A DNA stretch of 59,988 bases, filler included, from Globobulimina sp. (taxonomy: Eukaryota), in the NCBI GenBank assembly GCA_003354225.1. It is 6 parts of 6 records of this genome, joined end to end, with 100 filler letters (N's around TTAATTAATTAA, not from the genome) between each part and the next. Parts side by side here need not be neighbours in the genome. Positions count along the whole stretch, not along the records: positions 50,212 to 59,988 come from PIVH01000035.1; 5 more parts are not named here. The stretch is one strand, 5' to 3'. Each line of letters begins with the position of its first letter. Positions within the stretch are counted from its first letter, which is position 1. Position numbers and translations under genes: made by a program. The notes beneath the pieces are model-generated. The model did no database searches, was not told the origin of the DNA, and worked only from the letters and a program-made list of their open reading frames with translations. This document shows, one piece after another, positions 1 to 59,988 of this stretch.

Positions 1-165
1 CATGATCCAAAGCAATTGTTTCTTTTTCTAAAACATCATTTATTTATATAATTAATTTAATGATGACACGTAATATGATCATAAAATTACTAAACTATAT
101 GCATTTGCACTAGGACTGTCTCCATGATGAATAGTCAATGTTTTTTCAGACAATAGACAACTCAA

Positions 166-1202
166 ATGAGTGACATCGTCATGGCGACTGTAGACAACTT
201 GACACATACGAACTTCGGTCGTTATTTTATCGAAGTTTACGTGCAACGTTTTGAACATATCTACAAACTCTCACTTGGATGGGTCATCGAGCAAATCACA
301 TATCTCTATTACGATGAAACAGAATCGTTCTCTGCGCTTATCTGTGGCAAAAGATGTGAATTAAATAACACAAATCTTGAATGCACATTAAACTCAAAAG
401 GTGCAAGCACAGCATATGGAAATACCGCAATAACTAAAAGAAGCGATGTAAAGTCATATAAATGGACATTTAAAATAGTATCGAAAAAGTTAAACATGTT
501 TATTGGCATCGATTCCAACGCAAGATTCTCAAATACAGATTTTTCAAATTACTACAGAAGTTTTAGTACAACACAGGATGACATATTTTGTGCATATGAC
601 AGTGATGGAATAGTATATGATCACAAATCCTTAATTGCAGAGTCATATGGCTCTGCGTGGAAAACCGGTGACGTAATTGATATGGTCATCGATGCACAGC
701 GAGAAACGTTGAGTTATATTGTAAACGGACATGATCAAGGAATTGCATTGAAAGATCTAGAATTATCTGCTAAATCATATAGGATCGCAATAGCATTGTT
801 CTATCCCGGTGATTGTGTTCAAATCACGCATTTTTTTGTTGAATATGTTGCTGAATATGATAGCAACTCAATTGCAAGTGATGATGATGCAATTTGTGGT
901 TTAGATATTAATGCATTGCCAACATTGGACGGATATTTGTCAACCAAACAAAATGGTTCTTGGAAGCGTAAGTGTGTGTCATTGATGATGATGCTGGAAA
1001 GGAAAAAGAATTTGATATGGATTCAGCTGTGATTGTGATACAAATTGTGCCGATTACATTTTTAAAATCGCAAAGGAAGTTTTTGATGCAAACTGTTGCG
1101 CAAATTGGTGAAGATAAGCAATGGGTTTTTAAGGCGAACTCGCAAAATAGACGTGATCATTGGGTTAGTATCATACAGAGTTATATCAATACGTATCATT
1201 GA
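166..1202 (+). CDS. SPRY/B30.2-domain protein with a C-terminal PH-like domain split across two frames (166-1032 and 972-1202)
   Basis: SPRY-like motifs YKWTFKI, MFIGID and YGSAWKTGDVIDMVID...LSYIVNG.DQGIA. The PH-like start LDGYLSTKQNGSWKRK continues in another frame to WVFKANSQNRRDHWVSIIQ. Confidence 0.6.
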
Positions 1203-1418
1203 GTTGAATGTTTTGGTGGTTTTTGTGTTAATGTTCCCATGAAATAAATCTTTTTATACCACACGAATATTTAGGTCACTGTTGATATGTTTGAATGTGT
1301 TTGCTCGTTTTTTTTTGCCCATCTTCGGCTACCTCTAATAATAATAAAATAGGAAATCGTCGCCCACAACACAACTACAGCACCTACGTACCACTGCAGT
1401 CACAATTATCACTGCAGA

Positions 1419-1508
1419 CACAACTATTGAGCTAATTTATTGTGGAGAGCAATCAACTCCAAAAGTTGAAGTCCGACCACCACAATGAAAATTAGCTCAA
1501 TAGTTGTG
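1419..1508. repeat. Long intergenic inverted repeat / hairpin
   Basis: CACAACTATTGAGCTAATTT-ATTGTGG (1419-1445) pairs with CCACAAT-GA-AAATTAGCTCAATAGTTGTG (1480-1508): 20 perfect bp, a 2-nt bulge, then 7 bp. Inner stem TCAACT/AGTTGA. Confidence 0.8.
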
Positions 1509-1752
1509 ACCGAGCGAAGTCGTATAACATATTTCATTTGGGAGTTGTTGAAGTTTAATATGAAAAACACTATAAAGCAAATGCACATAAATTCATGCTC
1601 CTCCTCTTTTTTTTTTCATGATGTTTAATATTTCGCGTAATGCCCAATTACTATTCACTTGGTTGTGCCTGGAGTGCTGGATTCATTACGTCAAAGCATG
1701 CATAATTGGTTGAAATCATACTTTTAACAACTTAATTTATCTGAATTTTTAA

Positions 1753-2547
1753 ATGGGCAAAAAAGACAAAGATAAAAAAAAAGATAAAGATAAGAAAAAG
1801 GACAAAGATAAGAAGGACAAAAAGAAAGGAAAAAAGAAATCAGAAGAAAAAGAAGCCGCTGCACCTATAATAAATGCAAATGATGCCACGAAATGCAAAG
1901 AACATCAAACCGAATCATTGACATTATTTTGTGAATCGTGCAATAAATGCATTTGCAAAATTTGTCATGAAAACGGTTCTCATAAAAATGTAACACACTC
2001 AGTTAAAACAATCAAATCAATGTATTCCATAAATATATCATTATTAAATAATTTGATTGATTCCAAATTAAATATAAAAAAAGAAGACATAACAACGCAA
2101 ATTGAGAAAGTAAACAATTTAATTTCATTAATCCGAAATAAAAGATTAGAAATAGAAATAGAAACACATCGTGATTTTGATGCTATTTTCCAAAGATTAA
2201 AAGACGAACAATCACGAAAATTATCCATATTGCACGTTGATTTAACCACTTTACGAACAGTTTTAAATGAAATTGAAGATATAATGAAATCTACAAAACC
2301 TGCTGACAACAATACGGATATAAATATGATTGGGATTATTCATTGTTTAATAAAACCACAAGATTCATTCATCCGTTTCGACATAATCCACGTAAATATA
2401 TACAATGCGGTGAATATGAAAAGAAAAAAAACAGTCATCCTGCAAAATGGGGGAAAGTTGATGATGTTTATTCCAATATATCTAAAGTGCATTTCAAGCA
2501 ATGTGACAACTTACGTATTCGTTTATCTTGCTAGAGATAGGAAGTAG
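1753..2547 (+). CDS. B-box zinc finger / coiled-coil (TRIM-like) protein with a Lys/Asp-rich N-terminus; 3' end uncertain
   Basis: CKEHQTESLTLFCESCNKCICKICHENGSHKNVTH is a B-box2 pattern, followed by a heptad-rich helix. Coding appearance degrades after ~2330. Confidence 0.7.
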   Translation: MGKKDKDKKKDKDKKKDKDKKDKKKGKKKSEEKEAAAPIINANDATKCKEHQTESLTLFCESCNKCICKICHENGSHKNVTHSVKTIKSMYSINISLLNNLIDSKLNIKKEDITTQIEKVNNLISLIRNKRLEIEIETHRDFDAIFQRLKDEQSRKLSILHVDLTTLRTVLNEIEDIMKSTKPADNNTDINMIGIIHCLIKPQDSFIRFDIIHVNIYNAVNMKRKKTVILQNGGKLMMFIPIYLKCISSNVTTYVFVYLARDRK

Positions 2548-2785
2548 GATATCAGAAAACGATCAGATAATTGTCAGTAAATCTTTTTGTAAGTCAGATT
2601 TTGAAAACGCTGCAGCCTTTGGGGTCGCACCTTTTCATAAAAATGTGCGACGCCATAAAATGAAAAAGTAAGACACCACATAAAAAGAAAATGTGCGACG
2701 CCACACTCTTACTGCTATGAATAAACGTCTAAATGTGAATGTTAATACAGTAGAAAAGAAAAAAAAGAAATGTGTTAAATTATTT

Positions 2786-5700
2786 TTAGTGCGTTTTGTT
2801 GTTGGAATCGCATGAAATCAACACAGGTTGGCATTGATGCGAACAACTATCGACACTACAAATAATTTTATTTATGAACCAATCTTTGATGTGATCAAAA
2901 TGTCCGCCATGACCACATATCTGACACCAAATTAATAATTTTGGATGTTTTAGTTTTGCATAATCATTTTGATTATTATTGTTAATATTTAACAATGGTT
3001 GATTGCATATACTGCATCTTGCTATTTTATTACATTTGAAACAGCGATGATTACGCATTGTTTCTTTACATCGAATGCATTTAATAATTAATCTGTGTTG
3101 ACATAAAAAATACTTTCCAACTGATTCATAATGTTTTGTTAATTGATATATTTTGACTGCTTCAATCAATAACTTTGAGTGTAACAATAAATCTAAATAT
3201 GATAATATTATATCTGCGATCATATCCTGTTGTAGATATTGACAAATATACTCATTTAACATAATTATTATTGTCACTGCTGTTTGGATATCGCCACGAT
3301 CAATATTCTCATATAATACATCCCGGATATAATTAGTTACCATTCTGGACTCCTCTTTGTCCTCCTCCTCATTTATAAATGCATATTCATCATCGTTTAC
3401 AAACGCATTTTCTAAGATTTTCAACGGCGGCGTGCATATATAACTATTATTGCTTGAATTGCTTGAATTTAGTGATAAGTATGAATTTGAGGCAGACGAT
3501 GAGTTATTATTATTTTTAGCCATCCACCAATCATGGTCATCATCGTCAGACTCTTCGTCGTCAATTAGGTTAATATTTTTGTAGCATATTTTTTGCGTTT
3601 TATTAATATGAGCCTTTACTTTTGGCGATAAAATGTTTTTTAATAAAATCGCCAACAGATTCCATAAATGTGTCAGTTCATTGTTAGCAATATTTTGTGC
3701 AATTTTTGCATTTTGTAGACATATCCATGGTATTGACTTACCGCTCAATTTGTAATGTTTAGCTAAATACTTAAATGTAACCGACGAGTCCGATATATCA
3801 CTCTCTGACGTCGACAGTGGATAACATGTCAATTTTGTTTCAAATTCACTGAATGCATCAAAATTATGATTAAATATATCTGTTAATTGCATCAGTTTAC
3901 AAGTATGCAAACCAGACATCGCATTAACTTCTTTTCTTTCACTCTCATTCTCTTCATTCTTATTCTCATTCTCTTTCTTCTTTTTATTATCACTGCGTTT
4001 TGGAATCTTTTTCTTTTGGAATATCCCAAAAATACCAACACGCGATGATGATGGAATACATTCTGAATCAGAAGCAATTAAGTTATCATTTTTACCATTT
4101 AATTTATTCAAACGGAGACCAAAAGTATTAATATTCCCACTTAAACTCCTCCTTTTTTTCACCATTTTTTCAGATGTTGGCGTTTTCAGTCTCAAATGAC
4201 TCAAATCTTTTATACCCAGCTTTAAACGTTGAATATTATCCGCACATAACGCGCCCATTGACGCTGCTTTCGGCAAAGTCGCTGGTTCGCCATTATTCTT
4301 TCCATATTTATTAGTATAGGTTTCCTGATCGAAGGGATGCAATTTTTGTCGGGGCACCGATACAAAACAGCTATTCCCAAAAGGAGCAACATCCAAAGCA
4401 CAACTCGATAAATGAGATCGAGGAATATCTGCAAAGCCACAATCCGTTAATCGGGCAGTTTTATCCTTTGAACAGGTGATTAAATATGTTCGCATATCAT
4501 TATGTTGCCTTTTTTTATTACTATCCACAAGATCGTCCACCATGTCATCATAATTCCGAAACGGTTTATCTTTCAAAATAAATTTAAATTTAGTTTCAGA
4601 TTCGTGACTGGATAGCCTGGCCACGGGAACATAGGAAGATTTGATATCCCACATCTCCACTACTTGTTGACTGCCAACATAGCAGCAAGCGATCTGGTTC
4701 GCGGACAGACTCTGTGGGTCTTTGCAGGGTCTCCATCCAATCTGAGACACGTGAGCTGAGGGATACATTGAACACTCGGGCTCCAAGAAACTCACTGCTT
4801 TGTAGCCCTCGTAGGTATAGGAAGGAGAGCTGTACATATCTGACACACTTAATCTGTAATCATCTTCGTAATTATAGTTTCGATGCGAGTGTTGACTCAT
4901 TTCCGTCCAGTAATCGTAATATTTCTGCTGCGCCACTTTATCATCAGTCAGGTTCCATATTTTGATGGTAATGTCGCGATATCCGCAAGAAGCGATTACA
5001 TTGGGAATGGCTGGATGCCAATCTATACAATTGATGGATGATTTGTGTGCGGTTATGGTTAAGAATGGGCATTTCTCATTGCGAATGTCCCAGATGTTGA
5101 CGGTACCGTTTTTGTGTGAGGATGCAAACAAATTGTCATTGAATGGTGAGATTTTGACTGACAATGCGGATGAAGATTTGTTAAATGATTTGCCACCGCG
5201 GAAGTTACTGTCCAGTCGGCCTTCGATTCGGGTGTCCCATAAATAGCATTTGCCGTCTTCTGCTCCACATAATACATTTTGTGTGTTTTTTATCCAGGTC
5301 ACTTTGTGAACTCTTTGCTTCAATGGACAATTGGTCAAAGCAATGCATCCACGTCCTTTGAGATTTAAGTTCAAAACACTTAATGTTCCAGACCTTGTAC
5401 ATGATATTAATTTGGATGGATCGCCATAATAAAACTGTGCATCCACTGCACCATATTTCAAGCGTGATTCTTTCCGGCCGCGTGCCTTCAAATCGCGCAA
5501 CTGCTCAAAAGAGCCATAGGGAGTAATTTTCAATAAAGCCATACTATTACGGCTAAATAATGCAACCCATTGTTGATCAGTGGAAACAGTTAAACAGTCC
5601 CATTCAGATTGCAATGGGATTTCACATCTACCTTTTTTTATCGCTCTGTTATCGCTTGGAATTGCAATTTTATCCTTATTGCAACCCAATGGCAGCTGTT

Positions 5701-6763
5701 GTACATGAACACGTTTCTGTTTTTGCAATTGCCGTTTTCTTTTACTTTTACTGGTTGATAATGTTGATAATGATCGAGGATAATGGTGAGACAGCGAAGG
5801 CGATGTATTTTTTAGATAATTGACGCTTTTAACACGTGGTAAATGGCTCGCGATCGAGTTATTATTTATACACTGTGCGTCCTGTCCAACGTATGTTAAT
5901 AAGCCATCTTGGTTTTTAAGAATTGCATTGCTTTCTGGAATAGCAACACTTTTAAATATAATATTATTTATATTATTGTCATCGATATCTGTATTACTTG
6001 TATTGGTTGAGACTGATGATGGCGACGTATCATTTCTTTGTGCGGTGCTATTTTCAATATACGTATGCGGATAACTGGGTGGATGATGACGGACACATAA
6101 ACTGTTTGACATGGTAGATATTGCCGGATTTGATTGGATTTTACGTAATTTATTCTGATGTGTTTGTGTATGGGGTAAGTTTAAACGATACAAGCGAGTG
6201 AGCATAGCTTTTGTAGCTTCCTCATCATCGCTATCTTCGTGGACTGATGACATTGGGCCTAATATATCTCGTATTGATGAACCTGATAAACTGGCAATGA
6301 CATTAACATTTGGTGGCAGCATTGATTTATTTTCAAGTAAGTTAGACATTGAATCATCATCGTCATCGTCATCGTCAATAATATCAATATCTAAATCAGT
6401 CATATTGTCGCCAATGGAGATGTTATGTGAATATGAATGTGAACGCGAATGTGATTGCGATGATGGTGAGGCTGAAGCTGACGTCCAGTTTTTATTTATT
6501 TTTGGTTTAATTGAGGTTATATTTGGTATGGTTGACTTTGCTGCTGATTGTTTTTTTAGAATAATTGTTGATTTTGAACGTGACATATTTTGTCGAGGAG
6601 ATTTTGTTTGTATTGAAGTTGCATTTAAAGTTAATGGCACCGGGTGATGATTGTGAACAAGACCTAAAGATGGTTGTGAACGTCGCGGCGATTTCGCTAT
6701 TTTTGTACTGCTTTTTTTACGCAATGATAACCGTTTGGTAGTTTTCTGTCTATTCGTTGACAT
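2786..6763 (-). CDS. WDR24: GATOR2/SEA complex subunit WDR24 (Sea2/Rtc1)
   Basis: WD40 repeats (LWD, IWD, IWN); LAKHYKLSG...CLQNAKIA and GDIQTAV segments; C-terminal Zn/RING CSIC...WCQICGHGGHFDHIKDWF...CSHQC. WCQ.C.HGGH favours WDR24 over WDR59. Confidence 0.85.
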   Translation of the reverse strand: MSTNRQKTTKRLSLRKKSSTKIAKSPRRSQPSLGLVHNHHPVPLTLNATSIQTKSPRQNMSRSKSTIILKKQSAAKSTIPNITSIKPKINKNWTSASASPSSQSHSRSHSYSHNISIGDNMTDLDIDIIDDDDDDDDSMSNLLENKSMLPPNVNVIASLSGSSIRDILGPMSSVHEDSDDEEATKAMLTRLYRLNLPHTQTHQNKLRKIQSNPAISTMSNSLCVRHHPPSYPHTYIENSTAQRNDTSPSSVSTNTSNTDIDDNNINNIIFKSVAIPESNAILKNQDGLLTYVGQDAQCINNNSIASHLPRVKSVNYLKNTSPSLSHHYPRSLSTLSTSKSKRKRQLQKQKRVHVQQLPLGCNKDKIAIPSDNRAIKKGRCEIPLQSEWDCLTVSTDQQWVALFSRNSMALLKITPYGSFEQLRDLKARGRKESRLKYGAVDAQFYYGDPSKLISCTRSGTLSVLNLNLKGRGCIALTNCPLKQRVHKVTWIKNTQNVLCGAEDGKCYLWDTRIEGRLDSNFRGGKSFNKSSSALSVKISPFNDNLFASSHKNGTVNIWDIRNEKCPFLTITAHKSSINCIDWHPAIPNVIASCGYRDITIKIWNLTDDKVAQQKYYDYWTEMSQHSHRNYNYEDDYRLSVSDMYSSPSYTYEGYKAVSFLEPECSMYPSAHVSQIGWRPCKDPQSLSANQIACCYVGSQQVVEMWDIKSSYVPVARLSSHESETKFKFILKDKPFRNYDDMVDDLVDSNKKRQHNDMRTYLITCSKDKTARLTDCGFADIPRSHLSSCALDVAPFGNSCFVSVPRQKLHPFDQETYTNKYGKNNGEPATLPKAASMGALCADNIQRLKLGIKDLSHLRLKTPTSEKMVKKRRSLSGNINTFGLRLNKLNGKNDNLIASDSECIPSSSRVGIFGIFQKKKIPKRSDNKKKKENENKNEENESERKEVNAMSGLHTCKLMQLTDIFNHNFDAFSEFETKLTCYPLSTSESDISDSSVTFKYLAKHYKLSGKSIPWICLQNAKIAQNIANNELTHLWNLLAILLKNILSPKVKAHINKTQKICYKNINLIDDEESDDDDHDWWMAKNNNNSSSASNSYLSLNSSNSSNNSYICTPPLKILENAFVNDDEYAFINEEEDKEESRMVTNYIRDVLYENIDRGDIQTAVTIIIMLNEYICQYLQQDMIADIILSYLDLLLHSKLLIEAVKIYQLTKHYESVGKYFLCQHRLIIKCIRCKETMRNHRCFKCNKIARCSICNQPLLNINNNNQNDYAKLKHPKLLIWCQICGHGGHFDHIKDWFINKIICSVDSCSHQCQPVLISCDSNNKTH

Positions 6764-7078
6764 TGTTCCGTCGAAATTAACAAGGGCTACATTTTCACAA
6801 AATATTATATTGTGCGGGATAAGAATCTGACGAGTTGAGTTTTGAACAACTGTCTGGACACTGCCAGTGTAGCTGAACGATATATTCCAAAAGATAACAC
6901 ATTATAAGTTGTATACATTTTACTCAATTATCTGAGAAACGCTTTGCAAATCTAGAACAAAGTCAGAACAAATTTATAATTGAATTTTCGGTATACAAAC
7001 AGGGGGGTTATCTTTTGGAATATATCGTTGAGTGTATGATTATGCATCATCCAAGAGATTAAATAAAAAAAACTCAAT

Positions 7079-8611
7079 TTAACAATATCTACGATTTTTG
7101 CGATTAATAATTCGTTGTTTTCGTCGTTGAACCCGTAATGAATTTGTTTTTGGTTTTTGAAAAGTTTTATGGATAAACTCAATTTTTGAAATTGAAATAA
7201 GTTTACATTGATAAACAGAAAATGCTTTTAATGGAAATGAATTTATTTGATTTAGATCCAATATAACATCAATATCATCATTTGAAATATGATTAATTTG
7301 TGACAAATCCAATGATTTTAAATTATTATTTGATAAGGAATTAATTAAAAAATTATCACAATGAAATAATAATTCTAAATTTAACAAATTACATCCTCGC
7401 AATTCAATAATCTCAACGGTAAAGGGTGGAATTGCTAATAACTGCAAAAACTTACAATTGTTACAATTTATCTCGTGTAATTTATAAGTATTTTCACAGC
7501 GAACTTCCCTTAAATTCAGACATTGTGTTAAATTTAAAGAGGTCAAATATGGTATTTTTAATGATACGAATCTTAAACTTTTACAATTAGATAAGTTAAT
7601 ATCTAATTTAATATTATTGTCAGCAATGCTTAATATCAACTCTTGTAATGACGGATTTGAGGATAAATTTAATTGTTGAATATGTTTTGCATTTGAAAAA
7701 CACTGCGAAATCTTCCCATACGCGGCACCTTTCCATTCAATATTTATTATCGATTTCTTGTATTTTACCAATTGGTTCACGCCATATTTTGTGATTTGTG
7801 GGGTATTGTTTATATAAATCGTATTTAATTTATTATTCACATTCAATTCAATAATATTTGTCATTGCTAAATCAGTGATTTCAATACAATTTGAGATATC
7901 AAATATTTCTAAATTCATAAACGCCTCCATCAGAATTGCAATATCCTCGTCATATAAATTTATGGAACAGCTTAGATTTAAATATTTGATATTTCGCTTT
8001 ATTTTATCTGTAATTAATTTCAATGAATACCATTTTGTGAAATGTGTGCTGCGTAAACTCAAAGAATGTAAATATTGGAATGCATTTATATGTGATATTA
8101 ATCGCAGTTCATCGTCTGCTATTTTATTAAATTTTTTTTTTTTTAAACAATTGTGGTAAAAATAACTGAAATCATACTCGTCAATTTTACTTAGTAACGA
8201 TTTTGATAATAAACGACATTCTCGGTTTAAACGTGTTATTTTGCCCAATGTCATTGGTAAATTAAATGAAAATATATGAGATAGAATGTGTGTTGGAGTT
8301 GATCGAAAATAATTAATTTTATTTAGATTTATTTGTTGTTGTGATGTATTGTTTCTGCTAAGATTTATACTTTCAATGATTATGTTGATAGGTATTTGTT
8401 GACAATCATTTGATGCTTGCTTTCTTGTTAAGTATTCCACTGTTTTTGTAATGGATCCACAGCATTTTGCACTGTAAGTGTGGTATAATTGTGCAGAGTC
8501 CATTGACGGAAACATTTCAATTAAATCCGTTGGTAAACGGTCATGAAATGGTGCTGATGATAACTTTGATTTTTTGAATTTACCCCAAAATGATTTTGAT
8601 GCCTCAGCCAT
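7079..8611 (-). CDS. F-box/leucine-rich-repeat protein (FBXL-like) with a probable N-terminal CUE-like domain
   Basis: F-box-like PTHILSHIFSF...LNREC; cysteine-containing LRRs (LNLSCS, FDISNCIEITD, LNLTQCLNL); LIEMFP motif near the N-terminus. Confidence 0.75.
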   Translation of the reverse strand: MAEASKSFWGKFKKSKLSSAPFHDRLPTDLIEMFPSMDSAQLYHTYSAKCCGSITKTVEYLTRKQASNDCQQIPINIIIESINLSRNNTSQQQINLNKINYFRSTPTHILSHIFSFNLPMTLGKITRLNRECRLLSKSLLSKIDEYDFSYFYHNCLKKKKFNKIADDELRLISHINAFQYLHSLSLRSTHFTKWYSLKLITDKIKRNIKYLNLSCSINLYDEDIAILMEAFMNLEIFDISNCIEITDLAMTNIIELNVNNKLNTIYINNTPQITKYGVNQLVKYKKSIINIEWKGAAYGKISQCFSNAKHIQQLNLSSNPSLQELILSIADNNIKLDINLSNCKSLRFVSLKIPYLTSLNLTQCLNLREVRCENTYKLHEINCNNCKFLQLLAIPPFTVEIIELRGCNLLNLELLFHCDNFLINSLSNNNLKSLDLSQINHISNDDIDVILDLNQINSFPLKAFSVYQCKLISISKIEFIHKTFQKPKTNSLRVQRRKQRIINRKNRRYC

Positions 8612-8836
8612 GTGGTTTGATAAAGCTATCTGACGCTGACTAGATCACTTCAAGAAAAGTTTTCAAATTTATGGAGACGATCTGGAAACACAACACCATC
8701 TACGAAAAACACGGGACGATCCTAGCACTTATTGGTTACGAAAACACCAGACGAAAATAGAAAAAAGAAAGAAAAAAGGTGAAAGTGAAATTATATATTT
8801 ACATAACAGCCAAAAATAGTGTCAAATGAAATGCAT

Positions 8837-10093
8837 TTATTTTGACTTAATTTCTTGAACATAGCCATGCCTATTTACGTCGTATCGCTTTGCTTTTTGA
8901 ACTTTATTTTTATTTTGTGTTTCTAACTGATTCTGTTGTTTAACAATCGTTTGCATCAAAATATCCGTAGTATAGTTTGAATCAGTTTTGATCTGTTTAA
9001 ATATACCAAGTTGTTGCGGTATACGATATCGATCCATTTCATTTTCAGCAAATTTTGTATTTGGAGTCATAACAACATATTTAACATTTAATGATTTTAA
9101 TACTTGCTTTGTAATTTTCCAGGGTGCGCCAATTAAAATATCATCCACATATTTGCAGCTTAATACATTCAATACACGTTCTTGCAAATTCATCAGTGGG
9201 AAATTGTTACCTTTTCTGAATCTCACAGTCTCGTCATCGTATAATCCAACGTACAAAAATGTTCCTAATGCTTTGGCCTTTTTTAAAGCGGCAATATGTC
9301 CGATATGAAATAAATCAAATACACCGTCGATATAAACCACAACATCATTTTTTGTCGGCGTAGTGTTGTTTGAAAATGCAGATATTCGGGAAGATGACGC
9401 TAAAAAGGAAGACCATGACGAAGTTAATTCGACATGTTTTGTTTTCTCCTCATCCTTACCATATTTATCATATTTTGCTGCATCATTGGCGCCGGCACCG
9501 CTACTACGCGCTGCCTCCAATAATCGGTGTATTAAATGAGTTGTCGACACCCCCGGAGTACGACGAAATATCTTTAATTTATCCATTACGGTATGATAGG
9601 CACTATGGCCATTGGCTGCATATGGTATATCATCGCCATGTGCCACATAATCACAATTCAATTTCTTTAATAAGTCACGTGATGGTACGTAAGGTACATC
9701 AAATACTACTTCATCTGCCCATTTACAAGCGCGTACTGCTGCCATTCTTTGCTCGTTCTTCATTACTGGCTCCCGTTTATGCCTTGCTATCTCTGCATCG
9801 TTATGTACTCCTACAACTAACACTGAATTTAAATACAAGGCTTTTGCTTGGCGGAGCGCATTATAATGTCCGCTGTGCATAACATCCCAACATCCGTCTA
9901 CATAAATCCGTACTTTTTTTTGCTCGCTAACTCTTTTATCGCAACTTTCATTCTCTTCAATTTCTCTTATTTCATTTGCTTTAATTGGTGTAATTCTAAT
10001 TTTAATATCCCTTGCACTATCACCCATTATCAAAAAATACATTACAATTGCTCCAATGCAAAATGTTGCTACGTAGGCTACAACAACATCCAT
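8837..10093 (-). CDS. PCYT2: Ethanolamine-phosphate cytidylyltransferase with an N-terminal membrane anchor
   Basis: Two cytidylyltransferase domains with HxGH motifs (DGCWDVMHSGH, DGVFDLFHIGH), RTPGVSTT, and a hydrophobic N-terminus. Confidence 0.92.
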   Translation of the reverse strand: MDVVVAYVATFCIGAIVMYFLIMGDSARDIKIRITPIKANEIREIEENESCDKRVSEQKKVRIYVDGCWDVMHSGHYNALRQAKALYLNSVLVVGVHNDAEIARHKREPVMKNEQRMAAVRACKWADEVVFDVPYVPSRDLLKKLNCDYVAHGDDIPYAANGHSAYHTVMDKLKIFRRTPGVSTTHLIHRLLEAARSSGAGANDAAKYDKYGKDEEKTKHVELTSSWSSFLASSSRISAFSNNTTPTKNDVVVYIDGVFDLFHIGHIAALKKAKALGTFLYVGLYDDETVRFRKGNNFPLMNLQERVLNVLSCKYVDDILIGAPWKITKQVLKSLNVKYVVMTPNTKFAENEMDRYRIPQQLGIFKQIKTDSNYTTDILMQTIVKQQNQLETQNKNKVQKAKRYDVNRHGYVQEIKSK

Positions 10094-10124
10094 TACTAAA
10101 TTAAGTAAAATTAAGTTGAAAAAA

Positions 10125-10224
10125 NNNNNNNNNNNNNNNNNNNNNNNNNNNNNNNNNNNNNNNNNNNNTTAATTAATTAANNNNNNNNNNNNNNNNNNNN
10201 NNNNNNNNNNNNNNNNNNNNNNNN
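10125..10224. other. Artificial contig linker
   Basis: N44-TTAATTAATTAA-N44, giving stops in all six frames. Confidence 0.99.
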
Positions 10225-10277
10225 GTGGACAACAAGAATTACAAGATTTTAATTTCAACATTGCCGCAGATCACAAA

Positions 10278-11305
10278 ATGAGTTTATGTGGTTGTATTGC
10301 GGTAAACCATTTTAAATGGTTTTATCGCATATTACAATACATGCCAATGTGGACAGTTCAAATACCAAATCCTGCGAATAAAAAATTACAGTCTCGATCT
10401 AGAACGCGGAATTGGTTGGCATTACTGTTATTGGTTGCAGCTTTAGGATATATTAGTTTTGTGTGGATGATTTGGAACGGCAGATTACACCAAGCATCAT
10501 CCATTGGTTATGTACAAACATTATTGTTTAACGTAATATACTCATCATGGCAATTTTTATTCTTACTAACCAGATATTGCGGTGTTTTACATTTTGCAAA
10601 TTGTGCGTGCTTTCAATGCATATTTAGCAGACGTGACAACAAACAAAAATGTGATATAAATGATGACATCGACGACAAAAGTTATACACTGCATCAGTAC
10701 GGGTTTCAGTATGATTGGCTTTTCGGTGGAGTTTATTCTGATAAATATGCAGAATGCAAATTATATTATTCACAACAATCAAAATTTACAAATAAGGTGA
10801 TAATGTGCTTCATGTTTGTATACATTGTATGTATTGGTTGCCATTCTTCGACATATTATTATTATGATTTTCTTCAACATTCATGGATGGAAGGAATAAA
10901 TGATGCGATGGCAGTATTTTTTTTATGGATTCCAAATTGTTTAACACAAATGTGTCCAATGTTAATTTTGTTAAAATATCAAATTTCATTATATACATTA
11001 AATGTATATTTGAAAAAAAAAGAAGCAACTTCAACTGTATTGGATTTGTATGCAAAATTATTCATTGCATTCGAAAAAGATATCGATTTTTGGGTATATT
11101 ATGTAAGTGGGCAAATATTTTGTTTTGGTCTCCATACATGGTCGAGTATAAATGAACTGTTTCATGACAATTTATATTGGTTCAATACCTTCCATATTCT
11201 TATTTGTATCCCGTATTATTTTGCTCCCGTTTTTTTTTTGATTGTAATATCACATAACTTATCTGGTGAATTTTACAAATTTATGCAAAGAGTGAGCTAT
11301 AAGAT
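10278..11305 (+). pseudogene. Multi-pass membrane protein (7TM gustatory-receptor-like), 5' part; interrupted by retrotransposon 1
   Basis: About six hydrophobic helices. The frame runs into the TSD at 11295-11305 and resumes in frame after 19838. Confidence 0.7.
11295..11305 (+). repeat. Target-site duplication, left copy (A)GCTATAAGAT
   Basis: Identical to 19828-19838; 10-11 bp, with the first A ambiguous against the poly(A). Confidence 0.93.
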
Positions 11306-11329
11306 CTTCAAAACTTTAAGAAATCAATT
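11306..11329 (+). repeat. Terminal inverted repeat, left arm (24 bp)
   Basis: CTTCAAAACTTTAAGAAATCAATT is the exact reverse complement of 19791-19814. Confidence 0.95.
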
Positions 11330-11794
11330 CTCTTTAGAACCCCCCCGGAGGCTAACATTTTCAATCCTTTCGTTTCTGTTTCAGGCAAAAAGAAGTCTAA
11401 ACAAACTCACCCTAAAACAGGTAGTCAGACGTTACTCGAAATTGCCTCGGCAAAAGAGAACGCCATAAGACTTATAAAAAATGATAAAAAATGTATATTC
11501 ATTCGACTTACGCAATTAAATATTAACACAAAAAAAGAATACATAACAAATCAATTATTTTATGATTATGAGTTATTGCAGCTGAGAAACATGACATTTT
11601 GTTTGAAAATGTCATGTAATTCAGCTGCATTTACATTTACATTTATATTTATTTTAAACATGTTCAATTCGTTGAATTGCATTATATTGATTGTGATAAA
11701 TTACCCATCCATAAATATAGAAAAAAGCACACATTATTTTGTATACTATATAGAGCCGCATTCCCGCACTATTATTAACAATACGCATTATCGC

Positions 11795-14700
11795 ATGGAA
11801 CAAAAATACTCAGCAAATAAGCCTGAAGTGACAAAGACAAACAACAACAACCAATCAACATCGACCAATGATAAAAGTGACATGAAGAATATTATCAAAT
11901 TAGTATTAAAACCGTCATTGCAGCAACGTAGAAATGTGCCGAAAGAATTGCAGAAATTGTATCATACGAATGATAGTATTGATTTATCAGAGAATGGACA
12001 CATTATCGTGAAGTTTGCAGGGGAATTATGCAAAGTGAATGAGAATCCCGTATGGGATAAGCCGACCAAAGATTTTATTGTTAAAATATTCAGAATGAGA
12101 GCGATGTTCTTTTATCAATTGGATTGGGAGCGAAATATTAAAATTCGCCCAAATAATAATAACAACAACAATAATCAGCCAGAGTTTAAACGTGCTATCC
12201 CCCCGTCGCCAGCCAATACATTTACGAAAAGCGATGGATTTTTTCCTCCATTGATAGATAGGAATAGAGCATCCCTTAAATTATCCCAATATCCCTCTCC
12301 TAAATCCGCCCATAGAATGCGATTAAATAATAAACAAAAAAGATCAAAGAATTCAAGTAAAAATAAGAAAATGAACAAACAATCAAGAAATGAAGACAGA
12401 ATTAGAAATATTAAACGTACCAAAGCGTGCGTCAACTACGAGATCAAAGATAATGGCGATTTTTGGGATTTCCGCTTTGAAAAAATCGATTTAAAGACAG
12501 CTGCGGTGGATTTAGAAGAATTTAAGGCGACGTGGGACGAAGTAAATATTTGTAAAATTAGCAATATGTCGATAACTCCGAATTCGTTGTATATTTATAC
12601 GCCAATATCAATATGGAGAGATTTATTAATTGGTAAATACCCAGATTATGATCGTGCGATTTCGCTGATTTATCAAAATGCAGCGATGGATCATCCAATC
12701 CATCAGTTGGTAATACATGAATTGATACCATCCACGGAAGTGATTAATAACAAAACAAAATTAAGATTGACCCCAGTAAATGGCTCCCGCACTGAAGATA
12801 TATTAATGGATCTTGACTGGTCTGCGCCGTACCCAATGTTCCAGAATAATGCAATCCAAATTGAGTATATTCCAAAGATTGTTGAATGGAGACCGGTAAA
12901 TATGGGAATGTTCAATGTCCCACTCAATATATTATACAACAACTCATTGCCGAGAATATTAAATCAGAAAATAACGGCGAAAATTAATACACATTTTTTG
13001 CTGTATACAATAATCCATGCAATGTTGAACGATTATGATGTACGGAAAATTAAATATAAATCGCTATTATTCCAATTGATTAAACCGTACGAGATCAAAG
13101 TTGAGCGATTAAATGCGATCCATTCAGAATTATGCGATAAGAAATCGATGCCGTCGGCGATGAATGAAGACGAGAATAAAAGTCCGAGCTTAAATAGTGA
13201 CAACGGACAAAGCGATGAAGACCAATGGTACGATAATAAAATAAATGAAATTAATGCAAAATACACAGAAACGATCCAATTAATTGAAAAGTCGATGATA
13301 ACGAATACGGACATTATCGATACAAACAAAATAACGATCCGCCGTTTCTGCAAAGCGACATTCTTCCATTTACAGAATGAGACCGGCAGCGATCTCCCAA
13401 TCCCATCTTGGGTGCGATCTGAAGCTTGGTTTAAAATGATTCGATTGGTCGTTGCAGTAAATTGTATACAAAGTGTTGGCAGACCGCAACGAACAGAATT
13501 AGAATATGAAGGGAAAAATGTGTATCTTACACCAATTACAGTGACCGGAATTAACCCAAAATTATTAGTTGGTGAGGAATCTATGGGTTTGCCGGCAATG
13601 AAATTCAGACTTGGCACTATTACAAAATATTTGGTGTTGGTAAACAACGATTTTTTTACGGATTTTATGCTGACGGCAGGAAATTGTGTATGCGGCAAAA
13701 AATATCCCGGCCATAATGCGTGCCCAGAACAGGCCAACTATTTGGCGAAGGAAATAAATCGATGCAAACAGAGATATAACGCTGGAAAAACAACCAAGAA
13801 GAAGATGGAGGAGGATATTAAGAAAATTGTTGCCCTCAAATGTATAACGTGTACGTATTGGGGACACATTGGTAAAGGATGCAAAAGCAAGGATGTACGG
13901 TGCCTTTGCTGCTACGAATCAGAACATATCCGAACATTGAATATAGAAATTTGTGATGATTCAAAGAATATCCGCGCGCTATTTACGAATTTATTTGATA
14001 TTATGACGAATTTTGAAGAGATTGAATTCCAAAATATTGATCATTATAAATTGATTAAATGCACAGTAAATCAAGATTTAGCCTTGTCGGATTTGTATAA
14101 AGTTATAGTTTCCAACGCAACCAATCAACAAATCCAATTAATTGAATCAAAACAAGATGCCAGTTCAGAGCTGCAGTCCTATTCAGACGCTGTGAAATCG
14201 AATGAAAATGACAGTGAAATATTGAATGATGACGTTGCGAAACCAGGAAATGCAGAAAATGACCTATTTATTACAGACGATGCATTAAAAAACCATGGAT
14301 TGAACGAAAAAGATTTTGATAATGACATTGATTCGGATTTATTTGATGAGGAAAAAACAATTACAATCGAAAAAGACACAATGACGCCCCAGCTGCCAGG
14401 GAAAGATACGAATTATATCCCAGACCCACAATGCATCCCATTCGTCAGCAGCCAGAGTCCCCCAAATGACAATGACACGAATATGAATATTAATATGGGT
14501 ATGATGACAGCGCCGCAATCCGTACAATTTAAACCAGGGACCAACGAATTCTCCAACGACTCACCAACAACGTCACAGACAAATAAATCGCCGCAATATT
14601 CATTCGACGAAATCCCATTAAAACAATCAATCACAAATCAAAGAGGTAGGAAACCACAACCGATGCGCTTACAAATCACGCCAAACCTCCCCAAATATAC

Positions 14701-14899
14701 TAAAGCGCGCAGAGCAAACTCCAGCACATTCCATGGACTGTCTATCAATGATCGAATAGAAACGGTGAGTGCGGAGAAGAAGATATTAAATGAATTACCA
14801 TTTAAAAATATGAGAAATGGATCAAAGAGAGGCAGATTAAGATTAAAGGCAGTATCCACGAATCAGAATAATAATAATAATGATAAACAAGAAAGCTAG
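11795..14899 (+). CDS. Retrotransposon 1 ORF1, gag-like nucleic-acid-binding protein
   Basis: Zinc knuckles CVCGKKYPGHNAC, CITCTYWGHIGKGC (CX2CX4HX4C) and CLCCYESEH...C. Start uncertain: the frame is open from 11576 and ATG 11795 (MEQKY) was chosen. Confidence 0.85.
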   Translation: MEQKYSANKPEVTKTNNNNQSTSTNDKSDMKNIIKLVLKPSLQQRRNVPKELQKLYHTNDSIDLSENGHIIVKFAGELCKVNENPVWDKPTKDFIVKIFRMRAMFFYQLDWERNIKIRPNNNNNNNNQPEFKRAIPPSPANTFTKSDGFFPPLIDRNRASLKLSQYPSPKSAHRMRLNNKQKRSKNSSKNKKMNKQSRNEDRIRNIKRTKACVNYEIKDNGDFWDFRFEKIDLKTAAVDLEEFKATWDEVNICKISNMSITPNSLYIYTPISIWRDLLIGKYPDYDRAISLIYQNAAMDHPIHQLVIHELIPSTEVINNKTKLRLTPVNGSRTEDILMDLDWSAPYPMFQNNAIQIEYIPKIVEWRPVNMGMFNVPLNILYNNSLPRILNQKITAKINTHFLLYTIIHAMLNDYDVRKIKYKSLLFQLIKPYEIKVERLNAIHSELCDKKSMPSAMNEDENKSPSLNSDNGQSDEDQWYDNKINEINAKYTETIQLIEKSMITNTDIIDTNKITIRRFCKATFFHLQNETGSDLPIPSWVRSEAWFKMIRLVVAVNCIQSVGRPQRTELEYEGKNVYLTPITVTGINPKLLVGEESMGLPAMKFRLGTITKYLVLVNNDFFTDFMLTAGNCVCGKKYPGHNACPEQANYLAKEINRCKQRYNAGKTTKKKMEEDIKKIVALKCITCTYWGHIGKGCKSKDVRCLCCYESEHIRTLNIEICDDSKNIRALFTNLFDIMTNFEEIEFQNIDHYKLIKCTVNQDLALSDLYKVIVSNATNQQIQLIESKQDASSELQSYSDAVKSNENDSEILNDDVAKPGNAENDLFITDDALKNHGLNEKDFDNDIDSDLFDEEKTITIEKDTMTPQLPGKDTNYIPDPQCIPFVSSQSPPNDNDTNMNINMGMMTAPQSVQFKPGTNEFSNDSPTTSQTNKSPQYSFDEIPLKQSITNQRGRKPQPMRLQITPNLPKYTKARRANSSTFHGLSINDRIETVSAEKKILNELPFKNMRNGSKRGRLRLKAVSTNQNNNNNDKQES

Positions 14900-15305
14900 T
14901 TTTAGTCACTTAATAACAGGCAACCAACTAAATAATAAATTATGTATTTATTCCCTTATGTTACATATTAACTACTTAATAAATAATGCCGCCTTAAATC
15001 TTCTTATTTTTGTTATATTTTTTGCTTTTTTGCTTTTTAGTGTTGGATCGATAGAAGGAGAATATTTTATATTTTCGGACTTACATAATGAGTGTTCTAC
15101 TCCTTGTTGTCCGTATATTAAACATATAAAATCCTCTACTATCATCCAACTGTTTTGTTTTCAGATATGTTTAAATCGAAGACCAATAATAAAATTTCAA
15201 TTAATATTCTGTAACGTTTATTCTTACAAATTGACTGAAAAACTACAACAAAGTACCATAAACGAAAAAGAAATGCGTGCTTTTGCAATTCTAAAAAATG
15301 GTTAA
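14880..15305 (+). CDS. Small hydrophobic ORF bridging ORF1 and ORF2 (hypothetical)
   Basis: 141 codons; overlaps the ORF1 stop by 20 nt and the ORF2 start by 8 nt; one hydrophobic stretch. Confidence 0.3.
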   Translation: MINKKASFSHLITGNQLNNKLCIYSLMLHINYLINNAALNLLIFVIFFAFLLFSVGSIEGEYFIFSDLHNECSTPCCPYIKHIKSSTIIQLFCFQICLNRRPIIKFQLIFCNVYSYKLTEKLQQSTINEKEMRAFAILKNG

Positions 15306-18300
15306 CTATAAAATAATGCAATACAATATATGTGGGATAATAAACCCGTCCAGAATGTCGGTAGAAGATAAGTGCCGGAAAGTGTATCAAATAATGCTGT
15401 CGAAACAAATTGATTTCCTCCTGTTACAAGAATGGAGCGCCACGCTACGCTATCCACTCAAAACAGGAGATACCCATTACATTGACAAAAATAATAAAAA
15501 ACACCCAATCAAATTCCCAATCCAATTCTTTCCAAATTATAATGTCCACTTTACAGGGACAGAAACGGCGGTATTATACCGCAGAACACTCAATATTACT
15601 CCCCTACAAATGCCACAAAATTACAACCATATAAACAGAACAAAGAACTGCCACATAACCACCATAATACTACACAGCGGCGACCGAGACATAGGAATCC
15701 ACTCTGTTTATAACTGTCCCAATAACCCTAATATAGACCAACTGTTTGACTACCCCCTAACAGTTGACAGCAATATATTTGCTGGAGACTTCAATATACA
15801 GAATGAGCAATGGGGAAGCAACAGATCCACGGTCGAGTCAAACAATTTCATCGAAGGAGCCAATGCTTCAAACCTACAAATTCTAAACATGAATAATCCA
15901 TCGTTTACCCATATCCATAAATCATACGGTACCAAATCATGCATCGATCTAACGTTACTTTCCAATGACTTGAAACATATCCAATGGAATATCCTCCATT
16001 CAATGTACGATAAAAATTGCTCGGACCATATCCCGATTATAACAGCCTTTGAAGTTTCCCATGATTTTGGTTTCGAAGAAAACAGAAAAACGTGGAACTT
16101 GGCGAGTAAGTCAAAGTGGAGTAAATATACAGAAACACTTAGACAGACGTTAGAAGAAACAGTATTTGACCAAGACCCGAATATATATACGGAACAACTA
16201 ACATACCTAATCCTATATGTTTCGGAACAGACGATTGGATATAAAACTTATTATCGCGGACATAAACCATGGTGGAATCGTAAAATAAAGAAACTGAAGA
16301 AAAAGTGCAAGAGACTCAGAAGACGACTACAAAGAATGAAGAAAAACGCAAAGCGCTTAAGATTGGATTTCCATACTTTCCCGAGATATAAACGGGAAAA
16401 ACAAAAACTAAATAAATTCCAATCTATTAAACATAAAAATATAGCTATCGCTAAAACAAAATATAATGATAAAATAAATCGATATATCCAAACATGCAAA
16501 GATTATGGACGCAGATTCTGGCGCACCATAACCAATAATAAATCAAATCAAACAGACACGAATAATATTCCTCCACTGAACTATCATAATAAAAACAATA
16601 TAACGGACCCGAAGGAACAGACGAAGGCGTTGCATGAAGCCATGACCAGACCGCCCAAACCTCCGTCGAATCCGACCCATGATACATGGCATAATTATAT
16701 TAATGAATTTGTCCCAAATTTTCTTGCAAACCATCGCCAAAATCCTGACCAACAAAATAATAATATCCAAAACATAATAAATGATAAAAAAAGTCAGAGC
16801 CTTCTTTCTAATATAAACCGTCCCTCAGATTTCAATACAAACATTGTATTAAATGCTCCGAATTACGAAACATTGAATGGCCCTATTCTAAAATATGAAA
16901 TACATAAAGTGATAAAACGGCTGGATACACATAAAGCATTTGGACCGGATAGAATCCATAATCAAATGCTTAAACACGGCGGAGACTCTCTGATAAACTG
17001 CCTCCTCCCCCTATTCAATAAATGCATGGCCGATGGCGTATTCCCTGGCTATTGGAATTTCGCCCATATCCTCCCAATACCGAAGCCAATGAAGGACCAT
17101 AGTAACCCAAAGAACTACCGACCCATTGCGGTGTCTTCTTGCTTGGGTAGGGTTTTCGAGAAAGTCTTAGCAAACAGAATACAGCACTTTTGCGTGACAC
17201 ATAAAATATTTAAAAACTATCAATGCGGATTCCAAATAAACAGATGCTGCGATGATGTGCTTACCACATTCATCGCCGACATACAAACGTCCTTTGATAT
17301 GGTCAGTGACACTGACGTTGTATTTACGGACTTTTCCAAGGCATATGATAGTGTGTGGCATAACGGATTGCTCTACAAATTAATCCAAAATAATATCACT
17401 GGAAACATATTAAATGTGCTGGCATCTTTTATACAAACAAGGTATACAAAAGTCATTGCAAAAAAAGCCGAATCGAATTGGGTGGCACAACCGATCGGTG
17501 TCCCGCAGGGCTCCGCACTGTCTCCTATCCTATACATTCTCTTTACAAATGATTACAAAATACAGCACCCAAACTTGATACACTTTGCCTGCTTTGCGGA
17601 TGACACGGCGTTTTGGACCAGCCCTGGTTCCAAAGACCCGCTGAGATACAAATTCCTCCAAAATGAGTTGAATAATTTTAGTGCATGGTGTGAGAGATGG
17701 CAGCTCGCCATAAATCCTTCAAAGTGTTCCTCCATAAACTTCTCCCATAGTAATCCTATAAAATACTATCCTAAATATAAAAATATAGTCAATCCGAATA
17801 CAAATAAATTAGAGCAAATTAGCAAATATTCAATCCAATCCAAACCAATAAAATATGATAAAGTTGTGCGATATTTGGGCCTATGGTTTGACGAAAGATT
17901 AAATTTCCAGGCGCATATTGCCAAAATCCGATCAAAAACGCTTAATAATTATTGGCGATTATTCTTTACAATGAAATCCGGTATAAAATTGACTCCATTG
18001 TCAATTTCTATGTTATATAAATCATTGGCGAGATCCCGAATGGAATATGGAATATCGCATTACTATCAATATGACACTAAAAATGTACTCAAAACACTGC
18101 AAAATAAATTCCTCCGATTGGCGATTCCCTGTCGACTGGATTCACCTATGGATATTGTACAGTTTATGTTGAAAATTGAACCAATCGAACAGAGAGCCCA
18201 TTACTTAACGATACGTCAATTAGCCCGGGCCTATTATAATGATAACTACCATCCCCTCCATAGAACGTTCAATACATTGACAAAATACATAAATATCATT

Positions 18301-19647
18301 CGAAGGCATAAATATAGGAAACAGCGTAAAAACAAAAACCAAATATCCCCTAAAAACAATAACAATAAATTCATAAACCTACAGAAAAATTCATTAATAA
18401 TCGCATCCAATTTCTGCCAAAATGATGGGACAATCAAAGCTCTGACACTGAACATAAACCAACTAAAAAAGGCCCAAGTCACTGCATCCCCGACATATAA
18501 TATAGCAAATGTCCCAACAAACTTTGAAGTAATTACAACAACAAATAATCCCAAACAACCTAATAATGATAAAATAATCATCGCCTTCACCGATGGATCG
18601 TGCGACCCAAACCCAGGTAGAGGAGGAGCAGCGGTGGTAATTCCTTCCCAGTTATCCCACCCCCAATGCTATAAAAAAGTGTTCTATTTCAGAATACCTG
18701 TAACAATCACAACAGCTGAGATTGAAGCAGTACACATAATCCTTAATTACGTAATAAATAATACAATAAATAGACAAATACAGTACAAAATATATATTGA
18801 TAATCTACCATTACTCCAATTCATTGAAGGTTCCACCTATCCGAAATACCATGAAACAAAAATATTGATTGAAAATATTTTCCTTAAACTTACACAAATC
18901 CAACAAATAAAACCAAATACTTACATATCATTCATCAAAATAAAGTCACACAGTAATAATAAATTTAATGACGACGTTGATAGATTGGCCAGATTCGCAG
19001 CACAGCATACAAATTATGACCCAAAATTGTTTAACGAAATCTCATATAATACGACAGTTACTCAACTACATAAACAAATAAATTACAGATGGAGCCAATC
19101 TTGGCTTCGTAGGAATACACAACGACACCAAGATAGTTACCAGATGTACCATAATAACCCAAATCTACATAATAAACTGAATAAATTGATAAAAAGAATA
19201 AACAGAGATGAAGCGGCTATGATGAACCGCCTCATTTCTGGACATATAGAATTGAATAGTTTCCTGTTTAACCATAAATATAAGGATTCTGATAAATCTG
19301 TCATTGATTCCCCAAAATGTATTCAATGTAATAATAATTCCAATGAAACCATTCGCCATTACATATTACAATGCCCGGCGTACCAAAACCAAAGAACCAG
19401 GCTAATAGATTCATTATGCAACACCTGGAAGGATTTCAAGGATGGTAACAATATAAATATAGATAACCTATTTTATCCCTACTCCATCCGCCGCCCTCCA
19501 GACATTGACACTGAACTGAAGCTTGAAGTACAAGTAACTATCTGGAAAAACCTCCTTCAATACATAAAAGAAACCAAACGATTTAATTACCTATACCAAG
19601 TGAACCTAATGAATATATGCCCGATCATTTATGATCAAGGAATTTAG
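15298..19647 (+). CDS. Retrotransposon 1 ORF2: AP endonuclease, reverse transcriptase, RNase H, CCHC finger
   Basis: APE: YNICG, LLQE, GDFN, IDLT, SDH. RT: GPDRI, YRPIA, DFSKAYD, GVPQGSALSP, FADD, YLG. RNase H: FTDGS, AEIEA, YIDN, IKSH, NDDVDRLA. Zinc finger: CIQC...ETIRHYILQC. Confidence 0.96.
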   Translation: MVNYKIMQYNICGIINPSRMSVEDKCRKVYQIMLSKQIDFLLLQEWSATLRYPLKTGDTHYIDKNNKKHPIKFPIQFFPNYNVHFTGTETAVLYRRTLNITPLQMPQNYNHINRTKNCHITTIILHSGDRDIGIHSVYNCPNNPNIDQLFDYPLTVDSNIFAGDFNIQNEQWGSNRSTVESNNFIEGANASNLQILNMNNPSFTHIHKSYGTKSCIDLTLLSNDLKHIQWNILHSMYDKNCSDHIPIITAFEVSHDFGFEENRKTWNLASKSKWSKYTETLRQTLEETVFDQDPNIYTEQLTYLILYVSEQTIGYKTYYRGHKPWWNRKIKKLKKKCKRLRRRLQRMKKNAKRLRLDFHTFPRYKREKQKLNKFQSIKHKNIAIAKTKYNDKINRYIQTCKDYGRRFWRTITNNKSNQTDTNNIPPLNYHNKNNITDPKEQTKALHEAMTRPPKPPSNPTHDTWHNYINEFVPNFLANHRQNPDQQNNNIQNIINDKKSQSLLSNINRPSDFNTNIVLNAPNYETLNGPILKYEIHKVIKRLDTHKAFGPDRIHNQMLKHGGDSLINCLLPLFNKCMADGVFPGYWNFAHILPIPKPMKDHSNPKNYRPIAVSSCLGRVFEKVLANRIQHFCVTHKIFKNYQCGFQINRCCDDVLTTFIADIQTSFDMVSDTDVVFTDFSKAYDSVWHNGLLYKLIQNNITGNILNVLASFIQTRYTKVIAKKAESNWVAQPIGVPQGSALSPILYILFTNDYKIQHPNLIHFACFADDTAFWTSPGSKDPLRYKFLQNELNNFSAWCERWQLAINPSKCSSINFSHSNPIKYYPKYKNIVNPNTNKLEQISKYSIQSKPIKYDKVVRYLGLWFDERLNFQAHIAKIRSKTLNNYWRLFFTMKSGIKLTPLSISMLYKSLARSRMEYGISHYYQYDTKNVLKTLQNKFLRLAIPCRLDSPMDIVQFMLKIEPIEQRAHYLTIRQLARAYYNDNYHPLHRTFNTLTKYINIIRRHKYRKQRKNKNQISPKNNNNKFINLQKNSLIIASNFCQNDGTIKALTLNINQLKKAQVTASPTYNIANVPTNFEVITTTNNPKQPNNDKIIIAFTDGSCDPNPGRGGAAVVIPSQLSHPQCYKKVFYFRIPVTITTAEIEAVHIILNYVINNTINRQIQYKIYIDNLPLLQFIEGSTYPKYHETKILIENIFLKLTQIQQIKPNTYISFIKIKSHSNNKFNDDVDRLARFAAQHTNYDPKLFNEISYNTTVTQLHKQINYRWSQSWLRRNTQRHQDSYQMYHNNPNLHNKLNKLIKRINRDEAAMMNRLISGHIELNSFLFNHKYKDSDKSVIDSPKCIQCNNNSNETIRHYILQCPAYQNQRTRLIDSLCNTWKDFKDGNNINIDNLFYPYSIRRPPDIDTELKLEVQVTIWKNLLQYIKETKRFNYLYQVNLMNICPIIYDQGI

Positions 19648-19790
19648 AGTACTTTTAAGTACTTATCTTCCAAAATATTTTATATTTTACTTTTGTTCAT
19701 TGGTCTCACAGCCAAATAAAAAGACTTGTATCCTTGTTTGTGTATACTATTTATTGTAGTGTTCCTCACTTGTGTATGGGTGATATCTTT

Positions 19791-19814
19791 AATTGATTTC
19801 TTAAAGTTTTGAAG
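19791..19814 (+). repeat. Terminal inverted repeat, right arm (24 bp), directly before the poly(A)
   Basis: AATTGATTTCTTAAAGTTTTGAAG, followed by A14. Confidence 0.95.
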
Positions 19815-19827
19815 AAAAAAAAAAAAA

Positions 19828-20001
19828 AGCTATAAGATGACTGAGGACCGTATTTCATTGCAATTATATAGCTATGTATCGTAAAATAAATTAATTTTTA
19901 AAATCACAGGCGTTGAAATGAGTTATTGGAATTTATCCAAACTAATTATCGCATTTATTATCAGCAAAGCTGCATCTTATTCTTTTACAAATGTAACATA
20001 A
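19828..20001 (+). pseudogene. Right TSD copy and 3' remainder of the interrupted 7TM gene
   Basis: Reads SYKMTEDRISLQLYSYVS*NKLIFKITGVEMSYWNLSKLIIAFIISKAASYSFTNVT*, with an internal TAA at 19882-19884. Confidence 0.7.
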
Positions 20002-20259
20002 AAAAGACATTAATGTACGATGCATAGTAAAATAGTGTAACAAAAATGTGCATCGATTATTGTGGTTTATATTGTTGGAGTTAACGTTTGTTTAGGGATA
20101 TAAAATAAATATTTATGGGATATATAAGCAATATTGATATCACATGGACATTGTTTTGAGATTTGTCATTATAAAGTGATAATATGACAATTTTTCTATC
20201 TTTGGTGTTATTGATGCTATGAACTTCTAACTTTGTAAATTTGTTAAATACTTTATTTG

Positions 20260-20359
20260 NNNNNNNNNNNNNNNNNNNNNNNNNNNNNNNNNNNNNNNNN
20301 NNNTTAATTAATTAANNNNNNNNNNNNNNNNNNNNNNNNNNNNNNNNNNNNNNNNNNNN
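20260..20359. other. Artificial contig linker
   Basis: N44-TTAATTAATTAA-N44. Confidence 0.99.
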
Positions 20360-21574
20360 GTTTTCAAAATATGTACAATTTGATTATATTCCGCATAGCT
20401 AGGCATACATCCAGTTTTTTGACATGCAACACCACCCGCAACACATCCGATTTTTAATGCTTTTCTTATCCCTTCAAACTTGTCTGTTTTTAATTTTCTT
20501 TGTCTTATCCATTCCACAGCAAATGCGCCAGTCAATGCATCCCCAGCACCCGTAGTATCCACAATTCTCTCTTTCTCAATTTTCATGGCAGTCTGTTCAA
20601 TCACAGAGCCATCCGCATCTATCCAAATACAACCATTTGAACCCCTCTTTAACAAAATATTCATATCAATATTATATTTTTTTTGCAATTCCTTTGATGC
20701 AGAAATTACAGTCTCCACATTGTCCAACGAATATTCTTTTTCTTCATAAGATAACAATCGTTGTAATTCAGTCTCATTCGGCGATAACACAGTAATATAA
20801 GAATACATCTCTTTGGATATCGGTCTGTCATAACCACCAACATCAAACATGATTTCTTTACCATATTGATTTGCTACACGCGCAATTCGTAAATTATACT
20901 CTTCGGGAATTTCCTAGTAAATATATATTATATGATTGTATGCAATATATTACTATTTACAAAACAAAATTTGACAGATAACTCTTTGTAATAAAATAAT
21001 ATCTGCAGCTTTTATGGCATTGGTTTGCTTTTCATTGAACTTTGGTGGCCAATTCTCATTGACTGCGGCTGAGACTATGATAGATTGTTCGCCATCATCC
21101 AATAAAAATGCGTATCCTTCACTCGATCGTTGGTCTTGTAAATAAAAACAAGTATTCATGTTCACTTTGTATTTACTCATTGTACTTACAATCTGATCAG
21201 AATCCGATTGATTGCCACCCAACGCACTCTTACATGGAGTATATAGTATTTACGTAATACAGTTATATTAAAATATATAAAATAACTATGAAATCAACAT
21301 AAGCTCCCATTTTCCTGCTGACTACAGCGGAATTTGCACCTTTACCTCCAACACCAAAATGGACGCCTTTACCCATTAAAGTTTCCCCTTTGGCCGGTAA
21401 CCGATGGACAGCATAAAATCGTTCAATATGAACAACCCCTGCAACTAAGCAAAGCACTTGATTGGGATCTCTCTTTTCTTCGGTTTCCCGTTCAGATGAA
21501 TATTGTTTGCGTAATAATGATTCAATATTGTGCTCGCTTTTTGAGTTAAAACCACAACAGTTGTTTTGTCCCAT
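20360..21574 (-). CDS. RBKS: Ribokinase (PfkB family), 3 exons, 3' end at the contig edge
   Basis: LPAKGETL, GGKGANSAV, LLQR|EIP, SPNETEL and DTTGAGD motifs. Introns 21229-21286 and 20914-20982 restore the frame. Confidence 0.85.
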
Positions 21575-21637
21575 TATTAATTAAAGAGGAAAACTCTATC
21601 CAGTGCGAACTGACGTAATTAGCAGAAGGTAAGATCT

Positions 21638-22709
21638 ATGGTATTAAAATATATAATTTCATTGATATTTCAAACGCTATTTTCACAAATAAAAAGAAAA
21701 CTTCAATATCTAATGGAACCAAACAAAGGGGATCCACGTAAAATCAATTTAGAAAACCTTAGAAAGGAACCATTGTCATTGGAAGAGATTGAAAAACTGA
21801 TTAATGGTCTCAACAATGATAAGATTGTGATACAAACAATTCCGTCAAAACCAATATTACAAGATTTAAAACCATTGAATTTTGATGACAAATTGCAGGC
21901 CATTCAAGTATAACATTCTATTCTATTCTGTTCAGGCAATGTGCATATTTAAATTAAATTAAATTAATTTCACTGAAAAGCAATTCATAAATGCATTCCA
22001 ATATAATTTCACAAATTTGCAATTGAGCACATATCAAAAGAAGAAAACATTTTCGTCCATGGTGGATTATGCCAAAATATTGATGAAAAAGGGATATCCA
22101 ATCCGGTGTTTGGATGGTTTCATACTCTCCGCATATTTGACCTGTGACATTGATAAGAACTGCATCCGATTTCCATTGCGATTCCTGTCCGAATGCAATA
22201 ATAAATTGTATTGGCACATTGTGCTGGGAATCAAACATCATCGGCGGAACACATTTGGTGCCATCGGAATTAGCCGAAAAAAGGAAAAGCTGTCCTTCAA
22301 ACAGTGCAAATATGAGTCGTTGTTGAGTCTGGTGAATGATTTCATTGAATGCTATAAATTCTATAATCACAAAGTACGTATGATCACAATTGGAGTGCCG
22401 TTGACCAACAATCAGATATCGGAAGATCCAATTTTTTGGGACATTTTGCAAATTTATAATGATCAAGAAATGGATATCGATAATAATATTTTGAAGCAAG
22501 TCTTTGAGAATTTAATCAATTCCAAGGATGTGGTATTTCGATGTTTGAGCGAAGAAAGTAAGCCATACTTATTTGATCCAAATATTATGTTTGACACTCA
22601 AACTCGAAAATATTTTTTAAAGCAACAATACAAAACGAAACGAAACGAACAACGTAAAGCAAACAGCGCAGCCCATCAACTTGCAATTGAAGATATTAAT
22701 CGTGTCTAG
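21638..22709 (+). CDS. VASH: Vasohibin-family tubulinyl-Tyr carboxypeptidase, 2 exons
   Basis: LQAIQ|QFINAFQYN, PIRCLD, RFPLRF, HIVL and GAIGISR match the vasohibin Cys-His-Ser motifs. Intron 21908-21980. The start may be 21713. Confidence 0.88.
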
Positions 22710-23104
22710 TTTCTGTAGGTAGGAAGGGCATATATTTAATTATATTAAGTGCTTAGTATAGTATAGATTGTGAAACATGGTTCATTGTTCTGCCAAAAAC
22801 TGTGTTTTCGGAAACACGTTACTGTACTCATCTAGAAACGAAAAAGTTGAACATGAATAATATACTAATATTCAAGAGCATGCGGTCATTTCTCCATAAG
22901 TGTTCTATTTTTTCTATCCTCGCACATAAAGGGGATCTTCCAACAAATTGTACACTGAGTGCGAGGATACAAAAAATAGACCACTTATCGAGAAATGACC
23001 GCATGCTCTTATACTTTTACAGCTATAAAAGTCGAAAACCGATCACCAAAAACATGTGACCAGAAACAAACAAACGAAAATGGAAAATATAATACAGTAA
23101 ATTG

Positions 23105-23940
23105 TTAATTTTTATATTTTTTATTTCTTCTCAATAAACGAGATAATACCTCCTCATATTTTCCTCCATCATATTCATAATATTCATCATCATCACCATC
23201 ATAATTATCATAATATCCATCCAAATACTCATCATAATATCCAATATGAGCTCTAGCTGTTCCTTTTTTATCTTTTTTTTTCTTCCCATATCCAAAAAAA
23301 GATTGGACGTGACCCAAAACAGATTTCTTTGCTGTGATTGGCGGTGTGATTGGCGGTGGAATGGATGCTTTAAATGGTTTGAGATCGGTGGGAGTATATC
23401 GAACAACTCTTTCTGAGCCTAAATTCTTCGCATTACCAATTACAGTTTCTCTGATTGGAAGCAATGCAACTTTTGCCAATCCGTGATCCTTTGTAGTAAT
23501 ATCATCGCCAACAGGAACCACCATAATCTGCCATCCCTTTGTACCAGCCGCAGACTTAAAATTAACTAATAATACTGCCAGGTTTGGATCCTTTAATTTG
23601 TCGCCGGAACTTGCACTGCACCAAACATAGGAATTGGATCTTTTTCTGCCTTGGTTTTTCGATCATATGTTTTAAATTTATCATAATTGGCCTTTGTGAA
23701 TTCAGCATCCAAGAAAACACCGTAACCATCAGTTTTAATGCCGAGAGAATATGCTATTGCTGTTAATACATTTTCTAACCAATATAACTCAACATTCGTT
23801 AAAGGCATTGGCCATTTCCAATCCGGGTTACTGAACATTTTCTTGACATCGACATATGTTTTAGGTCGTGTTCCAGCTTTAACTGATACGAATATTGCTG
23901 CTACACATAAAATCACTGCGTATAAACTGTTCTTCATCAT
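23105..23940 (-). CDS. Putative secreted protein with a Tyr/Asp-rich C-terminal tail; split by a frameshift
   Basis: Signal-peptide-like MMKNSLYAVILCVAAIFVSVKA. The frame changes between ~23665 and 23593. Tail GYYDEYLDGYYDNYDGDDDEYYEYD. Confidence 0.5.
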
Positions 23941-24142
23941 TTGGTTGAAGTTGGAAAACTTCGCTTTTTTTTAACAAAATAAGAAGTTCAACGAACATGG
24001 CAACTCACAGCGGTTCAACAAATGAGTGTGATGGGGTTTATTCGATAACAATCGCAATATCAAAAATTAGGATTTTGGTGGGATTGCCGGGTATAACATT
24101 ATCTCGGTTCGCGTTTGTTGGAAAAGTTAAAGGTTTCGACTG

Positions 24143-24219
24143 TTATAATAGATCTAAAGGTTTCGACTAACGTGTTTTTTTTTTAATGGCACATAGTCAC
24201 TTATTTAGATCTATTATAA
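24143..24219. repeat. 77-bp element bounded by 16-bp perfect inverted repeats
   Basis: TTATAATAGATCTAAA (24143-24158) and TTTAGATCTATTATAA (24204-24219). Overlapping direct repeat TAAAGGTTTCGACT at 24128 and 24155. Confidence 0.7.
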
Positions 24220-24465
24220 ACTAGTTTCCAAGCACGTTAATATTTTTGTTATTTGATAAAAATGTGAAATAGACGCAATATTATATAAATATTAAAATGT
24301 AAGTCACGATGTTATATATAACACACAATGCACAAAAATGTTTTTTCAGAGATTCTATATTTTCAAAATGACAATTAATTGCAATGTATTGTGTATGCAC
24401 TGTGTATGACTTGCCATTTTTTTTAGAACATCATTCAACAGATTTGCACATTTTGCACTAACAAA

Positions 24466-25672
24466 TCATAAAATAGATTTTATTGACTCTATATCTTTTG
24501 AACTATCTATACTCATAATATTAATATTTTTGGTTTGATCATATCCGTGATATTTGCAAATAGTTTGCACTAATCTTTGCAACACCTTTTTAGGTCCAAT
24601 TTCAATAAAATTATATTCAATATCGTCAGAACCATTTGTCTCATTTGCTGACATATAATTCCTTATACATTGGTGCCAATGAACTTGATCGTACAGCTGC
24701 TTCGACATAATACTCCCAATGCAATCATCATTATATTTATCCCCCGTGACATTGAGATATAAATCACATTTGAACACACCACCATCATTTAATTGAACAG
24801 ACGCAAACGCATCATATAGGTTTTTAGAACGTGGTTTCATAAAACGAGAGTGATACTATTTAGATTTAAATGAGTATATTCAAGTATATATAGTCGAAAA
24901 TGCTGAATACAGTACATACCGCACCCCCAGTTTGAAGGTATTTGCCTCGCAAACTATGCTTGTTATCACAATGATCGTTAAACGCCTGAATAGCAGCATC
25001 GACCTCGGTTTTTATGCCACTTATTATAATTTGGTTGGCGGAGTTTATGTTTGCAATATCAACGTTGTGTTTAGACACTGCATTTTCTAATAATTGAATA
25101 TCGATGTCCTTATCACTTATCATGGCATACATGGCTTGATCATTGCCACTGCATTCTTGCATACATCGTGTATAAAAATGTGTTATTTTTAGGGCATCTT
25201 TAAAATTTTGAAATACATTCACTACATTCAACGCAGAATATTCTCCGGTCGAATGGCCAATCACTGCCGAATTTTTATCGCATAAAATGTTGTCAATTCC
25301 GTATTCGCGCTCTAAAATTTTCCAAATACACATTGAATGGATAAAGATTGATGTTCCTGAGAATATTGGTTGCTGTAATTCTTTTGGTTCTGCATTGAAC
25401 ATAATATCTGAGATTGAAAAGCCTAATAAATCATCACATTCCTGCACAAACGTTTTGATGTAATTAAAATCGTTATACAAGTCCTTACACATCCCGGTAT
25501 ACTGACTGCCCATTCCTGGGAAAATAAAACATCGTTTTCTGTTTTTGGATGCTTGTAGTGGTGCGTATGTAGGTGTTGCGGACAACAATCGGCGGCCACG
25601 AGTGCCAATCCATGGCTTGGAAATGAGGCACCTGTAACTGTAAGGTTTCATGAGTCGTGATAACGTTGCCAT
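24466..25672 (-). CDS. MCAT: Malonyl-CoA:ACP transacylase (FabD/MCAT)-like acyltransferase, probably mitochondrial, 2 exons
   Basis: FPGMGSQ, GHSTGEY, ANINSANQIIISG, GGA|YHS (intron 24856-24919) and EIGPKKVL; Arg-rich presequence-like N-terminus. Confidence 0.8.
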
Positions 25673-25822
25673 GATTTTGTGATAAAATACTGTTTTTAGC
25701 GAGAGAAAGAGAGCTTTTACTAACGCAGTTTATTTTTTGTGACATAAAAACTGCGTTGAAACAGAAACGCAAGTTATCTTTTCCGGTTATTGCTTCACAC
25801 AATGATCCAAATCATCCACGGG

Positions 25823-25867
25823 ATTTGAATTATGATTATTTGAATTATAATTATTTGAATTATGATT
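25823..25867. repeat. Short tandem repeat, 3 x 15 bp
   Basis: ATTTGAATTATRATT repeated three times. Confidence 0.8.
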
Positions 25868-26560
25868 ATGAATCTCCGCTCAAAAAAACACAGCAAAAAT
25901 CATAATCGTTTATTATTGGACTGTTTAAAATGGACAGAACATATCGGTGTAACATGTGATATTTGTTGCGCTGATAAGACATTAAAAGGTAAATAAAATT
26001 CAAAAAACATTGCATTGGAAATGGAACCCATTATAAACGAATTACTGATCTAAATATAAAAAAAATCATCCTTTCAGTATGATCAAAGGTACTTAAAACC
26101 AATCAAATAATATTAGTTCCATTACAAATACATCTATTCCTTCTCTTATATTATCTCAATTTGAAATTTGATAAAATTTTGAATCATTAAAATGTGCGAT
26201 AAATAATCCGTCCATTGATTTGCTGTGTTCATCATACTTTTGAGTGTTGGCACAGCTTTATATCATAAATTCAACTTTAATATGTTTTGTAACATAGTTT
26301 TGCTCGTTCCAACGTAAGTTGTATTGCAGAAATGATATCTGCGACACGATTATTTTCTATTTGGGAAAAACTTACGTTAATTCAAACCAACGTTGTCATC
26401 GCAGGAAATACTGTGTTAGTAAAAGCTTTATAGAGAAATGTTGCAGTCTATAATTATTATATCCCATATCCCATATATATATATCGCTCGTTTTCAGAAA
26501 CTGCTTTCGATTTGTACGTTAAAACAGATTTTGATATTTTGAAAAATCTTACCCTTAAAC

Positions 26561-29500
26561 ATGGCGTCTGAGCCAGACGATTATGAAGAAACACCTTCAA
26601 TTGGCACAGAAAGCGATGTAAATGTCACAGACATGAACCAACCACAATCAACAGACACAAACGAAGACGACACAAACTTGCAAATTATGCAACCAAAACA
26701 GATAATAAAACACACCACGTCTCGCGACCAATTAATATCAGCTTCTAATTTATATAATGAATCGCCACGACAACACAATGCAACAACTGCTGCCTCAGAG
26801 TCTCAATCGCCAGTCGACCAAACCAATAATGACCTCATCGATCTCACTGTCCATGTTCCATTACCCAACCAACCCAAAAATCTAAAAACAAAAACTTCCT
26901 CCTCCTCGTCCAAACGCACAAAAACGAAGAAAACAAGCCACAAACACCAACAAAACGACGCGTATGCACTCAATATAGGCGATATAGGCACCGACACAGA
27001 AAGCGATGACGAATTAGGCGGGCCATTAAATGCAGACTTGCCTTTAACGAACGTGCCCACCAAATACGATGACAATGAGTTTAAGCACTTACCGTACGAA
27101 GAAGAGCTGATTGAACGTTTAAGCATAGCATTGACGTATTTATTGCACGACGAGTCTCCATTATGGACCAACGACGACCGCGACGCTGACGAATACGCCG
27201 AAGATTTAATGAATATGTTAGTCGCTCCCAAGCACAACAAAAACAAAAATAAAAACGACAAACCTGTGCACGAACGCAGTGAGATCAAAGAAAAGAAATC
27301 CTTCCAACAAAAGTGCACCGAATACACTGTGGGTGGTGGCCTGGTCTCGCAATTACGTGACACGAAGAAGAAATTAGATGCGTTATACCGACCGACATAC
27401 CATGCTCGCTGGAAATCGTTGCACCATTTTTGGACCGAATGGACTGAGCACGCCGACATATTATCGCAGAAATACAGTGATAAGAAAACCGGCATCAATG
27501 ATGATATTGGCGTGAATGAAGAGGATGAGAACGACTACGAGTTTGAGGACCTTACCGTCGATGAAGAGTTGCATTTAGAGGTAAATATATGTTCCATTTT
27601 CAAATTCTATGTATACAAACACACATTGTATAGGACGATACGGATGATTTCTTGCTCAAATTCAATGCGACCATGGACGAGCTAATGGTGCAATCCTCGG
27701 GATCCGCCGTCCGCAACTCCTTAGTTGGCGGCGCTAAAACCGACAATGCCTTTGATAAATTTGTGAAAAAAACCACGGATCGAACGTTACGCGACTTTAA
27801 AATGGAAGATCCGACGAAAAAATACAAATCGCGTGCGGGCAAAGCACACATCAGTGCTTCTTTGGAGCAGTCCAAAGGTTCGACAAACAAATTAAGCACT
27901 ACTCCCCTTCCATTTGGACACAAAGCCAAGAAATCACGCAGTTATACGCCAACACCCGACCATGATATCGATGAGAAACAAAATAGGACTTCCAACTCGA
28001 AACAGGTACAACTCGTACAGTTGCATAATAACTCGAGCACCAACAACAAGACCAAAGAGGAGGAATTACGTGTTATTAAACACAGAAATCAGATGAAAAA
28101 ATGGATTCAAACCTACAAACACAAGAATATTAAATGGGGCCACCACCATAGCCTCGACACGCCGCATGGCCATGGTACGCATGTTGACGTTTTCGACCAG
28201 AAACGCGGACAGAGATCGTGCGCCGCAGTGTGCCAGCAATGGGTCTCTAACATCGGCGCCATATTCAAGAAAGAGGAGTTCGTCAAGGAAATCCCTCTAA
28301 ACCTGCCCATGTATGCGTGGACGTGGCAGAATTTGGTGTCCTACATCGAATCCGAGGAACAATACAAGAAATTCAGCTCTTATTTCTGGGAATATCGCAT
28401 CAACGGACCCGAAATATGCAACATGAAGTCCAAACAGATCGAGTTGTTGCTCGAGTGCAGCTTCCTGAACAACAGCAAAGTATTCGAGCAGAAGTTCGAC
28501 GAAAACAAGCTACGATCGCAAAGCAGTGCCTTTTACGGCGACGCGGACGAAGAGAAGTGGGAAAGTGCCGTGTTAGCCGACGAGTTGTATGAATATATCG
28601 TGAAAGGCCGGGTGCAGTCTCAGATTGTCAGCCGGTATTACACGGCGTGGGACATTGTGACGCATGTCGCCATGAACCGGAAACATAGCAAGCACCGCAT
28701 GGCAAAGTATATCGTGGACATCGTGTCCTTGCTACGTGCGGAACCATCGCAGGGCCCGAAGAAATTTTGGAAAATGAATGCGGTGTTTTTCAATAAGATC
28801 GATAACTATTTAATGGCGCTGATTGGGCGGGGCTCCGTACGCAGGATTTTCCAGAAGTATTGTCCCGATTTTTTGTACGAAGCGCCCATCGATATCCCGA
28901 CGGAGCCCAACTTCGACAAAAAAGCCAGTGTGACAGATCCGAACACGACGCGTAAAAAGAGCGCCAGTGTGGCGCGGCAGGGCAGCCATGAGGTGAAGCA
29001 GTCGCATATGTACTTGGGGTCGCCAGTGGTGTTAAATGCGGCCATGTCGCCGGGTATGAAGCGAGTGAGTAAGTATGGTGTGGGTGGGATGGGCCTGCCG
29101 CCCACTTCCATATTGAATATGAATAAGAACCAATTCACGTCCATGTTGAACACGATTACGCCGACACATTCGCACTTAAATCCTGCTCCGGTGGCCACGG
29201 AGTCGTCGAGCATGTTATCGATACCTGGCAGTACGCCGTTGCAGAACTCTCCAAATATGAGCTTTGACAGTCCGAGTAAGGCGATGCGACAGTTGATGGA
29301 CGACCGGGCGACGAAGACGTCCCTTTCACCGCGTTCGCGCACTGCGGTGTCGACTGTGAGTCTGCACAGCCACGATGGTGGCGGCAAGGACGATATGTTG
29401 GATAAATGCGTGGATTGCTGTTGCTGTTGCAAGCGCTGTTTGTTTAGGACGTGGGTGCATAATTTAGACAGGATTTATATTGCAATGATATTGGTGGTGG

Positions 29501-30251
29501 CGCTGTCGTTGATTAGTGGCTGTGCGTTTGCGACGTTATGGTACTTTTATGGCTCGACGGCGCAGACCCAGCAGGCGATGGAGTTGGCGGTGCAATCTGT
29601 GGGCGAGCGGGCGAGGCATACATTGAGTTTTGAGTTTTGGATCCCGCAGATGTTCACAGGTTATTTGATCAATGGCTTACAGACTGGAGCGTACGCTATC
29701 GATGCTGCGCAGGATGTGACTGGCGGCTTTGATGCATTTTTTGCTTCGTTTGTAGATATAAATCATACGTCGTCCATGTACGGCATTTCTATGTATAATG
29801 TGGCGGATGATAGTATGCTCGGTGCGTATTATACGCACAATGACAATCGGACCCACATCCAAACGGTGGTGGAGCAGTGTGAGCGGAATTATAATTTCAG
29901 TGCGGCATTGGGAAGAAGAGCGGGTACATACAGTAATAGTACAGCATGCGATCGTGTTTATAATCCAAAGGAGGAGCTGTGGTTTGTGCAAGCGCAGAGT
30001 TTGGAATTTGGGCAATCTGCGTGGAGTGAGCCGAAGAGCTCATTCGAGGGCGACGTGCATATGACATTGATCACGCGGTATAATTATAGCGGAGCTGAGG
30101 TGATTTTATTGGCGGAGATGAACTCGCTGACATTGGATGATATTGTACGTGTGGACAATTTGCCGGTTGGTACTGTGTTGTTTGTAGTGACGCCGACAAA
30201 GAAAGTTATCTCTGCCACGAATGGGGAGTTTATGGTGACGAATATTGCAAA
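26561..30251 (+). CDS. Large membrane receptor-like protein (SAM-like domain, TM helix, Cache-like extracellular domain); truncated by the contig end
   Basis: Intron 27581-27633 joins the two ORFs in frame. WTWQNLVSYI...YFWEYRINGPEI resembles SAM; TM helix IYIAMILVVALSLISGCAFATLWY; YNPKEELWFVQA...AWSEP resembles the dCache YDPR.RPWY...WS.P motif. Confidence 0.6.
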
Positions 30252-30351
30252 NNNNNNNNNNNNNNNNNNNNNNNNNNNNNNNNNNNNNNNNNNNNTTAAT
30301 TAATTAANNNNNNNNNNNNNNNNNNNNNNNNNNNNNNNNNNNNNNNNNNNN
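30252..30351. other. Artificial contig linker
   Basis: N44-TTAATTAATTAA-N44. Confidence 0.99.
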
Positions 30352-30386
30352 TTGCTGAAGATTTCCCGTTTGAAGATGATGACCAA

Positions 30387-32696
30387 ATGGATGATTTCTC
30401 GCAAATCCCATTCCCAAAATCGCCAGAACTAAATCGTATCATTAATACTTGTAATATTCGCCCAAATCCATTAAAAAGAAATTATATTGAATCCACGCTT
30501 TTAGATACCGGCAATCCGCAGTTCAAAACCACCAAATTATTTTCCATCCAGAATCCCGGCGCTAACATCCAGACATTATCGTATATCAAAGGCATAGAAA
30601 ATGTCCCTGCCTCAGCCGATACCATTAAAATTAAATGTACCTCGGAGACTGTCCCAGACACTGTAACCTCGTTCAGTGAGTATGATGATTTGAAAATCGA
30701 CTTCAATCAACGCCATATTAGATTTAATCGCCGCAGAACCATTACCAAAACCAAAGCGTATGTCGAAGAGACCCGCACTGATAAAATGATCCGCAAATAT
30801 AATGACGGACAAATCAACCGTAACCGCAAATGGATTGCCAATGCAGCCAAATACCATAATGAGATCGGTGTAAACTTCCATGTTCGCATTGTATTCGGCA
30901 AAGTATTCATTAACGATCGCATATCGGACCGAATATGGATCCACAAAGAGGAGGACTTTATTGCTGCCCTGAATGATGCCGATATCATTAAAACGAGAGC
31001 TGAATTATTACCCACTGTGTCCCCATTAACTGTGTTATTTGCCTCCTCATCATACTCCTATTATTATGCTGATAAATCATTTTATAACTCATTAGAGCGC
31101 ATCGATGGCGACACCCAAGGAATCCTGACGTATATCAGTGCATTACACGGCAGAATTAAAAAAACCGGATCCGGTTTCAGCTACGTTGCGACTGACCAAC
31201 AGTTGCATGGATATATTAACAGCATCATCAACGAGCCGCTGCCATTAATATACAAAGTAAAATTCAATAACTATCCATTACTAATGACTGTAGCCGACAA
31301 CGTTGCAGAATATCATGATGGTGACTATTATGGGCATGCACGTGGCTGCAATTCGATGGCGTTTCCTGTCAAAAAAACGGGTGTTTATTTTGGGTGCCGC
31401 AAGAAATTAAAACGAATATTCAACTTAACTGTATTAGACAATATGGACACACTCAACAGATACCAGGCACATACCATTGATTTAGGATACATTTGGGATG
31501 TCTTAGGGTATCACATCACTAATCCGCGGTGCCTGAAATTGACTTTGATGAAATGTAATGCCGTAACTGCCAAAGCATGGTATTGCTCCACAAAGCACTC
31601 GCTTTTACGTGGAAACATCTTGGATTTATACCATTTATCGCCGTATTTGAACCGCAAAGAAGTAGATTATGTGTTAAGTAATGTTGCGCCAATCGAGCCT
31701 GACATCCATGTGATAAATTACGCGCATCCATATCAAATGCATTCGTACGCAAATACCTTCAAATTTCAATTTAAAAACACACCGCGCTATCTTTTAACTG
31801 GTGTTCCTGCCGCGGACTTGCATGATAATAATTATTTTTATGCGAACAAAGCGTTGGCGTCAAACTCGTTTATTGTTGGTGGCACAGAGGTACATATTAC
31901 GGAGACATACCGTAATGACATTATTGCTATGTCGACGATGCATTTACAATTAGCAAATAAATGTGTTTATGACCCATCATATTTTTGCCTGACACCAAAT
32001 CACTGTAAATCATTCGATGCGAAATTAGAAGAATTAAAAATGAAAATTGAATCTGATATGGCCAGAGATGGCAAGACAGCGAATGTCATCACTACGACCC
32101 TTAATAAATTGCATAAAGCCACAATCCAATCGAAATGCGGCCATTTAACCTCAAAATGCAAAGGCTGCCCCACGATACGACCCCAATTAGAGGATGGATT
32201 TAAAGGCATTCCTGGCTTAGGAAACGCACCGAGTGAACACACATTGATCACTTATTATCACTCCTTTGCTATATCGCGCATTAAGGACCTTACAATCGAT
32301 GGTGTGCCGGTCGTGTGGAGTGAAATGAATACGATGGATCAGTTAGGTTTGACTTTCCATGAAGAAATCGCTGCGAAATTCCAGAATAATGATATTGGCA
32401 ATCTGTTATTTCATAAAATATTGACAATCTCCGCCCAAAATGACCTGATTTTGAATGAAAACGCGTTGGAAACCCTGCTCATTAAACAGAATGAAGGCGT
32501 CACTCTACGTATTCGCACGAAAGTAATCAAGAAATATGCCATCCAACACGACGATGACTCGGATGACGACGACGATGATCACACAAATAATGACAATAAA
32601 AACCATAATGACGATGACGATGTGGATGTGGACAATGCGATAATGAGCGGAGATAATGTCAATGATGAACAATATGACTCCGTCGATGAACCATAA
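30387..32696 (+). CDS. Retrotransposon 2 ORF1 (probably 5'-incomplete), no recognised domain
   Basis: 769-aa ORF ending 5 nt before ORF2; Cys/His clusters (FCLTPNHC, KCGHLTSKCKGC) and an acidic tail. Confidence 0.65.
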   Translation: MDDFSQIPFPKSPELNRIINTCNIRPNPLKRNYIESTLLDTGNPQFKTTKLFSIQNPGANIQTLSYIKGIENVPASADTIKIKCTSETVPDTVTSFSEYDDLKIDFNQRHIRFNRRRTITKTKAYVEETRTDKMIRKYNDGQINRNRKWIANAAKYHNEIGVNFHVRIVFGKVFINDRISDRIWIHKEEDFIAALNDADIIKTRAELLPTVSPLTVLFASSSYSYYYADKSFYNSLERIDGDTQGILTYISALHGRIKKTGSGFSYVATDQQLHGYINSIINEPLPLIYKVKFNNYPLLMTVADNVAEYHDGDYYGHARGCNSMAFPVKKTGVYFGCRKKLKRIFNLTVLDNMDTLNRYQAHTIDLGYIWDVLGYHITNPRCLKLTLMKCNAVTAKAWYCSTKHSLLRGNILDLYHLSPYLNRKEVDYVLSNVAPIEPDIHVINYAHPYQMHSYANTFKFQFKNTPRYLLTGVPAADLHDNNYFYANKALASNSFIVGGTEVHITETYRNDIIAMSTMHLQLANKCVYDPSYFCLTPNHCKSFDAKLEELKMKIESDMARDGKTANVITTTLNKLHKATIQSKCGHLTSKCKGCPTIRPQLEDGFKGIPGLGNAPSEHTLITYYHSFAISRIKDLTIDGVPVVWSEMNTMDQLGLTFHEEIAAKFQNNDIGNLLFHKILTISAQNDLILNENALETLLIKQNEGVTLRIRTKVIKKYAIQHDDDSDDDDDDHTNNDNKNHNDDDDVDVDNAIMSGDNVNDEQYDSVDEP

Positions 32697-32701
32697 TCTC
32701 T

Positions 32702-35700
32702 ATGTTTAGCTGCCCCAACAATGGCTGTATCAGCCCAATCGTCATAAATTATTACAATTTGCGCCTAATTCCTATGCCTTCCTACCTTTGTTTTGTAGTA
32801 TTATTACTATATTTGTATCAAATTAAATGCATCCATACCGCCATTAGCTCTCTTTTTTCCTTATTTATATGCACTGCCAATTTCTCTTTTTTCTCATACC
32901 CATTAATAATAAATCACCTTTTTTCTCTATTTCTAACCAATACTACCTCTTTTTTCTCCAATTTATTACCTTTATTTACCATTTTTTTCTTATTTTTATC
33001 TCATTTTAGTTCTTCTTTTTTCGATAATACGTTCATTGATTTGCATAATGTGAATATTGTCACAACCAATGCACTGAACCATTCTCCTTATTTTAAATTA
33101 CATTCAAAACCAATTCTTGTTTTAATCACTCTCAAAATAAAACATAGACAAAACAGTAGTGACCAAAAGCAATTCCGCTCTGCACTTGACACGCTGCAAA
33201 ATAACAGATTCTACCTCGGAATCAAGACAACGTACTCCATCCATAACTATTTTAATCATTACATGAACGTCATTCAAACTGAGTGTGTAACGGGATACAT
33301 GATCAGCACTAAGGATCATAAACACACACAATCACTGTATCGCTTTATTGAGCGATATCAACACAGACTGCGGAAAATCTATCGATATCTCAAAATCATA
33401 ATGGATAAATCATTGAGATGGATCACTGTGCGTATGCCACAGCATCGATATCACCCGATCAAATCCTATATTATAAATCACTTTCCATCACATATACCCA
33501 TTCGGTTTAAGAAGATACCATATCTCAATGAAACCGCTGAGCTAACACTTTACAGACAGCTCCATGCATTCAGTAAAAGTCCTGCAAAAGTTTTGGCTCT
33601 GTACGACTTTATACTCAAAAACAACTATGTAGAAAACGACGTGATTTTGAAACAAGCAGTCGCAAATAACAACTACCACATAAAATGGTTTGTCCCCACA
33701 GATAAAAAAGTACATGACATTAGAAATCATTGGCAAGGCACACATAACAGTTTAAATGTGAACATACACTCCGCAAATCGCGATAACTGGATAAATAATC
33801 AAAAAAACAATGCAGTTATCTCGTTAAACCAAATATTTAAGCAAGCGGTAAACAAATATCACACTACAAACACACAACTCCGTAATTATAAAAACTATTT
33901 AATAAATAAAGTAATACAGGGACACGTCAACAACGCAGCGCAATCCGATCATGATATTCCTGATATAATCCTAAAATATCCATTCATGCAAATATATGCA
34001 CCATCCATTGAACCAATAACATCGACCCAAATCAAATTGAAAAGCATGAAAATTGGATTTATGAACATCAATGGAAGTGCCAAAACTAAAATAAATCAAA
34101 TGCATCCATATATGCAGCAACTTGTAACCCATCACAAACTTGACATAATACTCTTAATTGACACCAGAACAAAACATCGACCAAATTGGAGACTACCTGG
34201 CTACAAATTAATGGCACATAAAGCGCCCATAGCCACAAATAATCTGCAGAATGTTGGAGGAATCCTAATTTATTACCGATATAACTTGAAAAATAAAATC
34301 AATTTAATCAAAAAAACGAGAGGACATAATACAGCATGGATCTCCGTGAAAATCAAAAACCAAATCAAACCCACATACATTGCCATAAATTACACTCGAA
34401 CATATAAACCAAATTTGAGTGATCGCAGTCTCAAATTTTATAACTCCCTCACTGACGATATAAATAATTACAAATCACAGTGCCATAATATGTACGTAAT
34501 TGGAGATTTTAATGCCAGAATGGGCTCTCTGACAATGGACCATAACACAAATGGCCACTACCGATACATGAAAATGATGCTTGATCGCACCAACCTAAAA
34601 ATAGCCAATCCACAATTTGCTCCTAAATTCCTTACCTGTTTGGCAAAAGGCGCCCAAAATAGTGGTGGTTCAATTATAGATTATGTAATCACCAACAAAC
34701 TAAGCTCCATTAAATCGATGCACGTTGATACTCATCCGGTCTTTATGGACCATAGACCAGTTGTGTTCACCTTAAATAACACCAAATGTGAGACCACCAC
34801 CATTGATAAACACCTAATACTAAGAACTGGCGCCCCCAACACCGCACTCATAAAAATACATGATAAAATAATAAAAAAATCCACAAAATACCTCAAACAA
34901 TTTACAGAGAACATAAATCAACCTCGCAACAAAAATGAACGACAATTCATCTCCCACATCACCTCCATCACTACGGCCTACATTTTGCATCTTGCCTCAA
35001 TCAAAGCGTTCGGTTTGGCGGATTTCAACACTATGAACAAATGGGCAACGCTGTCACGGAAACAAATCACATTAAACATAAAGCAGAGATTGTTAATGAA
35101 TACCAATAATAATACCAATGCGGGCAAAGAACTAATGGCAGCGGCTGAGGCAGAATATATTCAGAATAAACAGAATACCTTGACACAAAACACCATAAAA
35201 TTCAGCAATCTTAACCATTCCAACAAATTGAAGACCTTTAAAACGTATAACAAAAACAAGGATTTCATTTTGGATGAACCCTTCTTGCATTATAATAATA
35301 CCATAATGGATAAAAATGAGGCACTGTCGCAATTTTTCTGCAAAATAAATGGTCCCATAGATGACCCCAACGATAATCCCCATATACAAAACATAAATGA
35401 TTTCCAAAATGCACTCAATATGCCGTCGAACAACCATTTAACTTTCATTCCACAGATACCCACAGATGACCTAAAAATAACACATGAAACATCACCAATT
35501 CCTACAATCACAAATATTGAAATGAATGTAGATTATAAAGAGGAAGAGGATGTATTACAAACCCCGCACTACGACCCCAACTATGTCCCAATAACACAAC
35601 CCATCATGAACGAATTATATGCGTTGGAACATAGTGACCAAACCTATAACAGTGATGATGATGTAATTTTAGATATGACCTCCCAAACACTGCACTCCCC

Positions 35701-38700
35701 GCTGACTTGTACCAACTTAACTGAGGAAGATGAAAAAAAGGAGACAGAGGATGCCCCAAACTGCCAAAATACTCCAAAAACAAACAAAAAAGCTAAATAT
35801 CGCTCCATTGAATTGGCCATTTCCTATGCAAATCAAAACAGTGCTCCAGGATATGATGGAATAAAATCGGTACACCTCAAAACCAACGGAAACTCCATAA
35901 ATGAATTATTATGTACAATGTTCAATGTTTGGAATAAGTCGTTCTTCATTCCATATTACTGGAGACTCGGCACTGTGATACCAATATTAAAAACAAAAGA
36001 GGGCAACACGCCAAACCAATACAGACCCATTACATTATTACCTATCATTTTTAAGACATACGAAAGACTCATCCTCTGGGAAATGAGCATAAAACATAAA
36101 TTCAGAAGAAATCTACATACGTTGCAAGGCGGTAACAGATCCAGAAGAGGTGTGCCAGAACAGATTGGCTGTATCAATTTAATTGCAGAAACTGCCAAAA
36201 TGCGAGAGATTCCCCTTTATTGTGCCCTCCTTGACATCCGTAAGGCGTTTGACACAGTTTGGAGAAAAGGGCTCCTCTTCAAACTAAACAAGCAATTCAA
36301 AATACCACTAAATCTCTGCAAAATAATTCAGGCAATCTATGATAACACACAGTCTGCCATCAGAGATATACCCTTCATAACAAACAAATTCATGCTTCAT
36401 AATGGTGTGCTGCAAGGATCAGTCCTTTCACCTGTCCTCTACGCAGCATTCCTAAATGACCTAATTGAGGAACTACAAAATTCCAAATGTGGCGCCGCTT
36501 CGCCTGACCCCAATGAACTAATTGCCTGCACTCTGTACGCCGATGACATCATACTTACTGCGAATAAAATCTCCCACTTAAATAAGCTCCTAAAAATCTG
36601 CCAGAACCACAGCAACCATTGGAAATACCGATTTAATAATAAAAAATCTAAAACAATCATTTATAATGATAATACATTGAACAATAACAACATAAACACA
36701 TATAATATCAATGACATAATGCTAATAAATCATGAATACCATAATATAAATGCGATAAATAACAACAAACCCGCACCGATGATATTAATACAAAAACCTA
36801 TCAATCACAAAGTGTTGGCGATAAACATAAACAATACACTGCAATCCTATGATACCGATGAGATCCCACAAAAACACTTACAACGCTTTATAGACCATAT
36901 CAAATTCTACGATGATATCAGTAATAAACCATATCCGATAATGTGGGATAATATACGCTACGACCGAGACTTTGCACCGTCAGTAATGCATCTAAAGCTG
37001 AGACTCAATGGAGAAAGTCTACACTGTACAACTTTCATCAGATATCTAGGTGCTATGTTGTGCAGCTACGACTGCTCCAACTTGGTGTCGACGGAGTATA
37101 CAAATGCGGCGTTCCTTAAAAAACTTGACTCAAAAGCTCACATTTTGTCGACCTTAGACTTTAACCACATTTATATTTCACTCGCTGACAAAATACGAAT
37201 ACTGAAGACGTTCTACCTAGTCTACACAGAAATATTTGCACAAATTCTTGATTGTGACAAAATAAAACTCAAACAAGCCACAGACAAACAACTCAAAACA
37301 ATCCGTATACAAACAAAAATAAAAGACTTTGTTCCCGCGCAGCTTTACCTTTGGGCAGGAATCCCCACACCATATGAGAGATGGGTATCACTCAAAATCT
37401 CATTTTATTGGAAATTAATAAAAGGAGGAAACATTTCAATGATGCACCAATGGGCAAAACTCCCCCATATCCATCACCACAAACTCTTTAAACAATATAT
37501 TGATTTGAAAAACAAATGGCTGCCGCCAGTACGCCAAACCACAAACAATCGCATAACTTGGACAAACCCATTTGATTCTGTCACCCATTCACACGAACTA
37601 AAACCACTAATTGTAAAAAATCAACACATACAAATAATCAATAATTTAAATCATTACCATCCAATCAAAATCCTAAATCATGTCACAGATAATTACAAAC
37701 CGATGAATAGCTACGAACTCAACGAATTGGCAGATTACGTAAAGAATAATATGATAACTGTATATAGAGAGATATTCTATAATTTCAATACTAAAAATAA
37801 TTACTGCCACCTCTGCCATACTCGTACAAATATACCAATTGAATACCACTTAGCAGTGCTCTGCCCAAACCTAAACACCTTGAGACATGAATACTGGAAT
37901 CATGCCTCTGCAATATTTGCAAAAAGCGGCGCGGCAATAAACAAAATACATCATCATCTTTACATGCAACGACTAATTGAAATGTGCGAAAATGTCAATA
38001 CACAAAAAGCCCAATTCTGGAAAATCCTATGTGGTGCAAATATATACAACACTGACACCAATAATTTCACCTACATACATAAACAAATAAACATTAACAC
38101 AAATAAACATACCTTATACAGAGAGGTAATCTCCCAAACACACCGCTGGCTCTCCCACACACTCGACATAAACAATGGCAATAGCACCATAAGACGCATC
38201 CGATCCAAACACAACTTAGTCCCCTCAAAAATGATAATATTCCACACACGCAATGACAATTTCCATGAATGGAGATATTACCAACATAAAATCAACAGTA
38301 ATGACCTAATAATCGCCACAGACTCATCTCGCGATCCACAAACAAACACTGCAGGCATAGGCATCTGCATCATAGACAGAAACAAAATACATTGCTTCAC
38401 ACAACCTATTGGCCCGCAGTCTAATCATTATGGCGAACTCTATGCCATTCACAAATCACAATTCCTCCTCAATTACTGCAAAATAGATACTTCCAATCGG
38501 AGAATCTTAATATTTACGGACTCTTTATTCAACTTCCTTCCCCTCATAATCACTCCAAAAAATCCAAATAACAAACCACTATCCATCCTATTTAAGAACA
38601 CACAAAATTATATCAAACGTAAACAAATCATATTATGGAAAGTAAAATCACATACCAAACCCCACCAACAACCCTTTAATATGATTGCAGATATCCTAGC

Positions 38701-38881
38701 AAATATTGGCCGACAACACCCCTACAATTCTAATGTAATCACCACAAACTATAATTCAATCAGATATGCAAAATATAAATCATTCCTCTATCCTCAGGGT
38801 ATCATACCCAATGACCTTTACTCTCTCGCCGGGATGTTCAAGCAATCGGTGAGTATGGAGCCAGACTTAGATCCTGGCTGA
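32702..38881 (+). CDS. Retrotransposon 2 ORF2 polyprotein (2059 aa)
   Basis: APE: FMNING, GDFNAR, IIDY, MDH. RT: APGYDGI, YRPITL, LDIRKAFD, GVLQGSVLSP, YADD, YLG. Zinc finger: CHLC...YHLAVLC. RNase H: ATDSS, GELYAI, FTDS, VKSH, NMIADILA. Confidence 0.93.
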   Translation: MFSCPNNGCISPIVINYYNLRLIPMPSYLCFVVLLLYLYQIKCIHTAISSLFSLFICTANFSFFSYPLIINHLFSLFLTNTTSFFSNLLPLFTIFFLFLSHFSSSFFDNTFIDLHNVNIVTTNALNHSPYFKLHSKPILVLITLKIKHRQNSSDQKQFRSALDTLQNNRFYLGIKTTYSIHNYFNHYMNVIQTECVTGYMISTKDHKHTQSLYRFIERYQHRLRKIYRYLKIIMDKSLRWITVRMPQHRYHPIKSYIINHFPSHIPIRFKKIPYLNETAELTLYRQLHAFSKSPAKVLALYDFILKNNYVENDVILKQAVANNNYHIKWFVPTDKKVHDIRNHWQGTHNSLNVNIHSANRDNWINNQKNNAVISLNQIFKQAVNKYHTTNTQLRNYKNYLINKVIQGHVNNAAQSDHDIPDIILKYPFMQIYAPSIEPITSTQIKLKSMKIGFMNINGSAKTKINQMHPYMQQLVTHHKLDIILLIDTRTKHRPNWRLPGYKLMAHKAPIATNNLQNVGGILIYYRYNLKNKINLIKKTRGHNTAWISVKIKNQIKPTYIAINYTRTYKPNLSDRSLKFYNSLTDDINNYKSQCHNMYVIGDFNARMGSLTMDHNTNGHYRYMKMMLDRTNLKIANPQFAPKFLTCLAKGAQNSGGSIIDYVITNKLSSIKSMHVDTHPVFMDHRPVVFTLNNTKCETTTIDKHLILRTGAPNTALIKIHDKIIKKSTKYLKQFTENINQPRNKNERQFISHITSITTAYILHLASIKAFGLADFNTMNKWATLSRKQITLNIKQRLLMNTNNNTNAGKELMAAAEAEYIQNKQNTLTQNTIKFSNLNHSNKLKTFKTYNKNKDFILDEPFLHYNNTIMDKNEALSQFFCKINGPIDDPNDNPHIQNINDFQNALNMPSNNHLTFIPQIPTDDLKITHETSPIPTITNIEMNVDYKEEEDVLQTPHYDPNYVPITQPIMNELYALEHSDQTYNSDDDVILDMTSQTLHSPLTCTNLTEEDEKKETEDAPNCQNTPKTNKKAKYRSIELAISYANQNSAPGYDGIKSVHLKTNGNSINELLCTMFNVWNKSFFIPYYWRLGTVIPILKTKEGNTPNQYRPITLLPIIFKTYERLILWEMSIKHKFRRNLHTLQGGNRSRRGVPEQIGCINLIAETAKMREIPLYCALLDIRKAFDTVWRKGLLFKLNKQFKIPLNLCKIIQAIYDNTQSAIRDIPFITNKFMLHNGVLQGSVLSPVLYAAFLNDLIEELQNSKCGAASPDPNELIACTLYADDIILTANKISHLNKLLKICQNHSNHWKYRFNNKKSKTIIYNDNTLNNNNINTYNINDIMLINHEYHNINAINNNKPAPMILIQKPINHKVLAININNTLQSYDTDEIPQKHLQRFIDHIKFYDDISNKPYPIMWDNIRYDRDFAPSVMHLKLRLNGESLHCTTFIRYLGAMLCSYDCSNLVSTEYTNAAFLKKLDSKAHILSTLDFNHIYISLADKIRILKTFYLVYTEIFAQILDCDKIKLKQATDKQLKTIRIQTKIKDFVPAQLYLWAGIPTPYERWVSLKISFYWKLIKGGNISMMHQWAKLPHIHHHKLFKQYIDLKNKWLPPVRQTTNNRITWTNPFDSVTHSHELKPLIVKNQHIQIINNLNHYHPIKILNHVTDNYKPMNSYELNELADYVKNNMITVYREIFYNFNTKNNYCHLCHTRTNIPIEYHLAVLCPNLNTLRHEYWNHASAIFAKSGAAINKIHHHLYMQRLIEMCENVNTQKAQFWKILCGANIYNTDTNNFTYIHKQININTNKHTLYREVISQTHRWLSHTLDINNGNSTIRRIRSKHNLVPSKMIIFHTRNDNFHEWRYYQHKINSNDLIIATDSSRDPQTNTAGIGICIIDRNKIHCFTQPIGPQSNHYGELYAIHKSQFLLNYCKIDTSNRRILIFTDSLFNFLPLIITPKNPNNKPLSILFKNTQNYIKRKQIILWKVKSHTKPHQQPFNMIADILANIGRQHPYNSNVITTNYNSIRYAKYKSFLYPQGIIPNDLYSLAGMFKQSVSMEPDLDPG

Positions 38882-39027
38882 ATGTTCCCCCACTACTACA
38901 AAAGAAGTGTTTAGAAGTGTGAACCTAAAAAGTCAAATATGTTATTTGTTCTCAAATGGTAATAATATAAAAAATAAGAGAAAAAGTGATTAAATGGTAA
39001 GATTTTTGTGGGTAAAATTGGTTATAA

Positions 39028-39978
39028 TTACTTTTGCAGTTTAATTTCAGTTTTGTTCCGTTTTTTTTTGTCTTGGCGTTTGAGCCATTTGTTTGGATTT
39101 TTATGTGGCCATTCCGTGATATCACAATGCAAAAAATGCGATACTTTGTCCAGATCCCCATTCTCAATGTCAAATTGGATGAATTTTGCTTGTGATTGCT
39201 TCTCAAAGTATGAGCTAACATTGTTATAATGATTGGAGATCCACAGTTTAAATTCGCTATCATCAGCACCATGTCCTTTGGGCAGATTCGGGATATCAAA
39301 ATGGGTCAATCTCCATCGATAGTTTGATGAGCTGTTCCTTGGTAACCACGGAGGCCAATGGCTAAATGATCGCATGTGATTGCTGAAATTCCTATAATTC
39401 AAAATAAAATATGAATCATTGTATTGTTGATAGAACAATTTATACCAACTAATTTGAGGCCAAATACATCGAGATTGCCGCATGCAAATATCCATTTGGG
39501 TAAAAGCATTATATTCATCATTGAAATAATACAATAAAGGCCTATTATTTTCAAATGCTTTTTTAATCAAAACACCAGCCATATACAAAAGTGTCGTGCG
39601 AGTTAAATTTATACTTTTATTGGTATTGGCATTGTTGGTTTCCGTTTCATCCAAATACCAAATTGGTTTTATATTACGCACTCCCCAATGAACAGAGTTG
39701 CATCCTATGTTTTGAAATAATGAGTGGAATGTACTTGTTCCTGCTTTCGGTAAACCCAACAAAATGATTTTTTTGCTATTGTTTTGATCACAGACACATT
39801 GTTCATTTACTTCATTAATATTTGGTGCATCATATGATTTTTGATTCGAAAGTTTCAAATGATTCATCACTTGAGACGATACCGAAAAGTATGGAAGTAA
39901 ACCAATGTTGATCAGCAATAGTATTATGATCATAATAATGGTCACCAGAAAACGTGATAGTTTATTTGTTCCTGTCAT
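39028..39978 (-). CDS. Type II membrane sulfotransferase-like protein
   Basis: N-terminal TM anchor; PAPS-binding-loop-like IILLGLPKAGTST; FILNYR...S second motif. Confidence 0.7.
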   Translation of the reverse strand: MTGTNKLSRFLVTIIMIIILLLINIGLLPYFSVSSQVMNHLKLSNQKSYDAPNINEVNEQCVCDQNNSKKIILLGLPKAGTSTFHSLFQNIGCNSVHWGVRNIKPIWYLDETETNNANTNKSINLTRTTLLYMAGVLIKKAFENNRPLLYYFNDEYNAFTQMDICMRQSRCIWPQISWYKLFYQQYNDSYFILNYRNFSNHMRSFSHWPPWLPRNSSSNYRWRLTHFDIPNLPKGHGADDSEFKLWISNHYNNVSSYFEKQSQAKFIQFDIENGDLDKVSHFLHCDITEWPHKNPNKWLKRQDKKKRNKTEIKLQK

Positions 39979-40230
39979 TAATATTGTGACTCTAGATTAA
40001 AAATAGTGTGAGTTTGAACTTAAATATTTATGCTGCAAACACAATTTCTCAGTGTTATTGTATCATTTATACATTGGAATCAGAATTTGCTGAAGTTCAC
40101 AATGTTTCACATAACTCAATCTTTTATCGTTTTTGTCCGATAGTTGATTTATATCCGCAGATATTTCATTTTTCATTTGAGAATCAGATAATCAATAATA
40201 TGGAAAGAATAAATTTTGTGGAGGATCATC

Positions 40231-40330
40231 NNNNNNNNNNNNNNNNNNNNNNNNNNNNNNNNNNNNNNNNNNNNTTAATTAATTAANNNNNNNNNNNNNN
40301 NNNNNNNNNNNNNNNNNNNNNNNNNNNNNN
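40231..40330. other. Artificial contig linker
   Basis: N44-TTAATTAATTAA-N44. Confidence 0.99.
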
Positions 40331-43300
40331 TCAACAGACCATTGCAAATATGATTCGCGTGTCTGACCACTTTTCGATGATGATAATTCATTAATTTTTT
40401 TATATTTGTATTTATTCCGTAAATCTTTTTTTAATTCAAATAATTTTAATGTCGATTCCGAAGCTCTTTCAATTGGTTTATTCTTATTAAAATCATTAAA
40501 TACATTTAAATTTTGATTAATTGTTTGTGCTTTATCTTTAACAAAAGATTTTATTCCATTTTCTTGCAATGTTTGTGTAAATGTACAATAATTATTTGCA
40601 TTCTGTGCTCTTTTCAATCTCCATTTATCCAATTCTTCTCGCTTTCTTTTAATTTCTTGTTTTTGTCTTTTTTTATATGGTTTCCAACATTGTTGATATA
40701 TAAAATACACTGTCAATAAAATAAAATCAGCAAAGGCGCTGATAACACCCCAGGAAACAATTGAAAAAACAAAATGATTGTTCGAAGAGATTGAAAAACG
40801 ATCAATTAATAATCCCGTACATAACGATATTATCACCAAAGCAAAGAAAAATGCTAAATTATACTGTTGCAATATATGCTGTTTTAATTGTTCAACTTGT
40901 AACAATTTATTTGAATTTTTAAATGCATCAAACGGTCTTCGATCGATTTCATTATCAAACTGTTTCTCAATTAATGAGCAATAATATGCCAAAAATCTGT
41001 ATTGTTTTCTGGCTTCTTTATGCCGAATACTTTTATTTGAACATATACATTTGCATTAATTCAGATTATGCATAAACACACCTAATCATTTTGTATTCAA
41101 TCAGCAAATATGGCAAATTGTAATGAAATTGAATAAAAAAACCCAAAACAATCACCAATAAAATAACAAATGACGAATGATATGCTTTGTGGGTAAAATA
41201 AAATAATATACAAGTGATAGATATTCCTAATTCAGAGATAATTAATAATGTTTTACAATAATTGATACTCAAAACCTTATCGATAATAAACATTTGGATC
41301 AATAAAGAACCAAAAACTGTAAATAACATTATCAGACAAGCGTGTCTTATCTCGTTCATCAATTCATTCTGCTCGGAATGTGTCAATGCATCGCAATTAT
41401 TATCTTCTATAACATGATAAATATGTTCTGCGGATAGTTCCTGTCCTGCAAAAATTGTGAAAAAATATAAAAAACTTATCACACACAGCCAACCAAAGAA
41501 ATATATCCACCAAAATAATACCAATTCGAATGGCATTTTCATACTCAATCCATTTTCATCTGATTCCAATCCAAATAATACATTTTTTTCATTTTGCGTT
41601 GTCACCGATATCATATTCCACGCATTTATCTGGTTTCTAATTTTTTCATTGTTTTTACAAACCTCATCGTCTCTTAGTTTCTGACTCAAATGCCAATCCA
41701 TATAAATCTTCACCGATTCTTGATGTAATTGAATACCATCAATCAGGAAATAGCAACATTTTGTTCTGGGATTGATGTTACACATTCTAGTTAAGTCAAA
41801 CGACAGTTTTGTTTGCACTGTCGGAACTAAGCAATCCATGGCCAACGATTTTGTTTGCTGACAGCTTGGATTTAACATTAAGGCGCTATGTTGGCTTAAT
41901 ATACTCATTGGTAACACTGATATATTAAAATTATAATTTAAGGGACAATTTGCATTTCGAACTTTTTTTTTGTTAATTTTCTGTTTCCTCGTCCTGGCTA
42001 AGGACGCCTTGAACTTATAAAAATTTTTCTTTTTTTTTTTGATTTTTTTCATTGCATAAGCATGGACATAGATGGTGAAGAAAGTGACAATCAATAAGCC
42101 AACCACAGTTATAACACACGTGAAGGTAAAACATACGTCAATGTGACCATATTTGTGCGAGAACACTCGTATATTTCGCACAAACGCAAAAGATAACCAA
42201 TCAATCGAAGCAAAGGAATATCCCAAACATCGACCAATTATTTGATAGATTGATATCGATCTTTGCGAATATTTCAAATAATAATTGTATTCATCGATAT
42301 CATAAATCTGTGTCGCTAATGCATCAAACGAAGATATATAATTTTTCTCTGCTTTTTTGCTCAGATATTGTCTGCTTGCATCGTTATAATAACTTTCTAT
42401 AGTTTTTTTGCGTAAACTAAAAAACTTTTTGCTGGATATTTTGGCCATGGCGTCGTTCATAATCAATCTTAACGGAATCAGTAAATATCCCAATGATAAG
42501 TTCATGATTGTATAACCTATAAATTGTAATCAGCAGATATGTTCACATTTTTTTTATAGCACACAACACATATTTTATATATGTACGTAGTGTGAATCTA
42601 TAAACAAATCAACAAACCAAGAATAGAGACAATGATTCGGAAGGGAAGGATGGGGCATTTGTGAAATTTGCCAGCTGGCAAATCCTGTTTATGATGCTGC
42701 GGGAAATGATACTCGCTGTGGTCAAAAAAATTTAATTGCACTGCAATGACATTAGAATGAGGAACAATGATAAAGCCGACAAGAAATAAAATAGCAAATA
42801 TAAGCAGCACCAATTGGGCATAGTAATATTGGTGGTGTTTATAGATAAATTTATTGACGGCACTATAGACTAAGGGTTGCAGCCAGGAGTCGAATATTGG
42901 AATGAAAAAAAGTATCCATGAGATGCAATAATACGGAGTGTTGGAAAGAAATAAGTACGGAATAATTAAGCATTCGACAATGGTCCAACCAAACTCTACT
43001 ATGCATATACCACAACATGCGGATTGAATCACCATTCGCGTCCACCAGTGGTGTTTGGTAATACGTGATGGTTTTTGTAAGTCGTCATCAGACGTTGATG
43101 GTGTATGAGAATCGTTATATTCATCACTATGTTCATAACCGTCAATGCTTTTTTGTTTTAAGCCTATGAGCGAGTGGGAGGCGGAAGGGAGCGGTCCAAT
43201 ATAATGCGAGTGTGTGTTATTCCGATCTTGTTTTTTATGTTTTTGTTGCGTGGCTTTTTTGGCAGGTTTGAAAGCGAAATGTTTATCAATATGAGTGTTT

Positions 43301-43473
43301 GGTATGTTGTTTGATAAAAGGTATGATTTGATACCAGAAGATGTCGTCGATGATACACTCAATTCTGATGAATCATAAATGTCTGCAGACAGCCTAAGCG
43401 CGTCTGTTGTGTCATTAGTAGTGGTGATTACAATTGTTTGTGGTTTTGAGTTTTTGCAGTGCGTGGAATACAT
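40331..43473 (-). CDS. Divergent SLC45/sucrose-transporter-like MFS protein, at least 3 exons, 3'-truncated
   Basis: VEFGW...LIIPYL...WLQPLV, PLRLIMND, FFGWLCVISFLYFFTIFAGQEL and LPYLLI resemble SLC45/SUT motifs. ORFs 42598-43593, 41066-42505 and 40279-40992 are separated by intron-sized gaps. Confidence 0.65.
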
Positions 43474-43553
43474 GATTTTTGGGTGATGGTTTAACCTGTT
43501 TTTAATTTGTAAAACACTCGTGTTTGAAGCGCAAGGTACGTTATGGGACAATG

Positions 43554-44090
43554 TTATCTCATTCTGAAAATAGAGATAGGTTCTAGAATCCACAAATGTA
43601 ATTTCGTTTTATATTCATCCAAACTTAAACCATTCAAACTTGTAATCCTTAGGTTTATTACCTCAACAAATGGTGCCAATACTTTGACAAAAGAAGGATC
43701 CATTTTGGAGATTGTAGATAAATCATATGTGTCATCGGTTAGTTTTGCTTTATACGCTACGAATGAGTATAGTAATCGCAATATTTTCTTTTTCCAAATA
43801 TATTGTCCAATTGCATGATGCGTCCAGATTTGCTGTTTGTGTCTCCATGCTAAGGTATCTATCAATTTACTGATCATTTGTATGGTAATAAATTCTCCAT
43901 TATTCAACATCCATATTTGAGATAACTTATCTTTATTTGATGAATTCAAACGATAAAAATGAAAACACACAACAACAATCGACGTTGGTATTCTTTGCGG
44001 ACTAATCTGTACTTGCATACGTATATATCCTTCAACTAACAGCAAATACCATTGTGGCACATTTTGAAGACGTCTGAGTGTGGAAGACAT
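43554..44090 (-). CDS. Hypothetical protein
   Basis: 178-aa ATG-initiated ORF with an LLVEGYIR...IP..IV..CF.FY N-terminal motif. Confidence 0.5.
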   Translation of the reverse strand: MSSTLRRLQNVPQWYLLLVEGYIRMQVQISPQRIPTSIVVVCFHFYRLNSSNKDKLSQIWMLNNGEFITIQMISKLIDTLAWRHKQQIWTHHAIGQYIWKKKILRLLYSFVAYKAKLTDDTYDLSTISKMDPSFVKVLAPFVEVINLRITSLNGLSLDEYKTKLHLWILEPISIFRMR

Positions 44091-44139
44091 TGTGTTTATT
44101 AAAGTAAAGCAACCGAAAACTTGTTAGAAAAACGCACAA

Positions 44140-45341
44140 ATGAGAAGTACCATGGATGCAAAACACAATCCTTTACTCATAGCGTTAGATAAAAATGGAG
44201 ATGATTCAGCATTACTGGTAAATGGTAGCTACCCTTCGCGACATCCACTAGGTATCATAGATCGGTCTGGTGCTGTTCCGAACAGATCACCACGTTCATC
44301 CTCCCCACATTCGCCTCAATCACCCATGGACCCAAAACAACAAATATCACTGAATATTAATGATAAATCAACTCGTTTAACATTATGGGCAATAATAATT
44401 CTAATCGTGTCCATTGCAGAAATAAATTTCACTCTCTCGATGAGAATATATTACCGGACATATAAACAACAATTTGACTCAAATATCGATCCAAATCCAT
44501 ACCAACGGACCCCATTTTATGATATTTTATCCGTACTTTCCAACTCAATTTTATTTCTTGCGTCAACCATAATGTTATTAGACAGCCATAAATCAATGCT
44601 ATCAAAACTCATAACATCCACAATGTTTCTCATTGCTGCTTTGTTCCATTTATTGCATTGTATATGGGGTATGTTGTACATATTTTATGCACACAAATCC
44701 GTACAATCCGTGCAAATGATGCTGCAAAACACAAACATACCACGTACACAGGAATGCGTTTGTATTGCATTGACGATGCAGACAAACCGAGCATAAACAA
44801 TGATAATGCATTTTGCCGATTAAGTTTTGTGGGCTCTGACTTATATTTACAAGTATTTTTACTATTTTATTGCATGGATATACTGAAATCATATGGCGAT
44901 CATATCCGATGTCGCGTATTTATGCATTCCTTGTTGCTGTGTTGTGTGAGCTTTATCAATGCAGGTAATACGTATCACGATGATGCGGAATTTAAGAAAG
45001 ACGCTGCATTGATATTTGCATCCACTGTGGTTGCATCTGGATATTTGATAATTGCATTGATTTCGACCTTCATCTTTGGTACAATGTGCTTAGTTTGTTG
45101 CAGTTACTGGTTGACAATGAGCGAAACCAATGATGGCTATTCATGTAACTCTTCACCTATCATTCGGAAAACAGTTGGATTTATGTTGTTGTGTGCTATT
45201 GGTTTGGTGCTAACGTCGCCATATATTTATATATTTGTTACTGGCGCTGTTGATGAAATTGGGACGCCAGCAATACATTCATTGTCTTATTATATTCTTG
45301 GTTTGATTTTGTTTGTTTATGACCTGCAATATGTTAAATAA
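44140..45341 (+). CDS. Multi-pass membrane protein of unknown function, split by an apparent frameshift near 44680
   Basis: Overlapping hydrophobic ORFs 44140-44796 and 44658-45341 with no obvious intron. Confidence 0.5.
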
Positions 45342-45470
45342 TGCAGGTCATATAAAAACATTTGTTATCATTCATTTAATTTTAGTTTTGTGTTTTTCTC
45401 ATTTAATTTATCATCAAACTATCATCTCGTTCTTCAAAAATAAAAAAACTGAAAGGCTGGGAACTGAGTG

Positions 45471-48400
45471 ATGGCAGACTCAGGTTTATTTATAGAATTA
45501 TCACCTCAGCCTCCATCTGAATTACAAGTATCAAAATCAGTGATTCAAAGTTCATATACAATAAAACAACTACACGATCTCTTGAATGGATTTATTGAGA
45601 ATCCGGTCATTTCTAATATTAAATGTACAGACAGCTCAAATATCGTCGACGAAAAAACAATATTAGACTGTATTGACGAATGCATTGACTGTATTGATAC
45701 CGCATGGAATGATAAAACTATTTTAAACAAAACAACGAATGATGTTAAAAATTTATTATCTAAAAATGTAAAATTAGCCTACAATGCATCACATTACAAC
45801 GACGGACATGATATCATTTATGATGAACTGCTCGCTATGGCTTTGAAAACAAAAGAAATGAATTTCGTGATCCAAAAACAACAAATGATATATATCCCAG
45901 TTTAGTACTCCATATATCACAAACATATATATGTACAGTCAAGTACTTCAAACATACAATGCGTAGGAAAATTGGCAGGAAGAAAAAGTAGAACAAGTAA
46001 GAAATAATTTAACTTTTAACACTGACTATAAAACAGAGCATGATGCCTCAACTCGTGATATGAGCGAGAATGTATATAACTACATTTTGCGTGATAAAGA
46101 AATGAAAAATCAAACTCAATTATCTCGACATGCCACAATTCTTTCTGATACAACCAAGTTTGATGGTAGATATGTTTCTATTTTTCATTATTTCAGTTTT
46201 GTTTTATTTGCAATGCAGTCCGTGCAGCGATTATAGGCACCGTGAGACGCGCAGTTAAGTTGGGTACCGCCGCCAGCATTGCACTGAGTGATGAAAAGGA
46301 AACGGACATTGAATTAACTGCAGCTAAACCTAAACCGAACTCGTTTGATTCTGCGCACAATGCAGAGATTGTAATATGTGCAGGTTGCCGACAGACATTT
46401 AATAGGAACCACGGCCGATATAAAGAGACGGCGGTTTATGTGCGGGCTGATATAATGCACAATGATGAATGGTTTTGTTTTCATGATCCATACTGTGTCA
46501 CATTGCGAAGGTTGAAGGTAAGTATTCGCAGATATGTGTTGCATGAGACCTTGCAAAGAAATAACGAGAAAGATGCGGTGCGCACAGTGTACAATTATGT
46601 TACTGATTTGTTGCAGAACTATGATTTGTTGATCACTGTGGAAAAACACCATCGATTACCCAAACCATTTGGAAATAAAACAACAGCGCAGATCAAACGA
46701 CAGCTGATTCAATATAATCGAACTCATATCCACCAACTCCGAATGCGATGGGACAAATCCAACAGAGAACGCATCAAATCCTCAGACTTCCCCAAAGCGA
46801 TCAAATTTGCAAACACTATGATTTATGGCACTTCGTTAGCTACGTTTATTATCCATCAGCTATCCGCTAAACAGTCGGATGCATTGTGGCTAATTTTGGC
46901 ATTCATCTTACAAAATATGCAAACTACGACGGCCATTACGATATTGCAAGAGCACAAAGTGACATTGTTGAAGGTGCAGGATGTCAATAACTTGGATTTA
47001 GTGTTGTCGTCGGTGGTGCAATCAGCCACATATACTGTTGCCACTGCTCTCTATTTAAGCGCCTACATCAAAAGCGTTGGCCAGCGGGATGTGTCGCGAT
47101 CAAATCATTGGCAAAAGTTATCAGAGAAATATGTGGGAATTGCCTTGAAATTAGCAAACAGCTTCGAGTCTGACCATTTGTTGTCGTTACTGATGGAATG
47201 TCCCACCGATCTCGGCGGACAATCCATATTTGGCATTTGCATGAAATATGAGATTATAGATTTTCTGGACAATGCGCGGGCACAGCGAGTGTTGGCGCAT
47301 TTGTGGTCGGAATTCGATTTCTTAAATCCACACAAAAACTTCCGTGCCCAAGAAATAGGATTTGTGCAGTTGCTGTCGCGTTTGGTGCACTCTCCGAATA
47401 AGTTCTATTATTGCCCGGTGGGGGGCTATTGGGTGGACGTGGTGCTGTATACGGTGTATGTGTCCATAGTGACTGGCGTGGTCTTTGCGGGCCAGCACGA
47501 TCTGACCATATTGCCGACCGCGTTGGAGTGGAGTATGTGGTTCTGCTCTGTGGGCTATTTAGCGGCCGAGATCTCTGAAATGGTATTTCGTGGCAACAGC
47601 TATTTCCAACAGGTTGGCAATATGATGGACATTTGGATCATTGCCAACTGGGTCGTCATTGCCGTTGTGCGCTTTAACTGTGTGGGTATTGCGCATATCG
47701 ACAGTCATTGCAATGGGAGGGACTCCACCGCCGTGCTGCTGCACATGTTCTTCTTCTGTGTGCAAATTGTCATTCTATGGAGCCGCTTTGCGTTACTCTT
47801 CAAGACCTCGCAAACGGGTTAAGTTTGATGTTGCTATTTTCCATCTAAATTGGTGCCATTTGATGATATATTTAGTTGGGCCGTTTATTGCTATGTTGCC
47901 GGGGATGATGCTGGATATTTGCGTGTGGGCCTTTGTTTTGAGTATCTTTTTTGTGGGATTTGGGTTCGGTGCAAACTTTATCATTGCCGGAGACATTGAG
48001 GCATTGCCGGATTACATCTTTGTGTTTGAATATGTGTTTATTACATTGATGGGGCAGAGTGATTGGACTTATTTGAAGCCGAATCCTCATTTCAGCCCTC
48101 ATCGATCTGTTTTGCTGAAAGTGGTGATGTGGGCATTCGCCGTCATGGGCACTATATTGTTGGTCAATTTGTTGATTGCAATGATGGCTTCGACGTACGA
48201 GCATTTGCGCGAAGACAGAACGAAATTTGTAAACTTCGCGAGAGCTGCACAGATTTATACGTCCGCCTATCGCTATGCAATGATTCCAGCGCCGCTCAAC
48301 TTATTTGTGTTTGTGTTGGCAGTGTTTTGGGCCATTTTGGAAGCAGTGGTATTGCTGTGTTCGTGCCGATATTTGAGTATTAATCTGAGGCGGTTCGATG

Positions 48401-49694
48401 CAGTGAGTGTGGATTTTCATACTGACGCTGGACAAGAAAATGTGAATGCTTTCCCGCCGGGGATAGAAGATCAGGAGAAATGCGAGACACTGTACCGGGC
48501 TCTTTGCCGTATTATTTCAGTTTGTTTCGGAATTATAGATTGGATTCGAGAGATAAAAAGTATTTGATTGCATTGGTTAAACCGAATGGAGTGTGTCCTG
48601 AGTGCTTTCGGCCTTATTTGAAATGGAATAATCAGTACGAAGATGAGAGCATTTATTCCACGGATCGCTTGTATCGAAGGATTGTTGTATTGGAAATGAT
48701 ATCATTTTGGGTGTTTATGGCTGTTATGTACATTCCATTAATTATTATGTTTTCTGTTCTCGCATTATTTGTGAAAATGTTTGAAAGGTTCAGTACAATT
48801 CGCGCTGTCAAGGTCTCTGAAAATAAGAAAACTCTGCTTATTCGAGATGATAAATATACGCGTTCTGCAGAAGGTATTGTTGCGGAGGAAAGTACTGAGC
48901 TGCAACAAGTACAGCAAACATTAAATGCGCTGAATGCAAAAATGGAGAAGAAATTTAAGGTACACTTTGGTATTGAATTACATTTTCAGCTTTTATATAG
49001 CAACAAAACAACGCAATCTATAAAACCTGAAAAGTAAGCAATGCTGGAATTAACGCAAGGAATTGAAGGAAATCGATGATAAATTGTCTGTTGGCGGCCA
49101 TGCCATAGTTTTAAAGCTAGAATGAATAAAATGGCAACAACAAAAATGTTGGTGGTTGAAAACAAATCGATGAATATGGATGATGAGGATTTCATGGTTG
49201 CATTGGAACTATTGGAAGATGTCCAGGAAGAAGAAAAAAGTGGAGACAGTGGCATAAAAATGAAATTATTTGAAGCTGAGTTGGAAGAGTTGATGATAAA
49301 TAAACAAATCCGAGATAGAAAGAGGGAAAATATGAGTTTGCTGCAACAAAAATATGAATCTCAAGAAAATAAAATTAAGTTTAAAATGCAAATGATGTTA
49401 AACAACAATAAAGGCAAAGAGGTGGACAATAATGTTTTTAGTAAATTGCAGGAAACATTGAATTTAATCGACACAAAAAAACACAAATTAAAGGAGGAAA
49501 TGGAGAAAAAAGAGAGAAGATTAAAGTTTGAGGAAACTCAATATGATGAATCTGTAAATGATATTACAAATAAATTGGAAAAACTAAGGAATAATAATCA
49601 AGAGGAAAATAGTAAAATAATTGAAAATGAATTAATTGCGGATATATTACAAAATATACAAGATGATGATGAAAGCATTCCTTTTGATTTGTAA
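45471..49694 (+). CDS. TRP-family (TRPC/TRPM-like) cation channel, multi-exon, with one apparent frameshift near 48430-48480
   Basis: Six-TM core, pore FITLMGQ, S6 ILLVNLLIAMMASTY and TRP-box-like NFARA...IPAPLNL. Intron 47818-47875; C-terminal coiled coil. Terminal exon assignments are tentative. Confidence 0.75.
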
Positions 49695-49766
49695 ATTGTA
49701 ATTTTTGTTTATTGGATTGTTCTTTTATCGTAAAAAAGTGTCCTTTGATTTTAACAACATTCCCGA

Positions 49767-49905
49767 ACCGTTATTAGGTATAATATCGTTCAGAAACGGT
49801 CCAAATATCTGACCATTTAAAAAAAACAATTCACCGTTATTAGGTACGTTAAACTCCGATTTTGTTCAGGAACGCGGTCCAAATATATAACCATTAAAAA
49901 AACAA
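49767..49905. repeat. Imperfect tandem duplication (~66-73-bp unit, 2 copies)
   Basis: ACCGTTATTAGGTA...GTTCAG...CGGTCCAAATAT...ACCATT...AAAAAAACAA occurs twice. Confidence 0.7.
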
Positions 49906-50111
49906 CGATGTATAATTAATTATATTTGACAACAAAACAAAACAAAACAAAAATTATTAGTTAGCAGTATCTTGAATATTTGGAGCAAGAACGGCATGAA
50001 TACCTCCTTCAATTTGTGAATATTGATGAATTTGCTGATTTTCCTTTTTCTGTTTATATTTTTGAATGAAAATAAGGATTCTTTTGCGATGTCCTTTTTT
50101 GTGGATGGCCA

Positions 50112-50211
50112 NNNNNNNNNNNNNNNNNNNNNNNNNNNNNNNNNNNNNNNNNNNNTTAATTAATTAANNNNNNNNNNNNNNNNNNNNNNNNNNNNNNNNN
50201 NNNNNNNNNNN
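50112..50211. other. Artificial contig linker
   Basis: N44-TTAATTAATTAA-N44. Confidence 0.99.
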
Positions 50212-50376
50212 CTGGTATTATTATATCTTCTATTGAAGAGGCAAGAACTTATGCCGTTAATTGTGAACAGCTGATAGGAAGTGATGAGTACATAGATCGT
50301 CTTATCAGCGACGCGAGGAGGTTGTCTCCGCTCCCAGCGCTCTAACCTGTTTTAACGTGTGTGTGTTATATTTATC

Positions 50377-53300
50377 ATGCCCGCTGTGGCCAAGGACAAA
50401 AATGTAAAAACTGTACATAATATTTCTGTTGTAAATAATACTAATATTTTATCGACTACTAACAACGTAAATGTGCCAAATGTATTTTTAATTGACCATG
50501 TTTTATCTACTAATGAAGGTACAAATGAAGGTATAAATGAATCCTGCAAATTTTGTGCAAACCTTAGAAAATGTGTAAAATGCAGGAAAGATGAACGACT
50601 ATTGAAGCAGAAAATGGAGAAAGAAGCGAAGGCGAAACAAAAGGAGTTGGAGAAAGAAAAACTAGAGAAAAAATTTGTGGCAAAAAGAATACAGCCGGCA
50701 AGAGAAGCCAAAACGAGAACAAAACAAGAAAACAAAATAAACTTGAATCCACAGGATTTCTTGGATACTCCAATAACAAAAAGGTATTCTAAAGTGGATA
50801 AAAAACGTGAATCACACGAAGCTAGGTGTGATGGCGATAAAAATCCACATATTGATCATAAATTAAATATAATTGTACATACAACAGGAGAACCCAAAAT
50901 GAGTACAAATAATCCAAAGTTACAGGATATTTCAGATACCATAAAATCGGAAAGTTACTCAAAAGTGGACAATGATCGTGAATCGCACCAAATCAGGTGT
51001 GATGACGACTTAAAACCACAAATTGAGAGTGAACAAAATATACTTGAAATACCAATAATAAAAATTCAAAGTCTAAGAGAACAAATGATTAATATGGAAT
51101 TTACTGCTATGTACCAGAATACTTATACGCCTAAAAAATTAGACATTCAATACATAAATGATGAGCAGAACATAGAACTAAAGGCGAATATAGAAAAAAT
51201 TGAAAAAATAGAAATTATATCGTCGCCATTGGAATTGGTAAATGATTATAAACACAAGGATATAGGTACATACGATATAGTAACTAGATGTGAAAAACTA
51301 ATGGAGAAAAATCAGTCACTAAAAGCTAAATGGAATGCTAATATAGCTGATACAAAGCAAATACAAGCTGGAAGTACATACGATTATACGGGGGAGTATA
51401 TATCAGGTACAGCCGATAATGAGGATAAATCTGAACAAAAGGCAGAGCTAAATGATGATAAATCAATCTTCCTTGGTTACTCTGAAATAAGTTGTGAACA
51501 AACTACTGATATTAATAGAACTGTAGATACAGTGGCAAATAATATGAGTACATACAGTACAGTACCTAAGAAAGAAATCAAACATAAGCGCCATTTAAAT
51601 AAATTGACGCTAATTGTGGGGAATAGACGATACCAGAAAAAATACAATAAACACAGATTCTCTAAATATAAACGTACAATCCCTTATAATAAATTATATA
51701 TGGATGTAATAGATCACATGCGACATAAAACTAATACAAAAATATGTGAAAATGTTAATAAAAGTGTACACAAAGACCTAGATATGTCCCAAAATACCGG
51801 GCGCGTTTTAGACGGCGCAGGAAAAGGGACACCATCTATAGCAATTAAACGCGACCAAATGAACATTTTCTCAGTTCACACCACACAGAATTGCAATTTA
51901 TACAGTAATCTAGAGAGTGATATTACGGTAACAAATGCAAAACAGCTTAATGTGAACACGGAAAATAAAAATGAAAAAATAGAATTTTCGAGAACATTTC
52001 GAAACGAAAACGATCGAAAGGAAGAGGAAGAAATAATATTCGAAAGAAATTTGACGGAATTTATTGGAAAAGTGATAGAACGAGACCAAAATTATTCAAA
52101 ATTGGGAAGAATAAAGGACATAAATCAGGGGAAAAAAGGAAAGAACGACGGAACAAAAGTAAGTTATATACATTTTATTGCGGTAATATTGAAAGATATC
52201 GTATCATCAGTACAAGGTATTATGAGCTATATCGATCCAGTAAAAAATAGCATTAAAACTAAAAAATCGAAAGGTAAATCGACGCAATCTTCAGCGAAGA
52301 AACCTAAAAATAAATCGAATATTATATTACGTTTTGAAGCGGAGGCGAAGGATAACAAGAATTCACTTGAATCCTCACCCCCTTCGACATCAATTGATAA
52401 TAAACATATGCTTGAAATGTTAAGTAATACGAATTATGACGAACAAAATGATAATAGTAAATTAAATGACGACAACGATGAAATAAATGAAATCATAAAT
52501 AATCGAAGAATACTTTCAGGTATGGACAAGAAAGAAGAAGGAAAAGGAGAAACAACGGAAAAACAAAAAATTGAAAAGGAGGCCAATAGCTCAGAACTCA
52601 CTGATGCTATGACCGTCCTTTCAACTGAGAATAACGAAACTTTAACTAAAATGGACTCACAAACGACAAGTACAAATAGAACAGAAACAAGTACAGATAA
52701 TACAGATGACGTATCAGAATATACTGGTTACGCAGCTGCACGGTATAATCCTGAAAATCCAACACACTATTTAGCTCATGTAGATAAATATAAGTACCCT
52801 AAAGCATTAGCTACATTTATAAATGATATATATGACAATAATGACCATCAGATAGATACAGGTAGTATACCCTTGACATTGTCAATCGATACACCTCCTA
52901 TGATGGAAAGTGATATGAGTACAGAAGAGGCAAAATTATTGGAGGTACGAAAATTCTATATATTTCAAATGACCACATTTATGGGATATGAATCCGATGA
53001 AGGACCAAAAAATAGAACGAAGAATATGGAAATTATACAAATTTTACGACGATATATAGATGAATGCATAGAAAAACCGGATACAAAAGTAGCAGGTTCA
53101 CAAATTGGAGCTATAATGGAAAGAATCGAAGAATCACAATTTGTTGGTTTAACAAGATCGATAGATACAATGGAAAATATATTACATATGAATAAAGAAC
53201 ACGTGACTTTTCTCTTGACTACGAATCAATGGATTTTTAGCTTGAGTAAAACTTTGCGTGATAACACTTCAATTATAACAAATCTAAATACTGAAGTTAA

Positions 53301-56064
53301 GAATGCAAACGAACGAACGAAAAATTTGGAATCATATTTTAAACAAAATATGGCTCAAATGTATAACCATTTCAATGAATTGAAAGTGTCGACGGAGGCG
53401 GTACAAAGAGAAAATGTAGAACTTAAAGCACAACTGGGAAATATACAAAAATTAGTAGAGAATATGAACAAAGATATGACAACAGCACAAATATTGCAAG
53501 AGACACCAAAAGAAGAGGAAATGGAACAACCAAGAAATGTAAAAGATATTCTAATTGGAGGAGACATCAACTGTCCATTCCACTGGGATTTCAATACAGG
53601 TATTAGACTTATTACAAAAATTGACGACGAATCAGAAGAAATCATTATGACATATTATAGTTTTTCACATTATTTAATGACTCAAATCGCCATTAGGTGT
53701 TTGGACATAATAATGGTTAAACAACTACAAAATATTAAGAACAAAGCTTGTTTTGATTATATCTTAGCACAATGTCCAATTGAGAAATATATTGAAAATA
53801 TTAAATTATTCACAAACGAGTGGATAGCTGAACAATATTTCAATTATATCAAAGGTTGGACAAGTAAAAGTATCCCTATGGCAGCACTTTGTGGTAAAAT
53901 AGGTTCGGAACAATATAATCCTAAATTCCTGATGACCAATAAATTAGGCATCGGTTATACGGCAAGACAGAAAAATATATATACGGTACATGTTGAAAAG
54001 GACGGAACTGACGAGAATTTACTCGGAGCAGTCATCCAGCATATTGCAAATCAATTTAAAGATAAATATGAGACAGCTGATATTGAAACAAAAAAATATG
54101 CAGATTTTGAATTTAAGGAATCAATGAAATATTGGTCCGTAATGTGCTTAGAGAACGATCAACTCAGATCGATCCGAAATGAAGCAATTTTATGGACAAT
54201 ATGGGATAAAAAATCGAGAATAAACGGAGATATTATGAAATTACGGTTAGAACGATTTACATTTGCAAACACACAGCATGAACCCGGATTTAATCTGGCA
54301 AATGCACCTTGGACAACTCATTTGAATAAAACGGAACTAAACTCGGCTAAACTAATAGCTAAGGATATGTTCCCTGATATGAAACAAGATTATATGACAG
54401 AATTACAAAAACAAATACAAATTATTGTGAACAAAAAAGTGGCTGATACTGAAGCAAGTTATTCTTCAATAGAGCCATCGAACATATTTGATATATTTTC
54501 AACTGAAAAAACGAATGAAGCACAAAAAAATGAACAACAACCACATCCACAGCCCTCACCGGGATGGACCCCGTCACGACAAATACCAACGCCACAACAA
54601 AGAATAATCCCAGATGTACAACCTGTGCCATTTGCCCCATATCAATTTAATTTGCCTACGGTACAACAACAACAACAAATGCAAACCCAACAACAACAAT
54701 CACAACCACAAATAGATCCATCCGAACAATTCAGATTACCATCACAACCAGAACCATATGAACAAAGAGAGCATAGAGGAAGAATGAGAGGAAGAGGAAG
54801 ACAATATAGAAGTGGAATGGGAAGAGGTACATATACTGGTAGGGGGGAACAAGAATTTACCAGTTCTGACTCAAGATCTGAATCTCGTGATCCGCCCTAC
54901 CCCAATATCAAAAATGTGGACAGATCTTATCCATGGTCTGCAGCACATTACATGGGAATAAATGTACCTGGAAAAAGAGAAGCTGTCAGTCCCGCTTCCT
55001 TTGTTGATCCAAAGAAACAAAAACCTATGTCAACAACTGATATTATAAATGAAGTCAGGCATAGATTACCATCCATACCTTACTCATTGAAGTTTGTAGA
55101 AAAGAAAATTGGAGCTGGAGTGGTGTTGGATTTAGCAGCCCACCCAGAACATAACAAAGATATTCATGCTGATAGATGTACAAAAATTATGGGAGATGAC
55201 ACAAGATTTAAAGGAATTCCTTTACCCTTGGCAAGTATAACGGAAAGAAGAGGTTTAAATGAATTCGGGGTTACTGTAGACCCAAAATCGACAATTAAAG
55301 TCCCCAGATTTCTGAAAATCTCAGTAATCGGGGACTCTACAGTAATTGGATTAGAAGAATACTTAAATATGACAATAAATGAATTTGAACCACGAAAATG
55401 GATCAATGGGTACACCGGATCAAAAACATCAAGCAACGCGCTGATGAGTTTACGACTAAGAGAAATGGAATCTCTCATCCCAGGATTCGTCACGGGAGAT
55501 GAAGATGTAATTATAATTAAAGGAGTACTAGATACAGCTGATATCATAAACAATCAAATGAAAGCTAGAGTTACTGATGACTGGAAACATTATTGCGCTG
55601 ATGTGGTACAACAAATTACAAATATAGCACTAAATATACAAAGCATTAACTCAAATGCTTTGATATTGGTGAGTATAACACAACCGATACTTTCAAATAC
55701 ACCATATATGTATGATTCTGAGGATATCGGATTTTTGAGACTTATACACAAAATTGAGGATTATTTTTGGTATTTGTTATATAATATGGCAATAACGAAT
55801 AAATTAGCATTACGTATGATACATTTGGCAGCAGCCATTACAGAAGAAGCTACAAAATTAAAAGACACAGTTGAATTAGAATTAAAGGGTGCAGGAAATA
55901 CAGATGTAAACATCTCTATAAATGACACTTTATTAAAATTCATATACGGTATAAAATTGAAAAATAATGGCAAAAAAGTACTAGCTAATGAGATAGTACG
56001 AGAAACAATAATTGGTTGGTTACGAGGACAAGCAGAAGGAATTTTGAAGAACAAGGGAAACTAA
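50377..56064 (+). CDS. Retrotransposon 3 ORF1 (~1895 aa): low-complexity regions, coiled coil, Q/P- and RG-rich tracts, C-terminal SGNH/GDSL-like domain
   Basis: ISVIGDS, GYTGSK, DVIIIKGVLD and GIKL..NG..VLA..I follow the SGNH block order. Confidence 0.8.
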   Translation: MPAVAKDKNVKTVHNISVVNNTNILSTTNNVNVPNVFLIDHVLSTNEGTNEGINESCKFCANLRKCVKCRKDERLLKQKMEKEAKAKQKELEKEKLEKKFVAKRIQPAREAKTRTKQENKINLNPQDFLDTPITKRYSKVDKKRESHEARCDGDKNPHIDHKLNIIVHTTGEPKMSTNNPKLQDISDTIKSESYSKVDNDRESHQIRCDDDLKPQIESEQNILEIPIIKIQSLREQMINMEFTAMYQNTYTPKKLDIQYINDEQNIELKANIEKIEKIEIISSPLELVNDYKHKDIGTYDIVTRCEKLMEKNQSLKAKWNANIADTKQIQAGSTYDYTGEYISGTADNEDKSEQKAELNDDKSIFLGYSEISCEQTTDINRTVDTVANNMSTYSTVPKKEIKHKRHLNKLTLIVGNRRYQKKYNKHRFSKYKRTIPYNKLYMDVIDHMRHKTNTKICENVNKSVHKDLDMSQNTGRVLDGAGKGTPSIAIKRDQMNIFSVHTTQNCNLYSNLESDITVTNAKQLNVNTENKNEKIEFSRTFRNENDRKEEEEIIFERNLTEFIGKVIERDQNYSKLGRIKDINQGKKGKNDGTKVSYIHFIAVILKDIVSSVQGIMSYIDPVKNSIKTKKSKGKSTQSSAKKPKNKSNIILRFEAEAKDNKNSLESSPPSTSIDNKHMLEMLSNTNYDEQNDNSKLNDDNDEINEIINNRRILSGMDKKEEGKGETTEKQKIEKEANSSELTDAMTVLSTENNETLTKMDSQTTSTNRTETSTDNTDDVSEYTGYAAARYNPENPTHYLAHVDKYKYPKALATFINDIYDNNDHQIDTGSIPLTLSIDTPPMMESDMSTEEAKLLEVRKFYIFQMTTFMGYESDEGPKNRTKNMEIIQILRRYIDECIEKPDTKVAGSQIGAIMERIEESQFVGLTRSIDTMENILHMNKEHVTFLLTTNQWIFSLSKTLRDNTSIITNLNTEVKNANERTKNLESYFKQNMAQMYNHFNELKVSTEAVQRENVELKAQLGNIQKLVENMNKDMTTAQILQETPKEEEMEQPRNVKDILIGGDINCPFHWDFNTGIRLITKIDDESEEIIMTYYSFSHYLMTQIAIRCLDIIMVKQLQNIKNKACFDYILAQCPIEKYIENIKLFTNEWIAEQYFNYIKGWTSKSIPMAALCGKIGSEQYNPKFLMTNKLGIGYTARQKNIYTVHVEKDGTDENLLGAVIQHIANQFKDKYETADIETKKYADFEFKESMKYWSVMCLENDQLRSIRNEAILWTIWDKKSRINGDIMKLRLERFTFANTQHEPGFNLANAPWTTHLNKTELNSAKLIAKDMFPDMKQDYMTELQKQIQIIVNKKVADTEASYSSIEPSNIFDIFSTEKTNEAQKNEQQPHPQPSPGWTPSRQIPTPQQRIIPDVQPVPFAPYQFNLPTVQQQQQMQTQQQQSQPQIDPSEQFRLPSQPEPYEQREHRGRMRGRGRQYRSGMGRGTYTGRGEQEFTSSDSRSESRDPPYPNIKNVDRSYPWSAAHYMGINVPGKREAVSPASFVDPKKQKPMSTTDIINEVRHRLPSIPYSLKFVEKKIGAGVVLDLAAHPEHNKDIHADRCTKIMGDDTRFKGIPLPLASITERRGLNEFGVTVDPKSTIKVPRFLKISVIGDSTVIGLEEYLNMTINEFEPRKWINGYTGSKTSSNALMSLRLREMESLIPGFVTGDEDVIIIKGVLDTADIINNQMKARVTDDWKHYCADVVQQITNIALNIQSINSNALILVSITQPILSNTPYMYDSEDIGFLRLIHKIEDYFWYLLYNMAITNKLALRMIHLAAAITEEATKLKDTVELELKGAGNTDVNISINDTLLKFIYGIKLKNNGKKVLANEIVRETIIGWLRGQAEGILKNKGN
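56055..56061 (+). promoter_or_regulatory. Putative -1 ribosomal frameshift slippery heptamer G_GGA_AAC
   Basis: X_XXY_YYZ in ORF1 phase, immediately before the ORF1 TAA. ORF2 is in the -1 frame and is open from 55992. Confidence 0.75.
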
Positions 56065-59000
56065 ATGAGGTCAGTTCAGTTTATAATCATCACTATACAA
56101 ATAATTATAAATATTTATTTTCAGATACAAAACCATACAAACAAATAAACAAAGACAAAGATTATGAAATAAAAATTAATAAGAAACAAATCTTTGATAT
56201 TTTATATCATAATGCTTGTTCTATGAACACAAAAATTGATATTATTCGCGATAATACAAATGAAATAAAACCTGATATAATGTGCTGTGTTGAAACTAAA
56301 TATAAAAATACATTAGACATACACAAAATTGATGGATATGAAGGATTTCATAAAATGCAGACGAATAACAAAACTGGAGGTATAAGTATTTGGACAAAAC
56401 CTGAAATAAAAGCAACAAGATTAGATATAGATGATAACGATGATGATATTGCAGCTAATTATCTATGGATTTTATGTCAAAATAGAAATATGACTGCAGT
56501 ATGCACAGTATATTTAAGAAACCAAAGTGACAAAAAAGCTAGAGACACTAATACAGTGATTTGTCAGCGATTAATCCAGCATACTAATTGGTGTAGAATA
56601 CAAAAATACAAAGTTATCATAATAGGTGACTTTAATGGACACATAGGAAATGATGAATGGGGTATACCCGGAAATCATGATAATATTAATAACAATGGAT
56701 TTATAGTTAGAAATTTCATTAATGATTCTAATTTAATATTAGCTAATAATGATGAACAAACGATAGGAAAATGGACATGGGGAAAAGACAAAAAGAATAC
56801 TCAACCACAAATATTAGATTTGGTATTAAGAACAGAGGATATTATAAATATTAAAATGGAAATTGATGAAAATAACACCATATATGGAAATGGCAATAAA
56901 GATCATTGCTTCATATATGGCCAATTTGAAAGTACAAGAAATGATAATACAAAAAAACAAATAATAAAGAAAAAATGGAAAATAAATGATGAAATAGATT
57001 GGTCACAATATCAAAACGAAATAAAAATAAAACTAGAAAATAGAAATAAAAATGAAGGTATTAATGAAAACGAAATTATACAAATAATTGAACAAACGGG
57101 GGAAAACACTATAGGATATAAAAATAATATAGGAAAAACAAAAAGAAAAGAATCAAAAAAAATAAAAATGATTAATGAACAAATTAAAATTATTAGAAAA
57201 AAATTACGACAGAAAAATATTTTTAAAGGGAATTTAATGAACGAATTATTTACAAAATTAAGAGAAAAAAAACAGATTAGAATGAGAGCTGAAATGGCGA
57301 GAATAGAGAAAGCACATAATAAATGGATAAACAATCCTAAACGAAAATTCCACCAATTATACGATTCAATGAAAACATTAAAACGAGGAGTTACCGAACA
57401 AGTAACACTAATTGATGATCAAAATCAACCAATAATTGGAGAGGAAAAAATAAAACAGCATATATCTGAATTTTGGGAAGATATTTTCACGCTTGGTATA
57501 TGGCCAGAAGCCAATGACAACATAAAAAGATTAGGATTGAGTGACACTATAAAAGGACCTGATAAACTGGAATTAGAAAATGAAATTACTACAAAGGAAA
57601 TGAATAATGCAATAAAGAAATTAAAAAATAATACTTCTGCAGGATCAACGAATTTACCACCAGAATTTATTAAAAACTGGCCTCCGGAAATGATAGAAAC
57701 TGTCAGAGTACTATTTAATAAATGGTATGACACTAGTTACTTCCCAGAAATTGGGAAAACACAAGAAGTAACTTTATTACATAAAAAAGGATCAAAAAGT
57801 AAAATAAAAAATTATAGAACTTTAAGTTTAGGATGTAATTTATGCAAATTATACCTTCACATTATCACAAAACGAATTGAAGTAGTTACAGAGAAGAAAA
57901 ATCTACTAGGATATATACAACATGGATTTAGAGCTAATAAAAGAATAGAAGATTGTATTATGGTAATACAACATACTATCGATAAAGCTAAAAAATTAAG
58001 ACAATCTGAATCTTCAATTATAGCACTACTAGACATATGTAAAGCATATGATAGAGTATGGCGTGAAGGATTATGGAAAAAACTTAAAGAATATGGATTC
58101 CCAGACAAATTAATTAATGCTATAAAAAGTAGCTACCAAAATCCAGGAGCAACTATTACATTCCAAAATATTACAACAAATAAATTACCTATGCCTGTTG
58201 GATTAAGACAAGGGTGTACAATGTCGCCAATACTCTGGAATTTATACATATCAGATTTAGGACGAGAAATTGAAAAATGTAACTTGGGAATCGATATTGG
58301 CAATGCACAAAACAAAAAGAATATTTCTGGACTATTCTTTGCAGACGATATGTTACTATTTGCTAAAAACGAAAAGAACATGAAACTTTTATTGAAGATA
58401 GTAAGCAATTATGCACAAAAATGGAAAATCGAATTTTCAGGTCCAAAGTCACTAATAATCCCTTTAAAAAGAAATATTGATAACGAATATAGATGGGCAC
58501 TGGGATACAAATTTTTAAAAGAAACTACAAAAACAGATATTTATATACAAGAAGAAAAAGAGGCTAAATACTTAGGTATTACCCTCAGTAAACACAAACG
58601 AGACATGACAACTCAGCACAAAGTAAGACTTAGAGAGACAACAATGAAACAAACGTATAAATGTTATAAACCAGCCATTTCAACAGCAAGACAAATAGTA
58701 TATGGATCTAAAATATGGAAAACATATGTAATAGCAAGAATTTTACATGGAATTGCAGCTATAATATTTTCCAACAAAACTTTTATTGGAATTGAAAAAC
58801 AACAACGACAATATATAAGAACAATATCTAGATTACCCAGACATACCAATCTCATGGTATTATATGGTGAAACGGATATAATACCCATGCAAATGGAAGC
58901 TGAAAAAAGAACTATTAACTATTTGGCACATTTACAAAAGTTGGATACTAATAACATAGTAAAAATAGCATTACTAGACCAAATGGAAATGTATGACAAC

Positions 59001-59600
59001 AATCCTTCAACAACTACATGGTTAAAACATGCGTATAATTGTTGTAGAAAATATAATATTAGCTACAATAATATACCAAGTAAAAGTAAGGTAAAAGAAT
59101 GTATACATAACAAATGGATAGAGGAATACCGAGACAAATTAGACCAATCTAATTCCTTAATACTGTACTTAAGTAAAACCACTCCTAAAATCAATTATAA
59201 ATTAAATTTGCATACAGGTGGTGACTTTTGGCTAAAAGCAAGAAGCGGTAGCATGATTATAAATGCAAATAGAAATGAATCATGTACTAGATGTGAATAT
59301 GACATATTAGAAAACATAAATCATATGATTTGGGAATGCGAAAATAACATAATGCTTGATAATTATGAAAATAATATACAAAAATTATGGATTCTACTCC
59401 CAGACGATATAAATGGACATCTTAAACCAGATTATAATAATTGTACAGATATGGACCGAAAGGCATATTTGTTTCTATGTTCTGAGTTTATATTTAGTGA
59501 CAATGCTAGTGGACAAATAATCAATATAGTGGGCACAATAATAAAAGACACATATAATATTCGACCAGAAACTATACAATATAAGTTACAAAGAAAATAA
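56055..59600 (+). CDS. Retrotransposon 3 ORF2: AP endonuclease, reverse transcriptase, CCHC finger (no RNase H)
   Basis: APE: YHNACS, VET, GDFNGH, ILDL, KDH. RT: NYRTLSL, QHGFR, LDICKAYD, GLRQGCTMSP, FADD, YLG. Zinc finger: CTRC...ENINHMIWEC. Confidence 0.95.
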   Translation, partial: GKLNEVSSVYNHHYTNNYKYLFSDTKPYKQINKDKDYEIKINKKQIFDILYHNACSMNTKIDIIRDNTNEIKPDIMCCVETKYKNTLDIHKIDGYEGFHKMQTNNKTGGISIWTKPEIKATRLDIDDNDDDIAANYLWILCQNRNMTAVCTVYLRNQSDKKARDTNTVICQRLIQHTNWCRIQKYKVIIIGDFNGHIGNDEWGIPGNHDNINNNGFIVRNFINDSNLILANNDEQTIGKWTWGKDKKNTQPQILDLVLRTEDIINIKMEIDENNTIYGNGNKDHCFIYGQFESTRNDNTKKQIIKKKWKINDEIDWSQYQNEIKIKLENRNKNEGINENEIIQIIEQTGENTIGYKNNIGKTKRKESKKIKMINEQIKIIRKKLRQKNIFKGNLMNELFTKLREKKQIRMRAEMARIEKAHNKWINNPKRKFHQLYDSMKTLKRGVTEQVTLIDDQNQPIIGEEKIKQHISEFWEDIFTLGIWPEANDNIKRLGLSDTIKGPDKLELENEITTKEMNNAIKKLKNNTSAGSTNLPPEFIKNWPPEMIETVRVLFNKWYDTSYFPEIGKTQEVTLLHKKGSKSKIKNYRTLSLGCNLCKLYLHIITKRIEVVTEKKNLLGYIQHGFRANKRIEDCIMVIQHTIDKAKKLRQSESSIIALLDICKAYDRVWREGLWKKLKEYGFPDKLINAIKSSYQNPGATITFQNITTNKLPMPVGLRQGCTMSPILWNLYISDLGREIEKCNLGIDIGNAQNKKNISGLFFADDMLLFAKNEKNMKLLLKIVSNYAQKWKIEFSGPKSLIIPLKRNIDNEYRWALGYKFLKETTKTDIYIQEEKEAKYLGITLSKHKRDMTTQHKVRLRETTMKQTYKCYKPAISTARQIVYGSKIWKTYVIARILHGIAAIIFSNKTFIGIEKQQRQYIRTISRLPRHTNLMVLYGETDIIPMQMEAEKRTINYLAHLQKLDTNNIVKIALLDQMEMYDNNPSTTTWLKHAYNCCRKYNISYNNIPSKSKVKECIHNKWIEEYRDKLDQSNSLILYLSKTTPKINYKLNLHTGGDFWLKARSGSMIINANRNESCTRCEYDILENINHMIWECENNIMLDNYENNIQKLWILLPDDINGHLKPDYNNCTDMDRKAYLFLCSEFIFSDNASGQIINIVGTIIKDTYNIRPETIQYKLQRK

Positions 59601-59813
59601 ATTTAAATACAAATAACATTTACTACAATCTAATGATTTGATCAAGAAAGATTCCATTGGACTCAAGCCAGATGCCTCCAAGATGACCAGAATCCGGAAT
59701 TCGAAGATGGCAAACTGGGAATCTAAAGAATCAAATCAAAAATAAATTAACATTTAATTAACATTTACTAATTCAATTGTGATTTTACTAACATTTATTT
59801 TGTGATACAAATT

Positions 59814-59898
59814 GTGATGATTAGGAAGCCTTGTTACTTATATTATAAGTCTGTGCTTTTACAAATAAATTGAACTGACCAAAAAAAATTGAACTGAC
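59814..59898 (+). promoter_or_regulatory. 3' UTR element complementary to the frameshift-proximal sequence 56069-56093
   Basis: GTGATGATTA (59814-59823) and ATAAATTGAACTGACC (59865-59880), plus a second copy AAATTGAACTGAC (59886-59898). Confidence 0.7.
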
Positions 59899-59988
59899 AT
59901 AAGGCAAGTAAAAGGTGTTTTGGGCTTTAAAATCTTGTTTTTAATGTTGTTCGTGAGCACACATATATTAGGGTTAGCAAAAAATGTG

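Follow-up and report, generated by a model that had tools for sequence, protein, structure and literature searches.

An intact LINE-type retrotransposon of a foraminifer-like protist with an inverted copy of its 3' tip at its 5' end

Second-strand synthesis and the formation of the 5' junction are the steps of LINE integration that are still described as not understood in the extracts of two recent publications on the subject (PMC13486585, PMC6895275). Among the closest described systems are the human and primate L1 elements, for which Meyer et al. 2010 (PMC2837659) report, in the part of the article used here, variants of twin priming together with a process termed 'dual priming', in which a top-strand overhang primes on the poly(A) tail. 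According to the same part of that article all 39 loci are 5'-truncated, inverted 3' L1 sequence was sought and none was found, and dual priming was postulated but could not be demonstrated. The mobile elements of Foraminifera are almost undescribed, and the searched literature holds, by title, no paper on their non-LTR retrotransposons.

The element described here lies on the plus strand of a window (the whole stretch of DNA that was analysed, 59,988 nucleotides) that strings together distinct contigs, each about 10 kb long, with N44-TTAATTAATTAA-N44 linkers in between, the contig of the element spanning positions 10225-20259. It is an 8.5 kb non-LTR retrotransposon with two intact ORFs. ORF1 (11591-14899, 1102 aa) as called opens at the ATG at position 11591, but its first 68 or so codons are non-coding in appearance when judged by eye and the ATG at 11796 (Met69) is probably the likelier start; the extent given for the 5' UTR, 11330-11795, assumes this second ATG. 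Within the 5' UTR a strong hairpin at 11576-11630, recovered as an inverted-repeat pair and in the centroid structure, overlaps a very deep stretch of the contigs of sequencing run X1 (depth about 440-480 at 11578-11589) and is therefore probably a separate high-copy repeat. ORF1 matches no Pfam family even at E values up to 5, contains one CCHC-like knuckle (aa 751-764, nt 13841-13882) and gave only weak CCHC leads, at 0.78, in the protein atlas. ORF2 (15298-19647, 1449 aa) encodes an apurinic endonuclease-like APE domain (Exo_endo_phos_2, aa 134-248, E = 2.7e-16), a reverse transcriptase (RT) domain (RVT_1, aa 594-847, E = 8.9e-30) and, downstream of the latter, an RNase H domain (RNase_H, aa 1093-1235, E = 3.1e-11), as well as a C-terminal CCHC-like motif (aa 1341-1359). 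The nearest atlas clusters carry the same three domains, and the nearest protein among 5.8 billion, P0001, is 46% identical to ORF2 and encoded on a contig of 9,775 bp. The location of RNase H downstream of RT is a trait of the RNase H-bearing LINE clades, which we take to be I, Tad1, LOA and Ingi. With its endonuclease N-terminal to the RT in one ORF, an A-rich tail and a target-site duplication, the element is an APE-type non-LTR retrotransposon, or LINE. A DIRS or Penelope-like retroelement, the hallmarks of which are a tyrosine recombinase or GIY-YIG endonuclease and long terminal repeats, inverted or split, was considered and rejected, as ORF2 contains only APE, RT and RNase H, no Pfam domain was found in ORF1 and the terminal repeat is 24 nt long.

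The element is flanked by the target-site duplication GCTATAAGAT at 11296-11305 and by an identical GCTATAAGAT at 19829-19838. An A precedes both copies (the left one at 11295) and the duplication is thus possibly 11 bp long. The 5' arm at 11306-11329 matches, exactly and in reverse complement, the 24 nt that immediately precede the tail, namely the 3' arm at 19791-19814, which forms the 3' tip of the element, was found in the inverted-repeat search and also occurs in the run contigs. The 3' arm follows on a 3' UTR (19648-19790) that folds no better than its shuffles (z = -1.2), and is itself followed by an A14 tail at 19815-19828, read directly from the sequence. An earlier note on this DNA had described a non-LTR retrotransposon that combines a perfect terminal inverted repeat with poly(A) and a target-site duplication, a description borne out by the APE and RT domains, the A14, the 10-bp duplication and the arm pair; its statement that the 24 nt next to the left duplication and the 24 nt next to the A14 are reverse complements was confirmed as an exact match. 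The element is a young, intact LINE-type retrotransposon of a foraminifer-like protist, and LINEs are normally devoid of such an inverted end.

The inverted-repeat search paired 11305-11329 with 19791-19815, 25 nt with 100% complementarity, the 25th pair being the last T of the left duplication (11305) opposite the A that opens the tail. No other pair of the 25 listed, from a total of 83, is fully complementary. In 100 dinucleotide-preserving shuffles of the region 11000-20200, with a separation of 50 nt or more required between the arms, perfect inverted repeats were at their longest 11-16 nt as compared to the 25 observed; calculated analytically, about 8e-7 perfect 24-nt pairs are expected in the region as a whole. 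Past the arms matches fall to the level of chance, at 12 of 40 positions; complementarity therefore stops sharply at 24-25 nt, making the arm a discrete unit and not the remnant of a decayed long repeat. On its 5' side the arm is preceded by a single T that is also part of the target, and a T-run is absent. There is no long direct terminal repeat among the repeat families listed. The insertion is located at the 3' end of a host ORF (10278-11305, plus strand, no Pfam family) of a foraminifer-like eukaryote, which amounts to 396 codons when read into the element and to 357 codons after removal in silico of the insertion and one copy of the duplication.

Read evidence was drawn from the contigs of four public runs of one sample, X1, X2 and X4 being among the run labels. 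In X1 the bin at the 3' end of the element has a depth of 226.8 against 8.7-79.9 in the 22 body bins (11960-19263), 15 of which are at 8.7-17.8 and the other seven at 25.5, 44.9, 79.9, 28, 10.4, 10.4 and 9.8; by position, the 13 bins from 11960 to 15943 lie at 8.7-17.5 and those beyond are higher (11.8-79.9), with 40 and 227 in the last two bins, all of these contig depths being sums and not copy numbers. In the run contigs the 3' arm exceeds every other part of the element in abundance and follows on from at least four upstream sequences besides its own. Some contigs match the element only from 19778, 19784, 19785 or 19791 up to the tail, and a contig that starts exactly at the arm boundary 19791 is present in both X2 and X4. 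An X2 contig (depth 42.9) contains a variant of the 3' tip with A6, followed by 13 nt and then by a T and the inverted arm, again with no T-run. In two X1 contigs (depth 5.28 and 7.18, where the body is at about 10) the arm, without a tail, lies in cis to 5' segments from further downstream and is collinear with them, the joints being 11329->11430 in one and 11329->11739 plus 11762->11933 in the other; the sides of these joints are short (24-26 nt, at 90% likeness), which puts them in a class that calls for caution. The run contigs thus provide weak hints that the tail-less inverted arm recurs elsewhere.

A 20-mer of the arm was found at five loci in metagenomes, none of which is a LINE end. 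At four of the five the match extends to 23-26 nt, and in three of these four the T equivalent to the first A of the tail is present. One of the loci, L004, includes one further base on the 3' UTR side (19790), and this suggests that it derives from the 3' tip. The solo units have neither a target duplication nor a tail and are tied to the element by sequence alone. No second inverted copy occurs near the unit at any of the five loci with up to 6 mismatches allowed, hairpin folding of the solo units is at chance level, and neither arm, nor the motif in the five loci, has an Rfam match at E values up to 1. Three weak Rfam matches are located off the arms, namely the snoRNA sR52 in L002, and Afu_455 and MIR408 in the element body. 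The exact 23-mer is not mentioned in the searched literature. Elsewhere in the 60-kb window, with its roughly 15 host ORFs, the arm unit does not occur, and the idea that it is a general host 3'-end signal was dropped for this reason.

Relatives of the element itself were sought more widely. The rest of the window contains no second copy or fragment of it, and the other two LINEs in the window display no long-range inverted repeat and no clear tail or ends. Fragments are present in G001 and G002, which have no match to ORF1 and no arm within 3 mismatches, the 3' end of L020 is not shared with the element, and in L007 and L008, whose ends are undefined, no terminal inverted repeat was seen. Seven prokaryotic MAG contigs carry LINE sequence, all of it too distant (24-52% identity) or too short, and no relative was confirmed among viral contigs.

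It is proposed, at a level of confidence that is evenly balanced, that the arm arose at insertion, either because the RNA's 3' tip was reverse transcribed from the other nick of the target, that in the top strand, or because a short cDNA was captured. In the first case the 3'-OH at this nick (...AAGAT-3') would prime on the junction of tip and tail of the LINE RNA and be extended by only about 24 nt, and in the second a ready-made minus-strand cDNA of about 24 nt would be taken up. Either way, the short product would be linked to the full-length first-strand cDNA at its 3' end as the 5' junction is sealed. That the repeat measures 25 nt when the first A of the tail is included fits copying that began at the boundary of tip and tail, and RT stopping after about 24-37 nt would explain the abundance of very short 3'-terminal pieces. 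The recurrence in unrelated contexts of a tail-less unit of 24-26 nt that includes this first A makes the indirect evidence lean slightly to a tip copied by template switch or second priming over an RNA panhandle, the two mechanisms put forward in the earlier note. The sharp end of the arm, the X2 contig with its inverted arm and no T-run, and the published precedent of dual priming are likewise in line with an origin at insertion. The lack of a T-run between duplication and arm speaks against an origin at insertion, as priming would need to start exactly at the first A although first-strand tails in the run contigs run from A3 to about A26, and the collinear arm joints in X1 are explained equally well or better by an inherited arm. 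The absence of inverted 3' L1 sequence from the 39 loci of Meyer et al., which are 5'-truncated unlike this full-length copy, also counts against it. On this second account, the main rival, which is possible but tentative, the terminal inverted repeat belongs to the family by descent, so that master copies and their RNA begin with the arm and a perfect 24-bp panhandle between the 5' and 3' ends can form, with a predicted duplex of -44 kcal/mol for the two 80-nt ends. The same account has another face, in that the first-strand cDNA would end like the RNA and recognition of the template by the protein could start the second strand at the top-strand nick. It is consistent with the two X1 contigs, which are near body depth and keep the tail-less arm upstream of 5' segments with gaps that differ as those of 5' UTR variants would, and with an arm that abuts the duplication exactly in a copy of full length with both ORFs intact. 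The arm is also the shortest 3' piece joined to foreign sequence (from 19791), as would be expected if the 24 nt were a recognition unit. These supporting joints are however the short-sided ones, L007 and L008, with ends that are undefined, show no repeat, the fragments in G001 and G002 are without the arm, the other two LINEs of the window do not reach clear ends, and the tail-less solo units in contexts other than LINEs are left unexplained. That the repeat is in addition both heritable and functional, with the protein reading the ends of RNA and cDNA alike and the second strand made by a mirror image of target-primed reverse transcription, is considered unlikely. The direct joint of the arm to the 5' end of the element is known from this one full-length copy; weak hints that other copies carry the arm make a one-off by-product less than certain and favour recurrence in the family of the element.

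Two further explanations were considered. The 24-mer could be an independent host or repeat unit, such as a site for protein binding or 3'-end formation or a DNA element's terminal repeat, with the LINE merely located between two copies. The unit does stand alone between unrelated flanks at four of the five metagenome loci, and the X2 contig has an arrangement of arm, spacer and arm. On the other hand, the right arm is set off from the duplication by the A14, to which no T14 corresponds on the left, and unlike in DNA transposons the duplication therefore does not abut two repeat ends. The solo units are unpaired, the joint 11329->19791 that an uninterrupted arm pair would give is absent among the joints listed, and the unit is missing from the remaining window, from Rfam and from predicted hairpins, all of which leaves this explanation improbable. 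A TIR DNA transposon or MITE, or a LINE nested in one, was rejected in view of the A14 that splits arm from duplication, the lack of pairing at all five loci and the lack of a transposase domain. A chimeric 5' junction, created by assembly or amplification of a low-coverage and probably unevenly amplified sample, is the least credible of the explanations and very improbable. Coverage is indeed very uneven across the four runs (word share 0.89 versus 0.05-0.09), the depth of the element flanks in the run contigs is low (1.9-4.8) and, judging from the figures for contig depth and contig ends, X1 probably has no contig over about 11213-11295, in which case it is only the assembly that supports the 5' junction. 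Against such an artefact, the 10-bp duplication is perfect and removal of the insertion restores a continuous host ORF, two precise junctions would be needed, and the reverse complement of the 3' junction has a T14 that is not found at the 5' junction.

Either origin of the arm, at insertion or by inheritance, offers a testable handle on second-strand events. If made at insertion, it may be the clearest footprint found in nature to date of a second nick priming reverse transcription, and if inherited it identifies a LINE family with evolved symmetrical ends. A heritable functional repeat, if true, would constitute a built-in answer to the second half of LINE integration and could favour full-length copies.

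In the segments of negative-strand RNA viruses and in protein-primed linear replicons with their inverted terminal repeats, complementary termini provide both strands with the same 3' end and thereby allow a single mode of template recognition by the polymerase; the likeness of this element to them is one of analogy. Like the RNase H-bearing APE-type LINEs, the element has two ORFs, an ORF2 with APE, RT, RNase H and Cys/His motifs, an A-rich tail and a duplication of the variable kind, and unlike them it has a nearest protein that is only 46% identical and an ORF1 without a Pfam family. To our knowledge no member of these clades has a terminal inverted repeat, and none is described in the titles and abstract openings of the searched literature on such LINEs. 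An origin at insertion would be like the dual priming proposed for L1, as it comprises a second reverse transcription from a top-strand nick on the 3' end or tail of the RNA and inverted 3' material at the 5' end inside the duplications. In the L1 loci covered by the part of the source used here, that material is inverted poly-T only and the copies are truncated, whereas here it is unique 3' sequence, 24 nt long and accompanied by one T at most, next to a full-length sense copy (PMC2837659). The locus was accordingly not classed as a 5' poly(T) or dual-priming L1 locus, its single T being common with the target and the element not being truncated. Classical L1 twin priming is similar in that cDNAs proposed to start from both nicks of one target are joined inside the insertion; however, it inverts an upstream part of the RNA and entails internal deletion and 5' truncation, whereas here the 3' tip is duplicated and nothing is lost (same part of PMC2837659). 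The earlier note remarked that the 3' tip is not duplicated in classical twin priming, in agreement with the part of this source used, and a twin-priming inversion was rejected because the inverted segment is the terminal 24 nt and the sense part is of full length with both ORFs intact. Retro-DNAs, which are DNA transposons retroposed by L1, likewise combine terminal inverted repeats with poly(A) and an L1-type duplication; in the extracts that describe them they are DNA-transposon sequences copied via RNA, whereas in the element presented here the body is an autonomous LINE and the repeat is its own 24-nt tip.

Read directly from the sequence, the element begins after a left target-site duplication (TSD), GCTATAAGAT, at 11296-11305, with a 5' arm at 11306-11329, and closes with a 3' arm at 19791-19814, an A14 tail at 19815-19828 and the right copy of GCTATAAGAT at 19829-19838. 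The two arms are exact reverse complements. A repeat search returns an inverted repeat of 25 nt rather than 24 at 100% complementarity, the 25th pair being formed by the final T of the left repeat and the tail's first A, and this repeat is the sole 100% complementary pair among 25 of the 83 inverted pairs. Perfect inverted repeats in 100 dinucleotide-preserving shuffles of the region 11000-20200 were at longest 11-16 nt, versus the 25 nt observed, and analytically about 8e-7 perfect 24-nt pairs would be expected in the whole region. Complementarity ends abruptly, with 12 of 40 positions matching outside the arms. Direct reading, repeat search and shuffles thus bear out the earlier note, which had described a perfect 24-bp terminal inverted repeat in addition to poly(A) and TSD; the repeat is confirmed as real and far above chance.

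Between the arms lie two long, intact frames. ORF1 (11591-14899) encodes a 1102 aa protein with one CCHC-like knuckle; no Pfam family matches it, even when E-values as high as 5 are admitted, and its leads to CCHC proteins in the protein-cluster atlas are weak (score 0.78). ORF2 (15298-19647) encodes a 1449 aa protein with Exo_endo_phos_2, RVT_1 and RNase_H by Pfam, and is placed by the atlas (0.98) among clusters sharing these domains; the residues of its C-terminal Cys/His motif are invariant in four aligned relatives. The proposed identity as a non-LTR retrotransposon was upheld by the tests for an APE-type LINE with RNase H. The closest protein in a 5.8-billion-protein collection is 46% identical, hence the lineage of the element is poorly sampled. 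The 5' UTR carries a strong hairpin at 11576-11630, with a 5-nt loop between arms of about 22-29 nt. Over this hairpin, contigs of X1, one of four public sequencing runs of one sample, reach a depth of about 440-480 versus about 10 for the element body; the palindrome probably belongs to a separate high-copy repeat that the UTR shares or has taken in by insertion.

Linkers of the form N44-TTAATTAATTAA-N44, which carry stop codons in each of the six frames, occur at intervals of about 10 kb (10125-10224, 20260-20359, 30252-30351, 40231-40330 and 50112-50211) between six progressively shorter pieces (10,124, 10,035, 9,892, 9,879, 9,781 and 9,777 bases). The window therefore strings together separate contigs, so that features lying on different pieces do not neighbour one another in the genome. 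The element's own contig spans 10225-20259 and no second copy exists in the window, two other contigs of which bear other, distantly related LINEs with no clear tails and no long-range inverted repeats. The second large LINE (30387-38881), listed as unrelated, comprises a 769-aa ORF and then one of 2059 aa carrying Exo_endo_phos and RVT_1, in which about 470 aa before the endonuclease and about 740 aa after the RT belong to no Pfam family. The third (50377-59600) has an unusually long first ORF of 1895 aa, with no Pfam family, followed by a 1125-aa APE/RT ORF. Close-spaced inverted repeats on other contigs, at 22874-23010 (52 nt at 94%, 33-nt gap), 6873-7032 (26 nt at 96%, 108-nt gap) and 1419-1508 (20 nt at 100%, 50-nt gap), may be small foldback or MITE-like elements.

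A host ORF (10278-11305 and 19839-19886) that has no Pfam family carries the element within its 3' end. In silico removal of the insertion and one repeat copy restores an unbroken frame of 357 codons, whose final 15 codons the insertion swaps for a 54-codon read-through into the element. No empty-site joint occurs among the joints listed for the run contigs. X1 contig depth is about 152 at 20137-20183 in the right flank, with loose ends on both sides, and this stretch is another high-copy repeat adjoining the insertion. A conserved host gene on a neighbouring contig of the window, for ethanolamine-phosphate cytidylyltransferase, shows 67% identity to an entry from Ammonia, a genus of foraminifers, and about 50% to Reticulomyxa. 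The host, whose ORFs are long and uninterrupted, is therefore placed as a foraminifer-like rhizarian.

The four runs (X1-X4) were compared with the window as contigs, and the statements made here cover the listed pieces. X1 holds a 0.89 share of the sampled words of the stretch and the other three runs 0.05-0.09. Much of the body is spanned, at a depth of 8.7-15.4, by long X1 contigs showing 0-1 differences (11752-14020, 14606-16977 and 17747-19481 among the pieces listed); X1 depth is 1.9-4.5 over the left flank, and depth climbs toward the element 3' end, reaching 40 in its second-last bin and 227 in the last. X2-X4 contigs match only from 19778, 19784, 19785 or 19791 up to the tail, with sequence unlike the element on both sides, and one such 3'-tip contig, in X2 and X4 alike, begins exactly at the arm boundary, 19791. 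Tail lengths in the run contigs range from A3 to about A26. In two contigs of X1, of depth 5.28 and 7.18, an arm that lacks the tail precedes other 5' segments, collinear with it and on the same strand (11430 onward; 11739-11762 then 11933 onward). An X2 contig, at depth 42.9, combines a 3'-tip variant bearing A6 with 13 nt and then a T and the inverted arm; judging from bin depth, it would cover just about 25 nt of the 5' bin. The sides of the arm joints in the run contigs measure 24-26 nt, with 90% likeness, and such joints belong to a class flagged with a warning. From the depth and from_end figures, no X1 contig compared appears to cover about 11213-11295, which leaves the 5' junction without independent contig support.

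An arm 20-mer is present at five loci in metagenome contigs. The match extends to 23-26 nt in four of the five, includes the T outside the arm in three of these four, and at L004 runs one base further, into the 3'-UTR side. These solo units, identical to the arm, lie at 749-772 of L001, 189-214 of L003, 232-257 of L004 and 158-182 of L005, where flank GC is 32-45%. Flanks of the arm-bearing loci are unrelated to one another and to the window, and the loci show no tail, LINE coding sequence, second inverted copy (allowing 6 mismatches), Rfam match on the motif or hairpin. An arm 23-mer was not found in the searched literature. Scans with an ORF2 alignment returned only distant or fragmentary relatives from prokaryotic MAG contigs, the bins being contaminated, and no confirmed relative from viral contigs; none of the relatives has a usable pair of ends. 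Seven contigs (L006-L012) filed under bacterial MAGs, in bins that include Chloroflexota, Leptonemataceae and a Solemya gill symbiont, encode APE/RT LINE proteins and are most likely eukaryotic contamination.

It is about an even call that the arm was made at insertion, by priming on the RNA 3' tip or by short-cDNA capture. Either event would start at the first A of the tail, 24 nt would be copied from there, and the short 24-nt product would be joined to the full-length first strand. This origin would explain the extra T/A pair and the sharp, discrete arm, and also why very short 3' pieces are abundant and why solo units have no tail; it is weakened by the lack of a T-run and by hints of the arm in other 5' variants. 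A terminal inverted repeat inherited by the family would account for those hints and for the arm matching the shortest 3' unit exactly, a tentative reading that nevertheless leaves the solo units unexplained. The two are compatible, as a copy whose arm arose at its own insertion would pass the arm on if it came to serve as a master. The boldest surviving reading, an improbable one, is that symmetrical ends let one recognition event serve both strands. It is very unlikely that the arm is an independent host or repeat unit, and an artefactual origin of the terminal structure is hard to credit.

The terminal structure is real and unusual, and its generality is unproven. It bears on LINE second-strand synthesis and 5'-junction formation, which are treated as still open questions in the portions of the literature surveyed. 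The element does not classify as a classical twin-priming inversion, a 5' poly(T) locus, a TIR transposon, or a DIRS or Penelope-like element. The titles and abstract openings surveyed describe no autonomous LINE that bears a terminal inverted repeat of its own, nor one with a 5'-3' panhandle. One close precedent, going by the relevant sections of the study, is provided by L1 loci with 5' poly(T), which are attributed to twin-priming variants or to 'dual priming', where the top-strand overhang primes on the poly(A) tail; inverted 3' L1 sequence behind the T-run was sought there and none was found (Meyer et al. 2010; PMC2837659). An arm made at insertion would extend that idea. All 39 of those L1 loci are truncated (PMC2837659), whereas the present copy is full length and has no T-run.

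Follow-up and report, generated by a model that had tools for sequence, protein, structure and literature searches.

In retroviruses, LTR retrotransposons and genes derived from them, the enzymatic ORF (Pol) overlaps an upstream structural or RNA-binding ORF (Gag) in the −1 frame, the upstream ORF closes with an in-phase X_XXY_YYZ heptamer and a small amount of fusion protein is expected. PEG10 and some plant viruses use GGGAAAC as their heptamer. X_XXY_YYZ is described as the consensus −1 slippery heptamer in a treatment of viral recoding that also defines two readthrough contexts, type I (stop-CAR-YYA) and type II (UGA-CUA/CGG) (PMC3542737). How LINEs translate ORF2 is a long-standing puzzle, and the experimentally studied cases use reinitiation, by UAAUG stop-start coupling in SART1 (PMC5972666) and by unconventional termination-reinitiation in mammalian L1 (PMC3894237). 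For germline LINEs of Paramecium, consensus sequences led to the inference of frameshifting or reinitiation as the route to ORF2 in groups 1–2 and of readthrough of the ORF1 stop in group 3 (Guerin et al. 2017, PMC5405496). The words frameshift and readthrough are absent from a 2013 review of how non-LTR proteins are made, and HeT-A and TART are the sole non-LTR elements named in the available text of a 2016 recoding review. The present locus adds a record of LINEs in Foraminifera, the genomes of which are barely described.

The locus analysed here is laid out like the Gag-Pol systems, with the −1 overlap, an in-phase heptamer in the last codons of ORF1 and, by analogy, a small amount of fusion protein to be expected. 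It differs from them in being a non-LTR element, which moves by target-primed reverse transcription, in its ORF1, which is 1,895 aa long and unrelated to Gag, and in the zero-frame stop that abuts the heptamer with no stem-loop or pseudoknot predicted 5–9 nt downstream. As for the Paramecium LINEs, recoding of ORF2 is deduced from sequence in a protist host; the Paramecium shift is +1, with no shift site given in the relevant text (PMC5405496), whereas here it would be −1 at a conserved canonical heptamer, and, unlike the groups described there, the present family interleaves frameshift and readthrough types at a homologous codon. SART1 and L1 resemble the present element in having bicistronic RNAs in which translation of ORF2 requires prior passage of the ribosome through ORF1 (PMC5972666, PMC3894237). 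According to the same accounts their ORF2p is made as a protein of its own, beginning at a restart codon, whereas the present element has no in-frame restart AUG and its nearby AUG lies in another frame.

The element and its ORF1/ORF2 boundary

The window (the whole stretch of DNA that was analysed, 59,988 nt with filler) carries an intact APE-type non-LTR retrotransposon (LINE) on its last ~9.8-kb piece (PIVH01000035.1, 50212–59988), and the host of this LINE is a foraminifer-like protist. According to Pfam, ORF2 encodes an APE endonuclease at its N-terminus (Exo_endo_phos_2, E = 5.7e-7; Exo_endo_phos, E = 1.8e-4) and, in its central part, a reverse transcriptase (Table 1); ORF1 had no match in Pfam. 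The ORF1 frame (frame 1) runs from stop to stop at 50356–56064, and both ORFs are otherwise intact, with 1,895 and 1,179 codons in DNA of roughly 30 % GC. The contig begins at 50212, and no poly(A) or simple-repeat tail or target-site duplication delimited the 3′ end of the element within 59601–59988. An alternative genetic code was ruled out, because ORFs of 1,200–2,000 codons stay open with the standard code.

Table 1. Features of the LINE and of its ORF1/ORF2 boundary (positions in the window)
Feature	Position	Strand	Details
ORF1	50377..56064	+	1,895 aa from first ATG, plus stop
ORF1 C-terminal domain and variable tail ending KGN	55153..56061	+	Alignments, profile search
ORF2	55992-59600	+	Frame 0, −1 relative to ORF1; APE and RT
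ORF1/ORF2 overlap	55992..56064	+	73 nt; site where a −1 shift must occur
Candidate GT..AG intron	56015..56124	+	110 nt; ttg/GTTGGT ... TTTTCAG/ata; would join ORF1 to ORF2 frame
Proposed slippery heptamer G_GGA_AAC	56055..56061	+	Last two sense codons of ORF1, X_XXY_YYZ phase
ORF2-frame part read after the proposed shift	56061..59600	+	1,179 aa plus stop
ORF1 stop TAA	56062..56064	+	Directly 3′ of heptamer
Out-of-frame ATG directly after stop	56065..56145	+	ORF1 frame; 27-codon dead-end ORF
Linker, unconserved	56067..56201	+	45 codons; stop-free and ATG-free in ORF2 frame
APE endonuclease domain	56202..56915	+	Pfam; begins at LYxNxC; first ORF2-frame ATG inside
Reverse transcriptase domain (RVT_1)	57783..58586	+	Pfam, E = 1.3e-33; FADD at 58338-58349
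Zinc-knuckle-like CX2C...HX4C motif, ORF2 C-terminus	59283..59339	+	Pattern match only

ORF1 ends in AAG GGA AAC TAA, and no canonical heptamer other than G_GGA_AAC lies in phase within the overlap. Across ORF1, nine of 1,901 codon positions (0.47 %) carry a canonical in-phase heptamer, and about 0.11 would be expected by chance in the 24-codon overlap; the heptamer of the window is therefore by itself weakly significant, and the case for the putative frameshift is carried by comparative evidence instead. Transcriptional slippage was ruled out because the A-run is just 3–4 bases long.

The downstream ORF has no usable start of its own. Its first ATG, at 56223, is residue 78 and lies past the motif LYHNAC (56202–56219), and no AUG in the ORF2 frame precedes it near the ORF1 stop of the window. 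The L, Y, N and C of LYxNxC are invariant in all four aligned elements, and ORF2 cannot start at its own ATG because this APE motif would be lost; one called protein (P0004) likewise starts at the motif's M. Four junction-bearing elements were compared, namely that of the window and the relatives L001, L002 and L003 (ORF2 identity 56–68 %), and in all four the ORF2 frame runs without a stop through the linker that separates the ORF1 stop from the APE motif. The linkers comprise 45 (window), 56, 103 and 61 codons, for which the probability of staying open upon shuffling was 0.0076, 0.00095, 5e-5 and 0.0036, respectively, while their other frames contain 2–19 stops (two and seven in the window). 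In three of the four this linker also contains no ATG in the ORF2 frame; that of L003 contains two. A preliminary description of this locus had placed ORF2 in the −1 frame with its first ATG beyond the APE motif, an in-phase G_GGA_AAC at the end of ORF1 and the stop-adjacent ATG in the wrong frame, all of which holds; the ~3070-aa fusion protein that it envisaged computes to 3,074 aa, as a product whose existence we infer.

Junctions and ORF1 ends in related elements

Exactly one interruption was found at the ORF1/ORF2 boundary in each of the four junction loci, a −1 overlap in the window and L003 and a single in-frame stop in L001 and L002, and none of the four was a continuous ORF1-ORF2 copy. 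In L003 the −1 shift would be confined to just 19 nt (5818–5836), and this interval contains G_GAA_AAC, which aligns by the ORF2 frame with the heptamer of the window and is one base apart from it, a difference that leaves the ORF2-frame amino acid unchanged (GGG versus GGA). The L003 heptamer is non-canonical, in that P-site re-pairing from GAA to GGA requires a G:U pair.

In L001 and L002 long ORFs lie on both sides of the stop, which stands in a known leaky context (TAA-CAA-TTA and TGA-CTA-G, respectively). UAA-CAA-UUA is the type I CARYYA context, exactly as in pomovirus RNA2, and UGA-CUA is a type II context (PMC3542737); the window element matches neither. Both are signals known from viruses, and in a protist host such as the present one they are putative readthrough contexts. 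Folding predicted no extended stem-loop of the kind put forward for type II readthrough. A CTA codon directly past the site is common to the window, L003 and L002, and the L002 stop occupies the position of the slip codon in the two −1 elements; the CTA after the L002 stop may thus be inherited rather than selected as a readthrough context. As the ORF1 of L001 is unrelated, L001 is a weaker independent witness. In a tree of the four elements (mafft and FastTree) the −1 and in-frame types are interspersed, which implies at least two switches. A +1 arrangement was seen in none of the four, an outcome with a probability of about 0.2 under equal frames.

Further ORF1 ends came from searching 1.84 billion (1.84e9) proteins with a profile of the ORF1 C-terminal domain. 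This exhaustive search returned six proteins, in which the domain sits C-terminally wherever the protein end is visible, and none of the six was fused to APE or RT; the ORF1 C-terminus had no matches in a word index. Eight ORF1 ends were compared, three of them with their DNA and ORF2 frame and five (P0036–P0040) as proteins only. Before the stop they read KGN (window), ENY, GNE, TEN, TEN, PEN, SGN and RPN (L002). The asparagine is present in all eight, and seven have [G/E]-N at the last or penultimate position, with the stop 0 or 1 codon past it, against a background of 1.0 % per position for [G/E]-N. The shift site is conserved among the relatives in this sense, whereas the ORF1 tails vary by 12–22 residues in seven of the eight and are otherwise unconserved, P0037 lacking the tryptophan that marks the tail start.

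Minimum free energy (MFE) folding, which covered local and pseudoknot-free structures, predicted no stimulatory structure 3′ of the heptamer (z-scores −0.05 to +2.0 relative to shuffled sequences) and no stem-loop 5–9 nt downstream in the window or L003. For 56062–56160 of the window the MFE was −3.4 kcal/mol (z = +0.44), and the values for L003 were z = +0.64 and +0.87. No Rfam family matched 55800–56500 at E ≤ 1.

Possible routes to ORF2

Programmed −1 frameshifting to yield a 3,074-aa ORF1-ORF2 fusion is, judged from these sequences and with moderate confidence, the best explanation for the organization of the window element. Most ribosomes would translate ORF1 and halt at the UAA at 56062, whilst a minority would slip one base backwards on G_GGA_AAC, either in tandem or by a P-site slip of tRNA-Asn with the stop waiting in the A site; the TAA may act as a pausing ‘shifty stop’. 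After the slip CUA would be read at 56061, followed by the flexible linker, the endonuclease and the reverse transcriptase, giving a product of 1,895 + 1,179 aa analogous to Gag-Pol. Sister elements would reach the same outcome by readthrough of the single in-frame stop at the homologous codon. The retrovirus-style shift of the preliminary description is partly supported, by the missing ORF2 start, the conserved site and the linker that is open in four of four elements, though not by a predicted stimulatory structure. The heptamer, the conservation of which it had proposed to check, recurs as [G/E]-N followed by a stop in seven of eight ORF1 ends, with a non-canonical form in L003 and an in-frame stop in L001 and L002. 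The continuous-ORF copies or junction indel that it named as contrary evidence appeared neither at the four loci, nor in the six proteins, nor in a separate assembly of the junction.

More tentatively, this Foraminifera LINE family may always make its endonuclease and reverse transcriptase as a recoded fusion of ~3,000 aa, switching repeatedly at the same codon between readthrough and −1 frameshifting on G_GRA_AAC, beside a ‘shifty’ stop and without RNA structure, convergent with retroviral Gag-Pol logic. If so, the family would offer a natural and directly testable case of a non-LTR element that controls stoichiometry in the manner of Gag-Pol, a matched pair in which frameshifting and readthrough could be compared, and −1 frameshifting apparently without RNA structure.

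The strongest competitor, though an unlikely one, is termination-dependent, AUG-independent reinitiation, in which the 40S subunit would stay on the RNA and restart at a non-AUG codon near the stop in any frame, producing a separate ORF2p; the conserved GGRAAAC would then, just as doubtfully, be a tethering or positioning signal instead of a slip site. Such routes are used by SART1 and mammalian L1 (PMC5972666, PMC3894237), a frame-indifferent mechanism accounts more simply for the way in which 0 and −1 frames are mixed across the tree, and the failure to predict a frameshift-stimulating structure points in the same direction. Element B of the window also has a reinitiation-like layout, with an ATG in the −1 frame 6 nt past the ORF1 stop. 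Against this, three of the four elements lack an ORF2-frame ATG near the stop, and the stop-adjacent ATG of the window would capture restarting ribosomes in the wrong frame. The site, moreover, has the sequence and the phase of a canonical slippery heptamer, the in-frame relatives have recognized readthrough contexts, and the +1 arrangement that frame indifference would permit is missing, although with just four elements its absence carries the limited weight given above.

Splicing is a distinctly improbable route. A fraction of transcripts would lose a short intron between the GW codons (GGT/TGG) and a TTTYAG/ATA acceptor, which would join the ORF2 frame to ORF1. The best frame-joining GT..AG candidates of both −1 elements (Table 1; 5763–5857, 95 nt, in L003) do lie at analogous positions, and the host has short introns, such as one of 58 nt at 47818–47875 (donor GTTAAGT, acceptor TATTTAG). 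The candidates are, however, about twice the length of this sole verified host intron, and their donors, GTTGGT and GTTGGA, are weak (3–4 of 6 matches to GTAAGT) and exist because the Gly-Trp codons are conserved; L002 has GGA TGG at the donor position and hence no GT. Splicing would also leave unexplained both the conserved [G/E]-N-stop end of ORF1 and the in-frame relatives, where good intron candidates are lacking, and the intron-less copies to be expected were seen at none of the four loci and among none of the six proteins. Two other intron-like segments, GAG/GTCAGT..TTTTCAG/ in the window (56070–56124, 55 nt) and GTAAGT..TTTCAG in L002 (609–660, 52 nt), were rejected by inspection of the frame arithmetic, because both lie after the stop and their removal leaves ORF2 out of the ORF1 frame.

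That the window holds a dead copy, in which a 1-nt indel near the junction disrupted an ancestor with a continuous ORF or an in-frame stop, is scarcely credible: lengthening the A-run of GGGAAAC by one base would fuse both frames and the ORF1 frame is open for 27 codons beyond its stop, but both ORFs are otherwise intact, L003 has the same −1 layout at just 56 % ORF2 identity, a continuous-ORF relative was absent from every search and a separate assembly of run X1 has no indel at the junction. The X1 contig (1,327 nt, depth 10) covers 55000–56293 with 0 gaps, spans the junction and differs from the window by 11 substitutions, all at or before 55807, with no insertions or deletions listed; since the window itself probably derives from X1, this check concerns the assembly and not an independent sample. 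Among three sequencing runs of one sample, X1 was the one that contained the stretch (0.82 of its sequence words), and no RNA run with the stretch turned up. At a likeness of at least 80 %, 111 X1 contigs were found, with a summed contig depth (which is not copy number) of ~10 for ORF1 and up to 185 for ORF2, a profile that hints at multiple copies, 5′-truncated or with higher 3′ coverage.

The ORF1 domain and searches for further relatives

A mid domain and the C-terminal domain are common to the ORF1 of the window and that of L003. The C-terminal domain, with the landmarks GDST (55330–55341) and GW (56014–56019), is possibly GDSL/SGNH-esterase-like. GDSL lipases were its look-alikes in a language-model comparison (score 0.92, a lead only), and a GDS(T/S/C) block is conserved in five of eight aligned ORF1 sequences, these being the ones that cover the block. 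A profile search of PDB gave chance matches only (E ≥ 0.19), and the AF2 model was poor (pLDDT 43) and too weak for a fold search. The GDS block and the GDSL look-alikes are reminiscent of the esterase ORF1 described for CR1/L2-like elements such as ZfL2-1 (PMC3905857); in contrast to that type, the ORF1 of the window is several times longer and had no sequence match in Pfam or PDB.

Alignment of the APE domain identified no relatives among 137 pattern matches in metagenome contigs or 37 in viral contigs. With the full ORF2, metagenome contigs yielded one distant LINE (L017; 28 % identity), which has a single ORF on its contig. The genome that carries L001–L004 (G001) gave three APE, two ORF1-domain and nine RT matches, the last mostly on short contigs, and these searches added no new junctions. 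Among 101 related genomes searched for APE, G001 itself was the only positive, and the ORF1 domain was found in two of 400 scored genomes, namely G001 and, as a chance-level match of 19.8 bits, G291. Eukaryotic repeats were present in records labelled as bacterial genomes.

Layout of the ORF1/ORF2 junction

In the window LINE, ORF2 (APE and RT domains, with a CX2C..HX4C motif at the C-terminus) lay in the -1 frame relative to ORF1, which it overlapped by 73 nt. The layout given in the preliminary description was recovered throughout: the -1 frame of ORF2, an ORF1 end of AAG GGA AAC TAA with G_GGA_AAC in X_XXY_YYZ phase, a first ORF2-frame ATG within the APE domain and past its LYxNxC motif, and an ATG directly after the ORF1 stop in the wrong frame. 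The residues of LYxNxC were invariant in the four aligned elements; its Asn is presumably the counterpart of an L1 endonuclease active-site residue. G_GGA_AAC was the sole canonical in-phase heptamer in the overlap, but such heptamers occurred at 0.47 % of ORF1 codons, so that about 0.11 would be expected there by chance and the heptamer taken alone is weak evidence. The ORF1-ORF2 fusion, if made, would comprise 3,074 aa.

An indel in this copy had been named as a possible cause of the frame break. A contig from a second assembly of one sequencing run covered positions 55000-56293 with 11 substitutions, no gap and no indels listed; since this run is probably the window's own source, the agreement excludes an assembly slip and little more.

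The ORF1 product is unusually large for a LINE and matched nothing in Pfam. It contains a Q/P-rich and RG-rich low-complexity stretch (approximately residues 1400-1480), a mid domain (approximately residues 1056-1346) common to the related locus L003 and apparently to P0037, one of five further proteins with the ORF1 C-terminal domain, and a GDS motif in the C-terminal domain itself.

Coordinates of features in the window and in related loci
Feature	Sequence	Position	Strand	Detail
Joins between pieces	window	10125-10224, 20260-20359, 30252-30351, 40231-40330, 50112-50211		N44-TTAATTAATTAA-N44
Last piece, LINE under study	window	50212-59988		alone on piece
ORF1	window	50377-56061		1,895 aa; frame open from 50356; first ATG 50377
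ORF1 stop	window	56062-56064		TAA
ORF2	window	55992-59600		-1 frame
G_GGA_AAC	window	56055-56061		in phase
ATG after ORF1 stop	window	56065		ORF1 frame; opens 27 codons
LYxNxC	window	56202-56219
First ORF2-frame ATG	window	56223
ORF1/ORF2 overlap	L003	5818-5836		19 nt
Candidate GT..AG	window	56015-56124
Candidate GT..AG	L003	5763-5857
Intron-like, after ORF1 stop	window	56070-56124
Intron-like, after ORF1 stop	L002	609-660, 729-784
Element A (LINE)	window	11303-19647		ORF2 ATG near 15298
Element B (LINE)	window	30352-38881		upstream TAA 32694-32696; ATG 32702
Ion-channel-like gene	window	46170-49034	+	intron 47818-47875, 58 nt
Host genes without visible introns	window	8837-10120; 2786-6901	-; -
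GC-rich island	window	28001-30000		in open frame 27634-30251
Join-spanning ORFs (artefacts)	window	27634-30303, 30300-32696

Junctions and ORF1 ends of related elements

From 42 pattern matches, one scan of genome contigs yielded four loci (L001-L004), three of them spanning the ORF1/ORF2 junction. A continuous ORF1-ORF2 frame, which had been named as a refutation, was present in none of the relatives. Further searches of metagenome and viral contigs, of the genome holding L001-L004 and of its relatives yielded no more junctions. These four loci, the only close relatives, came from short contigs in a record whose title names a gammaproteobacterial MAG and whose 3.1 Mb gave only nine RT matches; because they are plainly eukaryotic LINEs, the record evidently holds mis-binned eukaryotic DNA.

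In L003 (56 % ORF2 identity; ORF1 of 1,913 aa) ORF2 was again in the -1 frame, with a short overlap at CGG GAA AAC TAT TAA. L002 and L001 (both 68 % ORF2 identity) had their ORFs in the same frame, parted by one TGA (context TGA CTA G) and one TAA (context TAA CAA TTA), respectively; the 439-aa ORF1 of L001 was unrelated to that of the others. The heptamers of the window (GGGAAAC) and L003 (GGAAAAC) were one base apart and synonymous in the ORF2 frame, the L002 stop fell at the exact position of the slip codon in these two elements, and a CTA codon was common to all three.

Junctions aligned in the ORF2 frame (asterisk, stop)
Element	Codons	Translation
Window	CAA GGG AAA CTA AAT GAG GTC AGT	QGKLNEVS
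L003	ACG GGA AAA CTA TTA AGG	TGKLLR
L002	CCA AAT TGA CTA GAC GTA AGT	PN*LDVS

An ORF2 tree was reconstructed with FastTree and rooted with two LINE proteins of 22-24 % identity. L003 (-1) branched first, followed by the related ORF2 protein P0004 (junction not in the data) and L001 (in-frame), whilst the window element (-1) and L002 (in-frame) were sisters (support 0.95). The two types were thus intermixed, and the junction type has therefore changed at least twice.

The linker between the ORF1 stop and LYxNxC (window, 45 codons; L001, 56; L002, 103; L003, 61) was A-rich, of low complexity and unconserved. Its ORF2 frame had no stops in any of the four elements, against 2-19 in the other two frames (shuffle P for an open linker 0.0076, 0.00095, 5e-5 and 0.0036, in the same order). 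An ORF2-frame ATG was absent from the linker in three of the four, and P0004 as called likewise begins at an M inside the APE motif. Together, the open, mostly ATG-free linker and the P0004 start indicate that translation covers the linker right from the ORF1 stop and has no conventional start there.

Among 1.84 billion representative proteins scored with a profile built from the C-terminal domain of ORF1, six matched: the L003 ORF1 and five singletons from contigs of 787-2,263 nt. Wherever the end was visible the domain was C-terminal (residues 1620-1907 of 1,908, 404-660 of 668 and 13-288 of 299), and none of the six proteins fused it to APE/RT. The ORF1 ends were NKGN*, RENY*, RPN* (L002), YQGNE*, ETEN*, YTEN*, MPEN* and TSGN*: all eight have Asn, preceded by Gly or Glu in seven, with the stop directly after Asn in six and one codon later in two. 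The tail from a conserved GW to the ORF1 end was 12-22 residues long in seven of the eight and also variable in sequence; P0037 was without the tryptophan that marks it. Against a background of 1.0 % per position for [G/E]-N, seven of eight would have a probability near 1e-11 were the sequences independent, which overstates the case because they are homologues, although the neighbouring residues are unconserved. In the two -1 elements with known DNA the codons were GGA AAC or GAA AAC, preceded by G; such an end has the character of a signal read in the nucleotides (GRA-AAY plus stop) rather than of a protein motif. Conservation of the heptamer, suggested earlier as a check, held in part: at the protein level, [G/E]-N stood near the stop in seven of eight ORF1 ends, and the L003 heptamer had one base altered.

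Possible routes to ORF2

The best reading of the junction, and one towards which we lean, is programmed ribosomal frameshifting (PRF): a -1 slip on G_GGA_AAC would yield a small share of ORF1-ORF2 fusion. Very low efficiency may suffice, as LINEs presumably need little ORF2 protein. The slip could be tandem or confined to the P site, with tRNA-Asn moving from AAC to AAA and UAA in the A site. In most members the heptamer runs straight into the stop, which suggests that the slip is aided by slow stop decoding; potato virus M offers a 'shifty stop' precedent. A slip on the G_GAA_AAC of L003 would depend on G:U pairing at the P site, and dianthoviruses have a similarly imperfect P-site heptamer. 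In-frame relatives would reach the same fusion by stop readthrough: TAA CAA TTA of L001 matches the type I CARYYA context, UAA-CAA-UUA being listed verbatim for pomovirus RNA2, and TGA CTA of L002 the type II context UGA-CUA (PMC3542737, available text).

The retrovirus-style frameshift proposed earlier is partly supported and strengthened by these comparisons, but for none of the four elements was a downstream RNA structure predicted (six folds restricted to nested, local pairing, z -0.05 to +2.0) and Rfam had no match at the junction. The structure 5-9 nt downstream in the canonical definition of -1 PRF (PMC3542737, available text) thus appears to be absent from such folds. AUG-independent reinitiation, an unlikely but serious alternative, is indifferent to frame and would yield the intermixed types of the tree. 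The case for recoding is also weakened in that the CTA after the L002 stop may be mere inheritance and L001 is a weaker witness owing to its different ORF1.

Splicing would also fuse the two frames; candidate GT..AG pairs, with the donor GT in the conserved GW codons and TTTYAG as acceptor, exist in both -1 elements and short introns exist in the host, but the donors are weak, L002 has no GT at the site and the conserved ORF1 end is left unexplained, which makes this route improbable. That the window LINE is a dead copy is very improbable indeed. Just past the ORF1 stop, the window and L002 also carry intron-like GTCAGT/GTAAGT ... TTTCAG sequences (about 52-56 nt), which match the only verified host intron in size and are maybe due to chance in AT-rich DNA; taking them out would leave ORF1 and ORF2 unjoined.

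PRF, readthrough and the idea of recoding in LINEs are already known, and overlapping LINE ORFs have been described in older reports. The apparent novelty lies in the -1 site conserved where ORF1 ends, in the way it alternates with readthrough at one and the same codon, in the giant size of ORF1 and in the group to which the host belongs. Routes to LINE ORF2 have been reviewed as of reinitiation type, with UAAUG coupling in SART1 and unconventional termination-reinitiation in L1 (PMC5972666, available text). The accessible portion of a 2013 review of non-LTR protein biogenesis contains neither 'frameshift' nor 'readthrough' (PMC3894237), and that of a 2016 recoding review mentions HeT-A and TART as the only non-LTR elements (PMC5009743). 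The closest precedent is in Paramecium LINEs, whose consensus sequences pointed to +1 frameshifting or reinitiation in some and to readthrough in others (PMC5405496, available text). A literature search that covered few subscription journals turned up no paper on LINEs of Foraminifera, and none on a LINE with a -1 heptamer as its route to ORF2.

Other contents of the window

The window consists of six pieces of about 10 kb, discontinuous in the genome and linked by 44 N, TTAATTAATTAA and 44 N; ORFs spanning the joins are artefacts. The DNA is eukaryotic (GC about 30-35 %), with three LINE-like elements and host genes. Element B encodes a 2,063-aa ORF2 (APE only from residue 475, RT from 1103) in the -1 frame with a 7-nt overlap with the upstream ORF; its ATG, 6 nt past the upstream stop, gives a reinitiation-like layout, unlike the element under study. 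In element A, an ORF1 of 1,198 aa without a Pfam match is separated by a spacer of about 400 nt from a 1,450-aa ORF2 (APE, RT and RNase H) with its own ATG. The GC-rich island (0.50 vs about 0.33 elsewhere) lies within an open frame reaching the contig end and had no Pfam match.

The ion-channel-like host gene (weak Ion_trans match) is split across several frames, with one intron defined (donor GTTAAGT, acceptor TATTTAG). The two host genes without visible introns encode a 1,371-aa WD40 protein and an ethanolamine-phosphate cytidylyltransferase. Because the best named match of the latter was in a transcriptome of the foraminifer genus Ammonia (identity 67 %, query coverage 97 %), followed by Reticulomyxa (50 %), the host is, on this one gene, most likely a foraminifer.

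Follow-up and report, generated by a model that had tools for sequence, protein, structure and literature searches.

A putative long-range frameshift stimulator formed with the RNA 3' end of a LINE-type retrotransposon from Globobulimina sp.

Introduction

How the ORF2 of a LINE is translated, and why the ORF2 protein prefers the RNA that encodes it, are long-standing questions, on both of which a locus from Globobulimina sp. (assembly GCA_003354225.1) may bear. The locus lies in a window, meaning the whole stretch of DNA analysed, of 59,988 nucleotides, along which positions are counted unless stated otherwise (Table 1). A sequence-only reading of this window had proposed that the segment following a slippery site pairs with the 3'UTR, 3.8 kb away, and thereby stimulates -1 frameshifting. 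The comparisons described below, all made at the level of sequence and predicted folding, indicate that the 3' end of the element probably serves to turn on production of the element's reverse transcriptase (RT).

An intact LINE whose ORF2 lacks an early start codon

The last contig of the window (PIVH01000035.1, positions 50212-59988) carries a LINE-type element with APE endonuclease and RT domains, and is an intact non-LTR retrotransposon. Pfam matches in ORF2 comprise RVT_1 (E = 1.3e-33), Exo_endo_phos_2 (E = 5.7e-07) and Exo_endo_phos (E = 1.8e-04), with the APE-type endonuclease domain preceding the RT as in non-LTR elements. The LINE assignment agrees with a poly(A) 3' end, the lack of any long terminal direct repeat in the element's contig, and the many 5'-truncated relatives in sequencing-run contigs; in run X1, contigs cover the ORF1 bins at a depth of 3.8-10.8 and the ORF2 bins at 24.9-309. 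Comparison of the 3' flank with the first 400-700 nt revealed no target-site duplication of at least 8 nt. Within the window, the element has no further DNA-level copies, and two other contigs show distant RT similarity only.

The frame of ORF1, measured from stop to stop (50356-56064), spans 1902 aa, for which a Pfam search returned no family. Its C-terminal 190-280 aa or so are homologous to the ORF1 ends of two related elements, L003 and L004, and this region gave no match at 165-525 aa against a set of 5.8 billion proteins. A likeness of the 'GDS' motif to the SGNH esterases of CR1-like ORF1 proteins was not supported, since a Pfam search of the C-termini of the window element and L004 found nothing at E < 0.1.

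ORF1 and ORF2 overlap by 73 nt. The first ATG in the ORF2 frame stands at 56220 (residue 77), beyond the point at which alignment to the endonuclease N-terminus of relatives begins, and none occurs earlier.

Table 1. Positions of the reading frames, shift site and RNA features of the element within the window
Feature	Positions	Strand	Remarks
ORF1	50377..56064	+	First ATG to TAA stop
ORF2 open frame	55992..59600	+	-1 relative to ORF1; APE endonuclease and RT domains
Slippery heptamer GGGAAAC	56055..56061	+	Read G_GGA_AAC; last two sense codons of ORF1
ORF1 stop TAA	56062..56064	+	From the sequence
Spacer TAAATGA, 7 nt	56062..56068	+	Opens with the ORF1 stop codon
Helix 1, 5' arm	56069..56084	+	Non-conserved ORF2 linker, codons 26-31
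Helix 1, 3' arm	59865..59880	+	Last 16 nt of the element before poly(A)
Proposed helix 2, 5' arm	56084..56093	+	Marginal, not conserved
Proposed helix 2, 3' arm	59814..59823	+	The 3'UTR has three GTGAT motifs, of which this is the third
3'UTR hairpin	59826..59858	+	AAGC/GCTT enclosing ACTTAT-ATT-ATAAGT (59836-59850)
A8 tail	59881..59888	+	Marks the element 3' end; relatives have A5-8, then unrelated flanks

A slippery heptamer without a local stimulator

Inside the overlap, the upstream frame of the window element contains a heptamer of the X_XXY_YYZ type, and GGGAAAC is counted among the most shift-prone heptamers in the available part of one review (PMC5009743). The DNA of the shift site is confirmed by a run X1 contig that spans 54967-56293 without an indel and differs from the window at 11 positions, all upstream of 56055. 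The sequence-only reading had described a 7-nt spacer between slippery site and pairing, together with the lack of a comparable local stem; the spacer is as described, and folding of the region after the heptamer yields no local structure beyond that of shuffled sequences (z = -0.05 and -0.16).

A predicted 16-bp helix between the shift site and the RNA terminus

The pairing originally proposed joins GGTCAGTTCAGTTTA (56069-83) to its complement TAAATTGAACTGACC (59866-80) over 15 bp with one G-U pair (56079 with 59870), and it holds in full and grows by a sixteenth pair, 56084 with 59865. This helix 1 starts 7 nt past the heptamer, within the 5-9 nt expected of a stimulator, and its arms are separated by 3812 nt. 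All 16 pairs are retained in the minimum-energy fold of 54300-59888; across minimum-energy folds of 3.8-5.6 kb, 16 of 16 pairs are present in the window element and 18 of 18 in L004.

Helix 1 is unexceptional by length alone and exceptional by position. The inverted pairs listed for the 9.8-kb contig number 60, a perfect 15-mer elsewhere being one of them, which by itself would allow a chance origin in AT-rich sequence, as would the runner-up described next. When 25-nt windows are matched against the 300-nt 3'UTR, the post-heptamer site ranks first of 9364 (-24.0 kcal/mol), with an unrelated runner-up weaker by just 0.4 kcal/mol (-23.6); when 30-nt windows are matched against the last 90 nt, it ranks first of 9519 (-23.6, runner-up -21.2). 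The corresponding site of L004 is the best partner of that element's last 90 nt among 10162 windows. The shuffle comparison recommended in the sequence-only reading bore out helix 1: after dinucleotide shuffling, none of 2000 duplexes between the 40-nt post-heptamer segment and the last 30 nt of the window element reached the observed one (z = -5.8), and the same count, 0 of 2000, was obtained for L004 (z = -6.7). Cognate duplexes amount to -22.5 (window) and -31.3 (L004) kcal/mol, while swapped partners give -7.3 and -7.0. The complementarity of helix 1 is real and beyond chance.

Compensatory change in a diverged relative

L004 resembles the window element at 56% amino acid identity and 68.5% nucleotide identity in ORF2, and shares its layout, with ORF2 at -1 relative to ORF1 and an overlap of just 19 nt that contains G_GAA_AAC. 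After this heptamer and a 6-nt spacer, TATTAA, follows an arm at L004 positions 6399-6416 that is perfectly complementary over 18 bp to positions 10295-10312, the last 18 nt before A5, at an arm separation of 3914 nt. The helix thus begins 6 nt past the heptamer, again within the range stated above, and 0 nt past the ORF1 stop vs 4 nt in the window element. Aligned in register, 9 of the 16 shared pairs differ at both bases between the elements, 7 are identical and none is broken, a comparison of the only two elements in which both arms are visible (n = 2, apparently from one sampling context); the compensatory changes that the sequence-only reading had called for are therefore present. No local structure beyond that of shuffles follows the L004 heptamer either (z = +0.40). 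This heptamer is non-canonical, as P-site re-pairing would need a middle G-U pair. L004 also has ORF2-frame ATGs about 100 nt past the ORF1 stop, and, because these precede its endonuclease domain, it could initiate ORF2 independently.

A marginal second helix

The sequence-only reading had further placed a second helix directly beside the first, the two forming a three-way junction. The complementarity is exact, TAATCATCAC (56084-93) against GTGATGATTA (59814-23), and cofolding of short fragments does give a three-way junction that includes the AAGC/GCTT and ACTTAT/ATAAGT hairpin (-39.0 kcal/mol). The helix is only marginal against shuffles, is not conserved and is missing from the 5.6-kb minimum-energy fold (54300-59888): 48-54 of 1000 shuffles equal it in the window (p about 0.05), and in L004, where neither the helix nor the junction has a counterpart, 288-435 of 1000 are as good (p 0.29-0.44). 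Chance is the likeliest reading of helix 2.

The 3' end of the element

All five 3' ends of the family share a hairpin and tail, followed by A5-8, and diverge only afterwards, so that the element terminates with 59814-59880 and flanking sequence starts no earlier than 59889; this disposes of the concern that 59800-59900 might lie outside the transcript. The inner stem of the hairpin is present in 5 of 5 ends, with no covariation. No Rfam family, that of the UnaL2 3' element among them, matched 55900-59988 at an E-value of 1 or below. A scan of viral contigs for a 16-nt hairpin motif yielded 120 stretches, which are regarded as chance matches because none of the 120 encodes a relative (tblastn); an exact hairpin match in contig C544 of G001 was likewise judged a chance match.

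The window element and another relative, L002, have the same tail over 18 nt or more, though their ORF2 DNA is just 73% identical, and the tail may be under another constraint, for instance RT recognition. Three indels at 59857-59872 are among the listed differences of one run X1 contig, which accounts for 17.7 of a depth of 22.3, and other copies accordingly carry different tails; the run X1 contigs are too short to join the 5' and 3' arms of these copies. Separately, a 10-nt copy of the tail, TTGAACTGAC, stands directly 3' of the A8 tail.

Relatives without a frameshift

In L003, ORF1 and ORF2 occupy one frame with a TGA between them, and in L002 an in-frame TAA follows an unrelated upstream ORF, so neither involves a frameshift; both stops stand in readthrough contexts (UGA-CUAG in L003, UAA-CAAUUA in L002). 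L002 has the same tail as the window element and no complementary arm at its junction (-7.3), and the best-scoring window anywhere in L002 (-20.3) pairs with a different part of the 3'UTR. In G001, the tail of the L003 subfamily was sought as the complement of the post-stop 15-mer, with 9 matches vs 22 in a reversed-pattern control; two of the eight matches outside L003's own contig were inspected (1-mismatch, short-contig), and neither is an element tail. Of the distant LINE loci L001 and L005-L007, all of them partial, each is missing the junction, the 3' end or both. Beyond these, a scan of metagenome contigs returned 1 locus at 28% identity, and a protein scan of viral contigs returned no relatives. 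Protein P0004, from another source, shows 63% identity.

Proposed mechanism

The proposed role of helix 1 as a long-range frameshift stimulator is well supported at the level of sequence comparison. In the likely, if not assured, account, the ORF2 of this LINE would be made as an ORF1-ORF2 fusion by a -1 shift at G_GGA_AAC, stimulated by the 16-bp duplex with the RNA 3' end. ORF2 has no start codon of its own ahead of the endonuclease domain; such a fusion is the most likely route of its synthesis, and the stimulator would be the pairing with the last 16 nt before poly(A), 3.8 kb downstream, in place of a local hairpin or pseudoknot. The duplex would be located at the mRNA entrance of the ribosome while the heptamer is decoded, where its action would resemble that of an antisense RNA oligonucleotide annealed in vitro. 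We infer that it forms in vivo and raises frameshifting; if so, ORF2 synthesis would depend on an intact 3' end. Additionally, the helix may hold the priming site of target-primed reverse transcription beside the emerging ORF2 protein, and RT, once bound to the 3' end, would undo the helix and lower frameshifting.

A more extended reading, held with little better than even confidence, joins these steps. It pictures a LINE family in which the RNA 3' terminus, the priming site for target-primed reverse transcription, serves as a built-in antisense strand and as the sole -1 stimulator; RT would be produced only from RNA with an intact 3' end and would emerge beside its template, RT binding would shut off RT synthesis, and sister lineages would have swapped the frameshift for stop-codon readthrough.

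Alternative explanations

Selection may have acted on the helix for something other than frameshifting, namely protection or presentation of the 3' end, RNA cyclisation for template choice or RT cis-preference, or a switch between translation and reverse transcription, with adjacency to the shift site being secondary. This is judged unlikely, although several observations fit it: the 3' arm is the exact terminus where target-primed reverse transcription must begin, the tail shared by the window element and L002 is conserved beyond what ORF2 divergence would lead one to expect, L004 could use its own ORF2 ATG, and the relatives with in-frame stops indicate that the family is not dependent on frameshifting. 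Against it stand the start of the helix 6-7 nt past the heptamer in both elements, as expected of a -1 stimulator, despite their differing distance to the ORF1 stop, the lack of a local stimulator in either, and the lack of any ATG before residue 77 in the ORF2 of the window element; a duplex at this place would, moreover, physically obstruct the ribosome, whatever its other functions.

Far less probable is a by-product at the DNA level, in which the inverted repeat arose, or was kept uniform, without selection on the RNA, as reverse transcription switched templates or passed through a hairpin. First-strand cDNA would indeed start with a near-copy of the 5' arm, and the tail copy TTGAACTGAC after A8 may point to unusual events there, but no known mechanism would copy 16-18 nt to a fixed internal site 6-7 nt past a slippery heptamer in two lineages with co-changing arms, and arms of 16 bp are presumably too short for inverted-repeat conversion.

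Chance complementarity, for which the inverted pairs of the contig and the close runner-up might speak, is in effect refuted for helix 1 by the same anchored helix in the diverged L004 with its 9 compensatory pairs, by a first rank among about 10,000 windows in both elements, and by shuffles and swapped partners that fail to pair as well.

Significance and comparison with known systems

Frameshifting stimulated by helix 1 remains the preferred reading. If the more extended reading is also true, the element would offer a physical basis for cis-preference and would be the first cellular mobile element with a long-range recoding signal, kilobase-range stimulators having so far been the preserve of a few plant RNA viruses. 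ORF2 synthesis physically tied to the 3' priming site would give a concrete mechanism for both of the LINE questions raised at the outset, and the window element and L004 constitute natural orthogonal pairs, each 5' arm fitting its own tail only.

In 'stringent' LINEs such as the eel element UnaL2, a 3' stem-loop is recognised. The present family is similar in that a short tail follows a conserved hairpin near the 3' terminus in all five members; to our knowledge, the tail is not known to pair with any site inside the coding sequence in that system. The gag-pol cassettes of retroviruses and LTR retrotransposons likewise combine an X_XXY_YYZ site at the end of the upstream ORF with a short spacer, an RNA barrier and an RT-bearing fusion product; they differ in their local hairpin or pseudoknot stimulators, and the element described here is a LINE. 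A literature search found no precedent for a long-range frameshift stimulator in a retrotransposon; the available portion of one review mentions only HeT-A gag among non-LTR frameshifts and holds no kilobase-range example in a retrotransposon (PMC5009743).

The closest natural parallel is with the long-distance -1 elements of barley yellow dwarf virus (BYDV), red clover necrotic mosaic virus (RCNMV), pea enation mosaic virus RNA 2 (PEMV2) and umbravirus-like RNAs, in which stimulation of the shift needs pairing with a region about 4 kb downstream, near the 3' end of the same RNA, coupling polymerase synthesis to the 3' end (PMC5009743 and PMC10602861, each as available in part); according to the former, frameshifting in BYDV, RCNMV and PEMV2 requires pairing with sequence 4 kb distant. 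The present element shares with them a kilobase-range pairing of shift site and 3'UTR that is kept among relatives (9 of 16 pairs compensatory, 0 broken). In those viruses, a local stem-loop 6 nt past the shift site has an internal loop or bulge of 5-6 nt that forms a kissing contact with a 3' hairpin through its apical loop, whereas the window element and L004 have no local stem-loop and would instead place a plain duplex of 16-18 bp with a single-stranded 3' terminus at the stimulator position. The partner is a linear tail downstream of the conserved hairpin, not a hairpin loop, and the host element is a eukaryotic non-LTR retrotransposon rather than an RNA virus.

In its plain architecture, the element is closer to frameshifting induced by antisense oligonucleotides. 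As reported in the accessible parts of two studies, a simple intermolecular duplex suffices to stimulate frameshifting (PMC3001050, PMC1616946), and -1 frameshifting in vitro is maximal when the RNA oligonucleotides annealed downstream of the slippery sequence are 12-18 nt long (PMC3001050). The helices of 16 and 18 bp and the spacers of 7 and 6 nt found here are similar, with the difference that the oligonucleotides are synthetic and act in trans, while here the RNA itself supplies the strand, as its natural 3' end, so that this plain duplex would be a natural counterpart of antisense-induced frameshifting.

The retroelement and its relatives

The six contigs of the window, each about 10 kb and ordered longest first, are separate sequences, and no feature may be read across their joints. 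A single retroelement occupies nearly all of the last contig (50212-59988). A Pfam search found no match for ORF1 but placed RVT_1 (E = 1.3e-33) in ORF2, together with the endonuclease families Exo_endo_phos_2 and Exo_endo_phos; by these domains the element is an APE+RT non-LTR (LINE-type) retrotransposon. An internal duplication of coding sequence, a direct repeat of 125 nt with 71% identity (50751-50875 / 50922-51046), lies in the N-terminal part of ORF1. Long ORFs on two further contigs of the window, at 15295-19647 and 32690-38881, are distantly similar to its RT (21-28% identity) and represent other retroelement families; the former has an ORF1 of its own (11303-14899) and, near 19816, an A14 tail.

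Depth was taken from contigs of X1, a public sequencing run containing 89% of the sampled words, and was 3.8-10.8 over ORF1 versus 24.9-309 over ORF2, the pattern expected for a family with numerous 5'-truncated copies. At the start of the contig (50212-50297, ~86 nt), contig depth is about ten-fold above that of ORF1 (93 versus 4-11), and several X1 contigs part from the window sequence at 50297, where a different, more abundant repeat probably adjoins the 5' end of the element. An assembly slip as the source of the -1 frame layout is ruled out by the X1 contig covering 54967-56293, which carries 11 substitutions, every one upstream of 56055, and no indels.

A protein search returned three close ORF2 relatives (68, 63 and 56% identity), and a genome_contigs scan recovered DNA of several family members, all within one record set. 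The L002, L003 and L004 contigs are titled as a bacterial MAG yet carry intact eukaryote-type LINE elements; that MAG very likely took in eukaryotic DNA during binning. Upstream of ORF1, L004 holds tandem repeats of ~45 nt (150-560), with nothing comparable in the window element.

Features of the window element and its relatives
Feature	Position	Detail
Contig joints	10125-10224, 20260-20359, 30252-30351, 40231-40330, 50112-50211	N44-TTAATTAATTAA-N44
ORF1	50356-56064	open frame, 1902 aa; first ATG 50377
ORF2	55992-59600	1202 aa; -1 frame versus ORF1; Pfam matches
Shift site	56055-61	G_GGA_AAC; final two ORF1 codons, then TAA
Helix 1	56069-56084 / 59865-59880	16 bp, one G-U; 7-nt spacer
(T)GTGAT copies, window 3'UTR	59779-59783, 59802-59806, 59814-59818	
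L004 shift site	6386-92	G_GAA_AAC, inside the ORF overlap; spacer TATTAA
L004 helix	6399-6416 / 10295-10312	5' arm GGGACAACAATTTTACTT
Tail after hairpin, window and L002		TAAATTGAACTGACC
Tail after hairpin, L012		TAAATTGTACTGACC
Tail after hairpin, L004		AAAATTGTTGTCCC
Tail after hairpin, L013		AAAATTTGCCGTCCC
L004		10.4-kb contig, full element; ORF2 56% aa and 68.5% nt identity to window
L003		ORF1 end and most of ORF2; without 3' end
L002		ORF2 and 3' end; upstream ORF unrelated
L012, L013		3' ends only

A covarying helix between the shift site and the 3' end

The sequence-only reading had proposed that long-distance pairing with the 3'UTR stimulates -1 frameshifting, and its sequence statements were all borne out on direct checking of the window. 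Beyond the shift site and helix 1, 56084-93 is the perfect complement of 59814-23, and the intervening 3'UTR stretch forms an AAGC/GCTT plus ACTTAT/ATAAGT hairpin in a short-fragment cofold (-39.0 kcal/mol). The reported absence of a local stem downstream of the heptamer was also confirmed, with z = -0.05 and -0.16 in two tests.

Its length does not set helix 1 apart: inverted repeats of 16 nt are nothing unusual in a contig this rich in AT, for which 60 inverted pairs are listed, including one perfect 15-mer, and the next-best duplex with the 300-nt 3'UTR, an unrelated one, falls short of helix 1 by just 0.4 kcal/mol. Judged by position, helix 1 is exceptional. Its 5' arm ranks first of 9364 windows against the 3'UTR and first of 9519 against the last 90 nt, and none of 2000 dinucleotide shuffles matched the duplex (z = -5.8).

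L004, a full element, also places ORF2 in the -1 frame, with an overlap of just 19 nt, and its 5' arm is perfectly complementary to the final 18 nt before A5, 3.9 kb away. This arm ranks first of 10162 windows against the last 90 nt (-26.6; next -22.1), and the observed duplex was matched by 0/2000 shuffles (z = -6.7). Cognate duplexes reach -22.5 kcal/mol in the window element and -31.3 in L004, versus -7.3 for the window arm with the L004 tail and -7.0 for the reverse combination, while minimum-energy folds of 3.8-5.6 kb retain 16/16 and 18/18 helix pairs, respectively. With the register set from the first base past the spacer and the last base ahead of the poly(A), nine of the 16 shared pairs have changed on both sides yet remain paired, seven are the same in both elements and no pair is lost. 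The two ORF2 proteins do not align over the residues that the 5' arms encode, which leaves these nucleotides free to track the tail. Comparison of these two elements, the only ones in which both arms are visible, argues that helix 1 is a conserved, covarying long-range interaction exactly at the position of a -1 stimulator.

All five 3' ends compared (window, L002, L012, L004 and L013) have the inner ACTTAT...ATAAGT stem of the hairpin, with no covariation among them. Each end continues with a lineage-specific tail, then A5-8, then mutually unrelated flanks; thus 59814-59880 belongs to the element, which terminates with 59865-59880, and this removes the concern that the 3' arm might fall outside it. 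The window element and L002 have the same tail despite an ORF2 DNA identity of 73%, so something beyond pairing, such as RT recognition, probably constrains it. The X1 contig with most of the 3'-end depth has three indels at 59857-59872. Directly after the A8 tail, 59889-59898 (TTGAACTGAC) repeats the last bases of the element's own tail (59870-59879); it was not found at the contig 5' end and is therefore not an evident target-site duplication. Additionally, a (T)GTGAT motif occurs two to three times in every family 3'UTR seen (the same five elements), one copy lying within 59814-23, and may be a protein-binding repeat rather than a pairing partner.

Helix 2 and alternative junctions

The further proposal that 56084-93 and 59814-23 form a second helix, completing a three-way junction, was not supported. 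In the window element, 48-54 of 1000 shuffles paired the 30 nt downstream of helix 1 with the upstream 3'UTR as well as the real sequence did; in L004, 288-435 of 1000 equalled the corresponding pairing, and helix 2 is missing from the window element's 5.6-kb fold. Instead, modelling suggests that the L004 helix may continue past an 8-nt bulge with about 10 more pairs, opening the conserved hairpin.

Several results count against the stimulator reading, among them the tail shared by the window element and L002, the X1 indels and the visibility of both arms in two elements only. L004 has a non-canonical heptamer and, ahead of the endonuclease domain, ATGs in the ORF2 frame. In L003 (597-620), ORF1 and ORF2 share a frame, separated by TGA followed by CTAG; L002 (1488-1505) has an in-frame TAA followed by CAATTA, and its junction holds no arm complementary to its window-type tail (-7.3). 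These arrangements, too, speak against the reading. No local structure was found downstream of either stop. Since both contexts are described as readthrough-promoting in the available text of PMC9272376, the family may toggle between -1 frameshifting and readthrough.

Proposed mechanism and comparison with known systems

For the window element, -1 programmed frameshifting at G_GGA_AAC is the best reading, and helix 1 likely functions as its stimulator. This would be a plain long-range duplex, bringing the RNA 3' terminus to the mRNA entrance of the ribosome. ORF2 synthesis would then depend on an intact 3' end, RT would emerge beside its template, and frameshifting would be shut off once RT engaged the tail. 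Parallel ideas have been put forward for barley yellow dwarf virus.

G_GGA_AAC is ranked among the most shift-prone heptamers in the accessible portion of PMC5009743. According to PMC3001050, frameshifting is stimulated when an RNA oligonucleotide anneals past the slippery sequence, most strongly at lengths of 12-18 nt, and PMC1616946 likewise indicates that a bare duplex is enough.

No Rfam family matches 55900-59988 at E up to 1. No retrotransposon with a long-range recoding signal was found in a full-text literature search or in the available sections of PMC5009743, where HeT-A gag is the only non-LTR frameshift case. The same 2016 recoding review describes, in those sections, the barley yellow dwarf virus structure. 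The window element would work like the long-distance frameshift elements of luteo-, diantho- and umbraviruses, but it has neither their local bulged stem-loop nor their loop-loop kissing. With these two defining features missing it falls outside that class, and it appears to be a different architecture for the same purpose.
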